Assembly (NCBI GenBank): GCA_965223855.1 | Contig: CBDCXM010000009.1 | Location: forward strand, 2,240,001 to 2,304,000 | Reading direction: 5' to 3' | Origin: Candidatus Multivoradales bacterium | GTDB lineage: Bacteria; Acidobacteriota; Thermoanaerobaculia; Multivoradales; JAHEKO01 | DNA length: 64,000 bases | Shown here: piece after piece, positions 1-64,000 of the stretch | Layout of the letters: each line of letters begins with the position of its first letter | How positions within the stretch are numbered: position 1 is the first letter of the stretch | Position numbers and translations under genes: made by a program | The notes under the pieces: generated by a model | Told to the model about the DNA's origin: nothing | Databases searched by the model: none | Seen by the model: only the letters and a program-made list of their open reading frames with translations

Positions 1-1082
1 ACGGCGAAGATCACCGCCGGAGGCTGCGCGAGGCCGAAGGCGACGGCGGTGCCGAGGAACGGCGCCGAGCACGGCGTCGCCATCAGGGTGGCGAAGAAGC
101 CGGAGGCGAGGTGTCCGGCGAGGCCCTCGCCGCCCCCGCCCCCACCGCGGGCCAGCCACGAGGGGAGCGGGATCTCGAACAGCCCCCACAGGTTGAGCGT
201 GAAGAGGACGACGATGATCGCCAGCGCCGCGACGAAGGTCGGCTCCTGGAACTGCACCCCCCAGCCGACCGCCGCGCCTGCCGACTTGGCGAGCACGGCG
301 GCGGCGGCGAGCGCCCAGAACGACAGCAGGATGCCGAGCGCGGTCGACAGAGCTCCCAGGGTGACGTGGCGCCGCCCGTCGCCGGCGCTCTTCACCAGCC
401 CGAGGACCTTGAGCGACAGCACAGGCAGCACGCACGGCATCGCGTTGAGGATCAGGCCGCCGAGGACCGCCAGCATCAGGATCCAGCCGAGGCTGGGGTC
501 GGACCCTCCGGAACCGCCGGAGGCTGCGACCGGGGAGGCATCCGCAGCGCGCGGCAGCGCTCCCTCGATGGGAGTGCCGCCCGCGCCCACCGTCAGTGCG
601 ACGCTCTGTCGGCTGGTCACCGGCGCGAGGCAGGAGCGGTCGTCGCACGCCTGGTAGGTGAGGGCGACCGCGGCCTCGTAGTCGCCGTTGGTGGCGGTCG
701 GCGGCACGGTGAAGCGGACGAGGATCGCCACCTCCCCCTCGTAGACCGACAGCGGCTGCTCTTCGAAAGCGAAGGTGGCGAGCTTGCCCGGCGGGTAGTC
801 GATGCCGTCGAGGGTCCACCCTTCCGGCAGATCGACCCTGGCCTCGGTCGGGATGAGGTACTCGAAGGTCGGCTGGTGGCTGTTGGTGTGCCAACCCTCC
901 TCGATCGTCATCCAGACGCCGATCGCGCCGGAGCTGCCGGCGTCGAAGGCGGTCGCCTCGGGAGCCGCACGCACCGTCGCCTTCTCGACGAGGAAACTCT
1001 GCGCTCCCAGCAGGGTCGCGACGAGGGTGAGGGGGACGAGCGCGAGGGCTCGGGCGAGCAGGCGGCGGAGCACGGCGGACAT
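1..1082 (-). CDS. dsbD: DsbD-family thiol:disulfide interchange / cytochrome c biogenesis protein (5' part; runs off window start)
   Basis: Manual translation of the minus strand from ATG 1082 gives a signal peptide, GWHTNSH, YQACDDRSCLAP (N-domain Cys pair) and the TM-domain motifs LILNAMPCVLPVL and ATPCSAPFLG. Not in the ORF track because the stop lies outside the window. Confidence 0.85.
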   Translation of the reverse strand, partial: MSAVLRRLLARALALVPLTLVATLLGAQSFLVEKATVRAAPEATAFDAGSSGAIGVWMTIEEGWHTNSHQPTFEYLIPTEARVDLPEGWTLDGIDYPPGKLATFAFEEQPLSVYEGEVAILVRFTVPPTATNGDYEAAVALTYQACDDRSCLAPVTSRQSVALTVGAGGTPIEGALPRAADASPVAASGGSGGSDPSLGWILMLAVLGGLILNAMPCVLPVLSLKVLGLVKSAGDGRRHVTLGALSTALGILLSFWALAAAAVLAKSAGAAVGWGVQFQEPTFVAALAIIVVLFTLNLWGLFEIPLPSWLARGGGGGGEGLAGHLASGFFATLMATPCSAPFLGTAVAFGLAQPPAVIFA

Positions 1083-1151
1083 CGGCGGGGAGGATCGTAG
1101 CAGGGCGGAGTCGTTGTATTCTCCCCGCTCGGCCCCGTGCCGCCCCTCCTC

Positions 1152-2348
1152 ATGAGACTTTCCCGACGCGCCCGAGGAATCGGTGAATCCGCCACGCTGG
1201 GAGTGGCCCGCAAGGCGCGTGAGCTGCGGCAGCGCGGCGAGCCGGTGATCGACCTGAGCGCGGGCGAACCCGACTTCCCGTCGCCGCCGGTGGCGGTCGA
1301 GGCCGCCCGGCAGGCGCTGGCGGACGGCTTCACCCGCTACACGCCGGCCGCCGGCATCCCGGCGTTGCGCGAGGCGCTCGCCTCCAGATACCGCGATGAC
1401 TTCCGGGCGCCGTGGAAGGCAGAGGACGTGATGGTCTCGGTGGGCGGCAAGGGGGCGCTGTTCGAGCTGGCACTCGCCATCCTCGACGACGGCGACGAGG
1501 TCGTGCTCCCTTCGCCTTACTGGGTCAGCTTCCCCGAGCACATCCGCTTCTGCGGCGCAGTGCCGGTGACCGTCCCCACCCGCGTGGAGGACGGCTTCCG
1601 CATCCACGCGGCGCCGATCGTCGAGGCGCTCGGTGAGCGCACCCGCATGGTGCTCCTCAACTCGCCGTGCAACCCGACCGGCGGCATCGTCGGCGCCGAG
1701 GAGCTGAGGACGATCGTCTCGGCGGCGGCTGAGCGCGGCATCCTCGTCCTCGCCGACGAGACCTACGAACACTTCGTCTACGGCGACGAGCCGTTCGCCA
1801 GCGCCGCCGCGCTGGCGGCCGAGTTTCCCGAGACGGTGATCCTGTGCGGCTCGTTCTCGAAGACCTACGCCATGACCGGCTGGCGGCTCGGCTACGCCTT
1901 CGCTCCGCCGGAGGTGCTCGGCGCGGCGCTCGACATCCAGAGCCACGCCACGTCCAATCCGACCTCGTTCGCGATGGTCGGCGCGGTGGCGGCGCTCGAG
2001 TCGGCGGGGCCGGACGTCGAGGCGATGGTGGCCGAGTTCCGGGAGCGTCGCGCACTCGTCAGTACGGCGCTCGACGAGATGCCCGGGGTCGCCTGTCGTC
2101 CGCCGGACGGAGCCTTCTACGTCTTTCCCGACGTCGCCGACTGTTTCGCTCCAGGGCGGAACGGCTCGGTGGAGCTGTCTGAGTACCTGCTGGAAGAGGC
2201 CAGGGTCGCCGTAGTGCCAGGAGTCGCCTTCGGTGCCGACGAGCACATCCGCCTGTCGATCGCCGCTTCGCGCGACGATCTGCGCGAGGGGCTCGACCGG
2301 ATCGCCGGAGCCCTCAGCCGCCAGAGACCCGAGCCCCTGAGTCGCTGA
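1152..2348 (+). CDS. aspC: PLP-dependent class I/II (aspartate) aminotransferase
   Basis: LSAGEPDF, NSPCNPTG, DETY, SFSKTYAMTGWRLG (PLP Lys) and VVPGVAFG; ATG at 1152. Confidence 0.85.
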   Translation: MRLSRRARGIGESATLGVARKARELRQRGEPVIDLSAGEPDFPSPPVAVEAARQALADGFTRYTPAAGIPALREALASRYRDDFRAPWKAEDVMVSVGGKGALFELALAILDDGDEVVLPSPYWVSFPEHIRFCGAVPVTVPTRVEDGFRIHAAPIVEALGERTRMVLLNSPCNPTGGIVGAEELRTIVSAAAERGILVLADETYEHFVYGDEPFASAAALAAEFPETVILCGSFSKTYAMTGWRLGYAFAPPEVLGAALDIQSHATSNPTSFAMVGAVAALESAGPDVEAMVAEFRERRALVSTALDEMPGVACRPPDGAFYVFPDVADCFAPGRNGSVELSEYLLEEARVAVVPGVAFGADEHIRLSIAASRDDLREGLDRIAGALSRQRPEPLSR

Positions 2349-2386
2349 AGCCCATCAACTCGAAGATCGCTGTCGGAGGAATCCAC

Positions 2387-4210
2387 ATGCCCAGACCTCT
2401 CATGACCCGCCTCGCAGGGTGCCTGACCGCACTGTGCTTCAGCTTTCCAGGCTTGACCGCCCCCCTCGCGGCGTCCGACGACGCTCCGACCGCCGAAGAG
2501 GCTCGCGCCTTCGTCGAGGAGGCCAACCGGCGCCTCGCCGAGGTCTCCGAAGAGGCGGCGCGTGCCGCCTGGGTGCAGTCGAACTTCATCACCGGCGACA
2601 CCGAGATCCTCGCCGCGCTCGCCAACGAGCGGGCGATCGCGGCGGCGATGGAGTACGCCACCGGCGCGGCGCGCTTCAACGACCTCGAGCTCGACGGCGA
2701 GACCCGCCGTCAGCTCGACCTGCTGCGGCTGGCGCTGACGATGCCGGCGCCCCGCGATCCCGAGGCGCTCAAGGAGCTGACGCAGATCGCCGCTTCGCTC
2801 GAGAGCCGCTACGGCGCGGGTCGCTACTGTCCCGACGGCGACGACTCCTGCCGCGACCTCGGTCAACTGTCGCAGACGATCGGTGAGAGCCGGGAGGTCG
2901 AGGAGCTGTTGGAGGCGTGGAGCGGGTGGCGGACGGTGTCGCCGGCGATGCGCGCCGACTACGAGCGCTTCGTCGAACTGTCGAACGCCGGCGCCCGCGA
3001 ACTGGGGTTCGCCGACACCGGGGCGATGTGGCGTTCGAAGTACGACATGGACCCCGACGCCTTCGCAGCCGAGCTCGATCGCCTCTGGGCGCAGGTGAAG
3101 CCGCTCTACGACGAGCTCCACTGCTACGTCCGAGGGCTCCTCCGGGAGACCTACGGCGACGCGGTCGATCCCGAGGGGCCGATCCCCGCGCATCTGCTGG
3201 GCAACATGTGGGCGCAGTCGTGGGGCAACGTCTACGATCTCGTCGCGCCGCCGGAGGAGGGGGAGGGCTTCGACCTGACGGCGGCGCTCCAGGCGAAGGG
3301 GGTCGACGCCCGCGGGATGGTGCGCTACGGCGAGGGCTTCTTCACCTCGCTCGGCCTCGACCCGCTGCCCGAGACCTTCTGGGAGCGGTCGCTTTTCACC
3401 CAGCCGCGGGATCGCGACGTCGTCTGCCACGCGAGCGCGTGGAACGTCGACAACGTCGACGACATCCGCATCAAGATGTGCATCAAGATCGACGCCGAGG
3501 ACTTCTCGACCGTCCATCACGAGCTCGGCCACAGCTTCTACCAGCGCGCCTACAACACTCTGCCGTTCCTCTACCGCGACTCGGCCAACGACGGTTTCCA
3601 CGAAGGGGTCGGCGACACCGTGGCGCTTTCGGTCACGCCGAGCTATCTCGTCGAGGTCGGGCTGCTCGACGAGGAACCTTCGGCCGACGCCGACCTCGGC
3701 GTCCTGATGCAGATGGCGCTCGACAAGGTCGCGTTCCTGCCGTTCGGCCTGCTGGTCGATCAGTGGCGCTGGAAGGTGTTCTCCGGCGAGATCGGGCCGG
3801 ACGCCTACAACGCCGGCTGGTGGGAGCTGCGTGAGCGCTACCAGGGTGTCGCGGCGCCGACCGCCCGCAACGAAGAGCAGTTCGATCCCGGAGCGAAGTA
3901 CCACGTCCCCGGCAACACCCCCTACACCCGCTACTTCCTCGCCCACATTCTCCAGTTCCAGCTTCACCGCTCGCTGTGCGACGCTGCCGGCTACGAAGGG
4001 CCGCTCCATCGCTGCTCGATCTACGGCAACGAGGCGGCGGGCGAGAAACTGATCGCACTGCTCGACATGGGCCTCAGCCGCCCGTGGCAGGACGCCCTCG
4101 AGGCGACCACCGGACAGCGCGAGATGGACGCCACCGCGATCCTCGACTACTTCGCTCCGCTGGCGACGTGGCTCGAGGAGCAGAACGACGGCGCTTCGTG
4201 CGGCTGGTGA
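2387..4210 (+). CDS. M2-family peptidyl-dipeptidase A (ACE-like zinc metallopeptidase), secreted
   Basis: Signal peptide; HLLGNMWAQSW, HHELGH zinc motif, GFHEGVGD, FDPGAKYHV; SD GGAGG upstream. Confidence 0.93.
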   Translation: MPRPLMTRLAGCLTALCFSFPGLTAPLAASDDAPTAEEARAFVEEANRRLAEVSEEAARAAWVQSNFITGDTEILAALANERAIAAAMEYATGAARFNDLELDGETRRQLDLLRLALTMPAPRDPEALKELTQIAASLESRYGAGRYCPDGDDSCRDLGQLSQTIGESREVEELLEAWSGWRTVSPAMRADYERFVELSNAGARELGFADTGAMWRSKYDMDPDAFAAELDRLWAQVKPLYDELHCYVRGLLRETYGDAVDPEGPIPAHLLGNMWAQSWGNVYDLVAPPEEGEGFDLTAALQAKGVDARGMVRYGEGFFTSLGLDPLPETFWERSLFTQPRDRDVVCHASAWNVDNVDDIRIKMCIKIDAEDFSTVHHELGHSFYQRAYNTLPFLYRDSANDGFHEGVGDTVALSVTPSYLVEVGLLDEEPSADADLGVLMQMALDKVAFLPFGLLVDQWRWKVFSGEIGPDAYNAGWWELRERYQGVAAPTARNEEQFDPGAKYHVPGNTPYTRYFLAHILQFQLHRSLCDAAGYEGPLHRCSIYGNEAAGEKLIALLDMGLSRPWQDALEATTGQREMDATAILDYFAPLATWLEEQNDGASCGW

Positions 4211-4253
4211 GGGTGACGGGCCTGCCGGACGCTCGACTCCGCGGCGCTGAAGG

Positions 4254-5090
4254 TTGAGCACCACCGGGCCTCGCGGGCCGTCGGGACTGCTGAGGACTGT
4301 CAGGCGGGTCGTTCGCGAGTGGCGACAGGGACGGGCGCGACGGCGGTTCCTGAAGCATCGCGGCAACGATCTCGAGGCTTTGCGCTGCCGCGTGTCCTAC
4401 AACCGCTACGGCGGGTACTGCGTTCCTGATTCCTCGGCCCATCGCCCCGCGGCCCGGCGGATCCTGGCGAGCGACGTCTACGAGCCCGACACGATCGAGT
4501 ACCTGCGCGCCAACTGCGGCCGGGGCGACATCGTTCATGCCGGCACCTACTTCGGTGACTTCCTGCCCGCTCTCTCGAGCGCGGTCGACGAGGAGGCACT
4601 GGTCTGGGCCTTCGAACCGAACCGTGAGAACTATCGCTGCGCGCGCGTGACCCTCGAGCTCAACGGCATTGGAAACGTGAGGTTGAGGAACGCAGGACTC
4701 GGCTCGAGGAGCGAGAGGCGCCCGTTCAGGGTGCGCGACGAGTTCGGTCGATCGCTCGGAGGTGCCAGCCGCCTTTCAGAGGTCGAGCAGGGCCGGGAAC
4801 CGGGCACGGAGCTCGTCGAACTCGTCGCCATCGATGACGTCGTGAGCGAAGACCGGCACGTCTCGTTGCTGCAGCTCGATGTGGAGGGGCACGAGAGAGA
4901 GGCGTTGATCGGCGCCCTGGGCCTCGTGGAACGCTGCCGCCCGGTGCTGGTCCTCGAGGATTTCCCGGGCAGCGGGCTCTTCGAGGGGGACTGGTTCGCC
5001 TCGTCGATCCTCAGCCTCGGCTACCGCCGCGAGCGCCGGCTCCACGGCAACGCCGTCTTCGCGCCGGAAACACCCGGCCACGCCGGCTGA
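4254..5090 (+). CDS. FkbM-family SAM-dependent methyltransferase
   Basis: HAGTYFG, WAFEPN and LQLDVEGHE motifs; start uncertain. Confidence 0.8.
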   Translation: MSTTGPRGPSGLLRTVRRVVREWRQGRARRRFLKHRGNDLEALRCRVSYNRYGGYCVPDSSAHRPAARRILASDVYEPDTIEYLRANCGRGDIVHAGTYFGDFLPALSSAVDEEALVWAFEPNRENYRCARVTLELNGIGNVRLRNAGLGSRSERRPFRVRDEFGRSLGGASRLSEVEQGREPGTELVELVAIDDVVSEDRHVSLLQLDVEGHEREALIGALGLVERCRPVLVLEDFPGSGLFEGDWFASSILSLGYRRERRLHGNAVFAPETPGHAG

Positions 5091-5096
5091 CCGGGC

Positions 5097-6413
5097 TCAG
5101 AGCCGGGTTCGGGTCGCCGCCAGCCCGCCTACCAGCGAGCCGCTGACGGCACCGTCGGCGGCGCCGAAGACGATCGCCGGCAGCAGGTTGCCCTCGGCGG
5201 TTCCGGCGAGGGTCGGGTGCGCGAGATCGACGACGGCGAAGTCCGCCCAGGCGTCGGGCTCGATGCGCCCCGCTTCCAGCCCCAGCGCGCCGGCGCCGCC
5301 ACGGGTGGCAATCTCGAGGAGTCGCGGGGCGTTGTCGCGATCCCGGTCGAGCACGACGCCACGCTCGCCGCGCCGCAGGCGCTGACCGTACTCGAGCAGT
5401 CGCATCTCCTCGAGCATCGAGATGCGGGCGTTCGAGTCGGTGCCGAGACACAGCGCCGCCTCCGGGTGTTCGAGGCTTTCGAACGCCGGCAGGCCGTCCC
5501 CGAGGTTGGCTTCGGTCAGAGGGCACAGACAGATGTGAGCCCCCGCAGCGGCGAAGCGCCTCACGTCCGCACTCGTCGAGTGGGTGGCATGGACGGCACA
5601 GAACTCCGGGCCCGGCTCGAGCCGATCGGTGACGAGAGCGAGCGGGCCCACGCCCCACGCCTCACGGCACTCTTCGATCTCCCGCGGCTGCTCCTCGAGG
5701 TGCATGTGGAAGACGAGGCCGCGGTTTTTGGACTCCGTGTGGAGCTCCCGGATCTCTCCGGGGTCGGCGGCGCGGATCGAGTGGGCGACGGCGCCGAGCC
5801 TGACGGTGCTGCCGTCGGTGAGGCCCTCCAACTCGTCCATGCGGCGCCAGTAGCTCTCCGGGTCGGGAGTGGCGAACCGTTGCTGCCCGCCGGACAGCTC
5901 GGTGCCGATGCCGCCGCTCCGGTAATAAGCGACCAGCAGCGTCAGCCGCAGGCCGGTCGCGCGCGCCGCCTCGACGACGACCTCGTCGAACGCGTGATCG
6001 CGCGCCCCGGGGTCGAGGTGCCGCAGGTAGTGGAACTCGCCGACCGCCGTGATGCCGGCGGCGCGCATTTCGCCGAACGCCCGCCGGCACCACTGTCCGA
6101 GCGTCGTCTCGTCGAGTTCCTCGACCAGGCCGTACATCGCCTCCCGCCAGCTCCAGAACGAGCCGGCGCCGGCGGGGAAGTGCTCTCCCCGGCCGCGCAG
6201 CCCGCGCTGGAAGGCGTGCGAGTGGGCGTTGACGAAGCCGGGAAGCAGAGCGCAGCCGTGGAGCCGCTCGTCCGCCTCGACGCCGAGGGCACCGCAGCGG
6301 GCGATACGCCCGTCCCCGTCGATCTCGACCTGGAAGTCGCGCTGCCAGCGGCCGTCCGCCCAGGCGAGCTGAGCTTCGAGGGTTCTCGTCCTGCCGCTTT
6401 CCGGCGAGCTCAT
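5097..6413 (-). CDS. hutF: Formimidoylglutamate deiminase (amidohydrolase)
   Basis: PGFVNAHSHAFQRGLRG, SFWSWREAMY, VGEFHYL, CPLTEANLGDG, LGTDSN; ATG 6413 overlaps the upstream stop (ATGA). Confidence 0.9.
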   Translation of the reverse strand: MSSPESGRTRTLEAQLAWADGRWQRDFQVEIDGDGRIARCGALGVEADERLHGCALLPGFVNAHSHAFQRGLRGRGEHFPAGAGSFWSWREAMYGLVEELDETTLGQWCRRAFGEMRAAGITAVGEFHYLRHLDPGARDHAFDEVVVEAARATGLRLTLLVAYYRSGGIGTELSGGQQRFATPDPESYWRRMDELEGLTDGSTVRLGAVAHSIRAADPGEIRELHTESKNRGLVFHMHLEEQPREIEECREAWGVGPLALVTDRLEPGPEFCAVHATHSTSADVRRFAAAGAHICLCPLTEANLGDGLPAFESLEHPEAALCLGTDSNARISMLEEMRLLEYGQRLRRGERGVVLDRDRDNAPRLLEIATRGGAGALGLEAGRIEPDAWADFAVVDLAHPTLAGTAEGNLLPAIVFGAADGAVSGSLVGGLAATRTRL

Positions 6414-7558
6414 CGCGGCCTGGCTCCGCAGAAGCGCTCGATCAGGTCGTCGACCACCGCACCGAGCTTCTCGAATTCGTGCTTCGGCAGGTACTCGTTC
6501 GGCTGGTGAGCCACCTCGATCGAGCCGGCGCCGAAGAGCACGCAGTCGAAGCCCGCCCGCGACAGGGCGCCGGCGTCGCTCGAGAATGACGCCCCCAGAT
6601 CGCGCGATTCCCCCGATGTTGCCCGGAGCGCCTCGAGCAGCGGTGCGTCGGCCCGCGTCTCGAGGGCGGGGCTCTCGTTGTCGATCGCGAGCTCCCAGTC
6701 GCTCCCTCCGAGCGCCGGCTCGAGGGTTCGGCGCACCCGCTCGGCGACGCTCGCGCCGTCCATCCCCGGCATCAACCGGACGCCGATCTCGAGCCGGCAC
6801 CGTTCGGGGATGACGTTGACGGCACTGCCGCCGTCGATCCGCCCGACGTTGAGGGCGGCGAAAGGCACCTCCGGGAACTGCTCGGCATGGGAGGTCTCGG
6901 CGCGCAGACTCGCCGCCAGAACGTCCAGCGCGGTGATCGCGCGGCCGGCGGGAACGATGGCGCTTCGCCCTCGATCGGGGTAGCCGCTGTGGGCGCTCCT
7001 GCCGGAAATCTCGAGTCCCAGCCGCAGGTGCCCCTTGTGAAGCCGTACCGGCTGGAGCTCGGTCGGCTCGCCGACCAGAACCTGCCTGGGGATGGGGCGA
7101 TCGCCGTGCTCGCGCACCCAGTGCTGCGCACCCCTGGAGCCCACCTCCTCGTCGGAGGTGAGGAGCACTCCCAGCGGAGCCTGGAGTTGCGTGGCATCGA
7201 GCCGGCGGAAGCGATCGATCGCCAGGGCGACGAACCCCTTCATGTCGCACGCTCCGCGCGCCGTCCAGCGATCGCCGCCGTCCGTCAACTCCCAGGGATC
7301 ACTCTCCCACCCCGGCTCGTCGGCGGGAACGACGTCGAGGTGACCGTTCAGGAGCAGCCCTGCGCGCTCCGTATCCCGCGGTCCGCGCAGCAGCAGTACG
7401 TTGGCCTTGCGGCCGGAGTCGTAGGGCTGAACGGTGGTCTCGTCGTCGGCGGCTCCGGCTCGGGTGACGACCCATTCGGCCAGCTCCCGGGAGGGAGCCG
7501 CGCTCACCGAACGGCAGGCGACGAGGTCGCGAAACAGGGAGACGACGTCGTTCGCCAC
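6410..7558 (-). CDS. argE: M20 family acetylornithine deacetylase (ArgE-like)
   Basis: NGHLDVVP, RGACDMKGF, SDEEVG, VGEPT, AHQPNE. Confidence 0.85.
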   Translation of the reverse strand: MANDVVSLFRDLVACRSVSAAPSRELAEWVVTRAGAADDETTVQPYDSGRKANVLLLRGPRDTERAGLLLNGHLDVVPADEPGWESDPWELTDGGDRWTARGACDMKGFVALAIDRFRRLDATQLQAPLGVLLTSDEEVGSRGAQHWVREHGDRPIPRQVLVGEPTELQPVRLHKGHLRLGLEISGRSAHSGYPDRGRSAIVPAGRAITALDVLAASLRAETSHAEQFPEVPFAALNVGRIDGGSAVNVIPERCRLEIGVRLMPGMDGASVAERVRRTLEPALGGSDWELAIDNESPALETRADAPLLEALRATSGESRDLGASFSSDAGALSRAGFDCVLFGAGSIEVAHQPNEYLPKHEFEKLGAVVDDLIERFCGARPR

Positions 7559-7619
7559 CCGGCTAGGTTAAGCCTCGCGCCGCGAGGGAGCAAGGCAGGG
7601 CGGCGAGTTGGCGGCTCGA

Positions 7620-7645
7620 TGTGACTTCTGCGCGGCACGTCGGTC
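7620..7645 (+). promoter_or_regulatory. Putative ECF-sigma promoter TGTGACT-N14-CGGTC (copy 3)
   Basis: TGTGACT at 7620-7626 and CGGTC at 7641-7645, with the same boxes and spacing as the copies at 53349 (+) and 53264 (-). Confidence 0.55.
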
Positions 7646-7651
7646 ACAAGG

Positions 7652-7885
7652 GTTGAAAGCGCCGGTTGCGGCCGGCGCACCCAAGGAGATCGACGGTCGT
7701 GACGCCCTCACCAACGTATCGGACGCTATGCGCCCCGGGGCCCCTTTCCTCGGTTGGTGAACCGGACCGGCTCCCGTGCCCATTCAGCGCGGGGTTCTCT
7801 CTCGGTTCTCGCGGGCCCGTCCGCGAGGACCTCTCTCCTCTTGGTGGGTAGCCCGGTCTCAAAGGCCGGGCTGCCCGCCGATTTT
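7652..7885 (+). ncRNA. Candidate small RNA (alternatively a small-protein mRNA, GTG 7699..7851)
   Basis: Lies in a ~430-bp intergenic gap. Successive hairpins at 7659-7678 and 7804-7831, possible pairing of 7708-7715 with 7753-7760, CU-rich linkers, and a terminal ~19-bp stem followed by TTTT. No recognised Rfam family. Confidence 0.45.
7841..7885 (+). terminator. Rho-independent terminator
   Basis: TTGGTGGGTAGCCCGGTCT-CAA-AGGCCGGGCTGCCCGCCGA followed by TTTT. Confidence 0.65.
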
Positions 7886-7995
7886 CGAGCGCCCGGGACG
7901 TAGCCGGGACGCACCGGCGGCCCCGGTGCCGCGTGGTACGATCCCGGCCCGCGGCGGGCCGACGCCGCCCGCGCGACCCCACCCTGAGATCGACC

Positions 7996-9990
7996 GTGAC
8001 GTCCGACAACACCGTTCGGCTGACGCCCGGCAAGAGGGTTCTCTTCCTCACCAAGGATCCGGAGCTGATCCGGCGCCAGCTCGCCGGCGAGCTCGATCTT
8101 TCGATGCGCGACCTGTCAGTCGACGACCTGCTCGACGACATCAACACGGACGCGATGACCCCTGCCTGGGTCTGCTTCTCGCACCGGCCGGAGGACATCG
8201 CCCGGGACGCCTACGCCGGGTTGATCGTCGATGGCGAGCGCCTCTTCGAGCGCGACGCCCTCGCCAACGGCAACTTCGAGGTGATCGTCTCGGGTTACCG
8301 CAAGGGGGTCGGCAGCTCGCGCGAGACGGCCGTGCAGGCGGAGAAGTGGTCCGGGATCCGGATCGCCGTGGCCGCCTCGTTCGCACCCATCCATGCGGCG
8401 AACAACATCAATCAGGGCGTCCTGATGGCCGATCACGCCATGCTCGAGCGGCTCGAGGGGGGAGAGGAGATCGAGCTCGAGGAGTTCTGCCGTGACTTCG
8501 ACCCGATCACCCGGCTGATCGTGCATGCGGGGGGGCTTTTCCCGTTCGCTCGCGCGGTGGCCGACAGCTCGCTCGAGTTGCCGGTGAGCGAGACCGGGGA
8601 GCGCCCGATGACGATGGCGGAGAAGATCCTCGCCCGGCACCGCGTCGGCGAGGGCTCGCGCTGCGTGAAGCCCGGCGACTCGCTGGTCGTGAGCGTCGAT
8701 GGCGGCTACTCGCACGAGTTCACCACCGCCCAGGTGCATCACTTTCTGCAGCAGGAGCACGGCGAGGGCTATCGACTTACGGATCCGGAGCGGTTCGCCG
8801 TTTTCGAGGATCACCTCATCTACGCCGACGACGTGCCGCGGATGGCTCCCTTCCTCGACAAGATCGAGACCCTGCGCCGGCTGCAGCGCGAGTTCCAGCG
8901 ACACACCGGCGTGCAGGATTTCTCGGCGCGCGACGGGGTCTCGCCCGGCATCTGTCACGAGGTGGCGCGCGACCAGCTCGTCTCGCCGGGGCAGTTCGTG
9001 CAGGCGACCGACTCCCACACCTGCATGGGGGGCTGCAACAACGCCCTCACCTGGGGGGTCGGCGCCACCGAGTACGCGAGTCTCGTCTACTCCGGCTTCA
9101 CGACGGTCGAGGTCCCCGAGTCGATTCGCTTCGAACTCGTCGGGGAGCTGGCGGACGGGGTCACCGCCAAGGACCTGATGCTCTACATCCTGCTCGAGTA
9201 CGCGCGGCCGCAGAAGACGCTCAACCGGGTCATGGAGTTCACCGGGCCCGGCGTGCGGACGCTATCGATGGACGAGCGGGCGACCCTCACCAACATGGCG
9301 ACCGAATGTTCGGCGCGCACCGCGATTGTCGAGGCGGACGAAGAGACCTTCGCCTGGCTGGCGCGGCAGCGGCCCGGGATCGACGTCGACGGGCTGCGCG
9401 CCGGTGCGGTTTCGCCCGATGCCGGCGCCGAGTACGCCGGCGGCGTCCACTCGATCGACCTGTCGTCGATCCGTCCGATGGTGGCCCACCCCGGCGACCC
9501 CGATCGCGGCATCCCGTCCGATCCGACCAACGGCGCCTACGTCGACGATCTGGGCGAAGTGCCGATCGACATCGCCTACGGCGGGAGTTGCACCGCCGGC
9601 AAGATCGACGATCTGCGCTTCTACCACCGCGTCGTGCGCGAGGCGATCGACGCCGGACGGACGGTGCCCGAGGACGTTCGCTTCCTCATCCAGTTCGGCT
9701 CGCGCGACGTCGAGGACTACTGCCGCGAGGCCGGTTTCCTCGAGGACTTCGCCGCCGCCGGAGTGCAGCTCATCCGTCCCGGCTGCGGAGCCTGCATCGG
9801 ATGCGGCCCCGGAGTCTCGGAGAACGAGCAGCAGGTCACGGTCTCGGCGATCAACCGGAACTACAAGGGGCGCTCCGGCCCCGGCAAGCTCTTCCTCGCT
9901 TCCCCTCTGACGGTCGCCGCGAGCGCGTTCGCCGGCCGGATCACGCCGTATCGCAGCGGCATGTTCGAGAGAGTGACGGCAGCGACTTGA
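7996..9990 (+). CDS. Aconitase-superfamily dehydratase, fused swivel (LeuD-like) + [4Fe-4S] large (LeuC-like) domains
   Basis: DDINTDAMTP and GVGSSRETA (swivel); TMAEKIL, GICHE, TDSHT, GGSCTAG, PGCGACIG, NRNYKGR, LASP. An extended -10 (TGGTACGAT, 7934-7942) favours GTG 7996 over 7933. Confidence 0.85.
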   Translation: MTSDNTVRLTPGKRVLFLTKDPELIRRQLAGELDLSMRDLSVDDLLDDINTDAMTPAWVCFSHRPEDIARDAYAGLIVDGERLFERDALANGNFEVIVSGYRKGVGSSRETAVQAEKWSGIRIAVAASFAPIHAANNINQGVLMADHAMLERLEGGEEIELEEFCRDFDPITRLIVHAGGLFPFARAVADSSLELPVSETGERPMTMAEKILARHRVGEGSRCVKPGDSLVVSVDGGYSHEFTTAQVHHFLQQEHGEGYRLTDPERFAVFEDHLIYADDVPRMAPFLDKIETLRRLQREFQRHTGVQDFSARDGVSPGICHEVARDQLVSPGQFVQATDSHTCMGGCNNALTWGVGATEYASLVYSGFTTVEVPESIRFELVGELADGVTAKDLMLYILLEYARPQKTLNRVMEFTGPGVRTLSMDERATLTNMATECSARTAIVEADEETFAWLARQRPGIDVDGLRAGAVSPDAGAEYAGGVHSIDLSSIRPMVAHPGDPDRGIPSDPTNGAYVDDLGEVPIDIAYGGSCTAGKIDDLRFYHRVVREAIDAGRTVPEDVRFLIQFGSRDVEDYCREAGFLEDFAAAGVQLIRPGCGACIGCGPGVSENEQQVTVSAINRNYKGRSGPGKLFLASPLTVAASAFAGRITPYRSGMFERVTAAT

Positions 9991-11015
9991 CGTCACAGGG
10001 ACGTTCCTTCGGGCTTCTGGCGCGGTCGCGGCGCGGAGAGCTCACGGAATCATGGCACTTCGGAGCGGTCGCCGTCGTGCGACCCGACGGGGAACTCGAG
10101 GCGTCGGTGGGAGACCCCGCCCAACCGGCGTTCCTGCGGTCGGCCGCCAAGCCGATGCAGGCGGTCGCGATGCTCACGGCGGGCCTCGAGGACGACGGCA
10201 TCGCCGATGCGGATCTCGCTCTAGCCTGCGCCTCGCACGGCGGTTTCGACGTCCACGTCGATCGCGTCGCCGCCTGGCTCGGCGAAATGGGTCTCGAGGT
10301 CGGAGCGCTCAAGTGCGGAGCCCACCCGCCGCTCGACGAGGCGTCGAAGCGGCTCCTCGAGGCTTCGGGTGAGGTGGCCACGGCGCTCCACAACAACTGC
10401 TCGGGGAAGCATGCGGCGATGCTCCGCACCTGTCAGGTGCGTGGCTGGCCGCTCGCAGCGTACGTCGACGACTCACATCCCCTCCAGAGCCGCATCGCGG
10501 CGGCGGTCGATCGGTTCTGCGGAACGTCGCCCGGCGCCATCGCGAGGGCGACCGACGGTTGCGGAGTACCGACGTTTCGAGCGCCTCTGGCCGCTGCGGC
10601 GACCGCGTACGCGCGCCTCGCCGCACCGGAGTCGTTGGGCGATGAGAACGATCGACGACTCGCCGATCGTGTCTATGGCGCCATGACCGCGCATCCCGAG
10701 AGGGTCGCCGGGCCGGGGAGGTTCAGCACCCGACTCATGGAGGTCGGGGGAGGAGCCCTGCTGGGTAAGGAAGGGGCGGACGGCTTCTATGCGATCGCGC
10801 TGCGCTCGCCCCGCCCGCTGGGCGTGGCGCTCAAGATCGCAGACGGGACCGAGGTGTGCCGCGACGGCGTGGTGCTCGAGGTCCTCCGTCAACTCGGTGC
10901 TCTCGATGCCGCACAACTCGGCGAGCTCGAGGCGTTCCGCGTTCCTGTGCGCAGGAGCTGCGCCGGAGCTCAGGTCGGAGACGTCCAGCCGGTCGTGGAG
11001 TTGAAGCGCTCATGA
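9987..11015 (+). CDS. L-asparaginase II family protein
   Basis: LRSAAKPMQA, CASHGG, HNNCSGKHAAML, DGCGVP, GKEGADG; the TTG start overlaps the aconitase stop. Confidence 0.88.
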   Translation: MTSQGRSFGLLARSRRGELTESWHFGAVAVVRPDGELEASVGDPAQPAFLRSAAKPMQAVAMLTAGLEDDGIADADLALACASHGGFDVHVDRVAAWLGEMGLEVGALKCGAHPPLDEASKRLLEASGEVATALHNNCSGKHAAMLRTCQVRGWPLAAYVDDSHPLQSRIAAAVDRFCGTSPGAIARATDGCGVPTFRAPLAAAATAYARLAAPESLGDENDRRLADRVYGAMTAHPERVAGPGRFSTRLMEVGGGALLGKEGADGFYAIALRSPRPLGVALKIADGTEVCRDGVVLEVLRQLGALDAAQLGELEAFRVPVRRSCAGAQVGDVQPVVELKRS

Positions 11016-11494
11016 ACCGGATCGGGTCGGCCGTCCGCGGTGGCGTCGCCGGGATCGCCCTGCTGGCTCTCGCCCTCGCCGGTTCCGCCTGCGCGGGGCG
11101 TGGCGAGATCGCTACCGCGGATCTGCCGCTGCGGCTGGTGAAGCCCGGTGTGGCCTCGGAGATCCTGCTCGACGCGCCGGAAGTGCTGATCCTCGACGTC
11201 CGAAGTCCGTCGGAGTTCGCCTCCACCTCGGGGCGTCTGGAGACGGCTCTCAACCTGCCGCACTCGGACCTCGAGGCGATGATCACCGATCTGAGCATCG
11301 ACCCCGAGTCGACGATCCTCGTCTACGGCGGCGACGGCGGCGAGGCCCAGCGCTCGGCCGCTCGGACGCTCCATGCCATGGGGTTCCGTTTCGTCTTCGT
11401 GATCAAGAACGGGCTCGAGGGGTGGCTGAGTGCCGGATTCCCCGTCGAGGTGGAAGAGACGGGCACGGGCCGCCCGACAGCAGCGGTCGAGTAG
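11012..11494 (+). CDS. Rhodanese-like domain lipoprotein (active-site Cys absent)
   Basis: Lipobox-like LAGSAC, ILDVRSPSEF, ALNLP, GLEGW..AGFPV; the active loop reads YGGDGG. Confidence 0.75.
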   Translation: MNRIGSAVRGGVAGIALLALALAGSACAGRGEIATADLPLRLVKPGVASEILLDAPEVLILDVRSPSEFASTSGRLETALNLPHSDLEAMITDLSIDPESTILVYGGDGGEAQRSAARTLHAMGFRFVFVIKNGLEGWLSAGFPVEVEETGTGRPTAAVE

Positions 11495-11546
11495 GCGGCT
11501 TCGACTGCTGCGCCGTGGCCTTCTGCCTGGCGCTCTGAGGGTGGCG

Positions 11547-11900
11547 TCAGGCGGCGAAGCCGAGCGCGGTCAGGGTTTCGCGGTCGGACGCCGGGACGCG
11601 GTCGAACATCAGACCCGCTTCGACCAGTTCGTTCTGAACCGGCCTCTGGTGCACCACGGTGGCCTCGGCATGCACGATCTGTGAGCCGAGCGCGAGCTCG
11701 AGGTGAAGCTGATCGCCGATCGTCAGGGCACGGTCGGACTCGAGGCGCAGACCGCCGGCGCCGATGTCGAGGGTTCTTGCGAGCGATGTGAGCGGCTCGG
11801 CAGGCACTCCGGAGATCATGCGGGCGAAGCTCAGGATGTGCTGGGCCGGTACCCGTGGGAACCGGCGCTTCTCGTCCGTGCGAACGGCCTGGGTCGTCAC
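11547..11900 (-). CDS. Stand-alone PilZ-domain (c-di-GMP-binding) protein
   Basis: EKRRFPRV (RxxxR) and DIGAGG (D/NxSxxG-like); GTG at 11900. Confidence 0.8.
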   Translation of the reverse strand: MTTQAVRTDEKRRFPRVPAQHILSFARMISGVPAEPLTSLARTLDIGAGGLRLESDRALTIGDQLHLELALGSQIVHAEATVVHQRPVQNELVEAGLMFDRVPASDRETLTALGFAA

Positions 11901-12034
11901 GGAACCACCGTCAGCCAACCCGCCGGGTCGGCTGGCTCTCCCTCGATGTTCACGGGACCGGATGGGCACCGGATGAATTGATACATGGCGCTGAGCTGGA
12001 TTGTAACGCCGTGCCCCCCGGGCGGGGGTGTGAC

Positions 12035-14323
12035 CTATTCCGCAATGGGAGCTCCGAGCAGCTCCCGCGGGATGCCGAATCCTGCGACGAGATCGGCGGC
12101 ACCGGGGCGGATCTCGCGGCACAGCCGACGGACCTCCCGCCGCACCGCCTTGGCCTTGCCGCTCTCGAGGTAGCCGTGCTCCTGAAACCAGCCGCGGTCG
12201 GCCTCGATGCGGTGGAGGGCGAAGAGGGTCGCGAGCTTCTCGAGGCTCGCGACGATCGCGGGATCACCGGCCTCCGCGAGCCCGTGCCGGAACTGTGTAT
12301 GCACGTGCCGCTCGACGTGCGCCCGGGCCAGCGAGACGGCGTGGTCCTGACACTCGACGAGGGCGGTGAAGCTGTCCACACCCTTCTGGATGCGGCTGCG
12401 TAGGCGCCTGCCGAGTGTGCTCAGCAGGTGCTGCTCGCGCCAGGTGAGCGCTTCCTCGAGGAAGTCGGCGGAGCGCAGGTGCTCCGGTGCGGTGTTGCGG
12501 GTAACGATCGGGTTGAGCTCGGCCACGGTGGCGCCGGCGCGCGCCGCGGCGAAGCGCAGCATGTCGAGGAAGCTCATGTCTCCGAACTGCTTGCGATAGG
12601 CGGTGAGCAGCCCCTTGGCGAGGAGCTGCATGAGCACGGTGTTGTCGCCCTCGAAGGTCGTGAAGACATCGGTGTCCGCCTTGAGCGAGGCGAACCGGTT
12701 CTCCGCCAGATAGCCCTGTCCGCCGCACGCCTCGCGACACGCCTGGATGGTGTCGGTGGCGTGCCAGGTGGCGACCGCCTTGAGACCGGCGGCGAGTCCT
12801 TCGAGCTCGCGCCGATCCTCGTTCGCGTCGAGGTAGCGCTGTGCAAGGTCGCGCAACGCGAAGTGCAGCGCGTAGGTGGTGGCGAGTCGGGGCAGGAGTC
12901 TCAGCTGGTGCGTCGTGTAGTCGAGCAGTGTCGTCTCGGCGCCCCCGGCGGGGCCGAACTGGCGCCGGCGCTCGGCGTAGCGAACGGCGATCGTCATCGC
13001 AGACCGGGTGGCGGCGAGCCCGGCCGAGGCAACGCTCACGCGGCCACCGACCAGGGTGCCAAGCATGGTGAAGAAGCGCTTCGACGGACTCGCGATCGGG
13101 CTCGTGTAGTTGCCGTCGGCGTCGACCTGGGCGAAGCGATCGAGCAGGTTCTCCCGCGGTACGCGGACGTGATCGAACATCAGTCGGCCGTTGTCGACGC
13201 CGTTGAGGCCGAGCTTGCGACCGCAGTCGGTGATCTCGATTCCGGGCAGGGCGGCGCCGTCGTCGTCGCGGATCGGGACGACGAACGCATGCACACCGTA
13301 GCCGACGCCGTCGATCTCGAGCTGCGCGAAGACGGTGGCGCATCGTCCGTGCGCCGCCGCGTTGCCGATGTAGTCCTTGCGCGCCGACGGGGTGGGGGAG
13401 TGGAGAACGAACGTGTCACTCTCGCGGTCGAACGTGGCGACGGTCTCGAGCTCGGCGACGTTCGAGCCGTGACCGGTTTCGGTCATGGCGAAGCAGCCCG
13501 GCAGCGCGAGCGTCGATGCCCGCTCGAGGTAGCGCTCGTGGTGCCTCTCGGTGCCGAGCTGGTGAAGGCTCCCGGCAAAGAGGCCGAACTGGACGCCGAA
13601 CTTGACGACCAGCGACAGATCGTGGCCGGCGAGAGTCTCGAAGGCGGCGAGGAAGGCGCCAGGGTCGTCGCCTCCACCGAAGCGGCGCGGAAAGCCGAGG
13701 GCACCGTACCCCTCGTCGGCCAGCCGGTGGCACCAGCCGAGCACCCGTTCGCGCTCCTCGGCCGTCGACAGGTCATAGCGGTAGGCGAACTCGTCGGTCG
13801 ACAGGAGCCGGCGAAGCTCGCGTCGCAGTTCACCGTAAGGCTCGTCGAGGAAGCGCCGGAGAGACCCGACGTCGAGCGGCGCCTCTTCCTCTTCCTCTCC
13901 AGCTGCGACCCCGTCACCCACCAAGCGCCGGGCCGCCTCGTCACTGACGACGCCGAGTGCCCCGGCGAGGCGATCGAGCGCCTCGAGCTCTGCGGACGTG
14001 GGCTCGTGGCCGTCGGCCCGCGCGAGGCGCTTCCCGAGCTCGTGCAGGCTCACCTTTTCGTCTGCCCCCCAGCCGGCTGCGGCACGCTCGATCGTCGTCA
14101 ACATCGCCCGCAGCTCGACTGCGCTGGGCGGCCTCTCGGGGTCGAGCCAGCGTCCGAGTCCGGCCTGACAATCGCTATCGAGATGAGGGGCGATAGCGGC
14201 ACAGATCTCCTCGATCTCCTGGTCCGAGAGATCGCCGTCCGCCCAGGCGACGTAGATCAGCGGCAGAAAGGTGCGCAGCCGGCTGGGAAGCTGCGCAGGA
14301 TCTTCGATGTCGGGTGCGCTCAT
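12035..14323 (-). CDS. Acyl-CoA oxidase/dehydrogenase with N-terminal TerB-like domain
   Basis: GCFAMTETGHGSNV, KLGLNGVDNG, CREACGGQGY, TFEGDNTVL; N-terminal YVAWADGDLSDQE; SD GGAG before ATG 14323. Confidence 0.85.
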   Translation of the reverse strand: MSAPDIEDPAQLPSRLRTFLPLIYVAWADGDLSDQEIEEICAAIAPHLDSDCQAGLGRWLDPERPPSAVELRAMLTTIERAAAGWGADEKVSLHELGKRLARADGHEPTSAELEALDRLAGALGVVSDEAARRLVGDGVAAGEEEEEAPLDVGSLRRFLDEPYGELRRELRRLLSTDEFAYRYDLSTAEERERVLGWCHRLADEGYGALGFPRRFGGGDDPGAFLAAFETLAGHDLSLVVKFGVQFGLFAGSLHQLGTERHHERYLERASTLALPGCFAMTETGHGSNVAELETVATFDRESDTFVLHSPTPSARKDYIGNAAAHGRCATVFAQLEIDGVGYGVHAFVVPIRDDDGAALPGIEITDCGRKLGLNGVDNGRLMFDHVRVPRENLLDRFAQVDADGNYTSPIASPSKRFFTMLGTLVGGRVSVASAGLAATRSAMTIAVRYAERRRQFGPAGGAETTLLDYTTHQLRLLPRLATTYALHFALRDLAQRYLDANEDRRELEGLAAGLKAVATWHATDTIQACREACGGQGYLAENRFASLKADTDVFTTFEGDNTVLMQLLAKGLLTAYRKQFGDMSFLDMLRFAAARAGATVAELNPIVTRNTAPEHLRSADFLEEALTWREQHLLSTLGRRLRSRIQKGVDSFTALVECQDHAVSLARAHVERHVHTQFRHGLAEAGDPAIVASLEKLATLFALHRIEADRGWFQEHGYLESGKAKAVRREVRRLCREIRPGAADLVAGFGIPRELLGAPIAE

Positions 14324-14411
14324 CTCGCTCCTCCGGAGGGGTCCGGGACGATCGTACATGCCCGTCGAGAGGGCTTCTGGGTCGTCTGGCCTCTGATAGC
14401 CTGCGCGCCCT

Positions 14412-15286
14412 ATGAGCGACTCCACTCTCATTCGAATCGCGCACAGTCCGGACTCGGATGACGCGTTCATGTTCTACGCCCTGACACAGGGGCTGCTCGA
14501 CACCGAAGGGCTCGAGGTCACCCACGTCCTGCGTGACATCGAGACCCTCAACCAGGCGGCGTTCGAAGGCACCTACGAGATCACGGCGTTGTCGATCCAC
14601 GGCTACGCCTACCTCGCCGATCGCTACGCCCTGATGCCTTCCGGGGCGAGCTTCGGCGACGGCTACGGGCCGGTCGTCGTGGCGAGGGAGGGGATGACGC
14701 GAGAGGAGCTGGCCGGCCGCGAGGTCGCCATTCCGGGCGAGCTGACGACGGCTCACCTGGCGCTGCGCCTCTGGCAGCCGGACGTCCGCACGCGGATCGT
14801 TCCCTTCGACGAGATCCTCGACGTCGTCGAGGCCGGAGAGGTGCCGGCCGGCGTCGTCATCCACGAGGGGCAGCTCACCTACCAGGAGCAGGGGCTCACC
14901 AAGGTTCTCGACCTCGGAGAGTGGTGGCAGGGTGAGACCGGTGGTCCTCTGCCGCTCGGCGGCAACGGGATCCGCAAGGATCTCGACCCGGAGCTTCAGC
15001 TGCGCCTGTGCTCGCTCCTGCGCCAGAGCATCGACTATGCGCTCGAGCATCGTGAGGAGGCGCTCGGCTACGCCGTCCGCTACGCCCGGGGCATCGAAGA
15101 CGATCCGGTCCGCTCGGATCGCTTCGTCGGGATGTACGTCAACGAGTGGACACAGGACTACGGCGAGGCCGGTCGCACTGCGGTGCAGCAGCTGCTCGAC
15201 CGCGGCTTCGAAGCGGGAGTGCTCGATCGCCAGGTCGAGGCCGAGTTCGTCGGTGTGGCCGAAGCGATGACCGAAGGGAGCCCATC

Positions 15287-15290
<4 letters not shown>
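14412..15290 (+). CDS. mqnD: MqnD-family menaquinone (futalosine pathway) enzyme
   Basis: [44 protein letters not shown]. Confidence 0.8.
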
Positions 15291-16531
<1,241 letters not shown>

Positions 16532-16588
16532 GTCCGGCCGGGTGCAACTCCCGGCCCGGCCCGGCGTACATGGGGGCAGGGGTTCGCT

Positions 16589-18994
16589 GTGAGTTGGAAA
16601 GCACTGATCGGCTGGATTGCGCTGGGGGTGGCGGCTGCCGCCTCCTTCGTCGCTCTTTTCCCCAGTCTGCTGCCGTTCGAGCCGGCGCGCTGGCAGATCG
16701 ACAGGTCGACCGCCGAGGCGATCGCCCTCGAGAGAGCCGCGGATCTCGGCGACGTGCCGGTCCCGGCGACCGTCGTCGTCACCCGCGAGTCGTGGAACTC
16801 GGTCGCCCTGCGGCTTCGTGAGTCGCAGCGCGAGGGAGTGCCGATCGAGCGTCTTCGAGAGAGTCGCGCCGCCGATCTCGTGCGTGTCTGGCAGGTTTCG
16901 GTTCACGACGACGTCTCGCCGAGTTCCCGATGGAGTCATCGAGTGCGTCTTTCGGCCGAGGGGCAGGTGCTGCAACTCGAGCGGCAGGTGAGCGACTCGG
17001 AGGCGCGCGGACTTCTCGATCCGACCCAGGCGCGCGCCCGTGCCGATCGGCTGCTCGAGAGCCATGGCTACGAGCCGGCTTCCTACGGCGAGCCGGACCT
17101 GCGGGTGCTCGAGCTCGAGAACCGCACCGACACGCTGCTGCGATACGTCGATCAGAACACCCCCTTCGGCGAGGAGGTGCGCTCCGGTCTCGAGGTGCGC
17201 TTCGCGGGCGATCAGTTGCTGGGGTTCGACACCTGGTTCGACGACGAGCGCAAGGACGAGTTCCTGGCGCCGTTGCGAGGCGCCAACCTCCTCGAACAGG
17301 GGTGGGTGTTCCTGCCGATCCTGCTCCTTCCCCTGGTAGCGGTACCGTTCGTCCGCCGCTACCACGCCGGCAAGATCGGCGTGCAGCAGGGGCTGAGGAT
17401 CGCGGGGGTCGTCCTCGTCAGCGGGCTGGCCGCCGCGTTCGCGACAGCCAAGGGAATCTCCGCCGACGCCAGCTTCGGCGGCCTGTCGAAGCCCCAGGTG
17501 ATCGTCGCCATCATGTTCCAGTTCAGCGTCGTCTTCTACTTCCCGATGGCGCTGCTGGCGTTCCTGAGCTGGTCGGTGGGCGAGTCGCTCTGTCGCGAGA
17601 AGTGGGGGCACAAGCTCGCGGGCTTCGACGCTCTCTTCCGCGGCGCCTGGAACAACGCCACGTTCGCCCGGGCTGCGCTGCGCGGCGTCGCCTGCGGATT
17701 CGTCATCCTCGCGCTTTTCGGCGGCGCCCTGCGTCTCCTTGGAGAGCGCGTGGTCGCCTTCGGCCTCGGCATGGCGGGGCCGGGCTGGGACAGCGTCCAG
17801 TGGGTGTTCGTGCCGACCCTGGCGTTCGGGCTGGCGTACGCCCTCTACAGTGCCCTCTTCGGCCAGTTGTTCCTCGTGACCTGGCTGGCCAGGCGGCTCG
17901 GTCGGGTCGGCGGCCCGGTGGCGGCGGCCGCCCTGGGGGCGCTGTGCTTCTTCCCGGTGGCGTCGGTCTTCCCGCTGCCGGCGACCTTTGCGCTCGGGTT
18001 TCTCGTCTACGGCGGCCTGGTGCTGGTGTTCCTCAAGTACGGCATCTTCGCCGGGGTGATGGCGCAACTGACGATCACCCTGATGCCCGCGGCCGCCCGT
18101 CTCTACACGGCGGGACACTCGACGATGGAGCTCAACGCCGCCCTGCTGCTGCTGGCCGTCCTCGCGCCGCTGCTGCTGAGTTTCAAGCACATCCTCAGCA
18201 ACCGCGAGTTCGTCTACCGCTACGACGACGTCCCCAAGCACGTGCGCCAGATCGCCGAGCGGGAACGTCAGAAGGTCGAGCTCGAGACCGCCCGGGGGAT
18301 CCAGTCGTCGATCCTCCCCGAGCTGCCTCCGGAGCTCAACGGGGTCAAGCTGGCCCACCGCTACCGGCCCGCCTCCGAAGTGGGCGGTGACTTCTACGAC
18401 GTGCTCGCTCTCGAGGACGGCCGACTCGCCATCGCCGTCGGCGACGTCGCCGGACACGGGGTATCGAGCGGGCTCGTCATGTCGATGGCGAAGTCCGCGC
18501 TCGCCGTCCAGGTGACGTTCGACCCCGAGGTCGAGTCGGTCTTCCGCACGGTCAACAAGATGGTCTTCCAGAGCGCCCGCAAGCGCCTGCTGACGACGCT
18601 GTGTTACGCGCTGATCGACCCGCGGGAGCGGGAGATGTACTTCGCGAGTGCGGGACACCTCTTCCCCTACCGGGTCTCCTCGACCGGCAGGGTGGAGGCG
18701 CTCGAGTCGATCTCATACCCGCTGGGGGTACGCGACACGATCGACGTGCGCACGCGGGCGGCGAAGCTCGACAGTGGCGACAAGCTCTTCCTCTACAGCG
18801 ACGGAGTGGTGGAAGCCAGTCCCGAGGGATCGGTGGAGCTCTTCGGTTTCGAGCGGCTCGAGGAGAGCCTCGAGCGCCATGCCACCTCCGACGTCAGGGG
18901 GATGAGAGACGGTGTTCTCGGAGATCTCGAGGCGTTCGTAGGCCGCCGCCAGCTCGACGACGATCTCACCGTGCTGGTCCTCGAAGTCCCCTGA
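16589..18994 (+). CDS. Membrane-anchored PP2C/SpoIIE-family Ser/Thr phosphatase with periplasmic and multi-TM input region
   Basis: ELETARGIQ..ILP, EVGGDFYD, GDVAGHG, SAGH, LYSDGVVE, DDLT; multiple hydrophobic segments. Confidence 0.88.
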   Translation: MSWKALIGWIALGVAAAASFVALFPSLLPFEPARWQIDRSTAEAIALERAADLGDVPVPATVVVTRESWNSVALRLRESQREGVPIERLRESRAADLVRVWQVSVHDDVSPSSRWSHRVRLSAEGQVLQLERQVSDSEARGLLDPTQARARADRLLESHGYEPASYGEPDLRVLELENRTDTLLRYVDQNTPFGEEVRSGLEVRFAGDQLLGFDTWFDDERKDEFLAPLRGANLLEQGWVFLPILLLPLVAVPFVRRYHAGKIGVQQGLRIAGVVLVSGLAAAFATAKGISADASFGGLSKPQVIVAIMFQFSVVFYFPMALLAFLSWSVGESLCREKWGHKLAGFDALFRGAWNNATFARAALRGVACGFVILALFGGALRLLGERVVAFGLGMAGPGWDSVQWVFVPTLAFGLAYALYSALFGQLFLVTWLARRLGRVGGPVAAAALGALCFFPVASVFPLPATFALGFLVYGGLVLVFLKYGIFAGVMAQLTITLMPAAARLYTAGHSTMELNAALLLLAVLAPLLLSFKHILSNREFVYRYDDVPKHVRQIAERERQKVELETARGIQSSILPELPPELNGVKLAHRYRPASEVGGDFYDVLALEDGRLAIAVGDVAGHGVSSGLVMSMAKSALAVQVTFDPEVESVFRTVNKMVFQSARKRLLTTLCYALIDPREREMYFASAGHLFPYRVSSTGRVEALESISYPLGVRDTIDVRTRAAKLDSGDKLFLYSDGVVEASPEGSVELFGFERLEESLERHATSDVRGMRDGVLGDLEAFVGRRQLDDDLTVLVLEVP

Positions 18995-19139
18995 TCCAGG
19001 GCCTGATCAAAGGACGGGCGCTCTGCTAGACTGAGCGTTCTTTCGCCGGCCGTCCAGGCCGCGCCCAGGTTCGTCGCTCCGCCGTCGCTCACGGCCTGCG
19101 GAGGGCGTCCCGCCCGCATCCACCCCAGGAGGACGAAGT

Positions 19140-20309
19140 TTGAAGATTCACGAGTATCAAGCGAAGGAAGTCCTGCGCCGTTTCGGCGTGCCGACGCCGC
19201 AGGGGAGGGTGACGGAGTCGCCCGCCGAGGCGCGCGCGATCTGCGAAGAGTTCGGCGGCCGATGCGTGGTCAAGGCGCAGATCCATGCAGGAGGGCGCGG
19301 CAAGGGGGGAGGCGTCAAGCTCGCCGACTCGCCGGAGCAGGCGGAGACGATCGCCGGTGAGATCCTCGGGATGCAGCTCGTGACGCCGCAGACCGGGCCG
19401 GAGGGTCAGAAGGTTCGCAAGGTGCTCGTCGAGGAGGCGCTCGACATCGCCTCGGAGTACTACCTCGCGGTGACGCTCGACCGTCAGGCGGGCAGGCCGA
19501 TCGTCATGGCCTCGGCCGCCGGCGGCATGAACATCGAGGAGGTGGCCGAGGAGAACCCGGACGCGATCGTGCGTGAGGAGTTCGACCCGCACCTCGGGCT
19601 GCAGCCGTTCCAGGCCCGCAACGTCGCGCGACGGCTCGGCCTGAGCGGCACGACCGCGCGTCAGGCTCAGAAGCTCGTCACGGCACTTACCCGCGCCTAC
19701 ATGGAGGTCGACGCCTCGCTCGCGGAGATCAACCCGATGCTGGTGACCGGTGCCGGCGACGTGGTCGCGCTCGACGCGAAGATGAACTTCGACTCGAACG
19801 CCCTCTTCCGGCACAAGGACATCCTCGAGATGCGCGATCTCGCGGAGGAGAACCCGCTCGAGGTCGAGGCGGGCAAGTCGGGGCTCAACTACATCAAGCT
19901 CGACGGCGACATCGGCTGCATGGTCAACGGTGCGGGTCTCGCGATGGCGACCATGGACATCATCAAGCTCTACGGCGGCGAGCCGGCGAACTTTCTCGAC
20001 GTCGGCGGCTCGGCCAGCAAGGAGGCGGTTTCGAACGCCTTCCGGCTGCTGGTCGGCGATCCGAACGTCAAGGCGGTGCTGATCAACATCTTCGGCGGGA
20101 TCGCCCGCACCGATCGCATCGCGGCCGGCGTCGTCGATGCGCTGGGGGAACTCGGCGAGGTCGAGATGCCGGTGGTCGTGAGGCTGGAAGGGACCAACGT
20201 CGAGCAGGGGCGTCAGATTCTCGAGGACGCCGACTTCGACTTCATCGTCGCCACCGAGATGGGCGACGCGGCACAGAAGGCGGTCGCCGCCGCCGGGGGG
20301 AACGTCTGA
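19140..20309 (+). CDS. sucC: Succinyl-CoA synthetase beta subunit
   Basis: [43 protein letters not shown]. Confidence 0.97.
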
Positions 20310-21181
20310 TGGCGATCTGGGTAGACGAGAACACGAAGCTGCTCGTGCAGGGCATCACCGGCAAGGAGGGGGAGTTCCACGCCCTCGGCTGCCGGGAGTA
20401 CGGCACCTCGGTCGTCGCCGGAGTCACTCCCGGCAAGGGGGGGCAGGAGGTCGACGGCATTCCGGTCTTCGATTCGGTCGACGAGGCGCGCGCCGCGACC
20501 GGCTGCAACGCGACGATGATCTTCGTCCCGCCGCCGTTCGCCGCCGACGCGATCATGGAGGCGGCGGAAGCCGGGATCGAGCTGGTGGTGGCGATCACCG
20601 AGGGCATTCCGGTGGCCGACATGCTCACCGTCAAGGAGTTCCTCCAGGACCATCCGACGCGGCTCATCGGCCCGAACTGCCCCGGCGTCATCACGCCCGG
20701 GGTGGCGAAGATCGGCATCATGCCCGGGCACATCCACCGTCCCGGTCGGGTCGGCGTTATCTCGCGATCGGGGACGCTCACCTACGAGGCGGTGTGGCAG
20801 CTCACCAACCTCGAGCTCGGCCAGTCGACCTGCGTCGGCATCGGCGGCGATCCGATCAACGGCACGAGCTTCATCGACGCACTGTCGGCATTCGCCGAGG
20901 ACGATGCAACCGAGGCGGTGATCGTGATCGGTGAGATCGGCGGCAGCGCCGAGGAGGAAGCGGCCGCCTGGGTGGCCGACAACTACGACCGACCGGTCAT
21001 CGGCTTCATCGCCGGCCGCACGGCCCCGCCAGGCCGACGGATGGGGCATGCCGGCGCCATCGTCGCCGGCGGCAAGGGGACCGCGGCCGCCAAGATGGAA
21101 GCGATGCGCGACGCCGGGATCCACGTCGTCGAGTCGCCGGCCGATCTCGGCCGGACCGTCGCCGAGGCGCTCGGCGCCTGA
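20309..21181 (+). CDS. sucD: Succinyl-CoA synthetase alpha subunit
   Basis: [30 protein letters not shown] (phospho-His). Confidence 0.97.
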
Positions 21182-21199
21182 GCCCGGAGGCCCCTGCGG

Positions 21200-21961
21200 A
21201 TGAAACGTCTCGCCGGCGGCGGCTGGCTGGTGCTGGTGGGTGGAGGTGAATTCACCTTCGGCGAGACTGTGGACGCAGATCGCGCCTGGATGTCCAAGGT
21301 CGCCGACGGAACGATCGGCTTCCTGCCCACCGCCAGCGGCTCGACCGAGTACGGTGACTTCTTCGAGGGATACATCCGCGAGGGATTCGACCGACAGGTC
21401 GAAGTGGTGCCGATCTACCGCAATCGGGACGCCAGGCGCGGCCGCAACCTCGAGCGCATCGAAGCGACCGCGGCCCTCTACGTCGGCGGCGGGGTCGCCG
21501 ATCATCTGCTCGACACGCTGACCGACGAGCCGGCGATCGAGACGCTCGGTCGCTACCTCGGCCAGGGCAAGGTCGTCGTGGCGATCGCCGCAGCCGCACA
21601 GGCGTTCGGTGTGGCGACGCGCTCGATCTTCGGCGGCGAAACCATCCCCGGCTTCGGCTGGCTGCCGGGCGGTGTCGTCGAGACCAACTTCGATCCCGCC
21701 CACGACCGGCGTCTGCGGGAGCTGATGGGCGCGCCGGGCGTTCGCTGGGGGCTTGGCCTGCCCGCGGGCTCCGCCGTCCTTCTCGGGCCCGAGGGCACCG
21801 TGGAAACCGTCGGCCCGATCTTCACCCTCGACGGCCCCGACGCCGACTTCGAGATCATCGGCCTCGCCCCGACCGAAGGGGCCGAAGCCGAAGCAACGGA
21901 CGACAGTACCGATACACAACCACCGGCGCACGACGCCGCTCAGGAGAGATCCGACCCATGA
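21200..21961 (+). CDS. Peptidase S51/cyanophycinase-like (class I GATase-like) protein, catalytic residues apparently substituted
   Basis: LVLVGGGE, FLPTAS, LYVGGG and GFGWLP match the S51 fold; AIAAAA stands in place of GxSAGA and ETNF in place of D/PxHF. Confidence 0.65.
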   Translation: MKRLAGGGWLVLVGGGEFTFGETVDADRAWMSKVADGTIGFLPTASGSTEYGDFFEGYIREGFDRQVEVVPIYRNRDARRGRNLERIEATAALYVGGGVADHLLDTLTDEPAIETLGRYLGQGKVVVAIAAAAQAFGVATRSIFGGETIPGFGWLPGGVVETNFDPAHDRRLRELMGAPGVRWGLGLPAGSAVLLGPEGTVETVGPIFTLDGPDADFEIIGLAPTEGAEAEATDDSTDTQPPAHDAAQERSDP

Positions 21962-22377
21962 CCAGAACCCTGGCCATTCTCAAGCCCGATTCCGTTCGCG
22001 ACGGCCACACCGGCAGCATCCTCGCTCACCTCGAGCGTGAGGGCTTCCGCATCGTCGCGTTGCGCAAGATGAAGCTCACCGACGATCAGGCGCGCGCCTT
22101 CTACGAAGTGCACCGCGAGCGTCCGTTCTACGACAGCCTCGTCGAGTTCATGACGAGTGGTCCGATCGTCCCGATCGCGCTCGAGCGCGACGACGCGGTC
22201 CCGTATCTGCGTCAGGTGATGGGAGCGACGAACCCGGAAGAGGCGGACGAAGGGACGATCCGGAAGCTCTATGCCGCCTCGATCGAGTCGAACGCCATCC
22301 ACGGAAGCGATTCGCCCGAGAACGCACGCGAAGAGCTGCGCTTCTTCTTCTCGCGCGCGGACCTGATCGCTTCCTGA
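21958..22377 (+). CDS. ndk: Nucleoside diphosphate kinase
   Basis: TLAILKPD, FMTSGP, GATNP, NAIHGSDS. Confidence 0.97.
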   Translation: MTRTLAILKPDSVRDGHTGSILAHLEREGFRIVALRKMKLTDDQARAFYEVHRERPFYDSLVEFMTSGPIVPIALERDDAVPYLRQVMGATNPEEADEGTIRKLYAASIESNAIHGSDSPENAREELRFFFSRADLIAS

Positions 22378-22503
22378 CGGTCGGTCCCGCGCACCCATCC
22401 TGACGCCGGCAGCTCCATTGCCGGTGGCGGGAGCCGTCCGCCTGAGCCATCCCCGAGGATCGGGGAGTCGTAGTACCTTCGGCCCCAGGGAGGAAACAAG
22501 GCG

Positions 22504-23730
22504 ATGGCGAGGACGACAGCGGTCGAGTTCACCGGTGCGGCCGGACAGACGATCTCAGGGCGGCTCGAGCTTCCCGCGGGCACGGCCCGCAGCTGGGCGC
22601 TCTTCGCCCACTGCTTCACCTGCTCGAAGGACCTGAAGGCGGTCGTCCGGATTTCGCGCGCGCTGGCCGATCGCGGCATCGGCGTGCTGCGCTTCGACTT
22701 CACCGGGCTGGGCGAGAGCGAAGGCGACTTCACCGACACCGACTTCCGCTCCAACCTGGGCGACCTGGCGGCGGCCGCACGCTTCCTGGCCGAGCGCTAC
22801 GGCGAGGTGCAGCTCCTCATCGGTCACAGCCTCGGTGGTGCGGCCGCTCTCGCCGGCGCGGCCGACATCGACTCGGTGCGCGCCGTCGTGACGATCGGCG
22901 CGCCGAGCGATACCCGGCACTTGCAGGAGCAGATCCTCGCCTCGGAGCCACAGCTCGAGCGGGTCGAGTCGGCCGAGGTCGAACTCGGCGGTCGTCCGGT
23001 CGCTATCGGCCGGAGGCTGGTGGAGGATCTGGGCCGTCAGGACCTGTCGGCCGCGATCGCCGGGCTCGGTCGGGCGCTGCTGATCCTTCACTCGCCCGTC
23101 GACGAGACGGTGTCGATCGACCATGCGGCCCGGATCTACAAGGCGGCGCGCCACCCGAAGAGTTTCGTGTCGCTCGACGGCGCCGATCATCTGCTGCTCG
23201 CCCGCGACGAAGACTCACGTTTCGTCGCCGAGGTCGTGGCGGCCTGGGCCGGCCGATACCTCGAGATGGGAGCTCCGGAGGATCGCGACCTCGCTCCCGG
23301 TGAGGTGCTCGTTTCGAGCCGCGGCGATCGATTCACCCACGACGCCCGCTCGGACCGTCACCACTGGATCGCGGACGAGCCGGAGTCGGTCGGCGGCGAC
23401 GACCTCGGACCCTCTCCCTACGAACTGCTCGTCTCGGCGATCGCCGCCTGCAAGGCGATGACGATGCGGATGTACGCGCGTCGCAAGGGTTGGGAGCTCG
23501 GTGAGGTCGAAGTGCGCGCGCGCCATGATCGTCGGCACGAGCGGGATTGCGAGAACTGCGCCGACGGTTCGGCGAAGGTCGATCATGTCGAGGTTCGACT
23601 CGACGTCGCCGGGGAGCTCGATCGCGAACAGCGCGCTCGCCTCGCCGAGATCGCCGACCGCTGCCCGGTCCACAAGACGCTCGAAGGGCCGATTCGCATC
23701 GAGACCGAGCTCGACGATCGAGTCAGCTGA
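22504..23730 (+). CDS. Bifunctional alpha/beta hydrolase - OsmC family protein
   Basis: FAHCFTCSKD, GHSLGG, HPKSFVSLDGADH; C-terminal DEP..GG.DLGPSPYELL and RCPVHKTL. Confidence 0.92.
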   Translation: MARTTAVEFTGAAGQTISGRLELPAGTARSWALFAHCFTCSKDLKAVVRISRALADRGIGVLRFDFTGLGESEGDFTDTDFRSNLGDLAAAARFLAERYGEVQLLIGHSLGGAAALAGAADIDSVRAVVTIGAPSDTRHLQEQILASEPQLERVESAEVELGGRPVAIGRRLVEDLGRQDLSAAIAGLGRALLILHSPVDETVSIDHAARIYKAARHPKSFVSLDGADHLLLARDEDSRFVAEVVAAWAGRYLEMGAPEDRDLAPGEVLVSSRGDRFTHDARSDRHHWIADEPESVGGDDLGPSPYELLVSAIAACKAMTMRMYARRKGWELGEVEVRARHDRRHERDCENCADGSAKVDHVEVRLDVAGELDREQRARLAEIADRCPVHKTLEGPIRIETELDDRVS

Positions 23731-23911
23731 ACCCCGGCTTCACCGACGAGGGAGCGAGCGCTCCACGTCGAGGCTGGTTCGCCGGAGCGCTCGAAGAGTG
23801 TCCTCGACGGAGGACGCTGGAGAGGTCCTACAAGCCGACGAGCCTGCTGTTCAGGGCACTCTCGAACCGGCATGGATTGTGAAGCTCCAGCCGGGCAAGG
23901 AGGTAGCAGCC

Positions 23912-24625
23912 ATGAAACGACCCGTCCTCGTCCTAGCCCTCGCCACCCTCGCCATCACCGTCGGCGGCGCGTTCGAGCCCGCCGAGGCGGGGCGATTGCG
24001 ATGGCACGCCGGCGCCGACTTCCGAGTCGGTGGGTTCGACTTCTCGATCGGTTTCAGCGGGCCCCAGCACTACGGGATCGACTACCGTCCCGACTTCTAC
24101 TACCGGACCCGGGCGCCACTGCGCTACGCCGGCTACCAGTGCAGCTCGGCGTGCTACATGCGGGATTCGTGGAGCTACCACCACCGCTCCTGCCCCGTGG
24201 TAGGTCACCACTTCGCCCTCGGCGGATTCGACCCGTACCCCGCCTGGCACCACGTCCAGTACGCCTGGTTCGGCGGCTATCCGGCACCCTGGTACTACAC
24301 CTACCGGGACCACGACTACCGCCGTTACGGGTATCGCGACTACGGGTACCACGGGCGTCGCCACTACGGCCACAAGTACAGGGGACACGGACACGGATAC
24401 GGCCACTACAAGGGCCGCGGACGTGGTCACTACAAGGGGCATCGCTCCGATGACCGGTACGACCGGCGCTACGACCGGCGTGACCACCGACGAGACGACC
24501 GTCGCTACGAGCGCCGCGACCCGCGGGACCTGCGTCGCTACGATCGGGACAAGGCCTATCCGCGTCACAGGGACGATCGCGACCGCGACGATCGCCGTCG
24601 CCGCGGCCGGCGCGACGACGACTGA
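23912..24625 (+). CDS. Secreted hypothetical protein, Tyr/His/Gly-rich middle and Arg/Asp-rich tail
   Basis: SD AGGAGG, signal peptide ending AEA, GC3-biased codons, terminator downstream. Confidence 0.75.
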   Translation: MKRPVLVLALATLAITVGGAFEPAEAGRLRWHAGADFRVGGFDFSIGFSGPQHYGIDYRPDFYYRTRAPLRYAGYQCSSACYMRDSWSYHHRSCPVVGHHFALGGFDPYPAWHHVQYAWFGGYPAPWYYTYRDHDYRRYGYRDYGYHGRRHYGHKYRGHGHGYGHYKGRGRGHYKGHRSDDRYDRRYDRRDHRRDDRRYERRDPRDLRRYDRDKAYPRHRDDRDRDDRRRRGRRDDD

Positions 24626-24671
24626 GCGCCGCCCCTTCCGCCCGAAGATTCAGCGCCCTGCGACCCAACCT

Positions 24672-24699
24672 CGCCCGGCCGGCTCCCGGCCGGGCGTTT
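24672..24699 (+). terminator. Intrinsic terminator-like hairpin
   Basis: CGCCCGGCCGG-CTC-CCGGCCGGGCG-TTT between convergent genes. Confidence 0.55.
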
Positions 24700-24745
24700 C
24701 CCTGCCCGCCCGGCCTGCGAGATCAGGAGCCGCTCAGAAGGTCGC

Positions 24746-25543
24746 TCAGAGGGCCGGCTCGGTTCTGGCGAGTTCCCAGGCCGACGCCTCCAGGACGCCG
24801 CGAGGGTGGCCGACGTCGAACAGCGGCCCGGGGAGCGGGGCGGCGACGAGGCGGCCTTCGAGAGCGAGCTGCTGGACAGCCGGTACTTCCGAGGACTCGC
24901 CCGCCGTGCCTTTCCCGAGTCTGCCCTCCAGCAGTTCAAAAAAGCCCGGCTGGAAGACGTAGCGCCCGCACGCCCGCCAGTGCGTCCCGTCGGTGAGTTC
25001 CAGTCTGCCGGTTCCCTTTCCTGCCAGACGTCGAACCCTCAGCAGGGCCCCCTCGGGCTCGACTTCGAGCAGCCCCGAGTTGCCGTAGCGTCCGCTGTCG
25101 GCGGCCGTCACCTCGAGCGCTCCGACGACATGGTCGCCGGTGGCCGAGGCTGCCGTGCAGAGGTGAGCGGTCGTCGCCGGCTGCCCGGGGAAGAGGTTGT
25201 CGGGGAGGAGCACCGCCCACGGGCGGGCACCGACCCAGTCGCGCGCCAGCATGAGCGCATGCCCGAGCCCCTCGGCCACCGGCTGCTCCAGATAGACGAC
25301 CTCGACCCCCTCCAACTCGCCGCGCGTCCGGAGGTCGTCGAGCGCCCGGCGCACCAGCCCCTTGTGCGGGCCGACGATGACCCCCAGATTCCGGATACCG
25401 GCCTCGACCGCCTCGGCGACGATCCACTCCAGCGCCGGGCGGCTGCCGATCGGCACCAGCTCCTTGGGCACGAGAGTGGAGAAGGGCTTCATGCGGGTGC
25501 CGTGACCGGCGGCCGGGATGACGGCGTGTCGGATTCGAGTCAT
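24746..25543 (-). CDS. galU: GalU-like UTP--sugar-1-phosphate uridylyltransferase
   Basis: AVIPAAGHGTRM...PKEL, EQPVAEGLGHA, LLPD, GRYVF; corresponds to the last 265 aa of the spurious 1298-aa ORF. Confidence 0.75.
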   Translation of the reverse strand: MTRIRHAVIPAAGHGTRMKPFSTLVPKELVPIGSRPALEWIVAEAVEAGIRNLGVIVGPHKGLVRRALDDLRTRGELEGVEVVYLEQPVAEGLGHALMLARDWVGARPWAVLLPDNLFPGQPATTAHLCTAASATGDHVVGALEVTAADSGRYGNSGLLEVEPEGALLRVRRLAGKGTGRLELTDGTHWRACGRYVFQPGFFELLEGRLGKGTAGESSEVPAVQQLALEGRLVAAPLPGPLFDVGHPRGVLEASAWELARTEPAL

Positions 25544-25590
25544 GGGTCTGGCTCCACTCGTCAGGACTCTACTCTCCAGGACCCTGCTCT

Positions 25591-26781
25591 TCAGAACGGG
25601 GCGGCTACGGCGACGGCCCCGTCGGCCGCCCGGCAGGTGAACCAGTGGGGACGGCGACCGAACCGTTCCTCGAAGGCGTCGCACGTCGCGAGGGCGACGG
25701 CATCGGCCCGACCGGTCTGCACGAGTGCACACACACAACCCCCGAAGCCCCCGCCCGACAGTCGCGCACCGTCGCAGCCCTGCGCCCCGTTGAGGCTCGC
25801 CGCGAGAAGATCGAGCTCGGCGATCGAGACTTCGTAGAGGTCTCTGGAGCTGGCGTGGGAAGCGGCCAGGAGCGGGCCGATCTCGGGGGTGCGGCCTTCC
25901 TCGAGCAGCTCCCAGGCCCGGCGGACCCGCTCGCACTCTTCGACGACGTGCCTGGCACGGCGGTACTCCACCGGGGATAGAAGCTCGGCGTGTCGTTCGA
26001 GATCGGGCATCGTGAGGTCGCGCAGCGTCGCGAGCGGCAGCCCCAGTCGCCGCAGGGAGTCCAGAGCGGATTCCGCCTCGCTGCGACGGTCGTTGAAGCC
26101 GCTCGCCCCGAGGCGGCGCCGGACGCCGCTGTCGACGACGAGGAACGAACGATCGGGAGCGATCGGCAGATGCCGATAGTCCAGGTCGCGGCAGTCGAGC
26201 GCCAGGAGTTGCGACTCGCGTCCGACGAGGCAGGCGAGTTGGTCCATGATCCCGGAGCCGACTCCGAGATAGTGGTTCTCGGCGTGCCGGCCGAGCGCCG
26301 CGAGCTCGGTGTCGGCAAGCGACCAGCCGGCGACCGCGGCCCAGATCCGCAGCAGACCGACCTCCACCGCCGCGGAGGAGCTCACGCCGGCACCGCGTGG
26401 GAGATCGCCGCCGAAGGCGACGTCCAGCCCCGGCAGTTCGAGCCCGCGGTCGAGGCAGGCGGCGGCGACGCCGGCCGGCAGGTCGGACCAGTGAGAGGGA
26501 CGCCCGTCGGCGACCGGCGGTGGCGGGAGAGCGTCGAGCTCGAACTCGGCCACCTCGTCGCCATAGTCGAGGGCGAGCAGTCGAAGACGGCGATCCGGGC
26601 GTGTAGCTGCAGCGAAGTCGAGTCCGCGGTCGATCGCCGCCGGAAGCACCAGACCCTCGTGGTAGTCGACATGAGCGCCGAGCAGGTTGATCCTCCCCGG
26701 TGCGTGAGCGAGCCAGCCGGGCTCTCGCTCGAAACGCCGGCGGAAACGGGCTGCGGCCGGACTCGCTCCGTCGGGCTCCAT
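25591..26781 (-). CDS. galK: Galactokinase
   Basis: APGRINLLGAHVDY, P.GAGVSSSAA, GIMDQ, SSRDLYEVS, GARLSGGGFGG. Confidence 0.9.
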   Translation of the reverse strand: MEPDGASPAAARFRRRFEREPGWLAHAPGRINLLGAHVDYHEGLVLPAAIDRGLDFAAATRPDRRLRLLALDYGDEVAEFELDALPPPPVADGRPSHWSDLPAGVAAACLDRGLELPGLDVAFGGDLPRGAGVSSSAAVEVGLLRIWAAVAGWSLADTELAALGRHAENHYLGVGSGIMDQLACLVGRESQLLALDCRDLDYRHLPIAPDRSFLVVDSGVRRRLGASGFNDRRSEAESALDSLRRLGLPLATLRDLTMPDLERHAELLSPVEYRRARHVVEECERVRRAWELLEEGRTPEIGPLLAASHASSRDLYEVSIAELDLLAASLNGAQGCDGARLSGGGFGGCVCALVQTGRADAVALATCDAFEERFGRRPHWFTCRAADGAVAVAAPF

Positions 26782-26806
26782 CGCGGAGGTATTGTAGGCG
26801 TCCTTC

Positions 26807-28924
26807 ATGGCACGCGAACGCTTCGAGCTGGATCGCGACTGGAGGTTTCGCCTCGGCAAACCCCGTCGCGGCGAGACCTCTCGTGACTGGGAGCAGGTGG
26901 CTCTGCCGCATTGCTGGAACGCCCAGGACACCTTCCAGCGGGGGCTGCGCTACTACCGCGGGCCTGGCGTCTACGAGCGCGAGTTCGAGCTGCCGGCGGA
27001 ACTGGAGGAGGAGCGGCCCGGCGGCTGGTGGCTGGTGGTGGGGGGCTTCTACGGCCGCGCGACGGTCGAGCTCGACGGCCGCCGGCTGGGACGCTTCGAG
27101 GGGCAGTACCTCGGCTTCGACTGCCCGCTTCCCGGAATCACGTCGGGCCGGACGCACCGGCTGCGGATCGAGGCGACCAACCGCTGTCCCGACTGGATGC
27201 CTCCAGGCACCTCGGCGCCCGATTTCCTGCTCTTCGGAGGTCTGTCGGGGCGGGTGCGTCTCGAGCGAAGGTCGCCTTGCCACCTCGACCCGGGGAGGCT
27301 CAGGCTGGTGCCGCACGATCTGCTCGCATCGCCCGAGTTGGAGCTCTCCTTCGGAGTCACGGGCCGCATCGGTCCGGAGCTCGCGACCGTCCGTTGGAGC
27401 CTCTACGACCCGGAAGGAGCGAGCGTCGCCGAGGGGCTCGCGCCGATCGGCGGCGACGGAACAGCGAGCGCCGATTGCGAGCTCGAGGCGGCCTGCCTCT
27501 GGTCTCCGGAGACACCGCGTCTCTACGAGCTCCACTGTGGACTCGAGATCGGCGGCGCGATCGTCGACTCCTCGGCGACCCGTCTCGGCCTGCGCGAGGC
27601 TCGCTTCGACGCCGACGGCTTCGAACTCAACGGAGAGCGGCGCCGGTTGCGCGGTTTCAACCGTCACGAGTGTCTGCCGGGGTTGGGCAACGCGCTGCCG
27701 CGCTGGATGCACCGTCAGGATGCCCACGACCTCAAGCGGCTCGGTGCGGACTTCGTCCGCCTGTCTCACTACCCTCAGCAGCCCGACTTCCTCGACGCGT
27801 GCGACGAGCTCGGGCTGATCGTCTACGCGGAACTCGCTTCCTGGAAGAGCGTTCGGGCAGGGCGCTGGCTCCGTGCCGCCCTTCGCCAGATGGAGGCGAT
27901 GATCCGACGCGATCGGCATCGACCTTCGATCGTCCTCTGGGGGATGGGGAACGAGTCGCAGCACCGGCGTGCCTACGTCGCCCTCGATCGGCTGATCCAG
28001 CGGCTCGATCCGACCCGCCCCTCGACCTACGCCGAGAATCACCTCTACCGCGCACGGCGTGCCCGCACGCTCGGCATCCCGGGGGTCTGGGGCCTCAACT
28101 ACGAGGTCGAGGTGCTCGACGAGGTGCGTCACCAATGCCGCACCGGCGCGGTCGTCGTGGCAGAGGCGTGCAACGAGCAGGCGGTGCGGGGCGAGGTCGA
28201 GGAGGAACGTGCGCAGATTGCCGCGATCGAGGCCTTCTGGGAGGCGATCGACGGGAAGCCGTACGTCGCCGGCCATACGCTGTGGGCCTTCAACGACTAC
28301 CCGACGATGTTCCGTGACCGCTTCATCCGCCGCACCGGCAAGGTCGATGCCTGGAGGCTTCCGAAGCTCGCGGCGCACCGCTTCCGCGCGCGCTACGCGG
28401 CGGAGCCGTTCATCGAGCTGGTGGGTGCGTGGGAAGAGGGCGGCGGAGTCGTCGAGGTCGACTGCTTCACCAACTGCTCCGTCCTCGAACTGCGAGTCGG
28501 GGGGAGGGAACTGACCGGGGTCGAGCAGGGGGTGGAGTATCAGCTTCTGAGAATCCCGTTCGCTCACGCGCCGCTCGAAGCGACGGGACGACGGGAGGGC
28601 ACCGTGGTCGAGGCGGCGCTGCGGCCTCGCGGCAGGGCCCACCGCTTGGCGATCGAGCAGGACGAGGCCTCCGCCGCCAGCGACTGGCGCGGCCTGCAGT
28701 TGCGCGTGCTCGACGAGGCGGGTTTCCCGGTGACCTCCTGGTCTGGCGAGGCGCGCCTGGCGTTGCGCGGTCGAGCCCGCTCCGGCGCCTTCACGGCGGA
28801 CGGGCGGGTGGTCGTCGCCCGCGGTATCGGCCGCACCTTCGTCCGCCTGGACGGCGAGGGCGTCGCCGTCGAAGCGAGTGCCGACGGGCTCGAAGCCGCC
28901 GCAGTCAGACTGCGGCCCTTGTGA
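26807..28924 (+). CDS. Glycoside hydrolase family 2 (beta-galactosidase-like)
   Basis: LPHCWN, GFNRHE, RLSHYPQ, DELGL, HRPSIVLWGMGNE (acid/base Glu), W.F.DY. Confidence 0.88.
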   Translation: MARERFELDRDWRFRLGKPRRGETSRDWEQVALPHCWNAQDTFQRGLRYYRGPGVYEREFELPAELEEERPGGWWLVVGGFYGRATVELDGRRLGRFEGQYLGFDCPLPGITSGRTHRLRIEATNRCPDWMPPGTSAPDFLLFGGLSGRVRLERRSPCHLDPGRLRLVPHDLLASPELELSFGVTGRIGPELATVRWSLYDPEGASVAEGLAPIGGDGTASADCELEAACLWSPETPRLYELHCGLEIGGAIVDSSATRLGLREARFDADGFELNGERRRLRGFNRHECLPGLGNALPRWMHRQDAHDLKRLGADFVRLSHYPQQPDFLDACDELGLIVYAELASWKSVRAGRWLRAALRQMEAMIRRDRHRPSIVLWGMGNESQHRRAYVALDRLIQRLDPTRPSTYAENHLYRARRARTLGIPGVWGLNYEVEVLDEVRHQCRTGAVVVAEACNEQAVRGEVEEERAQIAAIEAFWEAIDGKPYVAGHTLWAFNDYPTMFRDRFIRRTGKVDAWRLPKLAAHRFRARYAAEPFIELVGAWEEGGGVVEVDCFTNCSVLELRVGGRELTGVEQGVEYQLLRIPFAHAPLEATGRREGTVVEAALRPRGRAHRLAIEQDEASAASDWRGLQLRVLDEAGFPVTSWSGEARLALRGRARSGAFTADGRVVVARGIGRTFVRLDGEGVAVEASADGLEAAAVRLRPL

Positions 28925-28938
28925 TCTACTCTGGCGCC

Positions 28939-30210
28939 ATGACCGAGTCGCCGGAAGCGCGCGTCCTGGAACGCTCCGAGCACCCGATCTCGCGCAGGAA
29001 CATCGGCGCCGAGGCCCTCAAGGTCCTGAAGCGCCTCGACGGCCGCGGCTTCAAGGGCTACCTGGTCGGCGGCGGTGTTCGCGACCTGATGCTGGGGCGG
29101 ACGCCGAAGGACTTCGATATCGCGACCGACGCCAGTCCCGGTCAGGTCAAGCGGCTGTTTCGCAACTCGAGGATCATCGGCCGGCGATTCCGGCTGGCGC
29201 ACGTGTTCTTCGGGCCGACGATCATCGAGGTGGCGACGTTCCGGCGCGACCCCGATCCGCAGGGGCAGAAGTCCCCTCCCGGGGACCTGCTGATCACGAG
29301 CGACAACGAGTTCGGAACCCCCCGTGAGGACGCCTTCCGGCGAGACTTCACGGTCAACGCGCTCTTCTACGACATCTCGAGCTTCACGGTCCTCGACTAC
29401 GTCGGCGGCATCGAGGATCTCGCCGACGGCGTCATCCGGACGATCGGAGACCCCGAGGTTCGCTTCTGCGAGGACCCGGTCAGGATGATGCGCGCCTGCG
29501 AGATGGCGGGGCGGCTCGACTTCACCATCGACCGTGCCTCGCAGGAGGCGATCCAGAGTCTCGCCCGCGAGATCGAGAAGGCGGCGCCGGCGCGGATGAC
29601 GGAAGAGATCGTCCAGCTGCTCCGATGCGGAGCCGCCGGGCCGTCGATGCAGTGGATGCACGACCTCGACCTGCTCGACATCGTGCTGCCGGAGGCGGCC
29701 GTCGTCCTGGAAGCCAGGAAGCACGGGCTCGACGACTTCGAGATGCTCGTGCCGGCGATCGACAGGCTGGTGAACGACGGCTGTCAGCTCAGCGATCCGA
29801 CCCTCCTGGCGGCGCTGTTGCTGCCGACGGTTCTCCTCGAGCGGCGCGAGGTGGAGACGTCGACGGGCCGGCGGATCCTGAGACGGCGGTTGCGCAGACT
29901 GACGGAAGACGTCGCCGCACCGTTCTTCTCGCGCCTCACCCTGGCGAAGTTCAAGTCCGAAGCCGCACTCCAGGCGCTCGACACCTTCCACAGTCTCGGC
30001 GAGCGCAACTGGAACCTGCAGGAGCGGATCCAACTTGCCAGGCGGGCGTCGTTCGGCGACGCTCTCGATCTGTTTCGGATCCTCGTGGCGACCACCGGCG
30101 AAGGGGAGGCGGAGTACGCGGCGTGGGAGCGGGTGCGTCGCGAGGTCCCCGGTCGCAAACGGCCGGCCCGGCCGCGCCGTCGGCGACGGCGCCGGGGACG
30201 TCGGCGCTAG
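28939..30210 (+). CDS. pcnB: Poly(A) polymerase I
   Basis: LVGGGVRD..LG..PKDFDIAT, the PAP-specific IIGRRFRLAHV, RRDFTVNALFYD, EDPVRMMRA; Arg-rich tail. Confidence 0.92.
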   Translation: MTESPEARVLERSEHPISRRNIGAEALKVLKRLDGRGFKGYLVGGGVRDLMLGRTPKDFDIATDASPGQVKRLFRNSRIIGRRFRLAHVFFGPTIIEVATFRRDPDPQGQKSPPGDLLITSDNEFGTPREDAFRRDFTVNALFYDISSFTVLDYVGGIEDLADGVIRTIGDPEVRFCEDPVRMMRACEMAGRLDFTIDRASQEAIQSLAREIEKAAPARMTEEIVQLLRCGAAGPSMQWMHDLDLLDIVLPEAAVVLEARKHGLDDFEMLVPAIDRLVNDGCQLSDPTLLAALLLPTVLLERREVETSTGRRILRRRLRRLTEDVAAPFFSRLTLAKFKSEAALQALDTFHSLGERNWNLQERIQLARRASFGDALDLFRILVATTGEGEAEYAAWERVRREVPGRKRPARPRRRRRRRGRRR

Positions 30211-30386
30211 CCGCGCCTTCCCTCGCCGTCGGGAGCCGCCCCAGCCTTCTCTCGCTTCGAGCGCCAGGGGCTTCGCGTGCGGCCTCGCCCGCCGGGCATC
30301 CCGGCTGACCTGCCGTTCGGGGCACGATGAGGCGCCGGGGCAGGTGGGATCGTCGGTCGAGCAGAGCCTTGAGAGACTCTCCGGGC

Positions 30387-30402
30387 TGTGACATTTTTCA
30401 CA
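30387..30402. promoter_or_regulatory. CRP/FNR-family operator TGTGA-N6-TCACA upstream of sdhCAB
   Basis: Perfect TGTGA CATTTT TCACA in an AT-rich patch; -10-like TATGGT/TACATT at 30424-30434. Confidence 0.6.
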
Positions 30403-30649
30403 CACCGATATTCTGGCGCGTGTTATGGTACATTTTGTCAGCGCGGTTCAGGGCTCTTCAGGAACAACCCGAGCCGCCCCAAAATCAGGTTCCTCGCCCA
30501 TTCGGGCGTCCCCCCAAGGTGGGTTCCGGCGATACGCACGAACCCACCATTTTTTTGTCCGGTCGCATCGGCGCGCGACCGCCCTGCGAACAGGCTAAGA
30601 TGAAGTCTGAACCGACGCGGCCCCGCTGGGGGCAGGAAGGGAAGCTCCA

Positions 30650-31318
30650 GTGCTGACTCTCTATCGCTCGGCCATGGGCAAGAAGGTCCTCATGGCCGTC
30701 ACCGGTCTGATGCTCTTCGGTTTCGTTCTCGGCCACATGGCGGGGAATCTGAAGCTCTATCAGGGGCCCGAGAAGATGAACGCCTACGCGGAGTGGCTGC
30801 GCGAACTCGGTTCGCCGATGCTGCCTCACGAAGGGGCGCTGTGGATCGCTCGCGTCGGCCTCCTGGCGGCGGTCGGGCTCCACATTCTCTCGGCCTGGCA
30901 GCTCACCCGGATGAGCCGCAACGCACGCCCGCAGGGCTACGGCCGACGGGCTCGAGTGCAGGCGACCTATGCCTCGCGCACCATGCGGTGGGGAGGGGTC
31001 GTGATCCTGCTCTTCATCGTCTACCACCTGATGCATCTGACTTTCGGCAACGTGCATGGTGGCTTCGTGCCCGGCGACGTCTACCACAACGTCGTCAGCG
31101 GCTTTCAGGTGTGGCCGGTGAGCCTGTTCTACATCGTCGCGCAGGTCGCGCTGGCGATGCACCTCTACCACGGGCTGTGGAGTCTCTTCCAGACGCTGGG
31201 GCTCAACCAGGGCGGGGCCGATTCCGGCTGGCGGAAGTTCGCCCTCGCCTTTTCCGCAATCGTCTTCCTCGGCAATCTGTCGTTCCCGATCGCCGTGCTG
31301 ACCGGCCTGGTGGCCTGA
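30650..31318 (+). CDS. sdhC: Succinate dehydrogenase/fumarate reductase cytochrome b subunit
   Basis: KKVLMAVTG, HMAGNL, ASRTM, HLYHG (heme-ligand His). Confidence 0.93.
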   Translation: MLTLYRSAMGKKVLMAVTGLMLFGFVLGHMAGNLKLYQGPEKMNAYAEWLRELGSPMLPHEGALWIARVGLLAAVGLHILSAWQLTRMSRNARPQGYGRRARVQATYASRTMRWGGVVILLFIVYHLMHLTFGNVHGGFVPGDVYHNVVSGFQVWPVSLFYIVAQVALAMHLYHGLWSLFQTLGLNQGGADSGWRKFALAFSAIVFLGNLSFPIAVLTGLVA

Positions 31319-31355
31319 GACCGGTGGCTGTGACCCCCGGTAGGAGAGAGTGGCG

Positions 31356-33272
31356 ATGACGCTCAACGCAAGAGTCCCCGACGGCCCGCTGGCCGACAAG
31401 TGGACCGACTACAAGTTCCAGCTGAAGCTGGTGAACCCGGCCAACAAGCGGCGGTTCGAGGTGATCGTCGTCGGCTCGGGGCTCGCCGGCGCCTCGGCTT
31501 CGGCGACCCTCGCCGAACTCGGCTACAACGTGAAGTGCTTCTGCTATCAGGACAGCGCCCGCCGCGCGCACTCGATCGCCGCTCAGGGTGGCATCAATGC
31601 CGCCAAGAACTACCAGAACGACGGCGACAGCGTGCACCGGCTCTTCTACGACACGGTCAAGGGTGGTGATTTCCGCTCGCGCGAGGCCAACGTCCATCGG
31701 CTCGCCGAGGTCAGCGTCAACATCATCGACCAGTGCGTCGCGCAGGGGGTGCCGTTCGCGCGCGAGTACGGCGGCCACCTCGCCAATCGCTCGTTCGGCG
31801 GTGCGCAGGTGTCGCGAACCTTCTACGCCCGCGGGCAGACCGGCCAGCAGCTGCTGCTCGGCGCCTACCAGGCGCTGCAGCGCCAGATCGGTCTCGGCAA
31901 CGTCGAGATGCACACCCGCACCGAGATGCTCGACCTGGTGGTGGAGGACGGCCGGGCGCGGGGCATCATCACGCGCGACATGGTGAGCGGCGAGATCCGC
32001 TCCTGGTCGGCCGACGCGGTGGTGCTGGCGACCGGCGGCTACGTCAACGTGTTCTTCCTCTCGACCAACGCCAAGGGGTGCAACACGACGGCGATCTGGC
32101 GCGCCCACCGGCGCGGCGCCTACTTCGCGAACCCGTGCTACACGCAGATCCACCCGACCTGCATTCCCGTCAGTGGCGAGTACCAGTCGAAGCTCACGCT
32201 GATGAGCGAGTCGTTGCGCAACGACGGCCGGATCTGGGTGCCGAAGAAGAAGGGCGACGATCGGTCTCCGTCGCAGATCCCGGACGATGAGCGCGACTAC
32301 TACCTGGAGCGCAAGTACCCGGCGTTCGGCAACCTGGTGCCGCGCGACATCGCCTCGCGGGCGGCCAAGGAGGTGTGCGACGAGGGGCACGGTGTCGCGC
32401 ATGCGGGCCTCGGCGTCTATCTCGACTTCGAGGATGCGATCGCGCGCCTCGGCCGGCAGGCGATCCAGGACCGCTACGGCAATCTGTTCGCCATGTACGA
32501 GCGCATCACCGGCGACGATCCGTTCGACACGCCGATGAAGATCTACCCGGCGCCGCACTACAGCATGGGCGGACTGTGGGTCGACTACAACCTGATGTCG
32601 AACGTTCCGGGTCTCTACGTCATCGGCGAGGCGAACTTCTCCGATCACGGCGCCAACCGGCTCGGCGCCAGTGCGCTGATGCAGGGGCTGGCGGACGGAT
32701 ACTTCGTGCTGCCGTACACGATCGGCGACTACCTGGCGAAGCACATGGGTGAAGAGCCGCTCTCGACCGATGCTCCCGCGTTCCGGGCGGTGGAGGACGA
32801 GGTGAGGGGCCGGATCGACACGCTGCTGTCGGTCGACGGCAGCCGGACGCCGGAGTCGTTCCACCGTGAGCTCGGCCGTCTGGTGTGGGACAAGTGCGGC
32901 ATGGCCCGCAGCCGCGAGGGGCTCCAGGAGGCGCTCGCGAAGCTCCCCGATCTCAGAGAGCGCTTCTGGCGCGAGGTCAAGGTGAACGGCAGCGGGGAAG
33001 AGCTCAACCAGTCGCTCGAGGTTGCCGGCCGCGTCGCCGATTTCCTCGAGCTCGGCGAGCTGATGTGCCGCGACGCCCTCGAGCGCGAGGAGTCGTGCGG
33101 CACCCACTTCCGGACCGAGTATCAGACCCCGGAGGGGGAGGCGCGGCGCAACGACGAGGAGTTCACCTACGTCGCCGCCTGGGAGTGGGGCGGAGAGGGG
33201 CAGGCGGCCACCGTGCACAAGGAGTCGCTCGAGTTCGAAGGGCTCGAGTTGAGTCAGAGGAGCTACAAGTAA
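31356..33272 (+). CDS. sdhA: Succinate dehydrogenase/fumarate reductase flavoprotein
   Basis: [39 protein letters not shown]. Confidence 0.96.
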
Positions 33273-34024
33273 TGCGAATGCAACTGAGAGTCTGGCGTCA
33301 GGAGAGCCGAGACGTGCAGGGCGGCTTTGTCGACTACACGGTCGACGACGTCTCGCCCGACATGTCGTTCCTCGAGATGCTCGACGTGCTCAACGAGCAG
33401 CTCGCCGAGCGTGGAGACGAGCCGATCGCGTTCGATCACGACTGCCGCGAGGGGATCTGCGGCACCTGCAGTCTGATGATCAACGGCACGGCGCACGGCC
33501 CGAACAAGGCCACGACGACCTGCCAGCTCCACATGCGCTCCTTCCGCGACGGCGATTCGATCCAGATCGAGCCGTGGCGGGCCGCCGCCTTCCCGGTGCT
33601 GCGCGATCTGGTCGTCGATCGCAGCCCGTTCGACGAGATCATCCAGGCGGGCGGATTCGTGTCGGTCAACACCGGGAGCGCTCCGGACGCCAATCTGATC
33701 CCGATCGGCAAGCCGGTCGCCGACCGCGCGATGGACGCCGCCGAGTGCATCGGCTGCGGCGCCTGCGTCGCGCAGTGTCCCAACGGTGCCGCTCAGCTCT
33801 TCACGGCCGCCAAGGTGGCGCAGCTGGCGATCCTGCCGCAGGGGCAGCCCGAGCGAACCCAGCGCGTGCGGCGGATGGTGGAGACGATGGAGGCGAGCTT
33901 CGGTTCGTGCTCCAACTTCACCGAGTGCGAGGCGGTCTGCCCGAAGGAGATCTCGGTCGATTTCATCGGCACGATGAATCGCGAGTACCTCAAGGCGACG
34001 CTCTGCGGCGACGCAGCCGATTGA
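33272..34024 (+). CDS. sdhB: Succinate dehydrogenase/fumarate reductase Fe-S subunit
   Basis: [33 protein letters not shown]; ATG 33272 overlaps the sdhA stop. Confidence 0.96.
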
Positions 34025-34161
34025 CCGCATCGACGACCGTCGGCCTGCCCGGGCGGAGGATCCGGTCCGGCGCCTCGCGCTGTAACCGATCCGTGTTCGG
34101 GCGCATCTAGAATAGGCAGCGGTGCGTACCTTCTCGAAGTTGAGGGCGACCCGTCCACTCC

Positions 34162-37100
34162 ATGCCTCGTAAGCCGAATCCGATCGTCGATTTCTCGGTC
34201 AACCGTCGCATCACGCTCGTGATGGCGGTGGCCGGCCTGCTCGTGCTCGGCTGGATGTCGGTCACCCGGCTGCCGCTCGAGTTTCTGCCTTCGTTCTCCT
34301 CGTCGAGCGTCTCGGTGAGCGTCAGCTACCCGTCGTCGTCTCCGGAGGAGATCGCCCGCCTCATCGTCCAGCCGCTCGAGGACAGCCTCGGCACGATCAA
34401 CGGCATCGAGACGATGTCGTCGTCGGCGGACGCCAGCTCAGGCGACGTCCGCCTGACGTTCGTCGACGGCACCGACATGGAACTGGCCGCCGTCGACGTC
34501 CGCGACCGGGTCGATCGGGTGCGTCACCTCCTTCCCGATGACGTCGACCGCGTGCGGATCCGCCGCTTCCAGAGCAGCGACATCCCGGTTCTGAGCTCTC
34601 ACCTGAGCGCGGACTGGCCGCGCGAGCGGCTGTTCGACTTCGCAGAGAACACGGTGCAGCGCAGGCTCGAGAGACTCGAGGGGGTGGCGCAGGTGACGCT
34701 GCGGGGTGTCGAGAGTCCGAAGGTACAGATCGATCTCGACCCGGACCGCCTGCAGGCACACCGGGTGAACGTCCGCGACCTGGTCGCGCGCCTGCGCGCC
34801 GAGAACCGCGACCTGACCGCCGGCGACGTCACCGACGGCGGCCGTGAGCTGCTCGTGCGCACGCTCGGCGAGTTCCGCAGTCTCGACGAGATCCGGCGCC
34901 TGCCGCTGGGCGCCGACGGGTTGCGCCTGGAGGACGTTGCGGAAGTCACCTATACCTTCCCGCAGCAGGAGGACTTCTCGTTCCTCAACGGCACCGAGGC
35001 GTTGACGGTGCGAGTCAACAAGACCTCGACCAGCAACGTCCTCGACGTCGTCGATGTCGTCCAGGCCGAGATGGCCGCGATCCTCGAGCTCGAAGCGGCC
35101 GAGGGGATTCGCTGGCGCCCCTACCACGACGCCTCGATCGAGGTTCGCGAGGGTCTGGCGCAGCTGCGCAACGCCGGGCTCTTCGGTGCCGGCCTCGCGA
35201 TCCTGGCGGTGTTCGTCTTCCTGCGGCGGCTGCGCACCACGCTGCTCGTGGCGTTGGCGATGCCGGTCTCCGTGGTCGCGACCTTCGCGGCGATGTACCT
35301 GCTGCGCCAGGGGCAGCTCTCGGACATCACCCTGAACGTCGTCAGCCTCGCCGGCCTGATGCTGGCTCTCGGCATGCTGGTCGACAACTCGATCGTCGTG
35401 ATCGAGTCGATCTTTCGCCATCGCAACGAGCTCGGCGAGCCGTCGCGGACCGCCGCCCTCAAGGGGGCGAGTGAAGTGGCGCTGCCGATCCTCGCCTCGA
35501 CCGCGACGACGCTGTGCGTCTTCACGCCGATCATCTTCATGGGGGGCAGCGGCTTCCTCCAGACCTACATGATCAACATCGCGACGACGATCTCGATCGT
35601 TATCGCCACGTCGCTCGTCGTCTCGCTGACCCTGGTGCCGATGGTGGCGGTCTGGCTGCTGGAGCGGCAGCAGAGCCGTCCGCCGGGCCTCATCAGCCGC
35701 TGGCGCGACGGCTACGCCCGGACTCTCGCCTTCACCCTCCATCACCGGGGGGTGTTCCTGATCCTCATCGTCGCCATGCTCGGCGGCGCGATCTACCTCT
35801 TCGGCACCATCGAGCGCTCGTTCTCGAGCGGCGGCGAGGAGCGGCAGGTGATCGTTTCGGTCGACACGCCGAGGCAGTACTCGTTCGAGCAGACCGAGGC
35901 TCTCTACGCCGAGCTCTACGATCTCTTCGACGCGCGCCGCGACGAACTCGACATCGCCGACATCGCACACTCCTACGACCGGGGGACCGGCCGCTCGCGG
36001 GGCGGCTGGCGCGGCGGCCGGCGCTTCGAGATCTTCCTCACCGACGAGTCGGAGGCGACGAAGACCACCGCCGAGATCCGCGACGAGGTCCGCGGCCTCC
36101 TGCCGACCCGGGCCGGAGTCGGCCTGAGGATCGCGCAGACCCGCCACCGCTCGGGATCCGGCGGCATCGAGGTCGAGCTCTCCGGGGACGATCTCGCGGT
36201 GCTCGAGCGGCTCAGCAAGAGGCTCACGAAGGAGCTGGCGGCGTTGCCGATGCTCAAGGACATCGACACGACGCTCGAGTCGGGCGACGAGGAGATCCAC
36301 GTCAAGGTGCAGACCGACCGCATCACCCAGGCGGGTCTCTCGAGCAACGCCGTGGCGGCGACGGTCTCGAACTCGCTCACCAGTCGGGCGGTCAGCCGGA
36401 TGCGGGCAGCCGATCGGGAGATCGACATCGTCGTCCAGTACCGCGAGGAGGATCGCGAGACGCTGGAGCAGTTGAAGTCGGTGCCGGTGTTTGCCAACGG
36501 GACGCCGGTGCCGCTGTCGGCGCTTGCTGAGTTCGAGCAGGTGGCGGGCCCGCAGAAGGTCGAGCGTGAGAACCACCGCGCGAAGGTGCAGGTGACCGCC
36601 AACGCGGAGGCCGACTCCGCCTTCATGGCGATGGGCGCGGTCGGCCGGCTGATGGCGCAGTTTCCGCTGCCGCCGGGTTACGAGTGGAGCTTCGGCCGCT
36701 GGAACCGCTACCAGCAGCAGGACCAGGCGCAGGGCAGGTTCGCCTTCGTCTTCGGTCTGCTGCTCGTCTACATGCTGATGGCGGCTCTCTTCGAGAGCTT
36801 CGCCCAGCCGTTCACCATCATGTTCTCGGTGCCGTTCGCGCTCCTCGGCGTGGCGGTGGTGATGAAGCTGTTCAACCAGCAGCTCGATCCGATGGCGATG
36901 CTCGGGCTGGTGATCCTGATGGGCGTCGTCGTCAACAACGCGATCGTGCTGATCGACCACATCAACAGCCTGCGCAAGGACGGCATGGGTCGCGACGCGG
37001 CGATCCTCCAGGGCGGCAAGGACCGCCTGCGGCCGATCCTCATCACCGCGGTCACGACCATCGTAGGGCTGCTGCCGCTGGTGGCTCCGATCCTCCTGCC

Positions 37101-37272
37101 GTCGCTCTTCGGGCCGATCGAGGGGCGTGCCGGGACCTGGGCTCCGATCGGACTGGTCATCATGGGCGGCCTCACCACCTCGACCTTCCTCACCCTGATC
37201 ATCATTCCGACTCTCTATTCTCTGATCGACGACCTCACCGGATTCGCGCGCCGCGTTCTGCGAGCTGCCTGA
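34162..37272 (+). CDS. RND efflux permease (AcrB/SwrC-like)
   Basis: 1036 aa; GMLVDNSIVVIE, GVVVNNAIV, RLRPILIT, GGLTTST. Confidence 0.92.
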   Translation: MPRKPNPIVDFSVNRRITLVMAVAGLLVLGWMSVTRLPLEFLPSFSSSSVSVSVSYPSSSPEEIARLIVQPLEDSLGTINGIETMSSSADASSGDVRLTFVDGTDMELAAVDVRDRVDRVRHLLPDDVDRVRIRRFQSSDIPVLSSHLSADWPRERLFDFAENTVQRRLERLEGVAQVTLRGVESPKVQIDLDPDRLQAHRVNVRDLVARLRAENRDLTAGDVTDGGRELLVRTLGEFRSLDEIRRLPLGADGLRLEDVAEVTYTFPQQEDFSFLNGTEALTVRVNKTSTSNVLDVVDVVQAEMAAILELEAAEGIRWRPYHDASIEVREGLAQLRNAGLFGAGLAILAVFVFLRRLRTTLLVALAMPVSVVATFAAMYLLRQGQLSDITLNVVSLAGLMLALGMLVDNSIVVIESIFRHRNELGEPSRTAALKGASEVALPILASTATTLCVFTPIIFMGGSGFLQTYMINIATTISIVIATSLVVSLTLVPMVAVWLLERQQSRPPGLISRWRDGYARTLAFTLHHRGVFLILIVAMLGGAIYLFGTIERSFSSGGEERQVIVSVDTPRQYSFEQTEALYAELYDLFDARRDELDIADIAHSYDRGTGRSRGGWRGGRRFEIFLTDESEATKTTAEIRDEVRGLLPTRAGVGLRIAQTRHRSGSGGIEVELSGDDLAVLERLSKRLTKELAALPMLKDIDTTLESGDEEIHVKVQTDRITQAGLSSNAVAATVSNSLTSRAVSRMRAADREIDIVVQYREEDRETLEQLKSVPVFANGTPVPLSALAEFEQVAGPQKVERENHRAKVQVTANAEADSAFMAMGAVGRLMAQFPLPPGYEWSFGRWNRYQQQDQAQGRFAFVFGLLLVYMLMAALFESFAQPFTIMFSVPFALLGVAVVMKLFNQQLDPMAMLGLVILMGVVVNNAIVLIDHINSLRKDGMGRDAAILQGGKDRLRPILITAVTTIVGLLPLVAPILLPSLFGPIEGRAGTWAPIGLVIMGGLTTSTFLTLIIIPTLYSLIDDLTGFARRVLRAA

Positions 37273-37293
37273 CCGCTGAAGGCTGGGGGAACG

Positions 37294-38679
37294 ATGTTGC
37301 GACGACTCTCGAACCTTGTGCGCCCATCGAGCGCCTTCTTGCCGGCACTGTTGCTGATCCTGGCTTGCGGTGGCGGGGACTCCGGTGACGGCCCGCCCGG
37401 CGGCGGTCGCGGGCGTGGCGGTCCGCCGGGAGGTTTCGGCGGTGCACCGACACCCGCAGCGGCCGTGCCGGTCGAGACCACGCCGGTCGTGCGCCGCGAC
37501 ATCGCGGCCTTCATCGAAACCAACGGGACGCTGGAGGCGGAGGAAGAGGTCGACATCGTCGCCCGCACGGCCGGGCCGATCGTGTCGCTCCAGGCCGAAG
37601 AGGACGACACCGTGAAGGCGGGAGAGCTCCTCGCCCGCCTGGACCAGGATCAGATCCGGGCTCAGCTCGAGGTGTCGCGCGTCGCCCTCCAGGAGGCGGA
37701 GACCGCCTTCGAGCGGGCGGAGGCGCTCCAGCGAGCGAACCTCATCAGCGCGGAGGAGTACGACCGCGCCCGCAACTCGCTCGACTCCGCGCGCGCCGCC
37801 TTTCGCGGCAACGAGATCCAGATGGGCTACACCAACATCCGTGCCCCCTTCGGCGGGCTGATCGTGCGCCGCTACGTGAAGTTCGCGGAGACGGTCAGCG
37901 TCAACCAGCCGCTCTTCCGGCTTTCGGACTTCGACCCGCTGCTGTGCCCGATCCAGGTTCCGGAGCGCGAACTGTCGCGCCTCGCCGTCGGCCAGAAAGC
38001 GCATCTCACGGTCGATGCCTGGCGGGGTGAGCGGTTCGAGGCGAGCGTGCTGCGGCTCTCCCCAGTCGTCGACGCCGCCACCGGCACCATCAGGGTGACG
38101 CTCGAGGTCGAGGGGCGGGGCAAGCTCCGGCCGGGGATGTTCGCCAGCGTCTTCCTGCAGACCGAGACCCACGAGGACGCACTGGTGATTCCCAAGGCGG
38201 CGCTGGCGCTCGACAGCATCGGTGACGCGGTGTTCGTCGCCGTCGACGGCGCGGCGGCGCGGCGCGAAGTCCGCCTCGGAGTTCGCGAGGGAGATTCGGT
38301 CGAGGTGGTCGAAGGTCTCGCGGAAGGGGACGCGGTCATCTCGGTCGGCCAGGACTCGGTTTCCGACGGCACACCGATCACCGTGCTCGACGGGCCGGGC
38401 GCGGGCGAAGGTGCTGACGCTGAGTCGAGGGAGAGCGGCATGGCGCCCGATCCCGAGCGGCTGGAGCGCTTCCGCGAGGGGATGCGCGAGCGCGGCCTGA
38501 GCGAGGAGGAGATCGACCAGCGCCTGGAGCAGATGCGGGAGCGCTTCGGTGGTTCCGGTCCGCCGCAGGGGCGTCCGGCACCTGGTGAGGACGACTCCGC
38601 CGGCGGCGACTCCGGCGACAGCGACGGCGCCGCGGACGGTGCGAGTCCCGCCCAGGATCCCTCGGGCGGCAACGGCTGA
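37294..38679 (+). CDS. RND periplasmic adaptor (membrane fusion protein), lipoprotein
   Basis: LILAC lipobox, VKAGELLARLD, IRAPFGG, LRPGMF, VVEGL..GD.V. Confidence 0.92.
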   Translation: MLRRLSNLVRPSSAFLPALLLILACGGGDSGDGPPGGGRGRGGPPGGFGGAPTPAAAVPVETTPVVRRDIAAFIETNGTLEAEEEVDIVARTAGPIVSLQAEEDDTVKAGELLARLDQDQIRAQLEVSRVALQEAETAFERAEALQRANLISAEEYDRARNSLDSARAAFRGNEIQMGYTNIRAPFGGLIVRRYVKFAETVSVNQPLFRLSDFDPLLCPIQVPERELSRLAVGQKAHLTVDAWRGERFEASVLRLSPVVDAATGTIRVTLEVEGRGKLRPGMFASVFLQTETHEDALVIPKAALALDSIGDAVFVAVDGAAARREVRLGVREGDSVEVVEGLAEGDAVISVGQDSVSDGTPITVLDGPGAGEGADAESRESGMAPDPERLERFREGMRERGLSEEEIDQRLEQMRERFGGSGPPQGRPAPGEDDSAGGDSGDSDGAADGASPAQDPSGGNG

Positions 38680-38700
38680 GCCGACGCCGAAGGCACTTCG

Positions 38701-41700
38701 ATGAAGCTGATCGAGCTCTCCACTCGCCGGCCGGTGACGGTCTTCATCTTCGCCGTCGCGGCGGTGGTGTTCGGCCTGGTGGCGCTCGGGCGGCTGGCGA
38801 CCGATCTGCTGCCGGACATCACCTACCCGTCGCTGACGGTGCGAACCGGCTACGACGGCGCGGCGCCGATCGAGATCGAGAGCCTCGTCACCCGGCCGAT
38901 CGAGAACGCGGCCGGCGTCGTCAACGGGGTGGTGCGGGTGAACTCGAGCTCACGGGCGGACGTCAGCGAGGTGACGCTCGAGTTCGGCTGGGGGACCGAC
39001 ATGGATCTGGCGGGGCTCGACGTGCGCGAGCGCCTCGACCAGATCGAGTTGCCGGACGATGCCGATCGCCCGGTGCTGCTGCGCTACGACCCGTCGCTCG
39101 ACCCGATCGTGCGGCTCGGAGTGAGTGGGGAAGACGACCTGATCCGCCTGCGTCTGCTCGCCGAAGAAGAGATCAAGCGTTCGCTCGAGCGGATCGAGGG
39201 GGTCGCCGGCGTGGTCGTGAGCGGAGGCCTCGAGGAAGAGATCCAGGTCGAGCTCGACGAGCGCCGGATGGCGAATCTCGGGCTCGATGCCGGCCTCGTC
39301 GTCACCCGCCTGGCGCAGGAGAACGTCAATCTCACCGGCGGGCGGCTCATCGAGGGGCAGAGCGAGTACCTGGTACGCACCCTTCAGGAGATCGTCCGAG
39401 CAGAGGATCTGGAGGAGATCGTGCTGACCAGCGATCAGGGGGCGATCGTTCGTCTGCGCGACGTCGGCACGGTTGTCACCGGCGCGAAGGAGCGCGAGAT
39501 CGTCACCCGCATCGACGGCAGCGAGAGCGTCGAGGTGGCGGTCTACAAGGAGGGCGGGACGAACACGGTCACGGTGTCGGACGCCGTGCAGCAGGGGATC
39601 GACGAGCTGCGCACCGAGCTGCGCCGGATCGATCCCAACCTCGAGCTGACCCTCGTCTCGGACCAGGCGCGCTATATCCGCCAGTCGATCTCCGAGGTTC
39701 TCAAGACGGCGGCGATGGGCGGCATCCTGGCGGTGCTGGTGCTCTACTTCTTCCTCCGTTCTTGGAAGACGACGTTCATCATCGGGGCGGCGATCCCGAT
39801 CTCGGTGGTGGCGACGTTCTTCCTCATGTACTCGCGCGACATCTCGCTCAACATCATGTCGCTCGGCGGGTTGACGCTCGGCATCGGCCTGCTGGTCGAC
39901 AACGCGATCGTCGTCCTCGAGGCGATCCAGCGACGCCGTGACCAGGGGGACGACGACGTCGAGGCCGCCGTCACCGGAGCCAGCCAGGTCGGTCGCGCCG
40001 TGATCGCCTCGACGCTGACGACGATCTGCGTCTTCCTGCCGATCGTCTTCGTCGAGGGGGTCGCCGGGCAGCTCTTCGGCGATCAGGCGATGACGGTCGC
40101 GTTCTCCCTCGTGCTGTCCCTGATCGTCGCGCTGACGGTGATCCCGATGCTCGCCTCGCGGCGCTTCTCGCCCTCGGAGGAAGGAGAGGAGCCGGCGGCC
40201 GACGAGTCGCAGGGTCGCCTCGCGTCCATCCGACGCGGGATCTCGAAGGTCTTCTTCCTGGCCGGAGTCTGGCTGGCCCGAGGGCTGCGCGCCGTACGCG
40301 ACGGGATCGCCTGGGTGGTGGACAAGCTGCTCGCCGTACCGCTCGCGCTCTTCGAGCGCGGCTTTGCGGCATTGGCCGGGCTCTATGCGAAGGTGCTCGA
40401 CGGCGCGCTCGCGCGGCCTATCGTCACGGTCGTAGTGGCCCTTGCGCTGCTGGCGGCGAGCCTCCTTCTGTTCCCGCTCCTCGGGAGCGAGCTGGTGCCG
40501 GAGATGATCCAGGGCGAGTTCTTCGTCGATCTCGAGTTGCCGCCGGGGACGCGGCTCGAGGTGACGGAGCGACGCGTCCGCGATCTCGAGCGCTTCGCCG
40601 CCGAGTTGGACGGCGTCGAAATGGTGTACGCCCTCGTCGGCAGCTCGAACGAACAGGGTGGCGTGTCGGGCGAGCGGCGCGAGAACCTCGCGCAGTTGAC
40701 GCTTCGCCTGACGCCACCGGTCGATCGCGACCGGGAAGAGGCGCTGATGGAACTTCTTCGCGAGCCGCTCGACCGACAGGAGGGACTCGAGTATCGCTTC
40801 GGGCGCCCGTCCTACTTCACCTTCAGGACGCCGGTCGAGTTCGAGATCCGCGGTTACAACCTTGAACTGCTCACCCGGCTGGCGAACGAGGCGGTGACGC
40901 GGGTGAGCGCGATCCCGGGGTTGTCGGACGTCAAGTCTTCGACCGAAGGGGGGAGCCCCGAGCTGCAGATTCGCTTCGATCGCGAACGGCTCGCCAACCT
41001 CGGCCTCAACCTGAGCGATCTCGCGTCCACGGTGCGCAGCAAGGTCCAGGGGACGATCGCCACCGATATCCAGCGCGACGACCGCACGATCGACATCCGC
41101 ATGCGCGCCGGCGAGGAGTTCCGCGACAGCGTCCAGGATCTGCTGGAGCTCACCGTCGCGCAGCGCGGCAAGACGGCGGTGCCGCTGTCGGCGGTCGCCG
41201 AGGTGGCTCAGGTCGAGGGGCCGGCGGAGATCCGGCGCTCGGAGGGCGATCGGATCGCCTTGATCTCGGCCAATCTCGTGGGGCGCGATCTCGGCTCGGT
41301 GACGGAGGAAATCGAGGCGACGATGGCCGGCCTGACGCTCCCGAGCGGTTTCGACTGGGCGATGGGCGGTCAGCAGGAGGAGATGGAGACGTCGTTCGAC
41401 AGCATGCGGATGGCGATCCTGCTGGCGATCTTCATGGTCTACCTGGTGATGGCCTCGCAGTTCGAGTCGCTGGTGCACCCGCTGGTGATCCTCTTCAGCG
41501 TCCCCTTCTCGCTGATCGGCGTGCTGGTGGCGCTGACTGTCGGCGGCATCGCGGTGAGCATCGTGGTTCTGATCGGGGTGATCCTCCTCACCGGGATCGT
41601 GGTGAACAACGCGATCATCCTGGTGGACTACACGAACTCGCTGCGGCGCGACGGGGCGAAGAAGCTCGAGGCACTGCGGCAGGCGGGCAAGGTGCGGCTG

Positions 41701-41886
41701 CGCCCGATCCTGATGACGACGGCGACGACGGTCTTGGGGCTGCTGCCGATGGCGGTGGGGTTGGGAGAGGGGGCGGAGTTGCGGACGCCGATGGCGTGGA
41801 CGGTGATCGGTGGGTTGCTAACTTCGACCCTGCTGACGCTGGTGATCGTGCCTGCGGCGTACTCGTTGGTGGATCGACGCGATTGA
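38701..41886 (+). CDS. Second RND efflux permease (AcrB/SwrC-like)
   Basis: 1061 aa; GLLVDNAIVVLE, GIVVNNAI, RLRPILMT, GGLLTST. Confidence 0.93.
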   Translation: MKLIELSTRRPVTVFIFAVAAVVFGLVALGRLATDLLPDITYPSLTVRTGYDGAAPIEIESLVTRPIENAAGVVNGVVRVNSSSRADVSEVTLEFGWGTDMDLAGLDVRERLDQIELPDDADRPVLLRYDPSLDPIVRLGVSGEDDLIRLRLLAEEEIKRSLERIEGVAGVVVSGGLEEEIQVELDERRMANLGLDAGLVVTRLAQENVNLTGGRLIEGQSEYLVRTLQEIVRAEDLEEIVLTSDQGAIVRLRDVGTVVTGAKEREIVTRIDGSESVEVAVYKEGGTNTVTVSDAVQQGIDELRTELRRIDPNLELTLVSDQARYIRQSISEVLKTAAMGGILAVLVLYFFLRSWKTTFIIGAAIPISVVATFFLMYSRDISLNIMSLGGLTLGIGLLVDNAIVVLEAIQRRRDQGDDDVEAAVTGASQVGRAVIASTLTTICVFLPIVFVEGVAGQLFGDQAMTVAFSLVLSLIVALTVIPMLASRRFSPSEEGEEPAADESQGRLASIRRGISKVFFLAGVWLARGLRAVRDGIAWVVDKLLAVPLALFERGFAALAGLYAKVLDGALARPIVTVVVALALLAASLLLFPLLGSELVPEMIQGEFFVDLELPPGTRLEVTERRVRDLERFAAELDGVEMVYALVGSSNEQGGVSGERRENLAQLTLRLTPPVDRDREEALMELLREPLDRQEGLEYRFGRPSYFTFRTPVEFEIRGYNLELLTRLANEAVTRVSAIPGLSDVKSSTEGGSPELQIRFDRERLANLGLNLSDLASTVRSKVQGTIATDIQRDDRTIDIRMRAGEEFRDSVQDLLELTVAQRGKTAVPLSAVAEVAQVEGPAEIRRSEGDRIALISANLVGRDLGSVTEEIEATMAGLTLPSGFDWAMGGQQEEMETSFDSMRMAILLAIFMVYLVMASQFESLVHPLVILFSVPFSLIGVLVALTVGGIAVSIVVLIGVILLTGIVVNNAIILVDYTNSLRRDGAKKLEALRQAGKVRLRPILMTTATTVLGLLPMAVGLGEGAELRTPMAWTVIGGLLTSTLLTLVIVPAAYSLVDRRD

Positions 41887-41913
41887 GCTCGCGGGCGCGC
41901 GTCCCCTGAAACC

Positions 41914-42159
41914 GGCCCGCCTTCGAACTCCAGAAGCTGCCTCTGCGGGGGCCGGCTGCGCCGGCCCGGGAGGGGGTGTCTTCTCGGCTGGCGTCCCGCC
42001 AGCCAGAGCGCTTCGCGCTCTCGCGCGTACTCGGTAGCAGGCTCGGCAGCGCGCGGCTCTCATCGCCGTTGCTGGGTTCGGCTGCAGCTCGAGGCACCGG
42101 TGAGGGGCTCGGCGATGAGCCCCCGCTGAGCCAGCTTTCAGAAGTCGAAAGCGGGCCTA
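41914..42159. repeat. Inverted-repeat-bounded hairpin element (REPIN/MITE-like), copy 1
   Basis: 38-bp imperfect inverted arms at 41914-41951 and 42120-42157. 42020-42159 aligns without gaps to 44851-44990 with about 22 mismatches in 140 nt (hand count). Confidence 0.8.
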
Positions 42160-42190
42160 CCGGAGAGGTGGAGAAGCGATCTGCCCTTTG

Positions 42191-44679
42191 CTACTCGCTC
42201 GAGCCGGCCTGGTCGCCGCTCGAATCTCCTTCCGAGCCGAGCAAGACTTCCAGGACCGTGTCCGTGCGATTGCGCCAGCTGGACCAGTCGGTGGAATCGA
42301 CGACCTCGCCGCCGTGCACGGTGTAGCCGCGAGAGGTGAGGTCTTCGAAGAAGTTGCGCGTGGCCAGCCGGGTGTCCCAGCCTTCCTTGATCGCCCGCAG
42401 GTCCATCGAACCCCACTCGACGTAGAACTCGATCGGCAGGAGAGTCTCGCCGGCCTCGTCGAGGCTCCCGTAGATGGGGGCGTAGGAGATGTCGACGCCG
42501 TGAATCGACTGCACGGCGACACGCTGTGCGAACTCGGGGTTCGAGACCGCCAGCATCAGGGCGCTGATCGACGATCCACCGGTGCCGGCCAGGGACCGAC
42601 GCTCAGGGATCGACGCGGTACGTCTCCTCGACCGCCGGGACGACTTCGCCGAGAAAGGCCTGCATCGCCACCGGTCCCGGTAGCTGCACCGGTTCGGTGA
42701 AGACGACCACCGGGGCGGAGCCTCCATTCGCCCCGAGGTGCTGCCAGGGTCTGGGTCCAGCGGCCTTCGCGACGTGCCTCGCCGTCGAGGACGTAGATCA
42801 CCGGATAGGTGTCTTCGTTGTCGTCGTACCCGGGAGGGGTCCAGACGGCGAACTCCAGGGTGACCGGCTCAGGGGCTCTTCCGCCGCTTCCTCCGAGGCC
42901 TCTTCCGCGAATCCTCCTCTGCGGCTTCTTCCGAAGCTCCTTCCGGGGCCCCTTCCGGGGCGGCGGGCTGGAACTCCCTGCTGTGCTCTTCGAGCCTACC
43001 TTGCGCTTCGCCGTCGAGATCGGCCCAATGCTCGGGCTGCTCCCAGCCGGGCATCGCCATCCACGACATCTCGATCGGATCCTCGGCCCGCGCGAAGTTC
43101 ATGTCGGGACCGTAGATCGACATCTGGGTCTTGCGGGGGTTGTACGGGATCGAGAGTCGGCTCGTAGTCAACGAGGAAAGGCATAGCTGAAGCGCATGCC
43201 GTCGGGAACGGTTCCGGCCCACCACCACAGGTCGGTACCCGTCGACCTTGATGCATCGGCTCCTCTGCGCGCACGCCGATGACATCGCCACCGAAGGCGA
43301 CATCGTCGGCCTCACCGCGCCATACGAAGGTCACCTGGTTGCCGTCGATCCAGGGGGGCGTCGACTCTGCGACCAGGCGATCCGCCGTTGCGGCGGGGTC
43401 GTCGGAGCCGGCGATCTCGGCGATCTTCGCCGGCAGCTCGTTGAGCGACCTCCAGAGTCGCGGCGCCGCGGCTGAGATCGACGCGAGCCAGTTGTCCGAA
43501 GCTGCGCACGAACAGGCTGCCGTTGGCGAACGCGGGCGGCGTCCAGGAGTGCGACTCGAACAGGTCGAGCGAACCGGTCTCGGTCCAGGCGTCTTCTGGC
43601 ACCGGCCCCCAGTGCAGAGTCCCCGCCTTGGTGAGGACGACCATCTGGTCGCCGACGATGATCGGGAAGCCGTCGCCCGGTTCGCGCGAACGGAAGCGGG
43701 TCGAGCCATCCGATGGATCGACCGAGGTCAGGAAACGGGTCGAGTAGCCGTAGAGCGAGCCGGCGGCGGAGACCGGCGGGATGTAGGAGTTGACGAGCGC
43801 CTTGTCCTCCCACACCTTTTCGACCTCGTAGCCGTCGTCGGTGCTGGTGACCTTGAGGAGAGCGGACTTGTGGTCGTCGTGGTCGATGAAGAGACGATCG
43901 CCTCCCAGCGGCAGCACCGTCAGGCTGCCGGCTCCGCGGCCGCCGGAACCGCCGTGCTCGAAACTCCATAGGAGCTCTCCGGAGTCCGGATCGGCGGCGA
44001 AGACCGACTTCCCGGCGCCGACGACCACCTGCGCGCGGTCGGCCAGGGTCGTGAGGATCGGCGACTGGTAGTGGATCGAGTCGGTGCCGACGCGCCACCG
44101 CACCTCTCCGGTGGCGAGGTCGAAGGCCACGAGGGTGCCCTCCTCACCGTTGCCTCCTGTGATGACGCTGCCTGCCGCCGCCAACGGCGAGCTGCCGAAG
44201 CCGTACCAAGGCTTCGCGAGCCCTACGTCCTCGACGAGGTGGGTTGTCCACACCTGCTCGCCGGTCGCCAGCTCGAAGGCGCTCAGACGGCCCCAGGCGC
44301 CGAGGGCGTAGACGTGGTCGCCGGCGATCAGGGGCGTCGCGATGGCACCGTCGTGCGAGCCGTCATGCCCCTTGTAGGTCGGCTCCAGGGTCGCGCGCCA
44401 CAGCTCTTCGCCCGAGACGGTGGAGAAGGCCCCCACGACGTCGTTCTCGCCGGCGACGAACACGGTGACCGCGACGTCACCCTGCACCGCCACGCCGGAG
44501 TAGGCGCTCCCGATGTCGCTCTTCCAGGCGACCTCGAGCGCCAGGTCGCCGTCGCCCGCCGGCAAGCCCGCTTCGACTACCCCGGTGCTGTCCGGGCCGC
44601 GGTACTGAACCCAATCGTCGGCCGCGATCGGCGTGGCGAGGAGGCACAGGGCGAGGGCAGAGCGAAGGGGAAGTCGCAT
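42191..44679 (-). pseudogene. Secreted PQQ-like beta-propeller fused to CBM48-like/putative esterase domain, broken by several frameshifts
   Basis: Signal peptide, W.Q.RGP and PQQ-type repeats (44679-~43450). Continues in other frames with VTFVWRG, DP.NP, VWTPPGYD..YPVIYVLDG and a C-terminal W.SW segment ending at 42191. Confidence 0.7.
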
Positions 44680-44809
44680 CGGGAGCTCCTTGGATGTCGC
44701 GTTTTGGTGATTCGGGAAAGCAGAGGCTAGTGGAGAGCGATCGGAAACTCCAGCTCCGCGGTTGTTGGCTATGGGGGGAAGAGCTCACGGGCCGTTGTGC
44801 CCTGAAGCC

Positions 44810-44990
44810 GGCCCACTCCCGAGTTCCAGAAGCCGACCCCGCGGGGGACGCTCGCGCGTACTCGGTAGGAGGCACTTCAGCGCGCGGCTCTCATCGCCTT
44901 CGCTGGGTTCCGCTACAGCCGGAGGCACTGTTGGCGGGCTTGGCGATGAGCCCCCGCGGAGTCAGCTTCTGGAAGTCGGGAGCGGGCCTA
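44810..44990. repeat. Inverted-repeat-bounded hairpin element (REPIN/MITE-like), copy 2
   Basis: 38-bp inverted arms at 44810-44847 and 44951-44988; internal stem CTCATCGCC...GGCGATGAG. Confidence 0.8.
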
Positions 44991-45494
44991 TCAGCCCCTC
45001 TTGCGCGCTACCCAGACTCGGTGTTCGTCAAGGGCGCGATTCCTGCTCTTGAGGACTCGCAGATAGGCGAGACGGTGATGACCCTCCAACAGGCACCAGC
45101 GAGGTAGAGCAACGTTCCTCTTGGGCAGCACCAATCCTGACGAGTTATCGAGCACTATCGGAGGCACTGGCCAAGTGCCCACCCGCGCCATGTAGATGCC
45201 CAGCTTGCTTGCAGCGGTAATGCCGCCTTCGTTGAAGTCTTTGGCCCAGGAGGAGGTTGCTTCTTCGTTTAGGGTGCGTACTTGCTCCGCTACTTTGGCC
45301 AACGTCCAGGCCTGCATAGCAAAGTCGAGCGTCTCAAACTCCAGCCATCCCCAGAGTTGATCGACGTTGCCGTGCTGCAGGTGCCACTGCGAAAGGACCT
45401 CGTCGGGATAGCGAGGCAATCGCGCGCGCAGCCGAGCGCGGTAGGCGTCAGATGGCTCCTCGTCGCTGGTTCGACGAAACGGACTTGAAGCCAT
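44991..45494 (-). CDS. Hypothetical ParB/sulfiredoxin-like N-terminal domain protein in a lower-GC patch
   Basis: WPVPPIV...LLEGHHRL resembles the ParB/Srx P-I-x-V...DG-x-H-R motif; SD GGAGG; codon usage unlike the flanks. Confidence 0.5.
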   Translation of the reverse strand: MASSPFRRTSDEEPSDAYRARLRARLPRYPDEVLSQWHLQHGNVDQLWGWLEFETLDFAMQAWTLAKVAEQVRTLNEEATSSWAKDFNEGGITAASKLGIYMARVGTWPVPPIVLDNSSGLVLPKRNVALPRWCLLEGHHRLAYLRVLKSRNRALDEHRVWVARKRG

Positions 45495-45548
45495 CGAGGA
45501 ATCCTCCGCTTGTGCTCGCTCCCTGCCCGTTGAGACGTGAAGCGATCG

Positions 45549-45971
45549 CTACTGACCTGAACGTGGCCTCTCTCTGGTCAACGCCAACGCCGTGATCTCC
45601 CGACAATTCGTTGGCTCGCACCCATAGCTGGCCCCTTTCCCGAAGTCGTCGTCGAACCAGATGTGGAGCGTCCGCTCGTGGATCACGGCGTTCTGGGCGA
45701 CTTCGAGGAAGTAGTCGAGCAGCTCGCCCTGCCTTCCAAGGAGCGGCTGGAAGTTCTGGGAGATCATCGGGAAGGCGAAACGATCGATTTCGCGGAACCG
45801 GTCCTGGGCGCGCTCGGACAGAACGATCGCCTCGGTGCAGACGATCTCGATCTTCTGGTAGTCGACCTTCACCGCCGACGGGTTGCACGCGTAGTCGCGC
45901 TCCACCGCGGTGGCGGGGCCGGCGACGGCCAAGGCTAGCGAGAGGGCGAGAAGGGGGCGGATTCTGGGCAT
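45549..45971 (-). CDS. Secreted hypothetical protein (4 Cys)
   Basis: SD-like GGAAAGGA, signal peptide ending ATA; GC3-biased except at the 3' end. Confidence 0.7.
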   Translation of the reverse strand: MPRIRPLLALSLALAVAGPATAVERDYACNPSAVKVDYQKIEIVCTEAIVLSERAQDRFREIDRFAFPMISQNFQPLLGRQGELLDYFLEVAQNAVIHERTLHIWFDDDFGKGASYGCEPTNCREITALALTRERPRSGQ

Positions 45972-46080
45972 GGGGTCCTTTCCTGCTCGGTACGGCCGTC
46001 GATACGCTCTATCGGTACGGCCGGGGACCGGTCGCCGTCTAGTCTACCGGCGAGTCGGGAGGTTCAGGCTAGGATGGGAC

Positions 46081-46860
46081 ATGGCCTTGCGATGGCCTTG
46101 CCTGGCTCTACTCGCCGTCCCGGCGGTCCTGGGCGCTCAGCCGAGCTGCCCGGAGGGAATGTCGGGCGTGCCGGTAACCGCCGTGGGAGGCAATCCGGTG
46201 GACGCCTTCTGTCTCGACGTGACTGAAGTGACGGTGGCGGCCTATCGAGACTGCGTCGGGGCCGGCGACTGCACCCCTTCGCCCCGCTCGGTGGCGGGGC
46301 CGGACGTGCCCGAAGATCACATCCCGCTGTGGAGCCGCTCGTGCAACGACGGCAAGCGGGGGCGCAAGGGGCATCCGATCAACTGCGTCGACTTCACGCA
46401 GGCACAGACCTATTGCGCGGCGGTGGGGAAGCGCCTGCCGACCGAGCGGGAGTGGCAGGCCGCCGCGTCGGGAGGAGAGGAGGCGAGGATCTACCCCTGG
46501 GGCAATCTCGCTCCGACCTCCAGGCACGCCAACGGCTGCGACTTCCTCTGTCTCGACCGGCTGAAGAAGTTCGCCATGCGCCGCCGGACCCTCCACTACG
46601 GCGAAGACGGCTACGAGGACACCGCCCCCGTCGGCTCGTTCCCGGCCGGCGTCGGCCGCTGGGGCCATCACGACCTCGCCGGCAACGTCTGGGAGTTCAC
46701 CTCCTCCCCCTACGGCGACGACGAGCGCGTCCGCGCCATTCGCGGCGGCGGCTGGGCCCAGAGCAACCCCGAGCGCATGCGCACCGACTACCGCGGCGGC
46801 TACCTCACTGACGCCCGCGGCAGCGCCGTCGGCTTCCGCTGCGCCGCGAATCCCCTCTAG
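46081..46860 (+). CDS. FGE/SUMF1-sulfatase-modifying-factor domain protein, secreted
   Basis: TEVTV..Y..CV, HPINCV, RLPTE.EW..AA, YPWG, DLAGNVWE, RGGGW, GFRCA. Confidence 0.88.
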   Translation: MALRWPCLALLAVPAVLGAQPSCPEGMSGVPVTAVGGNPVDAFCLDVTEVTVAAYRDCVGAGDCTPSPRSVAGPDVPEDHIPLWSRSCNDGKRGRKGHPINCVDFTQAQTYCAAVGKRLPTEREWQAAASGGEEARIYPWGNLAPTSRHANGCDFLCLDRLKKFAMRRRTLHYGEDGYEDTAPVGSFPAGVGRWGHHDLAGNVWEFTSSPYGDDERVRAIRGGGWAQSNPERMRTDYRGGYLTDARGSAVGFRCAANPL

Positions 46861-46888
46861 GGTCGTCCCCCTTCCCCTTACGGCTTTG

Positions 46889-47153
46889 GGAGAAGCTGCA
46901 CGTGTCCTTACCCTCAAGGGCGACGAAGGGGTTTCTCCGCCCGGGGCATGGTCGGGCGAGGGGGCCGAGCCTGCGGCTCGGTCGTCGGCTGTCGCCGACG
47001 AGGGCCCTTTGCTTTCTGGCATCGCCGTTCGGCGACGCACCGGCCTCAACTCGGAGAAGCTGCAGCTCCCCGCTCCGTCAAGGGCGACGAAGGGGTTTCT
47101 CCGCCCGGGGTCTGGTCGGGTGAGGCCGGGTGGAGAAAGGGCTTCGTCGCCCT
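46889..47153. repeat. Direct repeat (164-bp offset) of a REP-like hairpin unit between convergent genes
   Basis: The 33-mer TCAAGGGCGACGAAGGGGTTTCTCCGCCCGGGG occurs at 46914 and 47078, and GGAGAAGCTGCA at 46889 and 47053. Copy 2 folds back (47081-47108 with 47126-47153). Confidence 0.75.
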
Positions 47154-47194
47154 GAATTGACAGGACGCGCGCCCTCTCGCAAGGCCACCTTCTC

Positions 47195-48742
47195 CTACTT
47201 GAAGATCTTGAAGAACAACCCGAAGAGCTTCGAAGCCGTAGGCGTCAACCGGGTCCGGCTCCAGGCGTCGCCCGCCTTCTTGATCACCTCGGCCTGCGTC
47301 GGGTAGGGGTGGATCGCGGAGGAGATCTTGCCGAGGCCGATGCCGTGGGTCATGGCGAGCGAGACTTCGCCGATGAGATCGCCGGCGTGCTCGGCGACGA
47401 TCGTCGCTCCGAGGATCTCGTCCGAGCCCTTCTTCACGTAGACCCGCAGGAACCCCTCGTCCTCGCCGTCGAGGATCGCCCGATCGACGCTCGACATCGG
47501 GATCTCGAAGGTGTCGAGCTCGACGCCGCGCTCCTCGGCCTCGCGCGGGTAGATGCCGACGTGAGCGACCTCGGGGCTGGTGTAGGTGCACCAGGGGATC
47601 ACCAGGTCGCTCGCCTTCTTGCGGCCGAAGAAGAGCGCGTTCTGGATCGCGATGCGGGCGAGAGCGTCTGCGGCGTGGGTGAACTTGAAGCGTGAGGCGA
47701 TGTCGCCGACGGCGTAGATCTTCTTGTTGGTCGTCTGCAGGCGGTCGTCCACGGTGACGCCGTGCTTCGAGTACTCGACACCGGCCGCCTCCAGGCCGAG
47801 GCCGTCGGTGTTGGGCTTGCGGCCGACCGAGACCAGCAGCTTCTCGACGTCGATCTCGAAATGCTCCTGGTTGCCGTGAACGAGGTCGGCATCGACCGAC
47901 AGATGCACGGTGCCGTCGTCGTTGCGCGAAAGAGTGGTGTTCTTGCCGCAGCAGTAGATCTTCACCCCGTCGGCGAGCATCTGCTTGCGGACGAGAGCGG
48001 AGGAGTCTTCCTCCTCGACGGTGAGGATGCGGTCCATCGCCTCGAGCAGGTGCACCTCGACGCCGAGACGGGCGAAGCTCTGGGCCATCTCGCAGCCGAT
48101 CGGGCCGGCGCCGATGATGCCGATCGACTTCGGCGGCTCGGTGAGGTTGAAGAGCGTTTCGTTCGTGAGGTACTCGACCTCGTCGAGACCGGGGATCGGC
48201 GGAGCCGAGGCGCGGGCGCCGGTGGCGACGATGGCGCGTCGGAAGCGCAACCGCTTGCCGCCGACCTCGACCGCATCGGAGGCGACGAAGGTGCCGTCGC
48301 CGAGGAACATGTCGATGCCGAGGCCGGAGAATCGCTTGGCGCTGTCGTGGTGGCTGATGCCGGCGCGCAGCTCGCGCATCCGTTCCATGGCGGCGGCGAA
48401 GTCCCCTTCGCCGCTCACCGGCGGGCCGCCGAAGCGCGCGGCGGCGGTGCGGGCGTCGTGCCAGGCGCGAGCAGCGCGGATCACTCCCTTGGAGGGGACG
48501 CAGCCGACGTTGAGACAGTCTCCGCCCATCAGATTGCGCTCGATGAGCGCCACCTTCGCTCCGAGCCCCGCGGCGCCGGCGGCACTCACGAGACCGGCCG
48601 TACCGGCACCGACGACGACGAGGTGGTAGCGGTCGGCCGGTTCGGGATTGACCCAGTCCGAGGGATGGACGTTGGCGACGAGTTCGCGATCGGCGGCGCT
48701 CGCCTCGAGCAGCTCGGTTTCAGGCTTGCGGAGCTCAGACAT
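47195..48742 (-). CDS. Pyridine nucleotide-disulfide oxidoreductase (MerA/LpdA-like; no C-terminal Cys-Cys)
   Basis: GAGTAG, GGDCLNVGCVPSK, GAGPIGCE, IHPYPT.AE. Confidence 0.88.
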   Translation of the reverse strand: MSELRKPETELLEASAADRELVANVHPSDWVNPEPADRYHLVVVGAGTAGLVSAAGAAGLGAKVALIERNLMGGDCLNVGCVPSKGVIRAARAWHDARTAAARFGGPPVSGEGDFAAAMERMRELRAGISHHDSAKRFSGLGIDMFLGDGTFVASDAVEVGGKRLRFRRAIVATGARASAPPIPGLDEVEYLTNETLFNLTEPPKSIGIIGAGPIGCEMAQSFARLGVEVHLLEAMDRILTVEEEDSSALVRKQMLADGVKIYCCGKNTTLSRNDDGTVHLSVDADLVHGNQEHFEIDVEKLLVSVGRKPNTDGLGLEAAGVEYSKHGVTVDDRLQTTNKKIYAVGDIASRFKFTHAADALARIAIQNALFFGRKKASDLVIPWCTYTSPEVAHVGIYPREAEERGVELDTFEIPMSSVDRAILDGEDEGFLRVYVKKGSDEILGATIVAEHAGDLIGEVSLAMTHGIGLGKISSAIHPYPTQAEVIKKAGDAWSRTRLTPTASKLFGLFFKIFK

Positions 48743-49544
48743 GCTGTGCCTCTCCTTCCGGATTCGTCTCTTGCGCAGACTGGCTTTGCACCTGCTCGTC
48801 GAGCGCCCGCTTGGCGATCCGGCCGACGTAGATGGCGACCGCCACCGCGGCGACGAGGCCGACGGCGAACGTGATCCAGCCGCCGGCTCCACGCTCGACT
48901 TCTGCCCCTCCCGCTACGGCGGCGAGGCTGCCGATCGCGCTGCCGTAGTAGACGTAGAGGAACGTCCCCGGGATCATGCCGACGGAAGCGGCGACGTAGT
49001 GCCAGAAGCTCACCTTGGTGAGCCCGAGCCCGTAGTTCATGAGGTTGAACGGGAAGATCGGGGCCAGCCTCAGCAGGGTGACGATCTTGAATCCCTCGTT
49101 GGCCACCGCGCCGTCGATCGCCGCGAACTTCGGGTTGCCGGCGATCTTGTTCTCGACCCAGCCGCGCGCCACGTAGCGGGCGACGAGGAACGCCAGTGCC
49201 GAACCGATGGTGGCGCCGAGGAAGACGATCACGGTCCCCTTGGCGAGCCCGAAGATCGCTCCTGCCGCCAGCGTCAGGAGTGACCCGGGAATGAAGCCGA
49301 CCGTGGCGACGGCGTAGCCGAGAACGAAGACGACCGGTCCCCAGACGCCGAGCCCTTCGACCCACTCGGCGAATTGCGGGATGTAGCCTCCCAGCTGCTT
49401 GCCGAGGTAGAGGATGCCGCCGAGAGCGACGATGCTGACGACGATCTTGAGCGCGAGGCCGGTCTTTGAGGCCTTGGTGTTCGAACCGGCATCGCTCGAA
49501 CCTGCATCGCTCGAACCCCTGTCGGGGCCAGCCGCTTCAGTCAT
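48735..49544 (-). CDS. TVP38/TMEM64 (DedA/VTT) membrane protein
   Basis: PGSLLTLAAGAIFG, LLRLAPIFPFN..NY..GLT, GMIPGT. Confidence 0.9.
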   Translation of the reverse strand: MTEAAGPDRGSSDAGSSDAGSNTKASKTGLALKIVVSIVALGGILYLGKQLGGYIPQFAEWVEGLGVWGPVVFVLGYAVATVGFIPGSLLTLAAGAIFGLAKGTVIVFLGATIGSALAFLVARYVARGWVENKIAGNPKFAAIDGAVANEGFKIVTLLRLAPIFPFNLMNYGLGLTKVSFWHYVAASVGMIPGTFLYVYYGSAIGSLAAVAGGAEVERGAGGWITFAVGLVAAVAVAIYVGRIAKRALDEQVQSQSAQETNPEGEAQHV

Positions 49545-49700
49545 GGGAACACTCCTGTGGGTGGGGTGGGAGGCAGCACGGCGCAGGTGAGCGTCGCGAG
49601 CCGTCTGCACCACTTACGAGACTGTCGACGCGGCGGATTGCCGCCACGAGCGGCCGGTCCGGGGATCTGATCCCCGGCGGCGAGTGCCGCCCGGCGGGAC

Positions 49701-50012
49701 TCAGGCGGCGACCCAGAGCGCAGCGGCGAGCAGAATGCCGCTCAGGCCCAGGAACATGCCGCCGACCGCGGCGAGGTTGCCCCACAGGGTCCCCTCCTTG
49801 GCGGTCTTGCCGAGGATCATCAGGCTGATCGAGGCGATCGCGAGCTGGACGAGCACGAACAGGAAGGTCGTGGAGCCGGAGAGCGAGGCGCCCGGCTCCT
49901 GGCCGGCAGCGGCGCTCCAGTTCATCCCGGCGATGACGGCGGCGACCGCCAACACTGCGAGAGCAATGAGGTCCCATCTCTTGGGCTTGGGGCCCAGTGA
50001 AGGAAGTTTCAA
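49701..50012 (-). CDS. Small hypothetical membrane protein (~3 TM)
   Basis: Hydrophobic segments and GC3 bias; start uncertain (TTG 50012). Confidence 0.55.
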   Translation of the reverse strand: MKLPSLGPKPKRWDLIALAVLAVAAVIAGMNWSAAAGQEPGASLSGSTTFLFVLVQLAIASISLMILGKTAKEGTLWGNLAAVGGMFLGLSGILLAAALWVAA

Positions 50013-50086
50013 GGCACGCTCCTCCCGTACGGTTCGGTTCGTGGAACGCGAGGATGGTAGCACGCCGCAGAGGGGCCGCTGCAGAC

Positions 50087-50118
50087 GAAACGAGCCCGGC
50101 GCAGACGCGCCGGGCTCG
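50087..50118 (-). terminator. Intrinsic terminator after the BON-LysM gene
   Basis: 12-bp perfect stem (50091-50102 with 50107-50118) followed by TTT on the minus strand. Confidence 0.6.
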
Positions 50119-50144
50119 GGAAAGTCACTGCCTGCGGAGCGGCT

Positions 50145-50636
50145 TCAGCCGTCCTGCGGGATGCGCAGCACCTGACCGGGGAAGATCTTGTCGGGGTGCT
50201 CGAGCATCGGCTTGTTGGCCTCGAAAATCTGGTGGTACTTGTTGGGGTCGCCGTAGTGCTCCTTGGAGATCTTCGACAGGGTGTCACCCGAGACGACGGT
50301 GTAGAAGACCGCCTTCGGGCCGGTGACCTCGAGACGGTCGTCCACGGTAGCGATGCCGGCGGTGTTGCCGATCGCCAGGGCGATCTTCTCCTTGGTCGCC
50401 TGGTCGGCGACGCCGCCCGCCACGCGCACGGTGTCACCGTCGACGTGGATCTGCAGGTCGTCGATGTCGAAACCGAGCGCCTTCACGTGGCGCATCAGGC
50501 TGAGCGCCCGCATCGCGTCGTTGGCTGCGTCAGCGCGCTTCTCGGCCTCGGTCGGCTGCGGCGGCGCCTTGACGGAGTCGTCGTCCTGGCCGAGCAGCTT
50601 GGCGCCGGCTTCCTTGATGAATGAAATGAGTCCCAT
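50145..50636 (-). CDS. kbp: BON-LysM protein (Kbp/YgaU-like K+-binding protein)
   Basis: MGLISFIKEAGAKL N-terminus, EKIALAIGN.AGI, YTVVSGDTLSKISK, IFEANKPML..PDKIFPGQVLRIP. Confidence 0.85.
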   Translation of the reverse strand: MGLISFIKEAGAKLLGQDDDSVKAPPQPTEAEKRADAANDAMRALSLMRHVKALGFDIDDLQIHVDGDTVRVAGGVADQATKEKIALAIGNTAGIATVDDRLEVTGPKAVFYTVVSGDTLSKISKEHYGDPNKYHQIFEANKPMLEHPDKIFPGQVLRIPQDG

Positions 50637-50694
50637 CGGAAATCCCTCCTCTTGTGGAGTCTATGTGCGTGAAGTTGCCGAGTGCGCTGTGCGC

Positions 50695-51291
50695 TCAGCG
50701 ATTGCGGAGCATCTTGCCGAGAAGGCCGGCTCCGAGAGAAGCGACATCGTCGGCGAAACTGCCGTCTCCGTCGCGGTCCAGCAGTTTACCGACCATGTCC
50801 ATCGCCTGTCCCGCCTCCGACGGCGAATGGTCGCGCTCACCGCGCAGCATCGATTCGAGACCTCGCGAATCGAGCCCCGAGCCGCGGCGCTGCTTGCCGA
50901 GGGCACCGAGGACGATCGGCGCCAGCATGGCGAGCAGCTGCCCGGCCTTGCCCGAATCGAGGCCGCTCATCCTGCCGAGACCGCTCTCGACGGCGCCCCG
51001 GCTGTTGCCGAAGACGTGGCCGAGAATGCCGTCGCCGCTGCGGCCGGGGCCGCGGGTGACGTAGCCGGCGAGATCGTCGAGGATGCTGCCGTCGTGGTCA
51101 CGGTCGAGTGCCGCGCCGAGCGCATCCGCGCCGCCGCTCTGCTGAGTGTTGCGCGCGAGGCCGCCGAGCAGCATCGGCAGCGCGCCGGCGATCGCCTTCG
51201 AAGCGAGGTCGTCGTCGATGCCGAGCTGGCGGCCGATCTGCCGGGTGGCGTCGCCGCCGAGCTGCTGCATCAGAGTATCCATCAAAGACAT
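50695..51291 (-). CDS. DUF937 family protein
   Basis: ALPMLLGGL, DHDGSILDDL, GILGHVFG, LLAMLAPIVLG, LDRDGDG. Confidence 0.8.
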   Translation of the reverse strand: MSLMDTLMQQLGGDATRQIGRQLGIDDDLASKAIAGALPMLLGGLARNTQQSGGADALGAALDRDHDGSILDDLAGYVTRGPGRSGDGILGHVFGNSRGAVESGLGRMSGLDSGKAGQLLAMLAPIVLGALGKQRRGSGLDSRGLESMLRGERDHSPSEAGQAMDMVGKLLDRDGDGSFADDVASLGAGLLGKMLRNR

Positions 51292-51318
51292 GGGTGATTC
51301 TCCTGGAAGTTGTGTGGA

Positions 51319-53166
51319 TCAGGCGTCTCGCGAGCGCTCGAGCAGTGCCTGCGCACGGTCGCGGCCGCCGAGCCCGAAGGCGAGACCGACCGCGAGGGCG
51401 GCACCGCCGACGACGGCGGCGACGACCATCTGCACGACGCCTTCACCGACGCCGAGCTGGCTCAGGCCCATGCTGGCGCCGAGGAAGATGATCGCGTAGC
51501 GGGCGATGTTCGACAGCAGCGCCTGGTGCTCGGAGCCGCCGAGAGCGCTGGAGACGAGATTGCCGACATAGTTGCCGATCGACAGCGCCGCGAGGATCAC
51601 GACGAGGCCGACGGCGAGGTTCGGCAGGTAGCGGATGAGGTCGCCGACCAGCAGCGACAGGCGATCGAGGTTGAGCGTCGCCAGTGCCTGTTCGGCGGTC
51701 AGAAGCAGGATGAGCGCCATCACGACGGTGCCGCCGATGGCCGACAGCGAGGCGCCGCCGTCCTTCGGCTGCAGGAAGTGCAGGCCGAACTTCGACGGCA
51801 GAGCGTCGAAGCCGACGCCGCTGAGGAACGAAGTGACGATTCCTCGAACGGTGTTGGCGATGTAGTAGCCGATGGCCACCACGATCAGACCGCCGAAGAT
51901 CAGCGGCACGGCCGACAACAGCTGCTCGAGGGTGTTGCGCACCGGGGTCGAGATCGCCTCGATCTTGAGTGCGTCGACGGCGGCGACGATCACCGGCACG
52001 AGAATGAAGAAGTAGGCCACCGTCCCTGCGATCTCGGAGACCGGCTTGACCCCTTCCGAGCGGCCGAAACCGACACGGGCAGCCATTCGATCGGCGCCGA
52101 CCGCCGCCAGGAAGTTGGTCGCGATCTCTCGAACCACGGTGGCGACGATCATGCCGATGCCGACGAGCACGATCGCGGCGACGATGTTCGGGATGTAGCC
52201 GAGCGCCGTCGTCAGCATTCCGGTGAGCGGAGCGACCAGCGACTGCTGGCCGAGCGCCTCGAGGAACGGGGGCAGGGCGAAGAGCAGGACGGCGTAGAAC
52301 ACCAGCCGGCCGATCATGCTGCTCGCCATCACCGTCTCGCCCTTGACCTCGCGCGGCGGGAAGTACTTCTCGGTGCGCTGGTCGAAGCCGACGGCGTGGA
52401 GGCCGCGGGTGGTCAGCATCTTCAGGATCGACGCGACGATCCACGCCACGAGCAGGATGACGAACGCCTTGAGCAGCGCCGGGATGAGCCCGAGGATCGT
52501 GGAGACGACCCCCTGGAGCGGACCCGCCACCATCTGCAGCTCCAGGGCGTCGAAGAAGGCGACGAAGCCGAGCAGCAGGATCACCCACTTGACGACCGCT
52601 CCGCCGAGCTCGTCGACGGTGGTCTTCTCGCCCTTCTCGTTCTCGAGGAACCTGCCGAGACCCCAGTCACGGGCGGCACGCTCGTCGACGGTGGTGAGGC
52701 TCAGAAGCTTCGTGGTTCCGGCACCCAGAGCGAGCGCCAGGATCCAGGCGACGGCGAGGATCAGCAGCGCCTTGAGCAGCACCGGCAGGGCGGCGGCGAA
52801 GCGCTCCCACATCGGCACCAGTGCCTCGGACCACAGTGCCTTGCCCTGGTCGCGAACGCCGGCCGTACCGGCCTGCGCGGCCTCGGCCATCTCACCGGCG
52901 GCGCTGCCGACCGCGCCGGTGATCGTGGTCGGCGGATTGCCGGCGGCGGGCTCGGCAGTCTGCGCCGGAGTCGGCTCCGCCGCTGCGGGTTCCGTGGCGG
53001 CCGGCTCCTGAAGCGCCGGCTCCTGAAGCGCCGGGTCCTGAGGCGCGGGTTCCTGCGCGGCCGGTTCCGTCGCGGCGGGCTCCTGAGCGAGCACCGGCGC
53101 GGCGACTCCGGCGAGGGCGACGACGAGCGCGAAGCCGAGAATCTGCAGTCGAGTTCTCTCGAGCAT
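51319..53166 (-). CDS. CmpX-like / MscS-associated conserved TM-helix repeat membrane protein
   Basis: Signal peptide, (Q/T)EPAx repeats, ~5 repeats of the IP..(A/G)..IL..(G/A)..(I/V)A unit, ending LAFGLGGRD. Confidence 0.8.
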   Translation of the reverse strand: MLERTRLQILGFALVVALAGVAAPVLAQEPAATEPAAQEPAPQDPALQEPALQEPAATEPAAAEPTPAQTAEPAAGNPPTTITGAVGSAAGEMAEAAQAGTAGVRDQGKALWSEALVPMWERFAAALPVLLKALLILAVAWILALALGAGTTKLLSLTTVDERAARDWGLGRFLENEKGEKTTVDELGGAVVKWVILLLGFVAFFDALELQMVAGPLQGVVSTILGLIPALLKAFVILLVAWIVASILKMLTTRGLHAVGFDQRTEKYFPPREVKGETVMASSMIGRLVFYAVLLFALPPFLEALGQQSLVAPLTGMLTTALGYIPNIVAAIVLVGIGMIVATVVREIATNFLAAVGADRMAARVGFGRSEGVKPVSEIAGTVAYFFILVPVIVAAVDALKIEAISTPVRNTLEQLLSAVPLIFGGLIVVAIGYYIANTVRGIVTSFLSGVGFDALPSKFGLHFLQPKDGGASLSAIGGTVVMALILLLTAEQALATLNLDRLSLLVGDLIRYLPNLAVGLVVILAALSIGNYVGNLVSSALGGSEHQALLSNIARYAIIFLGASMGLSQLGVGEGVVQMVVAAVVGGAALAVGLAFGLGGRDRAQALLERSRDA

Positions 53167-53238
53167 GGTCCTACTCTCCTTCCCAGATGGCCTTAGGCCG
53201 AGTGATACCTGCAAGGATACCGCTCGCCTGATGTTTCT

Positions 53239-53264
53239 GACCGTTCCGTCCCCGGATAGTCACA
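53239..53264 (-). promoter_or_regulatory. Putative ECF-sigma promoter TGTGACT-N14-CGGTC (drives cmpX-like-DUF937-kbp)
   Basis: Minus strand reads TGTGACT ATCCGGGGACGGAA CGGTC, ending ~70 nt before ATG 53166. Confidence 0.65.
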
Positions 53265-53348
53265 CCTCCGCCGCCTCAGTGGCCTCGCGGCCGCGTCCGG
53301 TAGGATCGTCAGGCTGCAATCCATTGTCAGAGGGAACCGGGGTCGGCA

Positions 53349-53374
53349 TGTGACTTCGTCACCGCTCGCCGGTC
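53349..53374 (+). promoter_or_regulatory. Putative ECF-sigma promoter TGTGACT-N14-CGGTC (drives mscL-DUF3465-sigX-crfX-cmpX)
   Basis: TGTGACT TCGTCACCGCTCGC CGGTC, ending ~70 nt before the mscL ATG. Confidence 0.65.
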
Positions 53375-53447
53375 CAGAGAAGCTCAGGTCGGTCATCCGG
53401 GCGCCGGTCGAATCCGCGTCCATCTTTGAAAAGGGGAGGAACCACGT

Positions 53448-53870
53448 ATGTTGAAGGAATTCAAGGACTTCGCCGTCAAGGGCAACGTGCTCGACATGGC
53501 GGTCGGTATCGTCATCGGCGGTGCTTTCACGCCGATCGTGAAGTCGCTCGTCGACGACCTGCTGATGCCGATCATCGGCCTCTTCACCGGCGGCGTCGAC
53601 TTCACCGACAAGTTCATCGTGCTGAAGGCCGGTGCCGAGGGAGCCGCCTACTCGACGCTCGCCGCGGCGAAGGAAGCGGGAGCGGTGACGCTCAACTACG
53701 GCGCCTTCATCAACACGATCTTCACCTTCCTGATCGTCGCTTTCGCGATCTTCATGATGGTCAAGACGTTCAATCGCTGGAAGGAAGAAGAAGCCGAAGC
53801 GCCGGCCGCTCCCCCGCAGGACATCGTGCTGCTGGAGGAGATCCGCGACGCACTGAAGTCCAACGGCTGA
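53448..53870 (+). CDS. mscL: Large-conductance mechanosensitive channel
   Basis: [41 protein letters not shown]. Confidence 0.97.
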
Positions 53871-53873
53871 ACC

Positions 53874-53914
53874 CGGGCGCGGCCCGGCCTCACGGTCGGG
53901 CCGCCTCCCGTTTT
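53874..53914 (+). terminator. Internal terminator/attenuator after mscL
   Basis: GCGGCCCGGCC-TCAC-GGTCGGGCCGC stem followed by TTTT. Confidence 0.55.
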
Positions 53915-53933
53915 CGTCAGGAGTGCGCTTTTC

Positions 53934-54368
53934 TTGAATCGCAGTCGGCAGCAGTTGCTGAGACTCGTCGCCGTCGGCCTGGTGGCCGCCGGCGCCTGGC
54001 TCTACCAGCAGTACGGGGCCGGTACGTCCGTCGGCGTCTCGGGCGAACTCGCCGAGGTGATCCGAACGCGCGCTTCGGGCGCGATGGTCGAGGTCGAAGG
54101 GGTGGTTTCCAGGACGCTTTCGGACGACCTCCACGGCGATCGCCATCAGCGGTTCATCCTCGATGCCGGTAGCGGCAACACCCTGCTCGTGGCTCACAAC
54201 ATCGACCTCGCACCGAGAGTGCCGATCGATCTTGGCGACGAGGTGACGGTGCGCGGCCAGTACGAGTGGAACGACAAGGGTGGCGTGCTGCACTGGACCC
54301 ATCACGATCCGGACGGGTCGCGCCGCGACACCGGCTGGATCCGTCACCAGGGGCGTACCTACGAATGA
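53934..54368 (+). CDS. DUF3465 family protein
   Basis: L.DD..G.RHQRFIL, TLLVAHNIDLAPR, G.YEWN..GG..HWTHHDP, GWI.H.G. Confidence 0.85.
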   Translation: MNRSRQQLLRLVAVGLVAAGAWLYQQYGAGTSVGVSGELAEVIRTRASGAMVEVEGVVSRTLSDDLHGDRHQRFILDAGSGNTLLVAHNIDLAPRVPIDLGDEVTVRGQYEWNDKGGVLHWTHHDPDGSRRDTGWIRHQGRTYE

Positions 54369-54996
54369 CCCTCCAGGAGCTCGAGGACCGGGAGCTGGTC
54401 GAGAAGGTGCGCCGGGGGCCGGGCGACACCCGACCGTTCGAGGTGCTGGTCGAGCGCTACCAGTCGAAGATCCTCGCCAACTGCCGCTATCTGACCCGTT
54501 CGCCGAACGACGCCGAGGACCTCGCGCAGGAGGTCTTCGTCAAGGCGTTCTTCGGGCTCAAGCGCTTCGAAGGGCGCTCCAAGTTCTCGACCTGGCTGCA
54601 GCGCATCAAGATCAACCACTGCCTGAACTTCAACCAGAAGCGGCACGGCAAGCACATGGTCGACATCGAGGAGCCGGGCATGGAGGTCGCGGCCGGTCTC
54701 TTCGACGAGGCGCGCGGCGAGAAGGACCTCGAGAGCTTCGACGAACGGCGCCGCATCGCGCGAGTGCTCGACGCCATGTCGTCCACCCTGAGGGTCCCGC
54801 TCCTGCTGCGCGACCTGGACGGCATGACCTACCAGGAGATCGCCGAGCAGCTCGACATCGGGCTGTCGGCCGTCAAGATGAGAATCAAGAGAGCCCGTGA
54901 GGAGTTCCGTCAGCGCTACGACGAGGTCGTGGCCGGCGAGGTTGCGGCGGCCACCTGCTCGAATCAGGCCGGAGCGCGGCGTCGGAGATCGCATGA
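54365..54996 (+). CDS. sigX: ECF sigma factor, Pseudomonas SigX-like (apparent 1-nt indel near 3' end)
   Basis: ELEDRELV, AEDLAQEVF, GLKRFEGRSKFSTWL and YQEIA..L.IGLSAVKMRIKRA resemble SigX as recalled. The probable true stop is the TGA of the ATGA overlap at 54993-54996, one base out of frame. Confidence 0.75.
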
Positions 54997-55290
54997 GCGA
55001 CGAGCGCTTCGACGGCCTCGAGGAGGACGACATCGACACCGGCCAGCCGATCGCCCAGCTGGCGTCGCTGCGCGAGGAGCCGCAGATCGGGTTCTTCGGA
55101 CGGATCCGGCGCTCGATTCGAGCGGCGCCAGCTCGGCTCCGACATGGCCGAGCTGTCGGTGTCCGGCCTCGCGGCGGTGTTTCTCGAGCTGCTGCGTGCG
55201 ATGTTCGGGCTGGCCGAGGAAGCCTCGGCGAGGCCTCGAGGGACCAACCACGAGTCGGAGCAAGGACCGGGTAAAGGAGACGCAACATGA
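54993..55290 (+). CDS. Small CrfX-like putative anti-sigma factor (one frameshift near 55120)
   Basis: MSDERF...FFGRIRRSI. Removing one base continues ERRQLGSDMAELSVSGLAAVFLELLRAMFG... to TGA 55290, which overlaps the next ATG. Confidence 0.5.
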
Positions 55291-56119
55291 ACGAAACTCT
55301 GGCCGTCAAGGACCAGCTCGTCCTCACGTTTCGCAATCTGATCACCGAGATCGTCGCGGCGACTCCGAGGGTGCTCGTCTGGCGATCGCGCTCTTTCGTC
55401 GTTGCCATCCTGTCGTGGCGAAGGGGATTCGAGAAGCTCCTCAAGATGCCGTGCTGACGAGGATCCGGTTCGACAGCCTGCTGTCCCGAAGGTCGGTGTC
55501 GATCAGGCGCTGCAGCGGATCGGGCTGCGCCAGCTGATGAGCGACTTCATCCCGCGGACCGCCTACTTCCTGCTGCTGTTCCTGTTTGCGCGGGCTGCGG
55601 CCGACGCGCTCGGTCTGACGGCCGTCTCCAGCGCCATCGGCACCTTCCTCGGCTACGTGCCCAACCTGATCGCCGGCATCGTCATCGTGCTGCTCGGCAG
55701 CACGGCCGGGCAGGTGGCCGGGCTCGGCGGTCTCGACGGCAGCGGAAAACTCGGGCATCGAGTTCGGCTCCACCCTCGGCAAACTCGTCTCGGCGCTGAT
55801 CCTGTTCGTGGCGGGCATCATGGCGCTCGGGCAGCTCCAGGTCGACACCGACATCATCCGGGTTGTCACGACCTGCTTCCTCGCCGGCCTGGCGCTCGCC
55901 TTCGCGCTTTCCTTCGGCCTGGGGACGCGCGAGATTGCCCGCAACGTCATTGCCGGCTTCTATGCCCGCAAGGTGTTCGAGGTCGGCAAGGAGATGGAGA
56001 TCGGCGACGAGCGTGGCAAGCTGGCGGCGATCACGCCGACCCAGATCCTCCTCGAGCAGGACGGTCGGACCGTGGCGATCTCGAACAGCGTACTGGTCGA
56101 TCAGGTGATCAAGCAGTAG
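55287..56119 (+). pseudogene. cmpX: CmpX/MscS-like mechanosensitive channel protein, interrupted by several frameshifts
   Basis: SD AAAGGAG with ATG 55287. Fragments in different frames: GYVPNLIAGIVIVLLG, LAFALSFGLGTREIARNVIAGFY, and MscS-like G.E..IG...G....I.....ISN. Confidence 0.7.
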
Positions 56120-56126
56120 CCGGCCG

Positions 56127-57563
56127 TCAACGTCCGGCGGGCTGGTGCTCGGGCCGCAGCAGGTCGAAGACGGTCTTGACCGGCGCGAACGTCGCCGCCG
56201 GGACCTCGACGAACAGCGTGTTCCACCGGGCCATCGCGCCGTTCCACAGCCCGGGCCGCTCCAGCCCCAGCAGCGCCCTGCCTTCGTGACTCTTGCGGCT
56301 GACGAAGGCGGTCGTGGGGTCGACGAACGCTTCGAGGTCGAAGGCGGTGCCGTCCGGGCGCCGCAACACGCAGACGAGATCGACCGGGTTGAAGTGCGTG
56401 GAGCCCGCGACGATCGCCGCCTGATCGGAATCGCCATGGTCGATCTGCGACGACTCGACGATCTGCCGCGATTCGCTGCCGTCGGCGTGCCGCACCCAGA
56501 ACGGGCCGCCGCCGGGCTCGCCCTCGTTGCGGACCATGCCGCACAGCCTCAGCGGCCGTGACAGCCGGTCGTGCACCCACCTCTCCAGATCGCCGGTTCG
56601 CGGAGCGTCGAGATCGAGCGCCGCGGCGACGCGCGGTACCGCTTCGGACATCGGAAGCGTCGCGGCGGTCGTCAGCTCCCGCGAGCGAAGAACCGCTTCG
56701 CCGATCAGATGGCGCTTCCACGAGACGACTTCCGCCTGGCGCCACTCCGGCTGGATGTTGTCGATGTTCTTGATCGTGACGAGGTCGCCGTCGAGGCGCT
56801 GGAGGTTGTCGAGCAACGCTCCATGACCGGAGGGCCGGAGCAGGAGCTCGCCTGCAGAGGTGCGGAACGGCCGGCCTTGCAGATCGATCGCCAGGGTGTC
56901 GGTCGCCGGACGTTGGGTGGAGAAGTCGACCTCGAGGCTCCCGGCGAGATCGCTCGAGCGCTCGAGCGCACCGCGAAACGCCCCCATGTGCTCGGGAGAG
57001 ACGGTGAAATGTGCGCGCCCGGCGGTACCGGCGAGACCACCCGCTTCCACGAGGTGCTCCTCGAAGGCGGTGCGGCTGCCGTCGGGGTAGGTGTGGAAGC
57101 TCAACAGGCCCTTCGGCAGGGCGGCGTAGCCCAGGCCCGCCGGATCGAGCAGAGCCCCGGCCCAGTCGGCGGCGCGGTCGGTGTCGCGGCCGGTCCGGCG
57201 AATCGCCGCTTCGAGACGTTCGCCGAAAGAGAACGAGCGCCGCTCGGCGAAGAGCCGGCGTACGGCCTCCGGCTCACCTTCCATGAGCTCCCGGAACATC
57301 CGCGTCGCGGCGCCGGAGGCGGGCACGAACTTGGTGATTCGCCGCGCTTCGGAAGCCTCTCGCCACGCTTCGAGCCGGCGGCCGCCGTCCGCGTCGTCGA
57401 GCTGATGGATGCCGTCGCCGACGGTGCAGGCGCGCGCCAGTCTCAGCGGGCGGGGCGGTTCTCGCAGCAGCTCGAGCTGGCGTTGAGCCTCCTCGGGAGC
57501 GATGCCGCGCCTCTCGAGCTGGTCGAGGTCCTCGGGGCGGAGGGAGGCGGGGGAGGAAGGCAC
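56127..57563 (-). CDS. DUF4301 family protein
   Basis: KFVPASGAATRMF, LPKGL, FEEHL.E, RPSGHGALL.NL, KNIDN, CGMV.N.GEPGGGPFW, THFNPVDLVC, LWNGAM, F.PVKTV.DLL. Confidence 0.9.
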   Translation of the reverse strand: MPSSPASLRPEDLDQLERRGIAPEEAQRQLELLREPPRPLRLARACTVGDGIHQLDDADGGRRLEAWREASEARRITKFVPASGAATRMFRELMEGEPEAVRRLFAERRSFSFGERLEAAIRRTGRDTDRAADWAGALLDPAGLGYAALPKGLLSFHTYPDGSRTAFEEHLVEAGGLAGTAGRAHFTVSPEHMGAFRGALERSSDLAGSLEVDFSTQRPATDTLAIDLQGRPFRTSAGELLLRPSGHGALLDNLQRLDGDLVTIKNIDNIQPEWRQAEVVSWKRHLIGEAVLRSRELTTAATLPMSEAVPRVAAALDLDAPRTGDLERWVHDRLSRPLRLCGMVRNEGEPGGGPFWVRHADGSESRQIVESSQIDHGDSDQAAIVAGSTHFNPVDLVCVLRRPDGTAFDLEAFVDPTTAFVSRKSHEGRALLGLERPGLWNGAMARWNTLFVEVPAATFAPVKTVFDLLRPEHQPAGR

Positions 57564-57697
57564 GAGGTTCGGGAGCGGCGGCTGTCGGACGCACCGGACG
57601 GCTGTCGATGCCCGGCCCCGCGACGAGCGCGAGTATACCGGCGTACAATCCTGCCCGTTCCGACTACCGACCCACCGTCCGATCCCACCACCGACCG

Positions 57698-58531
57698 ATG
57701 TCGATCTTCCAGGCGATGATCCTCGGCCTCGTCCAGGGGCTGCTCGAGTTCCTGCCGATCAGCTCGTCCGGCCATCTGATCCTCGCTTCCAGGGTGCTCG
57801 GATGGCCCGATCAGGGACTCGCGTTCGACATGGCGGCCCACGCCGGTTCGATGGTGGCGATCGTCGCCTACCTGCGGCGCGACGTCGTCGCGCTCGTCCG
57901 GGGGGCCCTCGACCTCGTCCGATGGCGGCACAGCGACGAGGCGCGACTGGCCCTTCAGTTGGCGGTCGCCTCGATTCCGGTGGTGGTCGCCGGTGCGTTG
58001 CTGATCGACTTCGTCGCCACCTCCGGCCGCAGCCTCGCGGTGCTGGGAGTGACGTCGATCCTCTTCGGTGCTCTGTTGTGGGCGGCCGACCTCTACGCTC
58101 GCCGCACGACTGCGGGTAGAAAGGACGTCGATGCTGAGACGGTGCGGGCTCCATGGTCGTGGCGATCGATGCTCGTCGCCGGAGCCGCTCAGGCGCTGGC
58201 GGTGATCCCCGGGACCTCCCGCTCCGGGGTGACGATGTCCGCAGCTCTCTTCGACGGCCTGTCGCGCACCCGCGCGGCGCGCCTCTCGTTCCTGCTGTCG
58301 CTGCCGGTCGGCCTGCTGGTGGCCGCCAAGGACGGCTGGGAGATCGTCGCCGACCCGTCGGCGGTCGGGGGCTGGGCCGCCCTCGGTGTCGGCTTCGTCG
58401 CGGCCGCGGTCTCCGCGTATCTCGCCATCGACTGGCTGCTGCGCTGGTTGAAGCGCCGCGGTTTCGGCGGCTTCGCGCTCTACCGCATCGCCCTCGGCGT
58501 CGTGCTCCTCATGTTCCACTGGAGGGGCTGA
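57698..58531 (+). CDS. uppP: Undecaprenyl-diphosphate phosphatase
   Basis: GLVQGLLEFLPISSSGHL, PGTSRSG.T, A.R.SFL. Confidence 0.92.
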   Translation: MSIFQAMILGLVQGLLEFLPISSSGHLILASRVLGWPDQGLAFDMAAHAGSMVAIVAYLRRDVVALVRGALDLVRWRHSDEARLALQLAVASIPVVVAGALLIDFVATSGRSLAVLGVTSILFGALLWAADLYARRTTAGRKDVDAETVRAPWSWRSMLVAGAAQALAVIPGTSRSGVTMSAALFDGLSRTRAARLSFLLSLPVGLLVAAKDGWEIVADPSAVGGWAALGVGFVAAAVSAYLAIDWLLRWLKRRGFGGFALYRIALGVVLLMFHWRG

Positions 58532-58597
58532 CCACTTCACCGTGCCGTAGCTCCGAATCGTGCGCCACCTTCCACCCCAGCCGTCGGGTCCGCCGAC

Positions 58598-59185
58598 GTG
58601 ACCGCGACCCCCAGTGACGCGCAGGCGATCGCCGCCGCCCTCGAGGGGTCGGAGGAGGGGTATCGCCTCCTCGTCGAGCGCTATCAGAAGCCGGTTCTGA
58701 GCCTGATCCGGCGGATTGTGCGCGACGCCTCGTGGGCCGAGGATCTCGCTCAGGAGGCGTTCGTCAAGGCGTTCCGGGCGCTGGACACCTTCCAGCAGCA
58801 GCGCAAGTTCTCCAGCTGGCTCTTCAAGATCGCCCACAACACGGCGCTCGACGCGCTGCGCCGCAAGCGGATCGACACGGTGCCGCTGGAAACGTCGGAT
58901 CCGGACCGGGGCGATTTGCTAGATTTGCTGCCTGGCGACGACCTCGACACCCCCGAAAGCGCACTGCGCAGCCGCGGCCTGGCCGCGGCGATCCAGACGG
59001 CCATCGGACGGCTGCGGCCGGACTACCGGAGCGCCGTGGAGCTGAGGTTTCTGCAGGGCCTCGCCTACGAGGAGATCGCCGGGATCATGGACCTCCCGCT
59101 GGGGACGGTGAAGACCCACCTGCACCGGGCGCGCAAGGCGCTGATGGAGCATCTGAGCGAGTCGGGATGGACCCCCGAAGGATGA
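58598..59185 (+). CDS. ECF sigma factor (SigW/RpoE-like)
   Basis: AEDLAQEAF, KFSSWLFKIAHN, YEEIA....LPLGTVKTHLHRAR. Confidence 0.9.
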   Translation: MTATPSDAQAIAAALEGSEEGYRLLVERYQKPVLSLIRRIVRDASWAEDLAQEAFVKAFRALDTFQQQRKFSSWLFKIAHNTALDALRRKRIDTVPLETSDPDRGDLLDLLPGDDLDTPESALRSRGLAAAIQTAIGRLRPDYRSAVELRFLQGLAYEEIAGIMDLPLGTVKTHLHRARKALMEHLSESGWTPEG

Positions 59186-59236
59186 GCGAAACTTCCCGCG
59201 ACGAGGTCGCGTAGGGCCCAGAGAGCGGAAACCACC

Positions 59237-59746
59237 ATGCGAAACGACCGAAAACAGCTCGAATCCTGGTTCCAGGCGGAACGCAGCGGCGATACCGCGG
59301 CGGCGGAGCGCGCGCTGGGAGCCCTGCTTCAGGGGCTCCCCGAGGCGCGGGTACCCGCCGGCTTCGCCGGCGCCGTCGTCGAAGCGGCTGGCGTCGGTCG
59401 CGCCCGCTGGTGGGAACGTCATACCTGGCTGTGGCGGGCGGCCTTCGTCGCCTGGGCCCTGGCCGGTTTCCTGAGCTTCGCCTGGGTGTCGAGCCTCCTG
59501 GTGGGCGTCGTTCAATCAGGGCAGGCGGTCGGGCTCGGCTCGCGCCTGCTGGTGGTCGGCGGACGCATCGCCTCGGAGGCTCTCGCGGCCGCCGATGCGA
59601 TCGGGCGTGCCAGCCAGACCTTCACCGGGGCCCTCACCGGCCCTCAACTTCTGAGTTTTCTTTGGATCTGTGCGATCTCGATGGTGATCGCCGCGAGGGC
59701 GCTGAGTTCGATCATCGCCCCCGAGAGGAGTCTTCGTCATGGCTGA
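59237..59746 (+). CDS. Putative membrane-anchored anti-sigma factor
   Basis: Directly follows the ECF gene; soluble N-terminus with P.GFA..V, then TM helices. Confidence 0.55.
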   Translation: MRNDRKQLESWFQAERSGDTAAAERALGALLQGLPEARVPAGFAGAVVEAAGVGRARWWERHTWLWRAAFVAWALAGFLSFAWVSSLLVGVVQSGQAVGLGSRLLVVGGRIASEALAAADAIGRASQTFTGALTGPQLLSFLWICAISMVIAARALSSIIAPERSLRHG

Positions 59747-61427
59747 CCGTGCCTCCCGTATGTTTCGAATCTCGTCCCGTCGCAGCAGGTTGGCGGCGCT
59801 GTTCATGCTGACCCTGGCCCTGCCGACCCTGGCGCTGCTGGCTGCGACGCCGGCGGTCGCTCAGGAGAGTGCAGGCGATCTGATCGACGACCTGCAGCGC
59901 TACTTCACCGTGCTGCCGCTGAGCGACGGCATGCTGCTTCAGCCGCTCGACCAGGAATCGAGCCCGAGGACGGTCGAGGTTTCCGATGCCGGCATCGCGC
60001 TCGACGGCGCTCCGGCCGGCGACGACGAGGTCCGAGTTCGTCTCGGCGAGGCCGCTCCCGTGGTGCTCGCCGCAGCTCGCCTCGATGGTGCAGGGCGGGC
60101 CGAACTGCTGGCGCTGGCGCTCGGTCTGGCGACTGCCGAGGACGACGTTGCCGAGGACGCAGCTGCCGAGGACCCGGCCACCGACGATCCTGAGATCGAG
60201 GATGAAGACGCGGCCGACGCCGAGGCGGCCGACGAAGAGAATTCGCTCGTGGTTTCCGACGACGCCATCGACGAGGACGCGGAGAAGAGGGAAAGCCGGC
60301 GTCGCCGTCGCCGCTCCTCGAGCGGTGACACCGAGATCGTCGTCGGCAGCAATCGCACGATCGAGAGCGACGAGATCGTCGAGAACGTCGCCCTCTTCGG
60401 CGGCTACCTGAAGATTCTCGGCCGGGTCGAAGGTGACGCGGCGGTGGTCGGAGGGAGCGTGACCGTCGAAGGCGAGGTCACCGGCGACGTGACCGCTGTG
60501 GGCGGCGTCGTGAGGCTCCTCGACGGTGCGCACGTCATGGGCGACGTGGCGAGCGTCGGCGGTGAGGTCTACCAGGACGACGGAGCCCGCGTCGACGGCG
60601 ACATCGAAGACGTCAGCGTGCACACGAACTTCAACTTCGTTCCCTGGACCAACTGGCGCGACTGGGATCACTACCGCTTCGAGCACTCCTTCAGCCCGTG
60701 GGGCTGGTGGCGCGGGCTCGGCTGGAAGCTGGTGCGGATCCTCTTCCTCGGGGTGCTCGCCTGGCTCAGTCTGCTGGTCTTCCGCCGGCCGATCGGTCGC
60801 ATGGAAGAGCGCCTCGAGGCCGAGCCGTGGAAGTGCGGGCTCGTCGGTCTCCTGGCCGTCGCCCTGTTCGTGCCGATCGTCGTTCTGCTGTGTCTCTTCC
60901 TCGCAGTGTCGATCATCGGCATTCCGCTTCTGATCGTCGTCCCGTTCGGAGTGCTGGCCGCCGTCGTGGTCGCCTGGCTCGGTTTCGTTGCCGTCGCGGC
61001 CAGGATCGGCGAGGCACTCGAGAAGAAGTTCTCCTGGCAGCTCGGGAGCCCCTTCTGGGTGGTGCTGCTGGGGCTCGTCGCGGTGCTCTCGCTGTCGCTC
61101 GTCGGCGATCTCCTCAACTTCGGAGTGGCGCCGCTGCGCTTCATCGCCGGCATGTTCCTGTTCTTCGGCGGAGTGGTCTGGTTCGCGTCCTGGGTGCTCG
61201 GCACCGGAGCGGCGGTCCTGACCCGCTTCGGTACCTCGGAGACCTGGAATCGCGCCGAGGAGTGGAGCGCGCCGTTGCCGCCTGTACCCGCATCGGACGC
61301 CTCCGCAGACGGAGTCGACGAGGGTGACGAGAGCGCGGACCCGGTGTGGGACGAGAGTCCGTTCGACGACGGGGACGACGAGAGCGAAGCCGACACCGAC
61401 GAGGATCGGGACCGAGAGACAGAATAG
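59739..61427 (+). CDS. Membrane protein with bactofilin/polymer-forming beta-helix repeats and multi-TM C-terminus
   Basis: Signal peptide, acidic linker, GG...I.G.V.GD...VGG repeats, ~5 TM, acidic tail. Confidence 0.75.
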   Translation: MADRASRMFRISSRRSRLAALFMLTLALPTLALLAATPAVAQESAGDLIDDLQRYFTVLPLSDGMLLQPLDQESSPRTVEVSDAGIALDGAPAGDDEVRVRLGEAAPVVLAAARLDGAGRAELLALALGLATAEDDVAEDAAAEDPATDDPEIEDEDAADAEAADEENSLVVSDDAIDEDAEKRESRRRRRRSSSGDTEIVVGSNRTIESDEIVENVALFGGYLKILGRVEGDAAVVGGSVTVEGEVTGDVTAVGGVVRLLDGAHVMGDVASVGGEVYQDDGARVDGDIEDVSVHTNFNFVPWTNWRDWDHYRFEHSFSPWGWWRGLGWKLVRILFLGVLAWLSLLVFRRPIGRMEERLEAEPWKCGLVGLLAVALFVPIVVLLCLFLAVSIIGIPLLIVVPFGVLAAVVVAWLGFVAVAARIGEALEKKFSWQLGSPFWVVLLGLVAVLSLSLVGDLLNFGVAPLRFIAGMFLFFGGVVWFASWVLGTGAAVLTRFGTSETWNRAEEWSAPLPPVPASDASADGVDEGDESADPVWDESPFDDGDDESEADTDEDRDRETE

Positions 61428-61529
61428 GTTCGGGCCGGCCGGGGTCGCGGCCGGTTGCTCGGCCGGACCCTCGTGCGGGCTTCTCGCGTCAGCGGGAGGT
61501 CCGGCTGAGTGTGCCAAAATGGCCGGATC

Positions 61530-62963
61530 GTGAGAGACGCAGCGGAAGCTCCCACCATCCTCGTCATCGACGACGAGACCGGATCGCGCGAGTCGATGGC
61601 GCTCGCCGTCGAGAAGATCGGCGTCGGTGTCCGGACCTTCGACGACGCCCGCGAGGCGCTCGCCCATCTTGACGCCACTCCCGGAGCGGCGATCGCAATC
61701 TGCGATCTGCGGATGCCGGAGATGGACGGTATCGGCTTCCTCCAGGCGGTGCGAGAGCGGGAGCTCGACCTCGGCGTGATCCTCGTTACCGGCTTCGGCT
61801 CGATCGAGTCGGCGGTCGAGGCGATGCAGGTCGGCGCCGACGACTACCTCACCAAGCCGATCGACCTCTACGAGCTGCGCAAGCGGGTGATGAACCTGCT
61901 CGAGAACCGGCAGCTCAAGGAAGAGGTGACGAGCCTCAAGCGGATGCTCGACAAACGCTACGGCTTCGACTCGATCATCGGCCACTCGGCGGGGATGGAG
62001 ACGCTCTTCGAGCAGATGAACCTCGTCGCGCCGACGCGCTCGACCGTGCTCGTCACCGGCGAGAGCGGCACCGGCAAGGAACTGGTCGCGAACGCTCTCC
62101 ACCGGGCGAGCCCGCGGCGCGACGACCGCTTCCTGGCGATCAACTGCGGCGCGATCCCGGCGGACATTCTCGAGAGCGAGCTCTTCGGTCACGAGAAGGG
62201 GTCCTTCACCGGGGCCACCGGTCGCAAGATCGGCAAGTTCGAGCTCGCCCACCAGGGGACCCTCTTCCTCGATGAGATCAGCGAGCTCTATCCGGAGCTC
62301 CAGGTCAAGCTGCTACGGGTTCTCGAGGAGCGCAGCGTGATGCGGGTCGGCGGCAGCGAGCAGATCGACGTCGATTTCCGCCTGATCGCGGCGACCAACC
62401 GCAACCTCGAGCAGGAGGTCGCGGAGGGCCGCTTCCGGGAGGATCTGTTCTACCGGCTCAAGGTCGTGACGCTACGGATCCCGGCGTTGCGGGAGCGTCC
62501 CGACGACGTGCCGCTGCTGGCCGAGCACTTCCTCCAGCGCTACTGCGAGGAACACGGCAGGGAGCCCAAGCGTCTCAGCCCCGACGCGCTCGACATTCTC
62601 CAGTCAGCCGCCTGGCCGGGCAACGTGCGGGAGCTCAAGAACCTGATGGAGTCGGTGGTGATCTTCCATCAGGGGGAGGTGATCGAGCGCGCGGATCTGC
62701 CGGCCGACCTTCGCATGGCGGCGCCGCCGGACGGGGCGGGCAGGATTCAGGGCGCCGACGGCCCGGTGCGGACGATGGCCGAGATCGAGCGCCAGGCGAT
62801 TCTCGAGACGCTGGAGGTGTTCGGCGGCCATCGCGCCAACACCGCCAGGGCGCTCGGAATCGGGCTGCGGACGCTGCAGCGAAAGCTCAAGGAGTACCGG
62901 CGCGACGACGCCTCCGAGGCGGAGACCGCCGCCGGGCCGGCCACGGTCGAAGCGCCCGCCTGA
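61530..62963 (+). CDS. Sigma-54-dependent response regulator (NtrC/AtoC family)
   Basis: REC domain (DDE, DLRMP, KP), [37 protein letters not shown], Fis-type HTH. Confidence 0.95.
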
Positions 62964-62969
62964 CCTCCG

Positions 62970-63698
62970 CTACCCGGCGATCGCCGAGCGCATCTCGCGC
63001 ACCGCGGCGTCGATACCGACGAGCACCGCCCGCGCGACGAGGGCGTGGCCGATGTTGAGTTCGACGATCGGCTCGAGCGCCGCTATCGGACCGACGCTGT
63101 CGACGGTGAGGCCGTGGCCGGCGTAGACCTCGAAGCCTATTCCCGCCAGGGAGTCGGCGGTGGCGGCCACCGATTCCAGTTCACCGGCGGCCCCGGATTC
63201 GTTGCGGCGATGGGCGGCGGTGTAGCGGTCGGTGTTGATCTCCACCCCTGCGAGCCTCCCGGCCAGGGGAGCGAGCGCCTCCACCTGGCGCCGGTCTGGA
63301 TCGAGGAAGATCGAGGTGCCGATGCCGCTGCCGGCGAGCTGGTCGAGGGCGCGCTCGACGTCGTGGAGGCGCGCGGCGACGTCGAGACCCCCTTCGGTCG
63401 TCACCTCCTCCGGGCGTTCCGGGACGAGCGTCACCTGGTCGGGGCCGAGCCGCTTCGCCAACGCCAGCATCTCCCCGGTGGTGGCAATCTCGAGGTTGAG
63501 CTTGGCGTCGAACGCGGCTCGCAGCCGTTCGACGTCGGCGTCCTGGATGTGGCGTCGATCGCCCCGCAGGTGGACGGTGATGCCGTCGGCGCCGGCCGCC
63601 AGAGCCAGTCGTGCCGCCTCCACCGGGTCCGGGTAGTCGACACCGCGGGCCTCGCGCACGGTGGCGACGTGGTCGATGTTGACCGACAGGAGCGTCAT
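62970..63698 (-). CDS. pdxJ: Pyridoxine 5'-phosphate synthase
   Basis: VNIDHVATVREAR, HLRGDRRHIQ, LVPE...E.TTEGG, AGHGL, ELNIGH. Confidence 0.95.
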   Translation of the reverse strand: MTLLSVNIDHVATVREARGVDYPDPVEAARLALAAGADGITVHLRGDRRHIQDADVERLRAAFDAKLNLEIATTGEMLALAKRLGPDQVTLVPERPEEVTTEGGLDVAARLHDVERALDQLAGSGIGTSIFLDPDRRQVEALAPLAGRLAGVEINTDRYTAAHRRNESGAAGELESVAATADSLAGIGFEVYAGHGLTVDSVGPIAALEPIVELNIGHALVARAVLVGIDAAVREMRSAIAG

Positions 63699-64000
63699 GC
63701 GGCTCCCTCGGCGCCGGCGGTGGGGATCGACCGGTCGATCGCCGCGAGAATCTCGTCCGCCAGCTCCTCGATCATCTCCTGCTCCGGTCCCTCGATCATC
63801 ACTCTCGCCAGCGGCTCGGTGCCGCTGTAGCGCAGCACGATCCGGCCGTCGTCGCCGAGGGCTCGCCGGGCCCGATCGACGGCGTCGACGACGGCGGGGA
63901 GTGAGTCGAGCGGCGGCTTGCTCACCACCTCGAGGTTCTTGAGGATCTGCGGAAAGGTCTCGAAGCCCTCGAGCAGAGCGTCGAGCCCCCCGGGCGAGGC
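63695..64000 (-). CDS. glmM: Phosphoglucosamine mutase, C-terminal part (gene starts beyond window)
   Basis: FPQILKN.EV..K, GRIVLRYSGTEPLARVMIEG; ATGA overlap with pdxJ. Confidence 0.88.
   Translation of the reverse strand, partial: ASPGGLDALLEGFETFPQILKNLEVVSKPPLDSLPAVVDAVDRARRALGDDGRIVLRYSGTEPLARVMIEGPEQEMIEELADEILAAIDRSIPTAGAEGAA

Follow-up and report, generated by a model that had tools for sequence, protein, structure and literature searches.

SigX-type systems and the locus under study

In the Pseudomonadaceae genomes, the gene for the ECF sigma factor SigX lies in the order cmaX-cfrX-cmpX-sigX-oprF. The control of SigX in Pseudomonas is unsettled: it is unclear what CmpX does and, to our knowledge, binding of the sigma factor by CfrX itself has not been demonstrated. 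SigX of Pseudomonas aeruginosa is assigned to ECF group ECF102 (PMC7641640, PMC8999054, PMC7826278), CfrX is termed a "putative" anti-sigma factor (PMC8999054), and the SigX promoter consensus is called "not precisely defined" (PMC7641640). For the ECF102 subgroups s2 and s5, a mechanosensitive channel is given as the sole conserved neighbor of the ECF gene (Casas-Pastor et al. 2021, PMC7826278).

The locus described here lies in a 64,000-nucleotide stretch of the genome of a Candidatus Multivoradales bacterium, uncultured and of soil type; the stretch is hereafter termed the window. Judged from its sequence, it is quite probably a Thermoanaerobaculia (Acidobacteriota) version of the SigX-type envelope and mechanical-stress switch, autoregulated, with both of its arms in one regulon and its genes intact. 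As in the P. aeruginosa cluster, the sigma factor, which is linked to SigX by reciprocal best hits and by a common clade, is accompanied by a full-length CmpX homologue, and a GTGAC-N17-(C/G)GTC block stands ahead of the small-gene or ECF unit, again like in Pseudomonas. The gene order is different, namely sigma factor, small gene and channel here, as opposed to small gene, channel and sigma factor in Pseudomonas. In addition, the acidobacterial locus possesses a divergent second operon with the same motif, unlike the Pseudomonas cluster, and its rightward operon is headed by mscL, whereas MscL of P. aeruginosa is reported to be modulated by AlgU (PMC10965496). The window contains neither cmaX nor oprF, and its arms have no gene for an OprF-type porin, whose adjacency is a trait of subgroup s1 and of Pseudomonas. 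Some relatives nevertheless have an outer-membrane partner, as Pseudomonas has oprF: an OprF/OmpA-like gene with the motif in locus L064, and DUF481 in L031 and L035. Like subgroups s2 and s5, the locus combines an ECF with a conserved channel neighbor outside the Pseudomonas-type subgroup, and the acidobacterial ECFs may already be counted there.

Two further systems are instructive. Like RpoE-RseA and SigW-RsiW, the locus would represent an autoregulated ECF operon, in which modelling predicts that the small partner lies between sigma regions 2 and 4; unlike in those systems, the partner lacks a recognised anti-sigma domain and a channel gene is invariably coupled instead. In E. coli, the genes for MscL, MscS and Kbp are scattered in the genome, and we know of no dedicated ECF that controls them, whereas the valve and Kbp-like genes of the window share one promoter motif.

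Gene content and layout

The locus comprises eight genes in two divergent arms (Table 1), each of them found at the position reported in the initial annotation. The intergenic region between the arms, previously estimated at about 280 bp, measures 281 bp from ATG 53166 to ATG 53448, and the terminator proposed 3' of the Kbp-like gene corresponds to a terminator-like hairpin. The ORF of the multi-repeat channel-family protein opens at TTG 53214, with a probable start at ATG 53166, ahead of a signal peptide; the C-terminal third of this protein is about 30% identical to the CmpX-like proteins. MscL and the Kbp-like protein both score above the respective NCBIfam equivalog cut-offs. Kbp (YgaU) of E. 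coli is reported to bind K+ (PMC6927797, PMC12456824), and the Kbp-like protein of the window is a putative K+ binder.

Table 1. Sequence features of the divergent locus, in window coordinates
Feature	Position	Strand	Basis
Terminator-like hairpin after kbp-like gene	50091..50118	-	12-pair stem, 11 G-C pairs, then T-rich tail
Kbp-like BON + LysM protein, 163 aa	50145..50636	-	LysM and BON domains; NF008399 183.7 bits, cut-off 134
DUF937 protein, 198 aa	50695..51291	-	PF06078 124.8 bits, cut-off 25.4
Multi-repeat mechanosensitive-channel-family membrane protein, 631 aa	51319..53214	-	PF05552 x5, 172.3 bits; NF033912 "msc" 270.8 bits, cut-off 100
Leftward ECF-type promoter-like site, GTGACTA-N15-GTC	53239..53263	-	~70 nt upstream of ATG 53166
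Rightward ECF-type promoter-like site, GTGACTT-N15-GTC	53350..53374	+	74 nt upstream of mscL ATG
mscL, 140 aa	53448..53870	+	PF01741 158.4 bits; NF010557 184.4 bits, cut-off 159
G+C-rich hairpin and short U run after mscL; possible attenuator	53874..53915	+	-36 kcal/mol, z-score -3.18
DUF3465 protein, 144 aa, hydrophobic segment at N-terminus	53934..54368	+	PF11948 120.3 bits
SigX-like ECF sigma factor, 209 aa corrected	54365..54996	+	Sigma-70 regions 2 and 4
Small protein, 98 aa corrected; predicted anti-sigma factor, CfrX analogue by position	54993..55290	+	Position; complex model
CmpX-like MscS-family channel, 273 aa corrected	55287..56119	+	CmpX profile match; heptameric channel match

In the right arm, the genes for the ECF, the small protein and the CmpX-like channel are translationally coupled via ATGA overlaps, with mscL and DUF3465 upstream. 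The chain of ATGA overlaps proposed in the initial annotation is in frame as assembled at 54365, and at 54993 and 55287 after frame correction, as stated there, but the damage to the reading frames had been understated, since it amounts to 14 letters.

Integrity of the genes

Fourteen extra letters in the assembly, spread over about 780 bp, break the reading frames, so that the three genes from the ECF (at its end) to cmpX look frameshifted. Two of the letters fall in the end of the ECF gene (near 54944-54961), one in the small gene (55117) and 11 in cmpX (between 55380 and 55722), which shows at least seven frame changes as assembled. Such a cluster in three neighboring genes would be expected of true pseudogenes, in which case the switch would be decaying in the organism. 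We regard this as very improbable. All 14 letters are absent from the contigs of two public runs of the same sample, the remainder being identical or nearly so (in record 7 of the public runs, positions 55125-55698 show 10 gaps and 0 other differing letters). Their omission restores open genes of 209, 98 and 273 aa, and the corrected CmpX is identical to its orthologue in the related genome G002 at 207 of 273 positions (76%). Moreover, the differences are all insertions, and there is no other split gene across the approximately 45 kb that are syntenic with contig C32 of G002. By these sequence comparisons, the apparent frameshifts are assembly artefacts and the genes are intact, not decaying; the three apparently broken genes should thus not be annotated as pseudogenes.

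Kinship of the sigma factor and the channel to SigX and CmpX

The ECF consists of sigma-70 regions 2 and 4 only (PF04542, 53.8 bits; PF08281, 52.2 bits; both over the cut-off). With the NCBIfam SigX model (NF007222) it scores about 111 bits (110.9-111.4), where 194 would be required; its score with the RpoE model TIGR02939 is slightly higher, at 118.7 bits, against a cut-off of 236. Among the 26 matches to the SigX model in the genome, the ECF of the window is the top one, followed by a runner-up of 89.2 bits. For the orthologous ECF of G002, the best match is sigX in all three Pseudomonadaceae genomes searched, with an identity of 38-40%; in the reverse search, the best match of SigX is the ECF of the cassette in four out of four acidobacterial genomes. 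In a tree, 25 cassette ECFs and four SigX sequences fall on one side of a branch and 11 other ECFs on the opposite side, with a support of 98/94, the outgroup comprising these 11 rows and several of the branches being long. The sequences have diverged relative to Pseudomonas: identity between the ECF and SigX is 36-40%, the ECF scores below the NCBIfam SigX cut-off, and the small protein has no demonstrable homology to CfrX.

The CmpX-like channel matches the profile of Pseudomonadaceae CmpX over positions 9-271 of its 273 residues (E 4e-46 to 1e-53), with a single such match per genome in all five Pseudomonadaceae genomes and an identity of 32-34%. Like the MscL and MscS valves of E. coli, it has the appearance of a channel, as its residues 113-271 resemble heptameric small-conductance channels of solved structure (E 4e-8). 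The CmpX-like orthologues carry PF05552; the copy in the window scores 16.9 bits, under the cut-off of 22, because its frame is broken.

On this evidence from sequence, the genes for the ECF, the small protein and the CmpX-like channel constitute a SigX-type (probably ECF102-like) module. The reciprocal best hits, the common clade and the full-length CmpX homology bear out the earlier proposal of a SigX-like ECF with a CmpX partner. The accompanying proposal of a SigX module outside Pseudomonas is not new, since ECF102 subgroups with a conserved channel are already in print (PMC7826278).

The small protein as a putative anti-sigma factor

All 24 related loci have a small ORF between the genes for the ECF and CmpX. 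Like cfrX of P. paraeruginosa, the small gene encodes 80-100 aa, stands directly upstream of cmpX and overlaps its start by ATGA, both in the window (corrected) and in G002; the cfrX-cmpX overlap in locus L192 is 4 nt. The initial annotation had taken the small gene for a homologue of CfrX (there CrfX), which the profile comparison did not sustain: hhalign of the 24 small proteins against four CfrX sequences gave a probability of 0.44% (E 0.14, 23 columns), which is not significant. A Pfam search of the small protein returned no match, zf-HC2 clusters provided a weak lead of 0.79, and no part of the protein is clearly a transmembrane and periplasmic sensor.

Modelling of the complex, which had been suggested earlier, gave a score of 0.77 for the small protein with the ECF, compared to 0.01 for the best of three controls. 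This score is the model's own confidence, obtained from custom alignments; for comparison, 58 of 80 solved complexes and two of 110 mismatched pairs attain that mark. Three runs share at least 95% of the contacts, with a pLDDT of the partner of at least 67, and the modelled contacts join residues 15-46 of the small protein with residues 26-67 and 128-189 of the ECF. The small protein is thus predicted to bind the ECF in the manner of an anti-sigma factor; the prediction concerns the pair of ECF and small protein out of the complex originally proposed.

Distribution of the cassette and its gene partners

Of the 401 Acidobacteriota genomes sampled, 19 have the cassette of ECF, small protein and CmpX-like channel, and the ECF adjoins cmpX in 25 of 27 loci. 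Other genes are linked to the cassette less regularly: DUF937 and the multi-repeat channel in seven of the 27 loci each and mscL in six, in several lineages; kbp in four, in two lineages; and DUF3465 in two, namely the window and G002, which belong to one genus. The cassette of G192, a genome from another family, also has kbp, DUF937, mscL and the multi-repeat channel around it, but they are arranged differently. The conserved linkage expected in the initial annotation therefore recurs for mscL, DUF937 and the multi-repeat channel, while it is rarer for kbp and restricted to one genus for DUF3465. Guilt by association is consequently weak for DUF3465, and the proposed K+ connection, although a Kbp-like gene is present, is thin in view of the four linked loci. 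The regulon would provide a first functional context for DUF937 and DUF481, and a weaker one for DUF3465.

A conserved promoter-like motif on both arms

An ECF-type motif, TGTGACTT-N15-GTC, precedes mscL, and a second copy, 87 bp away on the opposite strand, precedes the left operon. The window contains four motif matches compared to 0.13 expected, a number reached in none of 100 shuffles. The genomes G002, G003 and G014 have 3-6 exact matches each, no more than a reversed-pattern control, and in each of them two matches lie back to back at the divergent locus. In an alignment of the four genomes, the motif columns of the rightward site are invariant, amid flanking intergenic DNA with a mean column identity of 46%. 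G002 and G003 retain the leftward site in its position, and G014 has it ahead of DUF937; at position 7 of the site, the window shows A instead of the consensus T.

Of the 24 related loci other than the window, 22 have the motif GTGAC(T/C)N-N15-GTC upstream of the ECF operon, 18 of them in its initial form and four as GTGACC or GTGACTC variants; L035 and L068 have no recognisable motif ahead of the ECF. Most loci exhibit one oriented copy, 35-135 nt upstream of the ECF start, with a spacer of 15-16 nt. Second copies in other loci stand before mscL, multi-repeat channel genes, DUF937, DUF481 and an OprF/OmpA-like porin, as well as before peptidoglycan-binding lipoprotein, DUF4332, PilZ and EAL genes; the loci L031, L056 and L066, which are from other genera, likewise have it at multi-repeat channel genes and DUF937. 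In the divergent arm of G192 it is reduced to its -35 part. A GTGAC(C/T)-N16-CGTC block is found 45-55 nt upstream of cfrX in all four Pseudomonadaceae loci, whereas the cfrX start mapped in P. aeruginosa is placed at -208 (PMC7641640), not behind this block at -50.

Since the motif occurs on both strands of the divergent region, the two arms probably share the encoded sigma factor, in line with the joint control proposed at the outset. The strong hairpin after mscL could stop transcription ahead of the ECF; a terminator scan did not flag it.

Proposed mechanism and alternative readings

If the motif is the sigma factor's own promoter, the switch would be autoregulated and both arms would form one regulon. 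In the manner of an anti-sigma factor, the small protein would hold the sigma factor by sitting between its regions 2 and 4; the free C-terminal hydrophobic helix of the small protein, together with the CmpX channel, may make release of the sigma factor dependent on the membrane's state, i.e., its tension or fluidity. Once released, the sigma factor would yield more of the switch itself and of MscL and the large channel-family protein as emergency valves, along with envelope- and ion-linked proteins, namely DUF937, the Kbp-like protein and a DUF481 outer-membrane protein encoded elsewhere in the genome. The acidobacterial cassettes offer testable items, namely the sharply conserved motif (also present before cfrX in Pseudomonadaceae) and the predicted contact surface of sigma factor and small protein, in addition to a comparative regulon in which mechanosensitive channels and envelope proteins predominate. 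They would facilitate tests of a switch that is known but still poorly understood.

The assignment of the motif to this ECF and to both arms can be questioned in two ways. It is improbable, in our judgement, that only the right arm, from mscL to cmpX, is ECF-controlled and that the left arm is independent, its motif copy being fortuitous or non-functional. The deviation of the leftward site at position 7 and the linkage of kbp to the cassette in just four of 27 loci would fit such an arrangement; yet G002 and G003 have kept the leftward copy with the same spacing, as has G014 ahead of DUF937, in DNA that otherwise diverges, and the motif recurs at multi-repeat channel genes and DUF937 in L031, L056 and L066. 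There is similarly a small chance that the GTGAC...GTC element serves a DNA-binding regulator as its operator, or another sigma factor as its promoter. The two copies in the window do form an inverted pair 87 bp apart, and some of the sites, bounded by GTGAC and GTCAC, are quasi-palindromic. Against this, a single oriented copy with a fixed spacer corresponds to the -35/-10 geometry of ECF promoters and to ECF autoregulation, and the element travels with the ECF across families, a like block being found before cfrX in the Pseudomonadaceae.

As to the signal, a bolder proposal, about which we are doubtful, is that the cassette acts as a direct mechanical-to-transcriptional transducer: the state of CmpX, read via the C-terminal helix of the small protein, would set the clamping of the sigma factor, tension would induce valves and envelope proteins, and the GTGAC-N17-GTC code and its logic would be common to Acidobacteriota, Gemmatimonadota and Pseudomonas. 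If true, the shared code would supply the missing SigX consensus. It is also conceivable, if rather unlikely, that the switch is real and responds to stress of the envelope or of membrane fluidity in general (from cold, detergents or damage to the cell wall), as Pseudomonas SigX is reported to do, not specifically to osmotic or K+ stress, the valves being part of a broad envelope regulon. The motif-linked genes of relatives, which include peptidoglycan-binding lipoproteins, an OprF/OmpA-like porin, DUF481, PilZ and EAL, are consistent with such a regulon, and SigX of Pseudomonas is described as responding to membrane-fluidity changes and low temperature (PMC7641640). On the other hand, motif-linked channel partners recur (mscL in 6/27 loci, the multi-repeat channel in 7/27 and CmpX in all), and work on Pseudomonas SigX used a low-osmolarity medium, in which the mutant is reported to grow poorly (PMC4362757). 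The general-stress reading overlaps the SigX-type envelope and mechanical-stress switch proposed here rather than excluding it.

Gene content and arrangement

The window belongs to a 4.5-Mb assembly of nine contigs (68% G+C), the nearest relatives of which are Thermoanaerobaculia / Acidobacteriota MAGs. All eight genes of the divergent island proposed in the initial annotation were found. Their order, and the features discussed below, are listed in the table.

Coordinates of the features in the window and at related loci
Feature	Location (strand)	Remarks
631-aa channel-family gene	(-)	five PF05552 repeats; NCBIfam 'msc' 270.8 bits
DUF937 gene	(-)	leftward arm
BON+LysM protein gene (kbp-like)	(-)	above NCBIfam Kbp/LysM equivalog cut-off; terminator-like hairpin downstream
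Gap between arm starts	ATG 53166 to ATG 53448	281 bp
Motif copies before the two arms	53239..53263 (-), 53350..53374 (+)	GTGAC(T/C)N-N15-GTC
mscL	(+)	rightward arm
Hairpin between mscL and DUF3465	53874-53915	-36 kcal/mol, z -3.18
DUF3465 gene	(+)	rightward arm
ECF sigma factor gene	(+)	rightward arm
Small gene	54993..55290 (+)	rightward arm
cmpX-like gene	(+)	rightward arm
Inserted letters	54944-55722	within ~780 bp
Second ECF gene	about 58646-59155 (+)	directly after uppP
Motif copy	7621-7645 (+)	312 nt before aconitase-family gene
Aconitase-family gene	7933-9990	PF00330, 297 bits
Motif copy	50104-50128 (-)	overlaps kbp terminator hairpin; 65 nt before 120-aa membrane protein gene
120-aa membrane protein gene	49701-50063	syntenic in G002 and G003
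G002 orthologue of 631-aa gene	L013:5057-6885	ORFs 5057-6478 and 6436-6771, different frames
DUF481 gene far from the locus	G000:C9:2487652-2488631 (L051)	motif ~100 nt upstream
DUF481 genes adjoining the cassette	L031:9055-10000; L035:7939-8781	Thermoanaerobaculia MAG; Longimicrobiales MAG
Pseudomonadaceae blocks before cfrX	L192:4026-4056; L193:3765-3795; L195:3959-3989; L194 around 6871 (-)	GTGAC(C/T)-N16-CGTC

Homology of the CmpX-like protein to Pseudomonadaceae CmpX, present as one copy in each of five genomes (5 of 5), extends over the full length; in a structure search, residues 113-271 matched solved heptameric small-conductance channels. Metagenomes contain hundreds of CmpX-like proteins of 270-274 aa. 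A structure search with DUF3465 gave no match to a solved structure, and DUF937 had a sole match, 1z67 (E 0.081); two papers mention DUF937, in one of them as a table entry.

The hairpin downstream of mscL is strong and G+C-rich, carries a short U run and could act as an attenuator of transcription entering the sigma genes; the corresponding gap is only 22-48 nt in the related genomes G003 and G014. Either a frameshift in the assembly or the low-complexity Pro/Ala/Glu-rich linker may account for the split of the G002 channel-family ORF. The second ECF gene of the window, conserved in position in G002 and G003, encodes a protein of 37% identity to the cassette ECF, to which it is unrelated.

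Frame breaks in the cassette

As assembled, the ECF gene lacks a stop codon, the small gene contains one frame change and cmpX at least seven. Compared with G002 and G003, the frame-broken stretch differs by insertions only, amounting to fourteen letters. Among the rows listed, contigs from public runs of the same sample have one or two letters fewer at 54944/47, 54959/61 and 55117, and likewise at 55380, 55383, 55398, 55413, 55428 and 55718/22; a single public-run contig spanning 55125-55698 shows 10 gaps and is otherwise identical. The assembly may itself derive from these runs, which therefore represent an independent computation and not an independent sample. Once the 14 letters are removed, the ECF, the small protein and CmpX come to 209, 98 and 273 aa, respectively, all three ATGA overlaps are in frame, and 207 of the 273 CmpX residues are identical to G002. 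Across about 45 kb syntenic with G002 contig C32, no further real gene is split. A biological origin of the clustered frameshifts was rejected on the grounds of the same-sample contigs without the extra letters, the open genes obtained on their removal and the unbroken neighboring 45 kb; the frame breaks at the end of the ECF gene, in the small gene and in cmpX are assembly errors. The stretch is covered by two run-specific variants, X1 and X2, which differ by SNPs, so that a mixture of strains may be what corrupted the consensus here.

Relation of the sigma factor to SigX and distribution of the cassette

Passages of PMC8999054 and PMC7826278 assign P. aeruginosa SigX to group ECF102 and describe CfrX as a putative soluble anti-sigma factor, with CmpX and OprF as possible partners; according to PMC7826278, subgroups s1, s2 and s5 keep the channel as a conserved neighbor of the ECF. 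In the Pseudomonadaceae genomes, which were obtained by a 16S primer search, the gene order is cmaX-cfrX-cmpX-sigX-oprF. The ECF of the window shares 36% identity with SigX. For its G002 orthologue, sigX is the best match in 3 of 3 Pseudomonadaceae genomes, and in the reverse direction SigX finds the cassette ECF as best match in 4 of 4 acidobacterial genomes (87-97 bits, vs 69-73 for the runner-up). A maximum-likelihood tree built from 40 ECFs separates 25 cassette ECFs and four SigX proteins, by a branch supported at 98/94, from a small outgroup of seven paralogues from the window's genome and four other Pseudomonad ECFs; several branches of the tree are long. The SigX-like character claimed initially is thus borne out by reciprocal matches and the shared branch, but not by the NCBIfam SigX model, on which the window ECF scores 110.9 bits, short of the cut-off of 194 and below its 118.7 bits on the RpoE model, which counts against SigX membership. 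The ECF102 module type is already known, and the cassette of the window appears, by sequence, to be related to the SigX family.

Of the 401 Acidobacteriota genomes sampled, 19, from 15 of 228 genera, carry the gene according to a CmpX-profile search. The ECF, small gene and cmpX lie on one strand in 17 of the 18 loci fetched, the contig of the eighteenth ending too early, and the cassette also occurs in a Longimicrobiales (Gemmatimonadota) MAG. Within the order of the window's genome, an ECF orthologue of at least 53% identity is present in only 5 of 31 genomes (including the window's own); G005, from which no conclusion is drawn, gave a match to the ECF and a weak one to cmpX.

The small protein as a candidate anti-sigma factor

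The small protein resembles Pseudomonas CfrX in position, size and overlap with cmpX. The homology to CfrX suggested by the initial annotation was not upheld, as the profile comparison was not significant. A Pfam search assigned no family to the protein, and its closest clusters in a Protein Atlas search are unnamed acidobacterial proteins; the nearest Pfam-bearing cluster, zf-HC2 (0.79), is a lead only.

A complex of the ECF and the small protein was modeled from alignments of 24 rows each and scored 0.77, compared to 0.01 for the best of three controls. Of 80 solved complexes 58 attain this mark, and of 110 mismatched pairs 2 do, a calibration that is only rough here since our own alignments were used. 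Contact agreement between runs was at least 95% and partner pLDDT at least 67. The modeled interface places conserved residues 15-46 of the small protein against residues 26-67 (region 2) and 128-189 (region 4) of the ECF, with the hydrophobic C-terminal helix of the small protein outside it. The model supports, short of demonstrating, binding of the small protein to the ECF, and because solved sigma/anti-sigma complexes exist in other families, part of the score may reflect likeness to these.

The putative promoter motif

In a four-genome alignment of the divergent regions, column identity is only 46%, yet GTGACTT is invariant, as is a GTC placed 15 nt after it. In the window, G002 and G003, a second copy stands on the opposite strand at a distance of about 90-105 bp; in G014 the distance is about 30 bp, and this copy immediately precedes DUF937. 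The window contains four copies, compared with 0.13 expected; in G002, G003 and G014 the motif is as rare as its reversed control, but each has two copies at this locus. Across the phylum, 22 of 24 loci carry an oriented copy before the ECF operon, 18 of them fitting GTGAC[TA][TA]-N14-16-GTC and four being GTGACC or GTGACTC variants; L035 and L068 have none at this position. This position and spacing suggest that the motif is an autoregulated promoter of the cassette ECF.

The genome-wide evidence consists of exact-pattern scans. In the window's genome, base composition would predict about 8.8 exact matches, and 12 were found; this number by itself shows no enrichment, and weight is therefore placed only on position and conservation. 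Three of the 10 off-locus matches precede a gene whose orthologue also follows the motif in a relative: DUF481 (G002), the aconitase-family gene (G003, 266 nt upstream) and Zn_protease (G002, ~1.2 kb from the motif). The remaining off-locus matches were treated as chance. At the place matching the copy at the kbp terminator, the exact motif is absent from G002 and G003.

In 4 of 4 Pseudomonadaceae loci, a similar block occurs 45-55 nt before cfrX. A passage of PMC7641640 places the cfrX start of P. aeruginosa H103 at -208, which makes the block a lead rather than a mapped promoter; the same paper calls the SigX consensus undefined. Among the matches listed in a full-text literature search for SigX with GTGAC, nothing concerned Pseudomonas SigX promoters; a SigX motif is given in PMC4362757, in a figure or supplement.

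Linkage, proposed mechanism and putative regulon

Linkage was tallied at 27 CmpX loci including the window, over a range of about 7 kb or as far as the contig reached; the window, G002 and G003, of one genus, make up a single lineage among these loci. An ECF lies beside cmpX in 25 loci; nearby are DUF937 and a multi-repeat channel (7 loci each), mscL (6), kbp (4), and DUF481 and DUF3465 (2 each). Hence, the proposed conserved linkage holds in part, for mscL, DUF937 and the multi-repeat channel, but not for DUF3465, the linkage of which is limited to the window's genus. In G192, of another family, one side carries kbp, DUF937 and mscL, the other the ECF, small gene, cmpX and multi-repeat channel; here the leftward promoter keeps the -35 box alone.

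Beyond the gene content, overlap coupling, conserved motif and family relations established here, we propose that the motif would act as the cassette ECF's own promoter and the small protein as its anti-sigma factor, while CmpX and the C-terminal helix of the small protein would tie sigma release to the membrane state. Possible signals are tension, fluidity and general envelope stress, and the output would be more valves and envelope proteins; a search for sequencing runs listed none of RNA. The contribution of the locus is that mscL heads a sigma operon, that another operon diverges from it with the same motif in front, that this motif is found across phyla and that a sigma-binding surface is predicted on the small protein; part of this may already be contained in PMC7826278 (subgroup taxa and predicted promoters) and PMC4362757 (SigX motif).

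Motif-preceded genes at the related loci include mscL (L013, L014, L015, L068), multi-repeat channels (L013, L014, L031, L066), DUF937 (L015, L056), an OprF/OmpA-like porin upstream of the ECF (L064), peptidoglycan-binding lipoproteins (L062, L065) and, near the cassette, DUF4332 (helix-hairpin-helix; L057, L058, L063, L069). DUF481 is motif-preceded at L031; the distant DUF481 outer-membrane protein gene of the window's genome and its G002 orthologue (L038) both carry the motif about 100 nt upstream, and the DUF481 protein may be a stand-in for OprF. The motif also precedes PilZ (L058, L059) and EAL (L031, L056) genes, a recurrence that hints at a c-di-GMP link.

Follow-up and report, generated by a model that had tools for sequence, protein, structure and literature searches.

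A conserved TGTGACT-N14-CGGTC motif as the probable promoter of a SigX-like, CmpX-linked ECF sigma factor in Acidobacteriota

ECF sigma factors recognise bipartite promoters, which are described as usually having AAC in the -35 element, a spacer of 14-17 bp and often a CGT-type -10 element (PMC5758882). Among them, SigX of Pseudomonas aeruginosa is reported to control the neighbouring genes cfrX and cmpX, and has been tied to membrane and osmotic stress (PMC7641640, PMC7826278, PMC10965496). ECF control of mechanosensitive-channel genes has already been reported in the same species (PMC10965496). The SigX consensus has been described as 'not precisely defined' (PMC7641640), and one study reports finding no consensus upstream of SigX-induced operons (PMC3875570). 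In the classification of Casas-Pastor et al. (2021), group ECF102 is given as occurring in Bacteroidetes and Gammaproteobacteria only, with a linked mechanosensitive channel gene (PMC7826278). The supplement of that classification describes the predicted ECF102 motifs as not conserved and proposes indirect autoregulation (PMC7826278 supplement).

Here we describe a locus from an Acidobacteriota genome that resembles the SigX system in gene context and carries a sharp motif in front of two divergent operons. The window, by which we mean the whole stretch of DNA that was analysed, is 64 kb long and has a G+C content of 68.5%. Back-to-back copies of TGTGACT-N14-CGGTC separate an operon that begins with a mechanosensitive channel gene and encodes an ECF sigma factor from a second operon that begins with an msc-like gene. 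With a probability of roughly 0.7, we consider that the SigX-like ECF factor encoded in the first operon uses this motif as its promoter, for a small channel and envelope regulon as well as for its own synthesis.

Gene content of the divergent operons

The forward operon runs from mscL through a DUF3465 gene, the ECF gene and a small ORF to a cmpX-like gene (Table 1), and the stop codon of the DUF3465 gene overlaps the start of the ECF gene (ATGA at 54365-54368). On the reverse strand, the msc-like gene is followed by genes for a DUF937 protein and a BON-LysM protein. The msc-like protein has a Pro/Ala/Glu-rich N-terminus and five PF05552 stretches, and scores 271 bits against the NCBIfam msc model (cutoff 100). 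The terminator of this operon overlaps a weak site, AGTGACT-N14-GCGTC (50104-50129), which was considered as a fourth promoter but set aside as doubtful, since its spacer and -10 box make up a terminator hairpin stronger than any other in the region.

Genome contigs were searched with the conserved portion of the msc-like protein; this search yielded two loci and hence a comparison set of one close and one distant genome. The close locus, L001, comes from a Thermoanaerobaculia MAG, and its channel protein is 82% identical to the msc-like protein of the window. Its two arms diverge in the same way, and its genes are intact: mscL, DUF3465, the ECF gene (204 aa), an 87-aa ORF (the intact orthologue of the small ORF, at 7489-7749 on the reverse strand) and a cmpX-like gene (273 aa) on one arm, and the msc-like and DUF937 genes on the other. 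The ECF proteins of the two loci are 78% identical. The distant locus, L002, comes from a Sphingobacteriales MAG and has 28% identity to the msc-like query; its gene order matches in the succession of an ECF gene, a 73-aa counterpart of the small ORF and a cmpX-like gene. A CmpX-like channel gene neighbours the sigma gene in the window (where it is frameshifted), in L001 and in L002.

From about 55119 to 55720, the window carries several insertions of one or two bases relative to L001; these split the small ORF into two frames and the cmpX-like gene into three. Searching the window by tblastn with the 273-aa cmpX-like protein of L001, an intact copy that matches Pfam PF05552, gave one piece each in frames 3, 1 and 2. 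Further, the ECF frame of the window misses the stop codon of L001 and continues to 55537. The frameshifts and the read-through suggest that the module may be decaying in the window or the assembly may be at fault, and the frameshifts in this interval may reflect either real decay or a local assembly error.

Table 1. Features of the motif-bearing locus. Positions refer to the window unless L001 is named.
Feature	Position	Strand	Details
Third exact copy of TGTGACT-N14-CGGTC	7620-7645	+	about 45 kb from the divergent pair
Candidate structured RNA (small RNA or long leader)	7652-7885	+	downstream of the third copy
Intrinsic terminator of the reverse operon	50091-50118	-	12-pair stem, T-rich tail; best in 47000-58700
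BON + LysM protein	50145-50636	-	NCBIfam 'peptidoglycan-binding protein LysM', PRK11198, 183.7 bits (cutoff 134)
DUF937 protein	50695-51291	-	domain match
msc-like membrane protein	51319-53166	-	Pfam E = 1.8e-51; first gene of the reverse operon
Copy 2, probable promoter	53264-53239	-	TGTGACT atccggggacggaa CGGTC; points at the msc-like gene
Copy 2, -35-like box	53264-53258	-	TGTGACT
Copy 2, -10-like box	53243-53239	-	CGGTC
Copy 1, probable promoter	53349-53374	+	TGTGACT tcgtcaccgctcgc CGGTC; points at mscL
Copy 1, -35-like box	53349-53355	+	TGTGACT; followed by the 14-nt spacer
Copy 1, -10-like box	53370-53374	+	CGGTC
mscL, large-conductance mechanosensitive channel	53448-53870	+	Pfam MscL E = 1.3e-46; first gene of the forward operon
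DUF3465 protein	53934-54368	+	Pfam E = 6.3e-35
ECF sigma, proposed reader of the motif	54365-~54940	+	sigma2 and sigma4 intact
Small ORF, candidate anti-sigma	54993-55290	+	frameshifted at ~55119
cmpX-like short MscS-type membrane protein	55287-56119	+	three frames, at least 2 frameshifts
Second ECF sigma	58598-59185	+	after bacA; putative anti-sigma at 59237-59746
L001 copy toward mscL	9386-9411 (L001)	-	TGTGACT-N14-CGGTC, exact
L001 copy toward msc	9488-9513 (L001)	+	CGTGACT-N14-CGGTC
sigma4 recognition helix, operon ECF			SAVKMRIKRAR
sigma4 helix, L002 ECF			SATK/MRLKRAR (slash: homopolymer frameshift crossed); 9 of 11 residues identical to the window's
sigma4 helix, second ECF			GTVKTHLHRAR
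sigma4 helix, E. coli sigmaE			GTVRSRIFRAR

Motif copies, their conservation and their orientation

On re-reading, the motif was found exactly at the two positions and strands that the initial annotation had given (copies 1 and 2 in Table 1). That annotation placed each copy about 70 nt from a start codon, and the distances from the last base of the motif are indeed 73 nt to the ATG of mscL (53448) and 72 nt to the ATG of the msc-like gene (53166). The -35-like boxes of the two copies face outward, with 84 bp between them (76 bp in L001). The sequences of the copies also bear out that their spacers are unrelated; they are thus not copies of a duplicated element.

Exact copies are expected by chance at 0.0085-0.0096 per window, and among 2000 dinucleotide shuffles, 17 contained at least one copy and none contained two or more. 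A search of the window that allowed up to one mismatch returned three matches, all of them exact, against an expectation of 0.38, and none of 100 shuffles reached three. All three TGTGACT heptamers in the window (both strands) have CGGTC at +14. Allowing up to two mismatches gave nine matches, comprising the three exact copies, six two-mismatch sites and no one-mismatch site. No exact copy lies within a called gene, while all six two-mismatch sites are intragenic and lack the GTGAC core; the calls are rough and GC3-based, leave about 23% of the window uncovered, and missed the ECF gene, the small ORF and the cmpX-like gene. At the scale of the window, this answers the concern of the initial annotation that the motif might occur at background frequency within genes (none of three exact copies in called genes, six of six two-mismatch sites inside them). 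Its proposal to use the motif for predicting a regulon holds at the same scale, in that the motif is distinct from background and flags a third, non-genic site. Because the pattern was built on copies 1 and 2, independent tests come solely from the third copy and from the copies in other genomes.

In L001, both copies lie ahead of the corresponding arms, 63 and 89 nt from the start codons. Aligned with the window, 23 of the 24 fixed bases are identical, compared with 12 of the 28 aligned spacer positions (Fisher p = 5.8e-5) and 86 of 229 positions in the remainder of the intergenic region (p = 1.4e-8 against the fixed bases). Spacing is the same in all five strong sites. The heptamer itself is less exclusive in L001, where two of three TGTGACT words (4545 on the forward strand, 19884 on the reverse) stand without CGGTC. 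In L002, the 20.5 kb searched contain five TGTGAC words and a single match to TGTGAC-N15-18-GTC, which reads TGTGAC-N16-GTC and ends 12 nt before the start codon of the ECF gene. The motif, in L002 as its TGTGAC-N16-GTC form, stands upstream of the sigma factor's own operon or gene in the window, L001 and L002. The TGTGACT-N14-CGGTC motif is real, non-random, conserved and directional.

Comparison of the sites indicates which bases matter. The -35 core is GAC in all sites, as opposed to the typical AAC of ECF promoters, and is followed by T in six of six. GTC is present in the -10 element of all six and is preceded by CG in five, giving CGGTC and not CGTC; G or C precedes GTC, and the bases beyond it are variable. 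The spacer is within the 14-17 bp range of ECF promoters, at 16 when counted from TGTGAC to GGTC. From its sequence, the motif fits the ECF promoter class except that GAC replaces AAC and the -10 element has an extra G. Intergenic GGAAC words were also considered as EcfG-type boxes and set aside by eye, their spacing to any CGT being wrong.

Since the boxes are conserved while the spacers have diverged and the orientation is kept, the motif behaves as a directional bipartite promoter. The bipartite promoter character proposed in the initial annotation is upheld by these features, together with the similar distances of the oriented copies to their genes and the asymmetry of the conserved positions. 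We consider it very improbable that the copies are housekeeping promoters of the sigma70 type, or that their similarity is due to chance or to a repeat element. The sigma70 -35 hexamer has the consensus TTGACA, and GTGACT has TGAC in common with it. However, no TATAAT-like hexamer lies 16-18 nt downstream, a consensus scan of 47000-58700 found no sigma70-type promoter, and the conserved CGGTC would be left unexplained. Chance is excluded by the shuffle statistics together with the conservation against L001.

The third copy is intergenic, flanked by an M20 peptidase gene on the reverse strand and an aconitase-family gene on the forward strand. It reads CGGTCACA, so that its reverse strand (7623-7648) also contains TGTGAC-N17-GTC, and this reverse element ends 64 nt from the start of the peptidase gene (7558). 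This symmetry bears on a different reading, in which the motif would be the operator of a dimeric transcription factor, with the dyad TGTGAC-N17-GTCACA, and the promoters would lie elsewhere. A GAC...GTC dyad is present in all sites, and in two of the six (the 7620 site and the msc arm of L001) it extends to TGTGAC/GTCACA. The TGTGA of the motif also equals a CRP-type half-site, the CRP consensus being TGTGA-N6-TCACA. Yet the CRP spacing is not matched: copy 1 has N5-TCACC and, by eye, a second half-site at that spacing is missing from the others. Conservation is asymmetric, with T after GAC (six of six) as against G or C before GTC, and in every copy the orientation is retained and the distance to the gene it faces is similar. 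A symmetric site would need no two opposed copies 84 bp (in L001, 76 bp) apart, and the scan of 47000-58700 found no other promoter-like sequence. We therefore regard an operator as improbable, and prefer the reading of the motif as an oriented promoter.

Downstream of the third copy lies a candidate structured RNA. The fold of 7652-7895 has a z-score of -4.36, with none of 200 shuffles as stable, and includes a 19-pair hairpin at about 7841-7881 that is followed by UUUU. Across the entire window, Rfam gave no match at the gathering score, and a permissive Rfam search of 7560-8050 gave one sub-threshold match, on the opposite strand (M23, 20.2 against 41.2 bits). A 50-codon ORF at 7699-7848 has a GC3 of 0.68, compared with 0.80-0.92 in called genes. 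From its fold, 7652-7885 is possibly a small RNA or a long leader driven by the sigma factor.

The proposed sigma factor and its candidate anti-sigma

The paired copies are most likely promoters read by the stress sigma factor that the forward operon encodes, to judge from their sequence and placement. The ECF gene lies inside the forward operon in both the window and L001, which is a classic autoregulatory layout. The initial annotation had named the motif as the recognition sequence of a SigX-like ECF, by which it meant the factor at 54365 in the mscL operon; the ECF at 58598 has no such motif upstream. Within the reach of sequence comparison this proposal is supported: there is an ECF gene in the forward operon and its context is SigX-like. 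Its match to the SigX model falls below the cutoff. The ECF of the window scores 118.7 bits against NCBIfam RpoE (cutoff 236) and, second-best, 111.6 bits against SigX (NF007222), for which L001 scores 101.8 and L002 69.7 bits, all under the cutoff of 194. Given these sub-cutoff SigX and RpoE scores, membership of the SigX group is not established by sequence; gene context and the sub-threshold model score support calling the operon ECF SigX-like.

A search with the operon ECF retrieved 2185 proteins at E <= 1e-10, the best 120 of which are 56-81% identical to it. Its sigma4 helix (Table 1) is strongly conserved, with residues S, A, K, M, R, I, K, R and R invariant across 35 aligned clade members. 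Todor et al. (2020) report that residues 171, 172 and 84 of RpoE set the bases at -31, -34 and -13/-12, respectively (PMC7776599). Lysine in place of Arg171 is associated with C at -31 (0.98; PMC7776599, Dataset S3). Met172 shows no preference for G at -34 (A 0.32, T 0.31, C 0.22, G 0.15), where Ser172 gives G at 0.83, and Thr172 gives G at 0.74 and T at 0.05 (PMC7776599). Asn84 favours NG (CG 0.40, TG 0.19, GG 0.08, AG 0.06), summing to about 0.72 (PMC7776599). We transferred these values, which were measured in other ECF backgrounds, by numbering residues through alignment to E. coli sigmaE and by placing GTGAC on GGAAC, a register that is itself inferred. In this register, positions -34, -31 and -12 of the motif are T, C and G. 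These bases are compatible with the operon ECF (Lys171, Met172 and Asn84) and unfavourable for the second ECF (Thr172). An alternative register, with GTC at -12 to -10, puts the C of GAC at -30, one short of the reference, and makes -13/-12 GG (0.08) and not the preferred CG (0.40; PMC7776599).

The second ECF matters because the motif could be an ECF-type promoter that is read by the factor at 58598, or by one encoded beyond the window, with the operon sigma a mere target. Sigma cascades exist, the motifs of the SigX group are described as not conserved with indirect autoregulation proposed (PMC7826278 supplement), and the second ECF gene lies 5 kb away in the window and L001 alike. The operon ECF is also only 33% identical to this paralogue and 32% to the ECF of L002, so that overall the L002 protein is no nearer to it than the paralogue is. 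Against this, the second ECF lacks the motif upstream in both the window and L001, the threonine that stands in it for Ser172 would call for G and not T at -34 (PMC7776599), and in L002 a similar motif immediately precedes the module ECF gene. Moreover, the sigma4 helix is common to the ECFs of the modules and differs in the second ECF. On balance we find a reader other than the operon ECF unlikely. A promoter belonging to the second ECF itself was sought and rejected, since the window and L001 have no upstream block in common and bacA closely precedes the gene in both.

Returning to the operon ECF as reader, the motif is, on the sequence comparisons above, probably the conserved promoter of a SigX-like, CmpX-linked ECF sigma factor that regulates itself. 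RNA polymerase carrying the 54365 ECF would read both divergent elements: the sigma4 helix SAVKMRIKRAR would touch TGTGACT as the -35 element, and sigma2 would contact GTC, the core of the -10 element within CGGTC. Transcription would start about 6-9 nt past CGGTC. The forward promoter would express mscL, DUF3465, the sigma gene, the small anti-sigma-like ORF and the cmpX-like homologue, resulting in positive autoregulation, and the reverse promoter would express the msc-like channel homologue, DUF937 and the BON-LysM protein. The third copy, at 7620, would be a member of the same regulon. By analogy with SigX, CfrX and CmpX of P. aeruginosa, the product of the small ORF, perhaps together with the CmpX-like membrane protein, would keep the sigma factor inactive. 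Membrane tension or hypo-osmotic stress would then release it and turn on a small mechanosensitive-channel and envelope regulon. We infer both this anti-sigma role and this inducing signal.

The small ORF matches no Pfam or NCBIfam family, and its versions in L001 and L002 are mutually dissimilar. It has a hydrophobic C-terminal segment (17-residue Kyte-Doolittle mean 1.89). A model of the complex was built from the L001 ECF (35-row alignment) and the L001 small ORF, whose alignment is thin (3 rows), as a search of the protein collection found only three relatives. The pair scored 0.77, against 0.14 for the best control; 116 of 157 solved complexes and 2 of 215 mismatched pairs reach the 0.77 mark, a calibration that is approximate, own alignments having been used. 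At least 96% of contacts agree between runs, and the partner has a pLDDT of at least 68. In the model, the small ORF contacts sigma2 (26-67) as well as sigma4 (131-189) through its residues 15-46. Sigma/anti-sigma complexes have already been solved, and so the score may partly reflect likeness to known structures. The model supports binding of the ECF by the small ORF as a predicted anti-sigma.

Comparison with described systems

Judged by titles and abstracts, a full-text literature search yielded no ECF sigma promoter with TGTGAC, and literature searches on ECF promoters in Acidobacteria or on mscL gave nothing on this system. The locus provides a testable promoter consensus for a large, uncharacterised ECF clade, in a phylum, the Acidobacteriota, that has seen almost no experimental work on gene regulation. 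It also yields a first sketch of a regulon, comprising mscL, two MscS-like proteins and the BON-LysM, DUF937 and DUF3465 proteins, and, given the sharp specificity, the sigma factor and its promoter could be a candidate pair for an orthogonal switch. Tentatively, and with more doubt than confidence, we suggest that the clade could supply what the SigX field is missing, namely a sharp, directly autoregulated promoter consensus for CmpX-linked ECFs. Such a joint consensus may comprise a -35 TGTGAC read by an SAxKMR[IL]KRAR helix from Acidobacteriota to Bacteroidota. It may also include a minimal anti-sigma of some 87 aa that belongs to no known family and has a C-terminal segment of hydrophobic character. 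Its regulon may be built around mechanosensitive channels and might extend to a structured RNA (7652-7885, about 235 nt) driven by the sigma factor.

The closest solved sigma factor to the ECF of the window is E. coli sigmaE (1or7, E = 1.7e-26), and the bipartite layout of the promoter is alike. The -35 consensus of E. coli sigmaE is GGAACTT, which GTGACTT resembles, and the -10 element contains TC. The two systems differ at -34/-33, which are T and G here and G and A there, and in the regulator, which is RseA there, whereas the candidate here is a small ORF that falls in no known family. The -35 element of Bacillus subtilis sigmaX is TGTAAC, and TGTGAC is one base off. The B. subtilis sigmaX, sigmaW and sigmaM promoters are of the same class, described as having a short -35 that ends in AC and a -10 of the CGTC/CGAC type (PMC5758882). 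In contrast to them, the present motif has GAC and not AAC and an extra G in the -10 element, and it belongs to an unrelated organism and another regulon.

The likeness to P. aeruginosa SigX lies in the setting of the ECF gene beside a small protein without an assigned family (CfrX has 84 aa, the L001 protein 87 aa) and a CmpX-type MscS-like protein (PMC7641640, PMC7826278). Gene order differs from that system in running sigma, small ORF, cmpX, after mscL and DUF3465. None of the annotated neighbours showed an OmpA/OprF-type domain, which would mark the OprF-like porin beside the sigma gene in ECF102 subgroup s1. Compared with ECF102 as a whole, the host here is an Acidobacteriota, and the motif is sharp and stands before the sigma factor's own operon. 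Since the context resembles that of SigX, CfrX and CmpX, the motif and the candidate anti-sigma could help to explain the wiring of membrane-stress sigma factors of this type. The locus is a clean example of an ordinary kind of bacterial gene switch, of a type that is already known.

The third motif copy and its flanks

Directly after the third copy of the TGTGACT-N14-CGGTC motif, a candidate ECF-type promoter, lies a stretch (7652-7885) with an unusually stable fold (z = -4.36), which closes at its 3′ end with a 19-pair hairpin followed by UUUU. Its coding signal is weak, and Rfam returned no family match for it. We regard it as a candidate ECF-driven small RNA or, alternatively, as the candidate leader of the aconitase-family gene. 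The motif copy is itself a near-palindrome (TGTGAC...GTCACA), and a reverse-strand site, TGTGAC-N17-GTC, stands shortly before the divergent M20 peptidase gene. Judged from sequence, this arrangement suggests that the third copy could act in both directions.

Positions of the reverse-strand site, leader block and putative anti-sigma factor
Feature	Window	Strand	L001	Remarks
Reverse-strand site TGTGAC-N17-GTC	7623-7648	-		64 nt before start (7558) of divergent M20 peptidase gene
Conserved leader block of msc-like gene	53198-53209		about 9533-9545	starts 19-20 nt past -10 box
Putative anti-sigma of second ECF	59237-59746			

Frameshifts in regulator genes

Comparison with L001, a closely related Thermoanaerobaculia MAG, revealed clustered insertions of 1-2 bases at 54900-55760, within the mscL operon. 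These insertions disrupt the reading frames of both the small ORF and the cmpX-like gene, and leave the ECF frame open as far as 55537. As long ORFs in the rest of the window are intact, either these regulator genes are decaying locally or the assembly is poor along this stretch. Gene calls based on GC3 leave gaps at 9990-12035, 23730-25591, 28924-30650 and 41886-43312, which may contain genes of lower GC3 or more frameshifted genes.

In L002, a distantly related Sphingobacteriales MAG, the ECF gene carries a one-base homopolymer frameshift within the sigma4 helix. Its promoter-like site is abutted on the upstream side by ~550 bp of tandem short repeats (8290-8835; units like catcactcc/atcgccaca).

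The msc-like gene and the second ECF locus

The 5′ leader of the msc-like gene contains a 12-nt block, GTATCCTTGC, followed by GG on the transcribed strand, conserved between the window and L001. It might function either as an operator or as an element of the leader. Over 52400-53166 (reverse strand), the encoded protein has a signal-peptide-like start, then a long Pro/Ala/Glu/Gln-rich repeat region unlike that of L001 in length and sequence.

Upstream of the second ECF sigma gene, no common motif was seen between the window and L001. This gene lies directly downstream of bacA/uppP, in a locus (58598-61427) that also encodes the putative anti-sigma and a protein of 562 aa, which matches bactofilin weakly; the arrangement is kept in L001.
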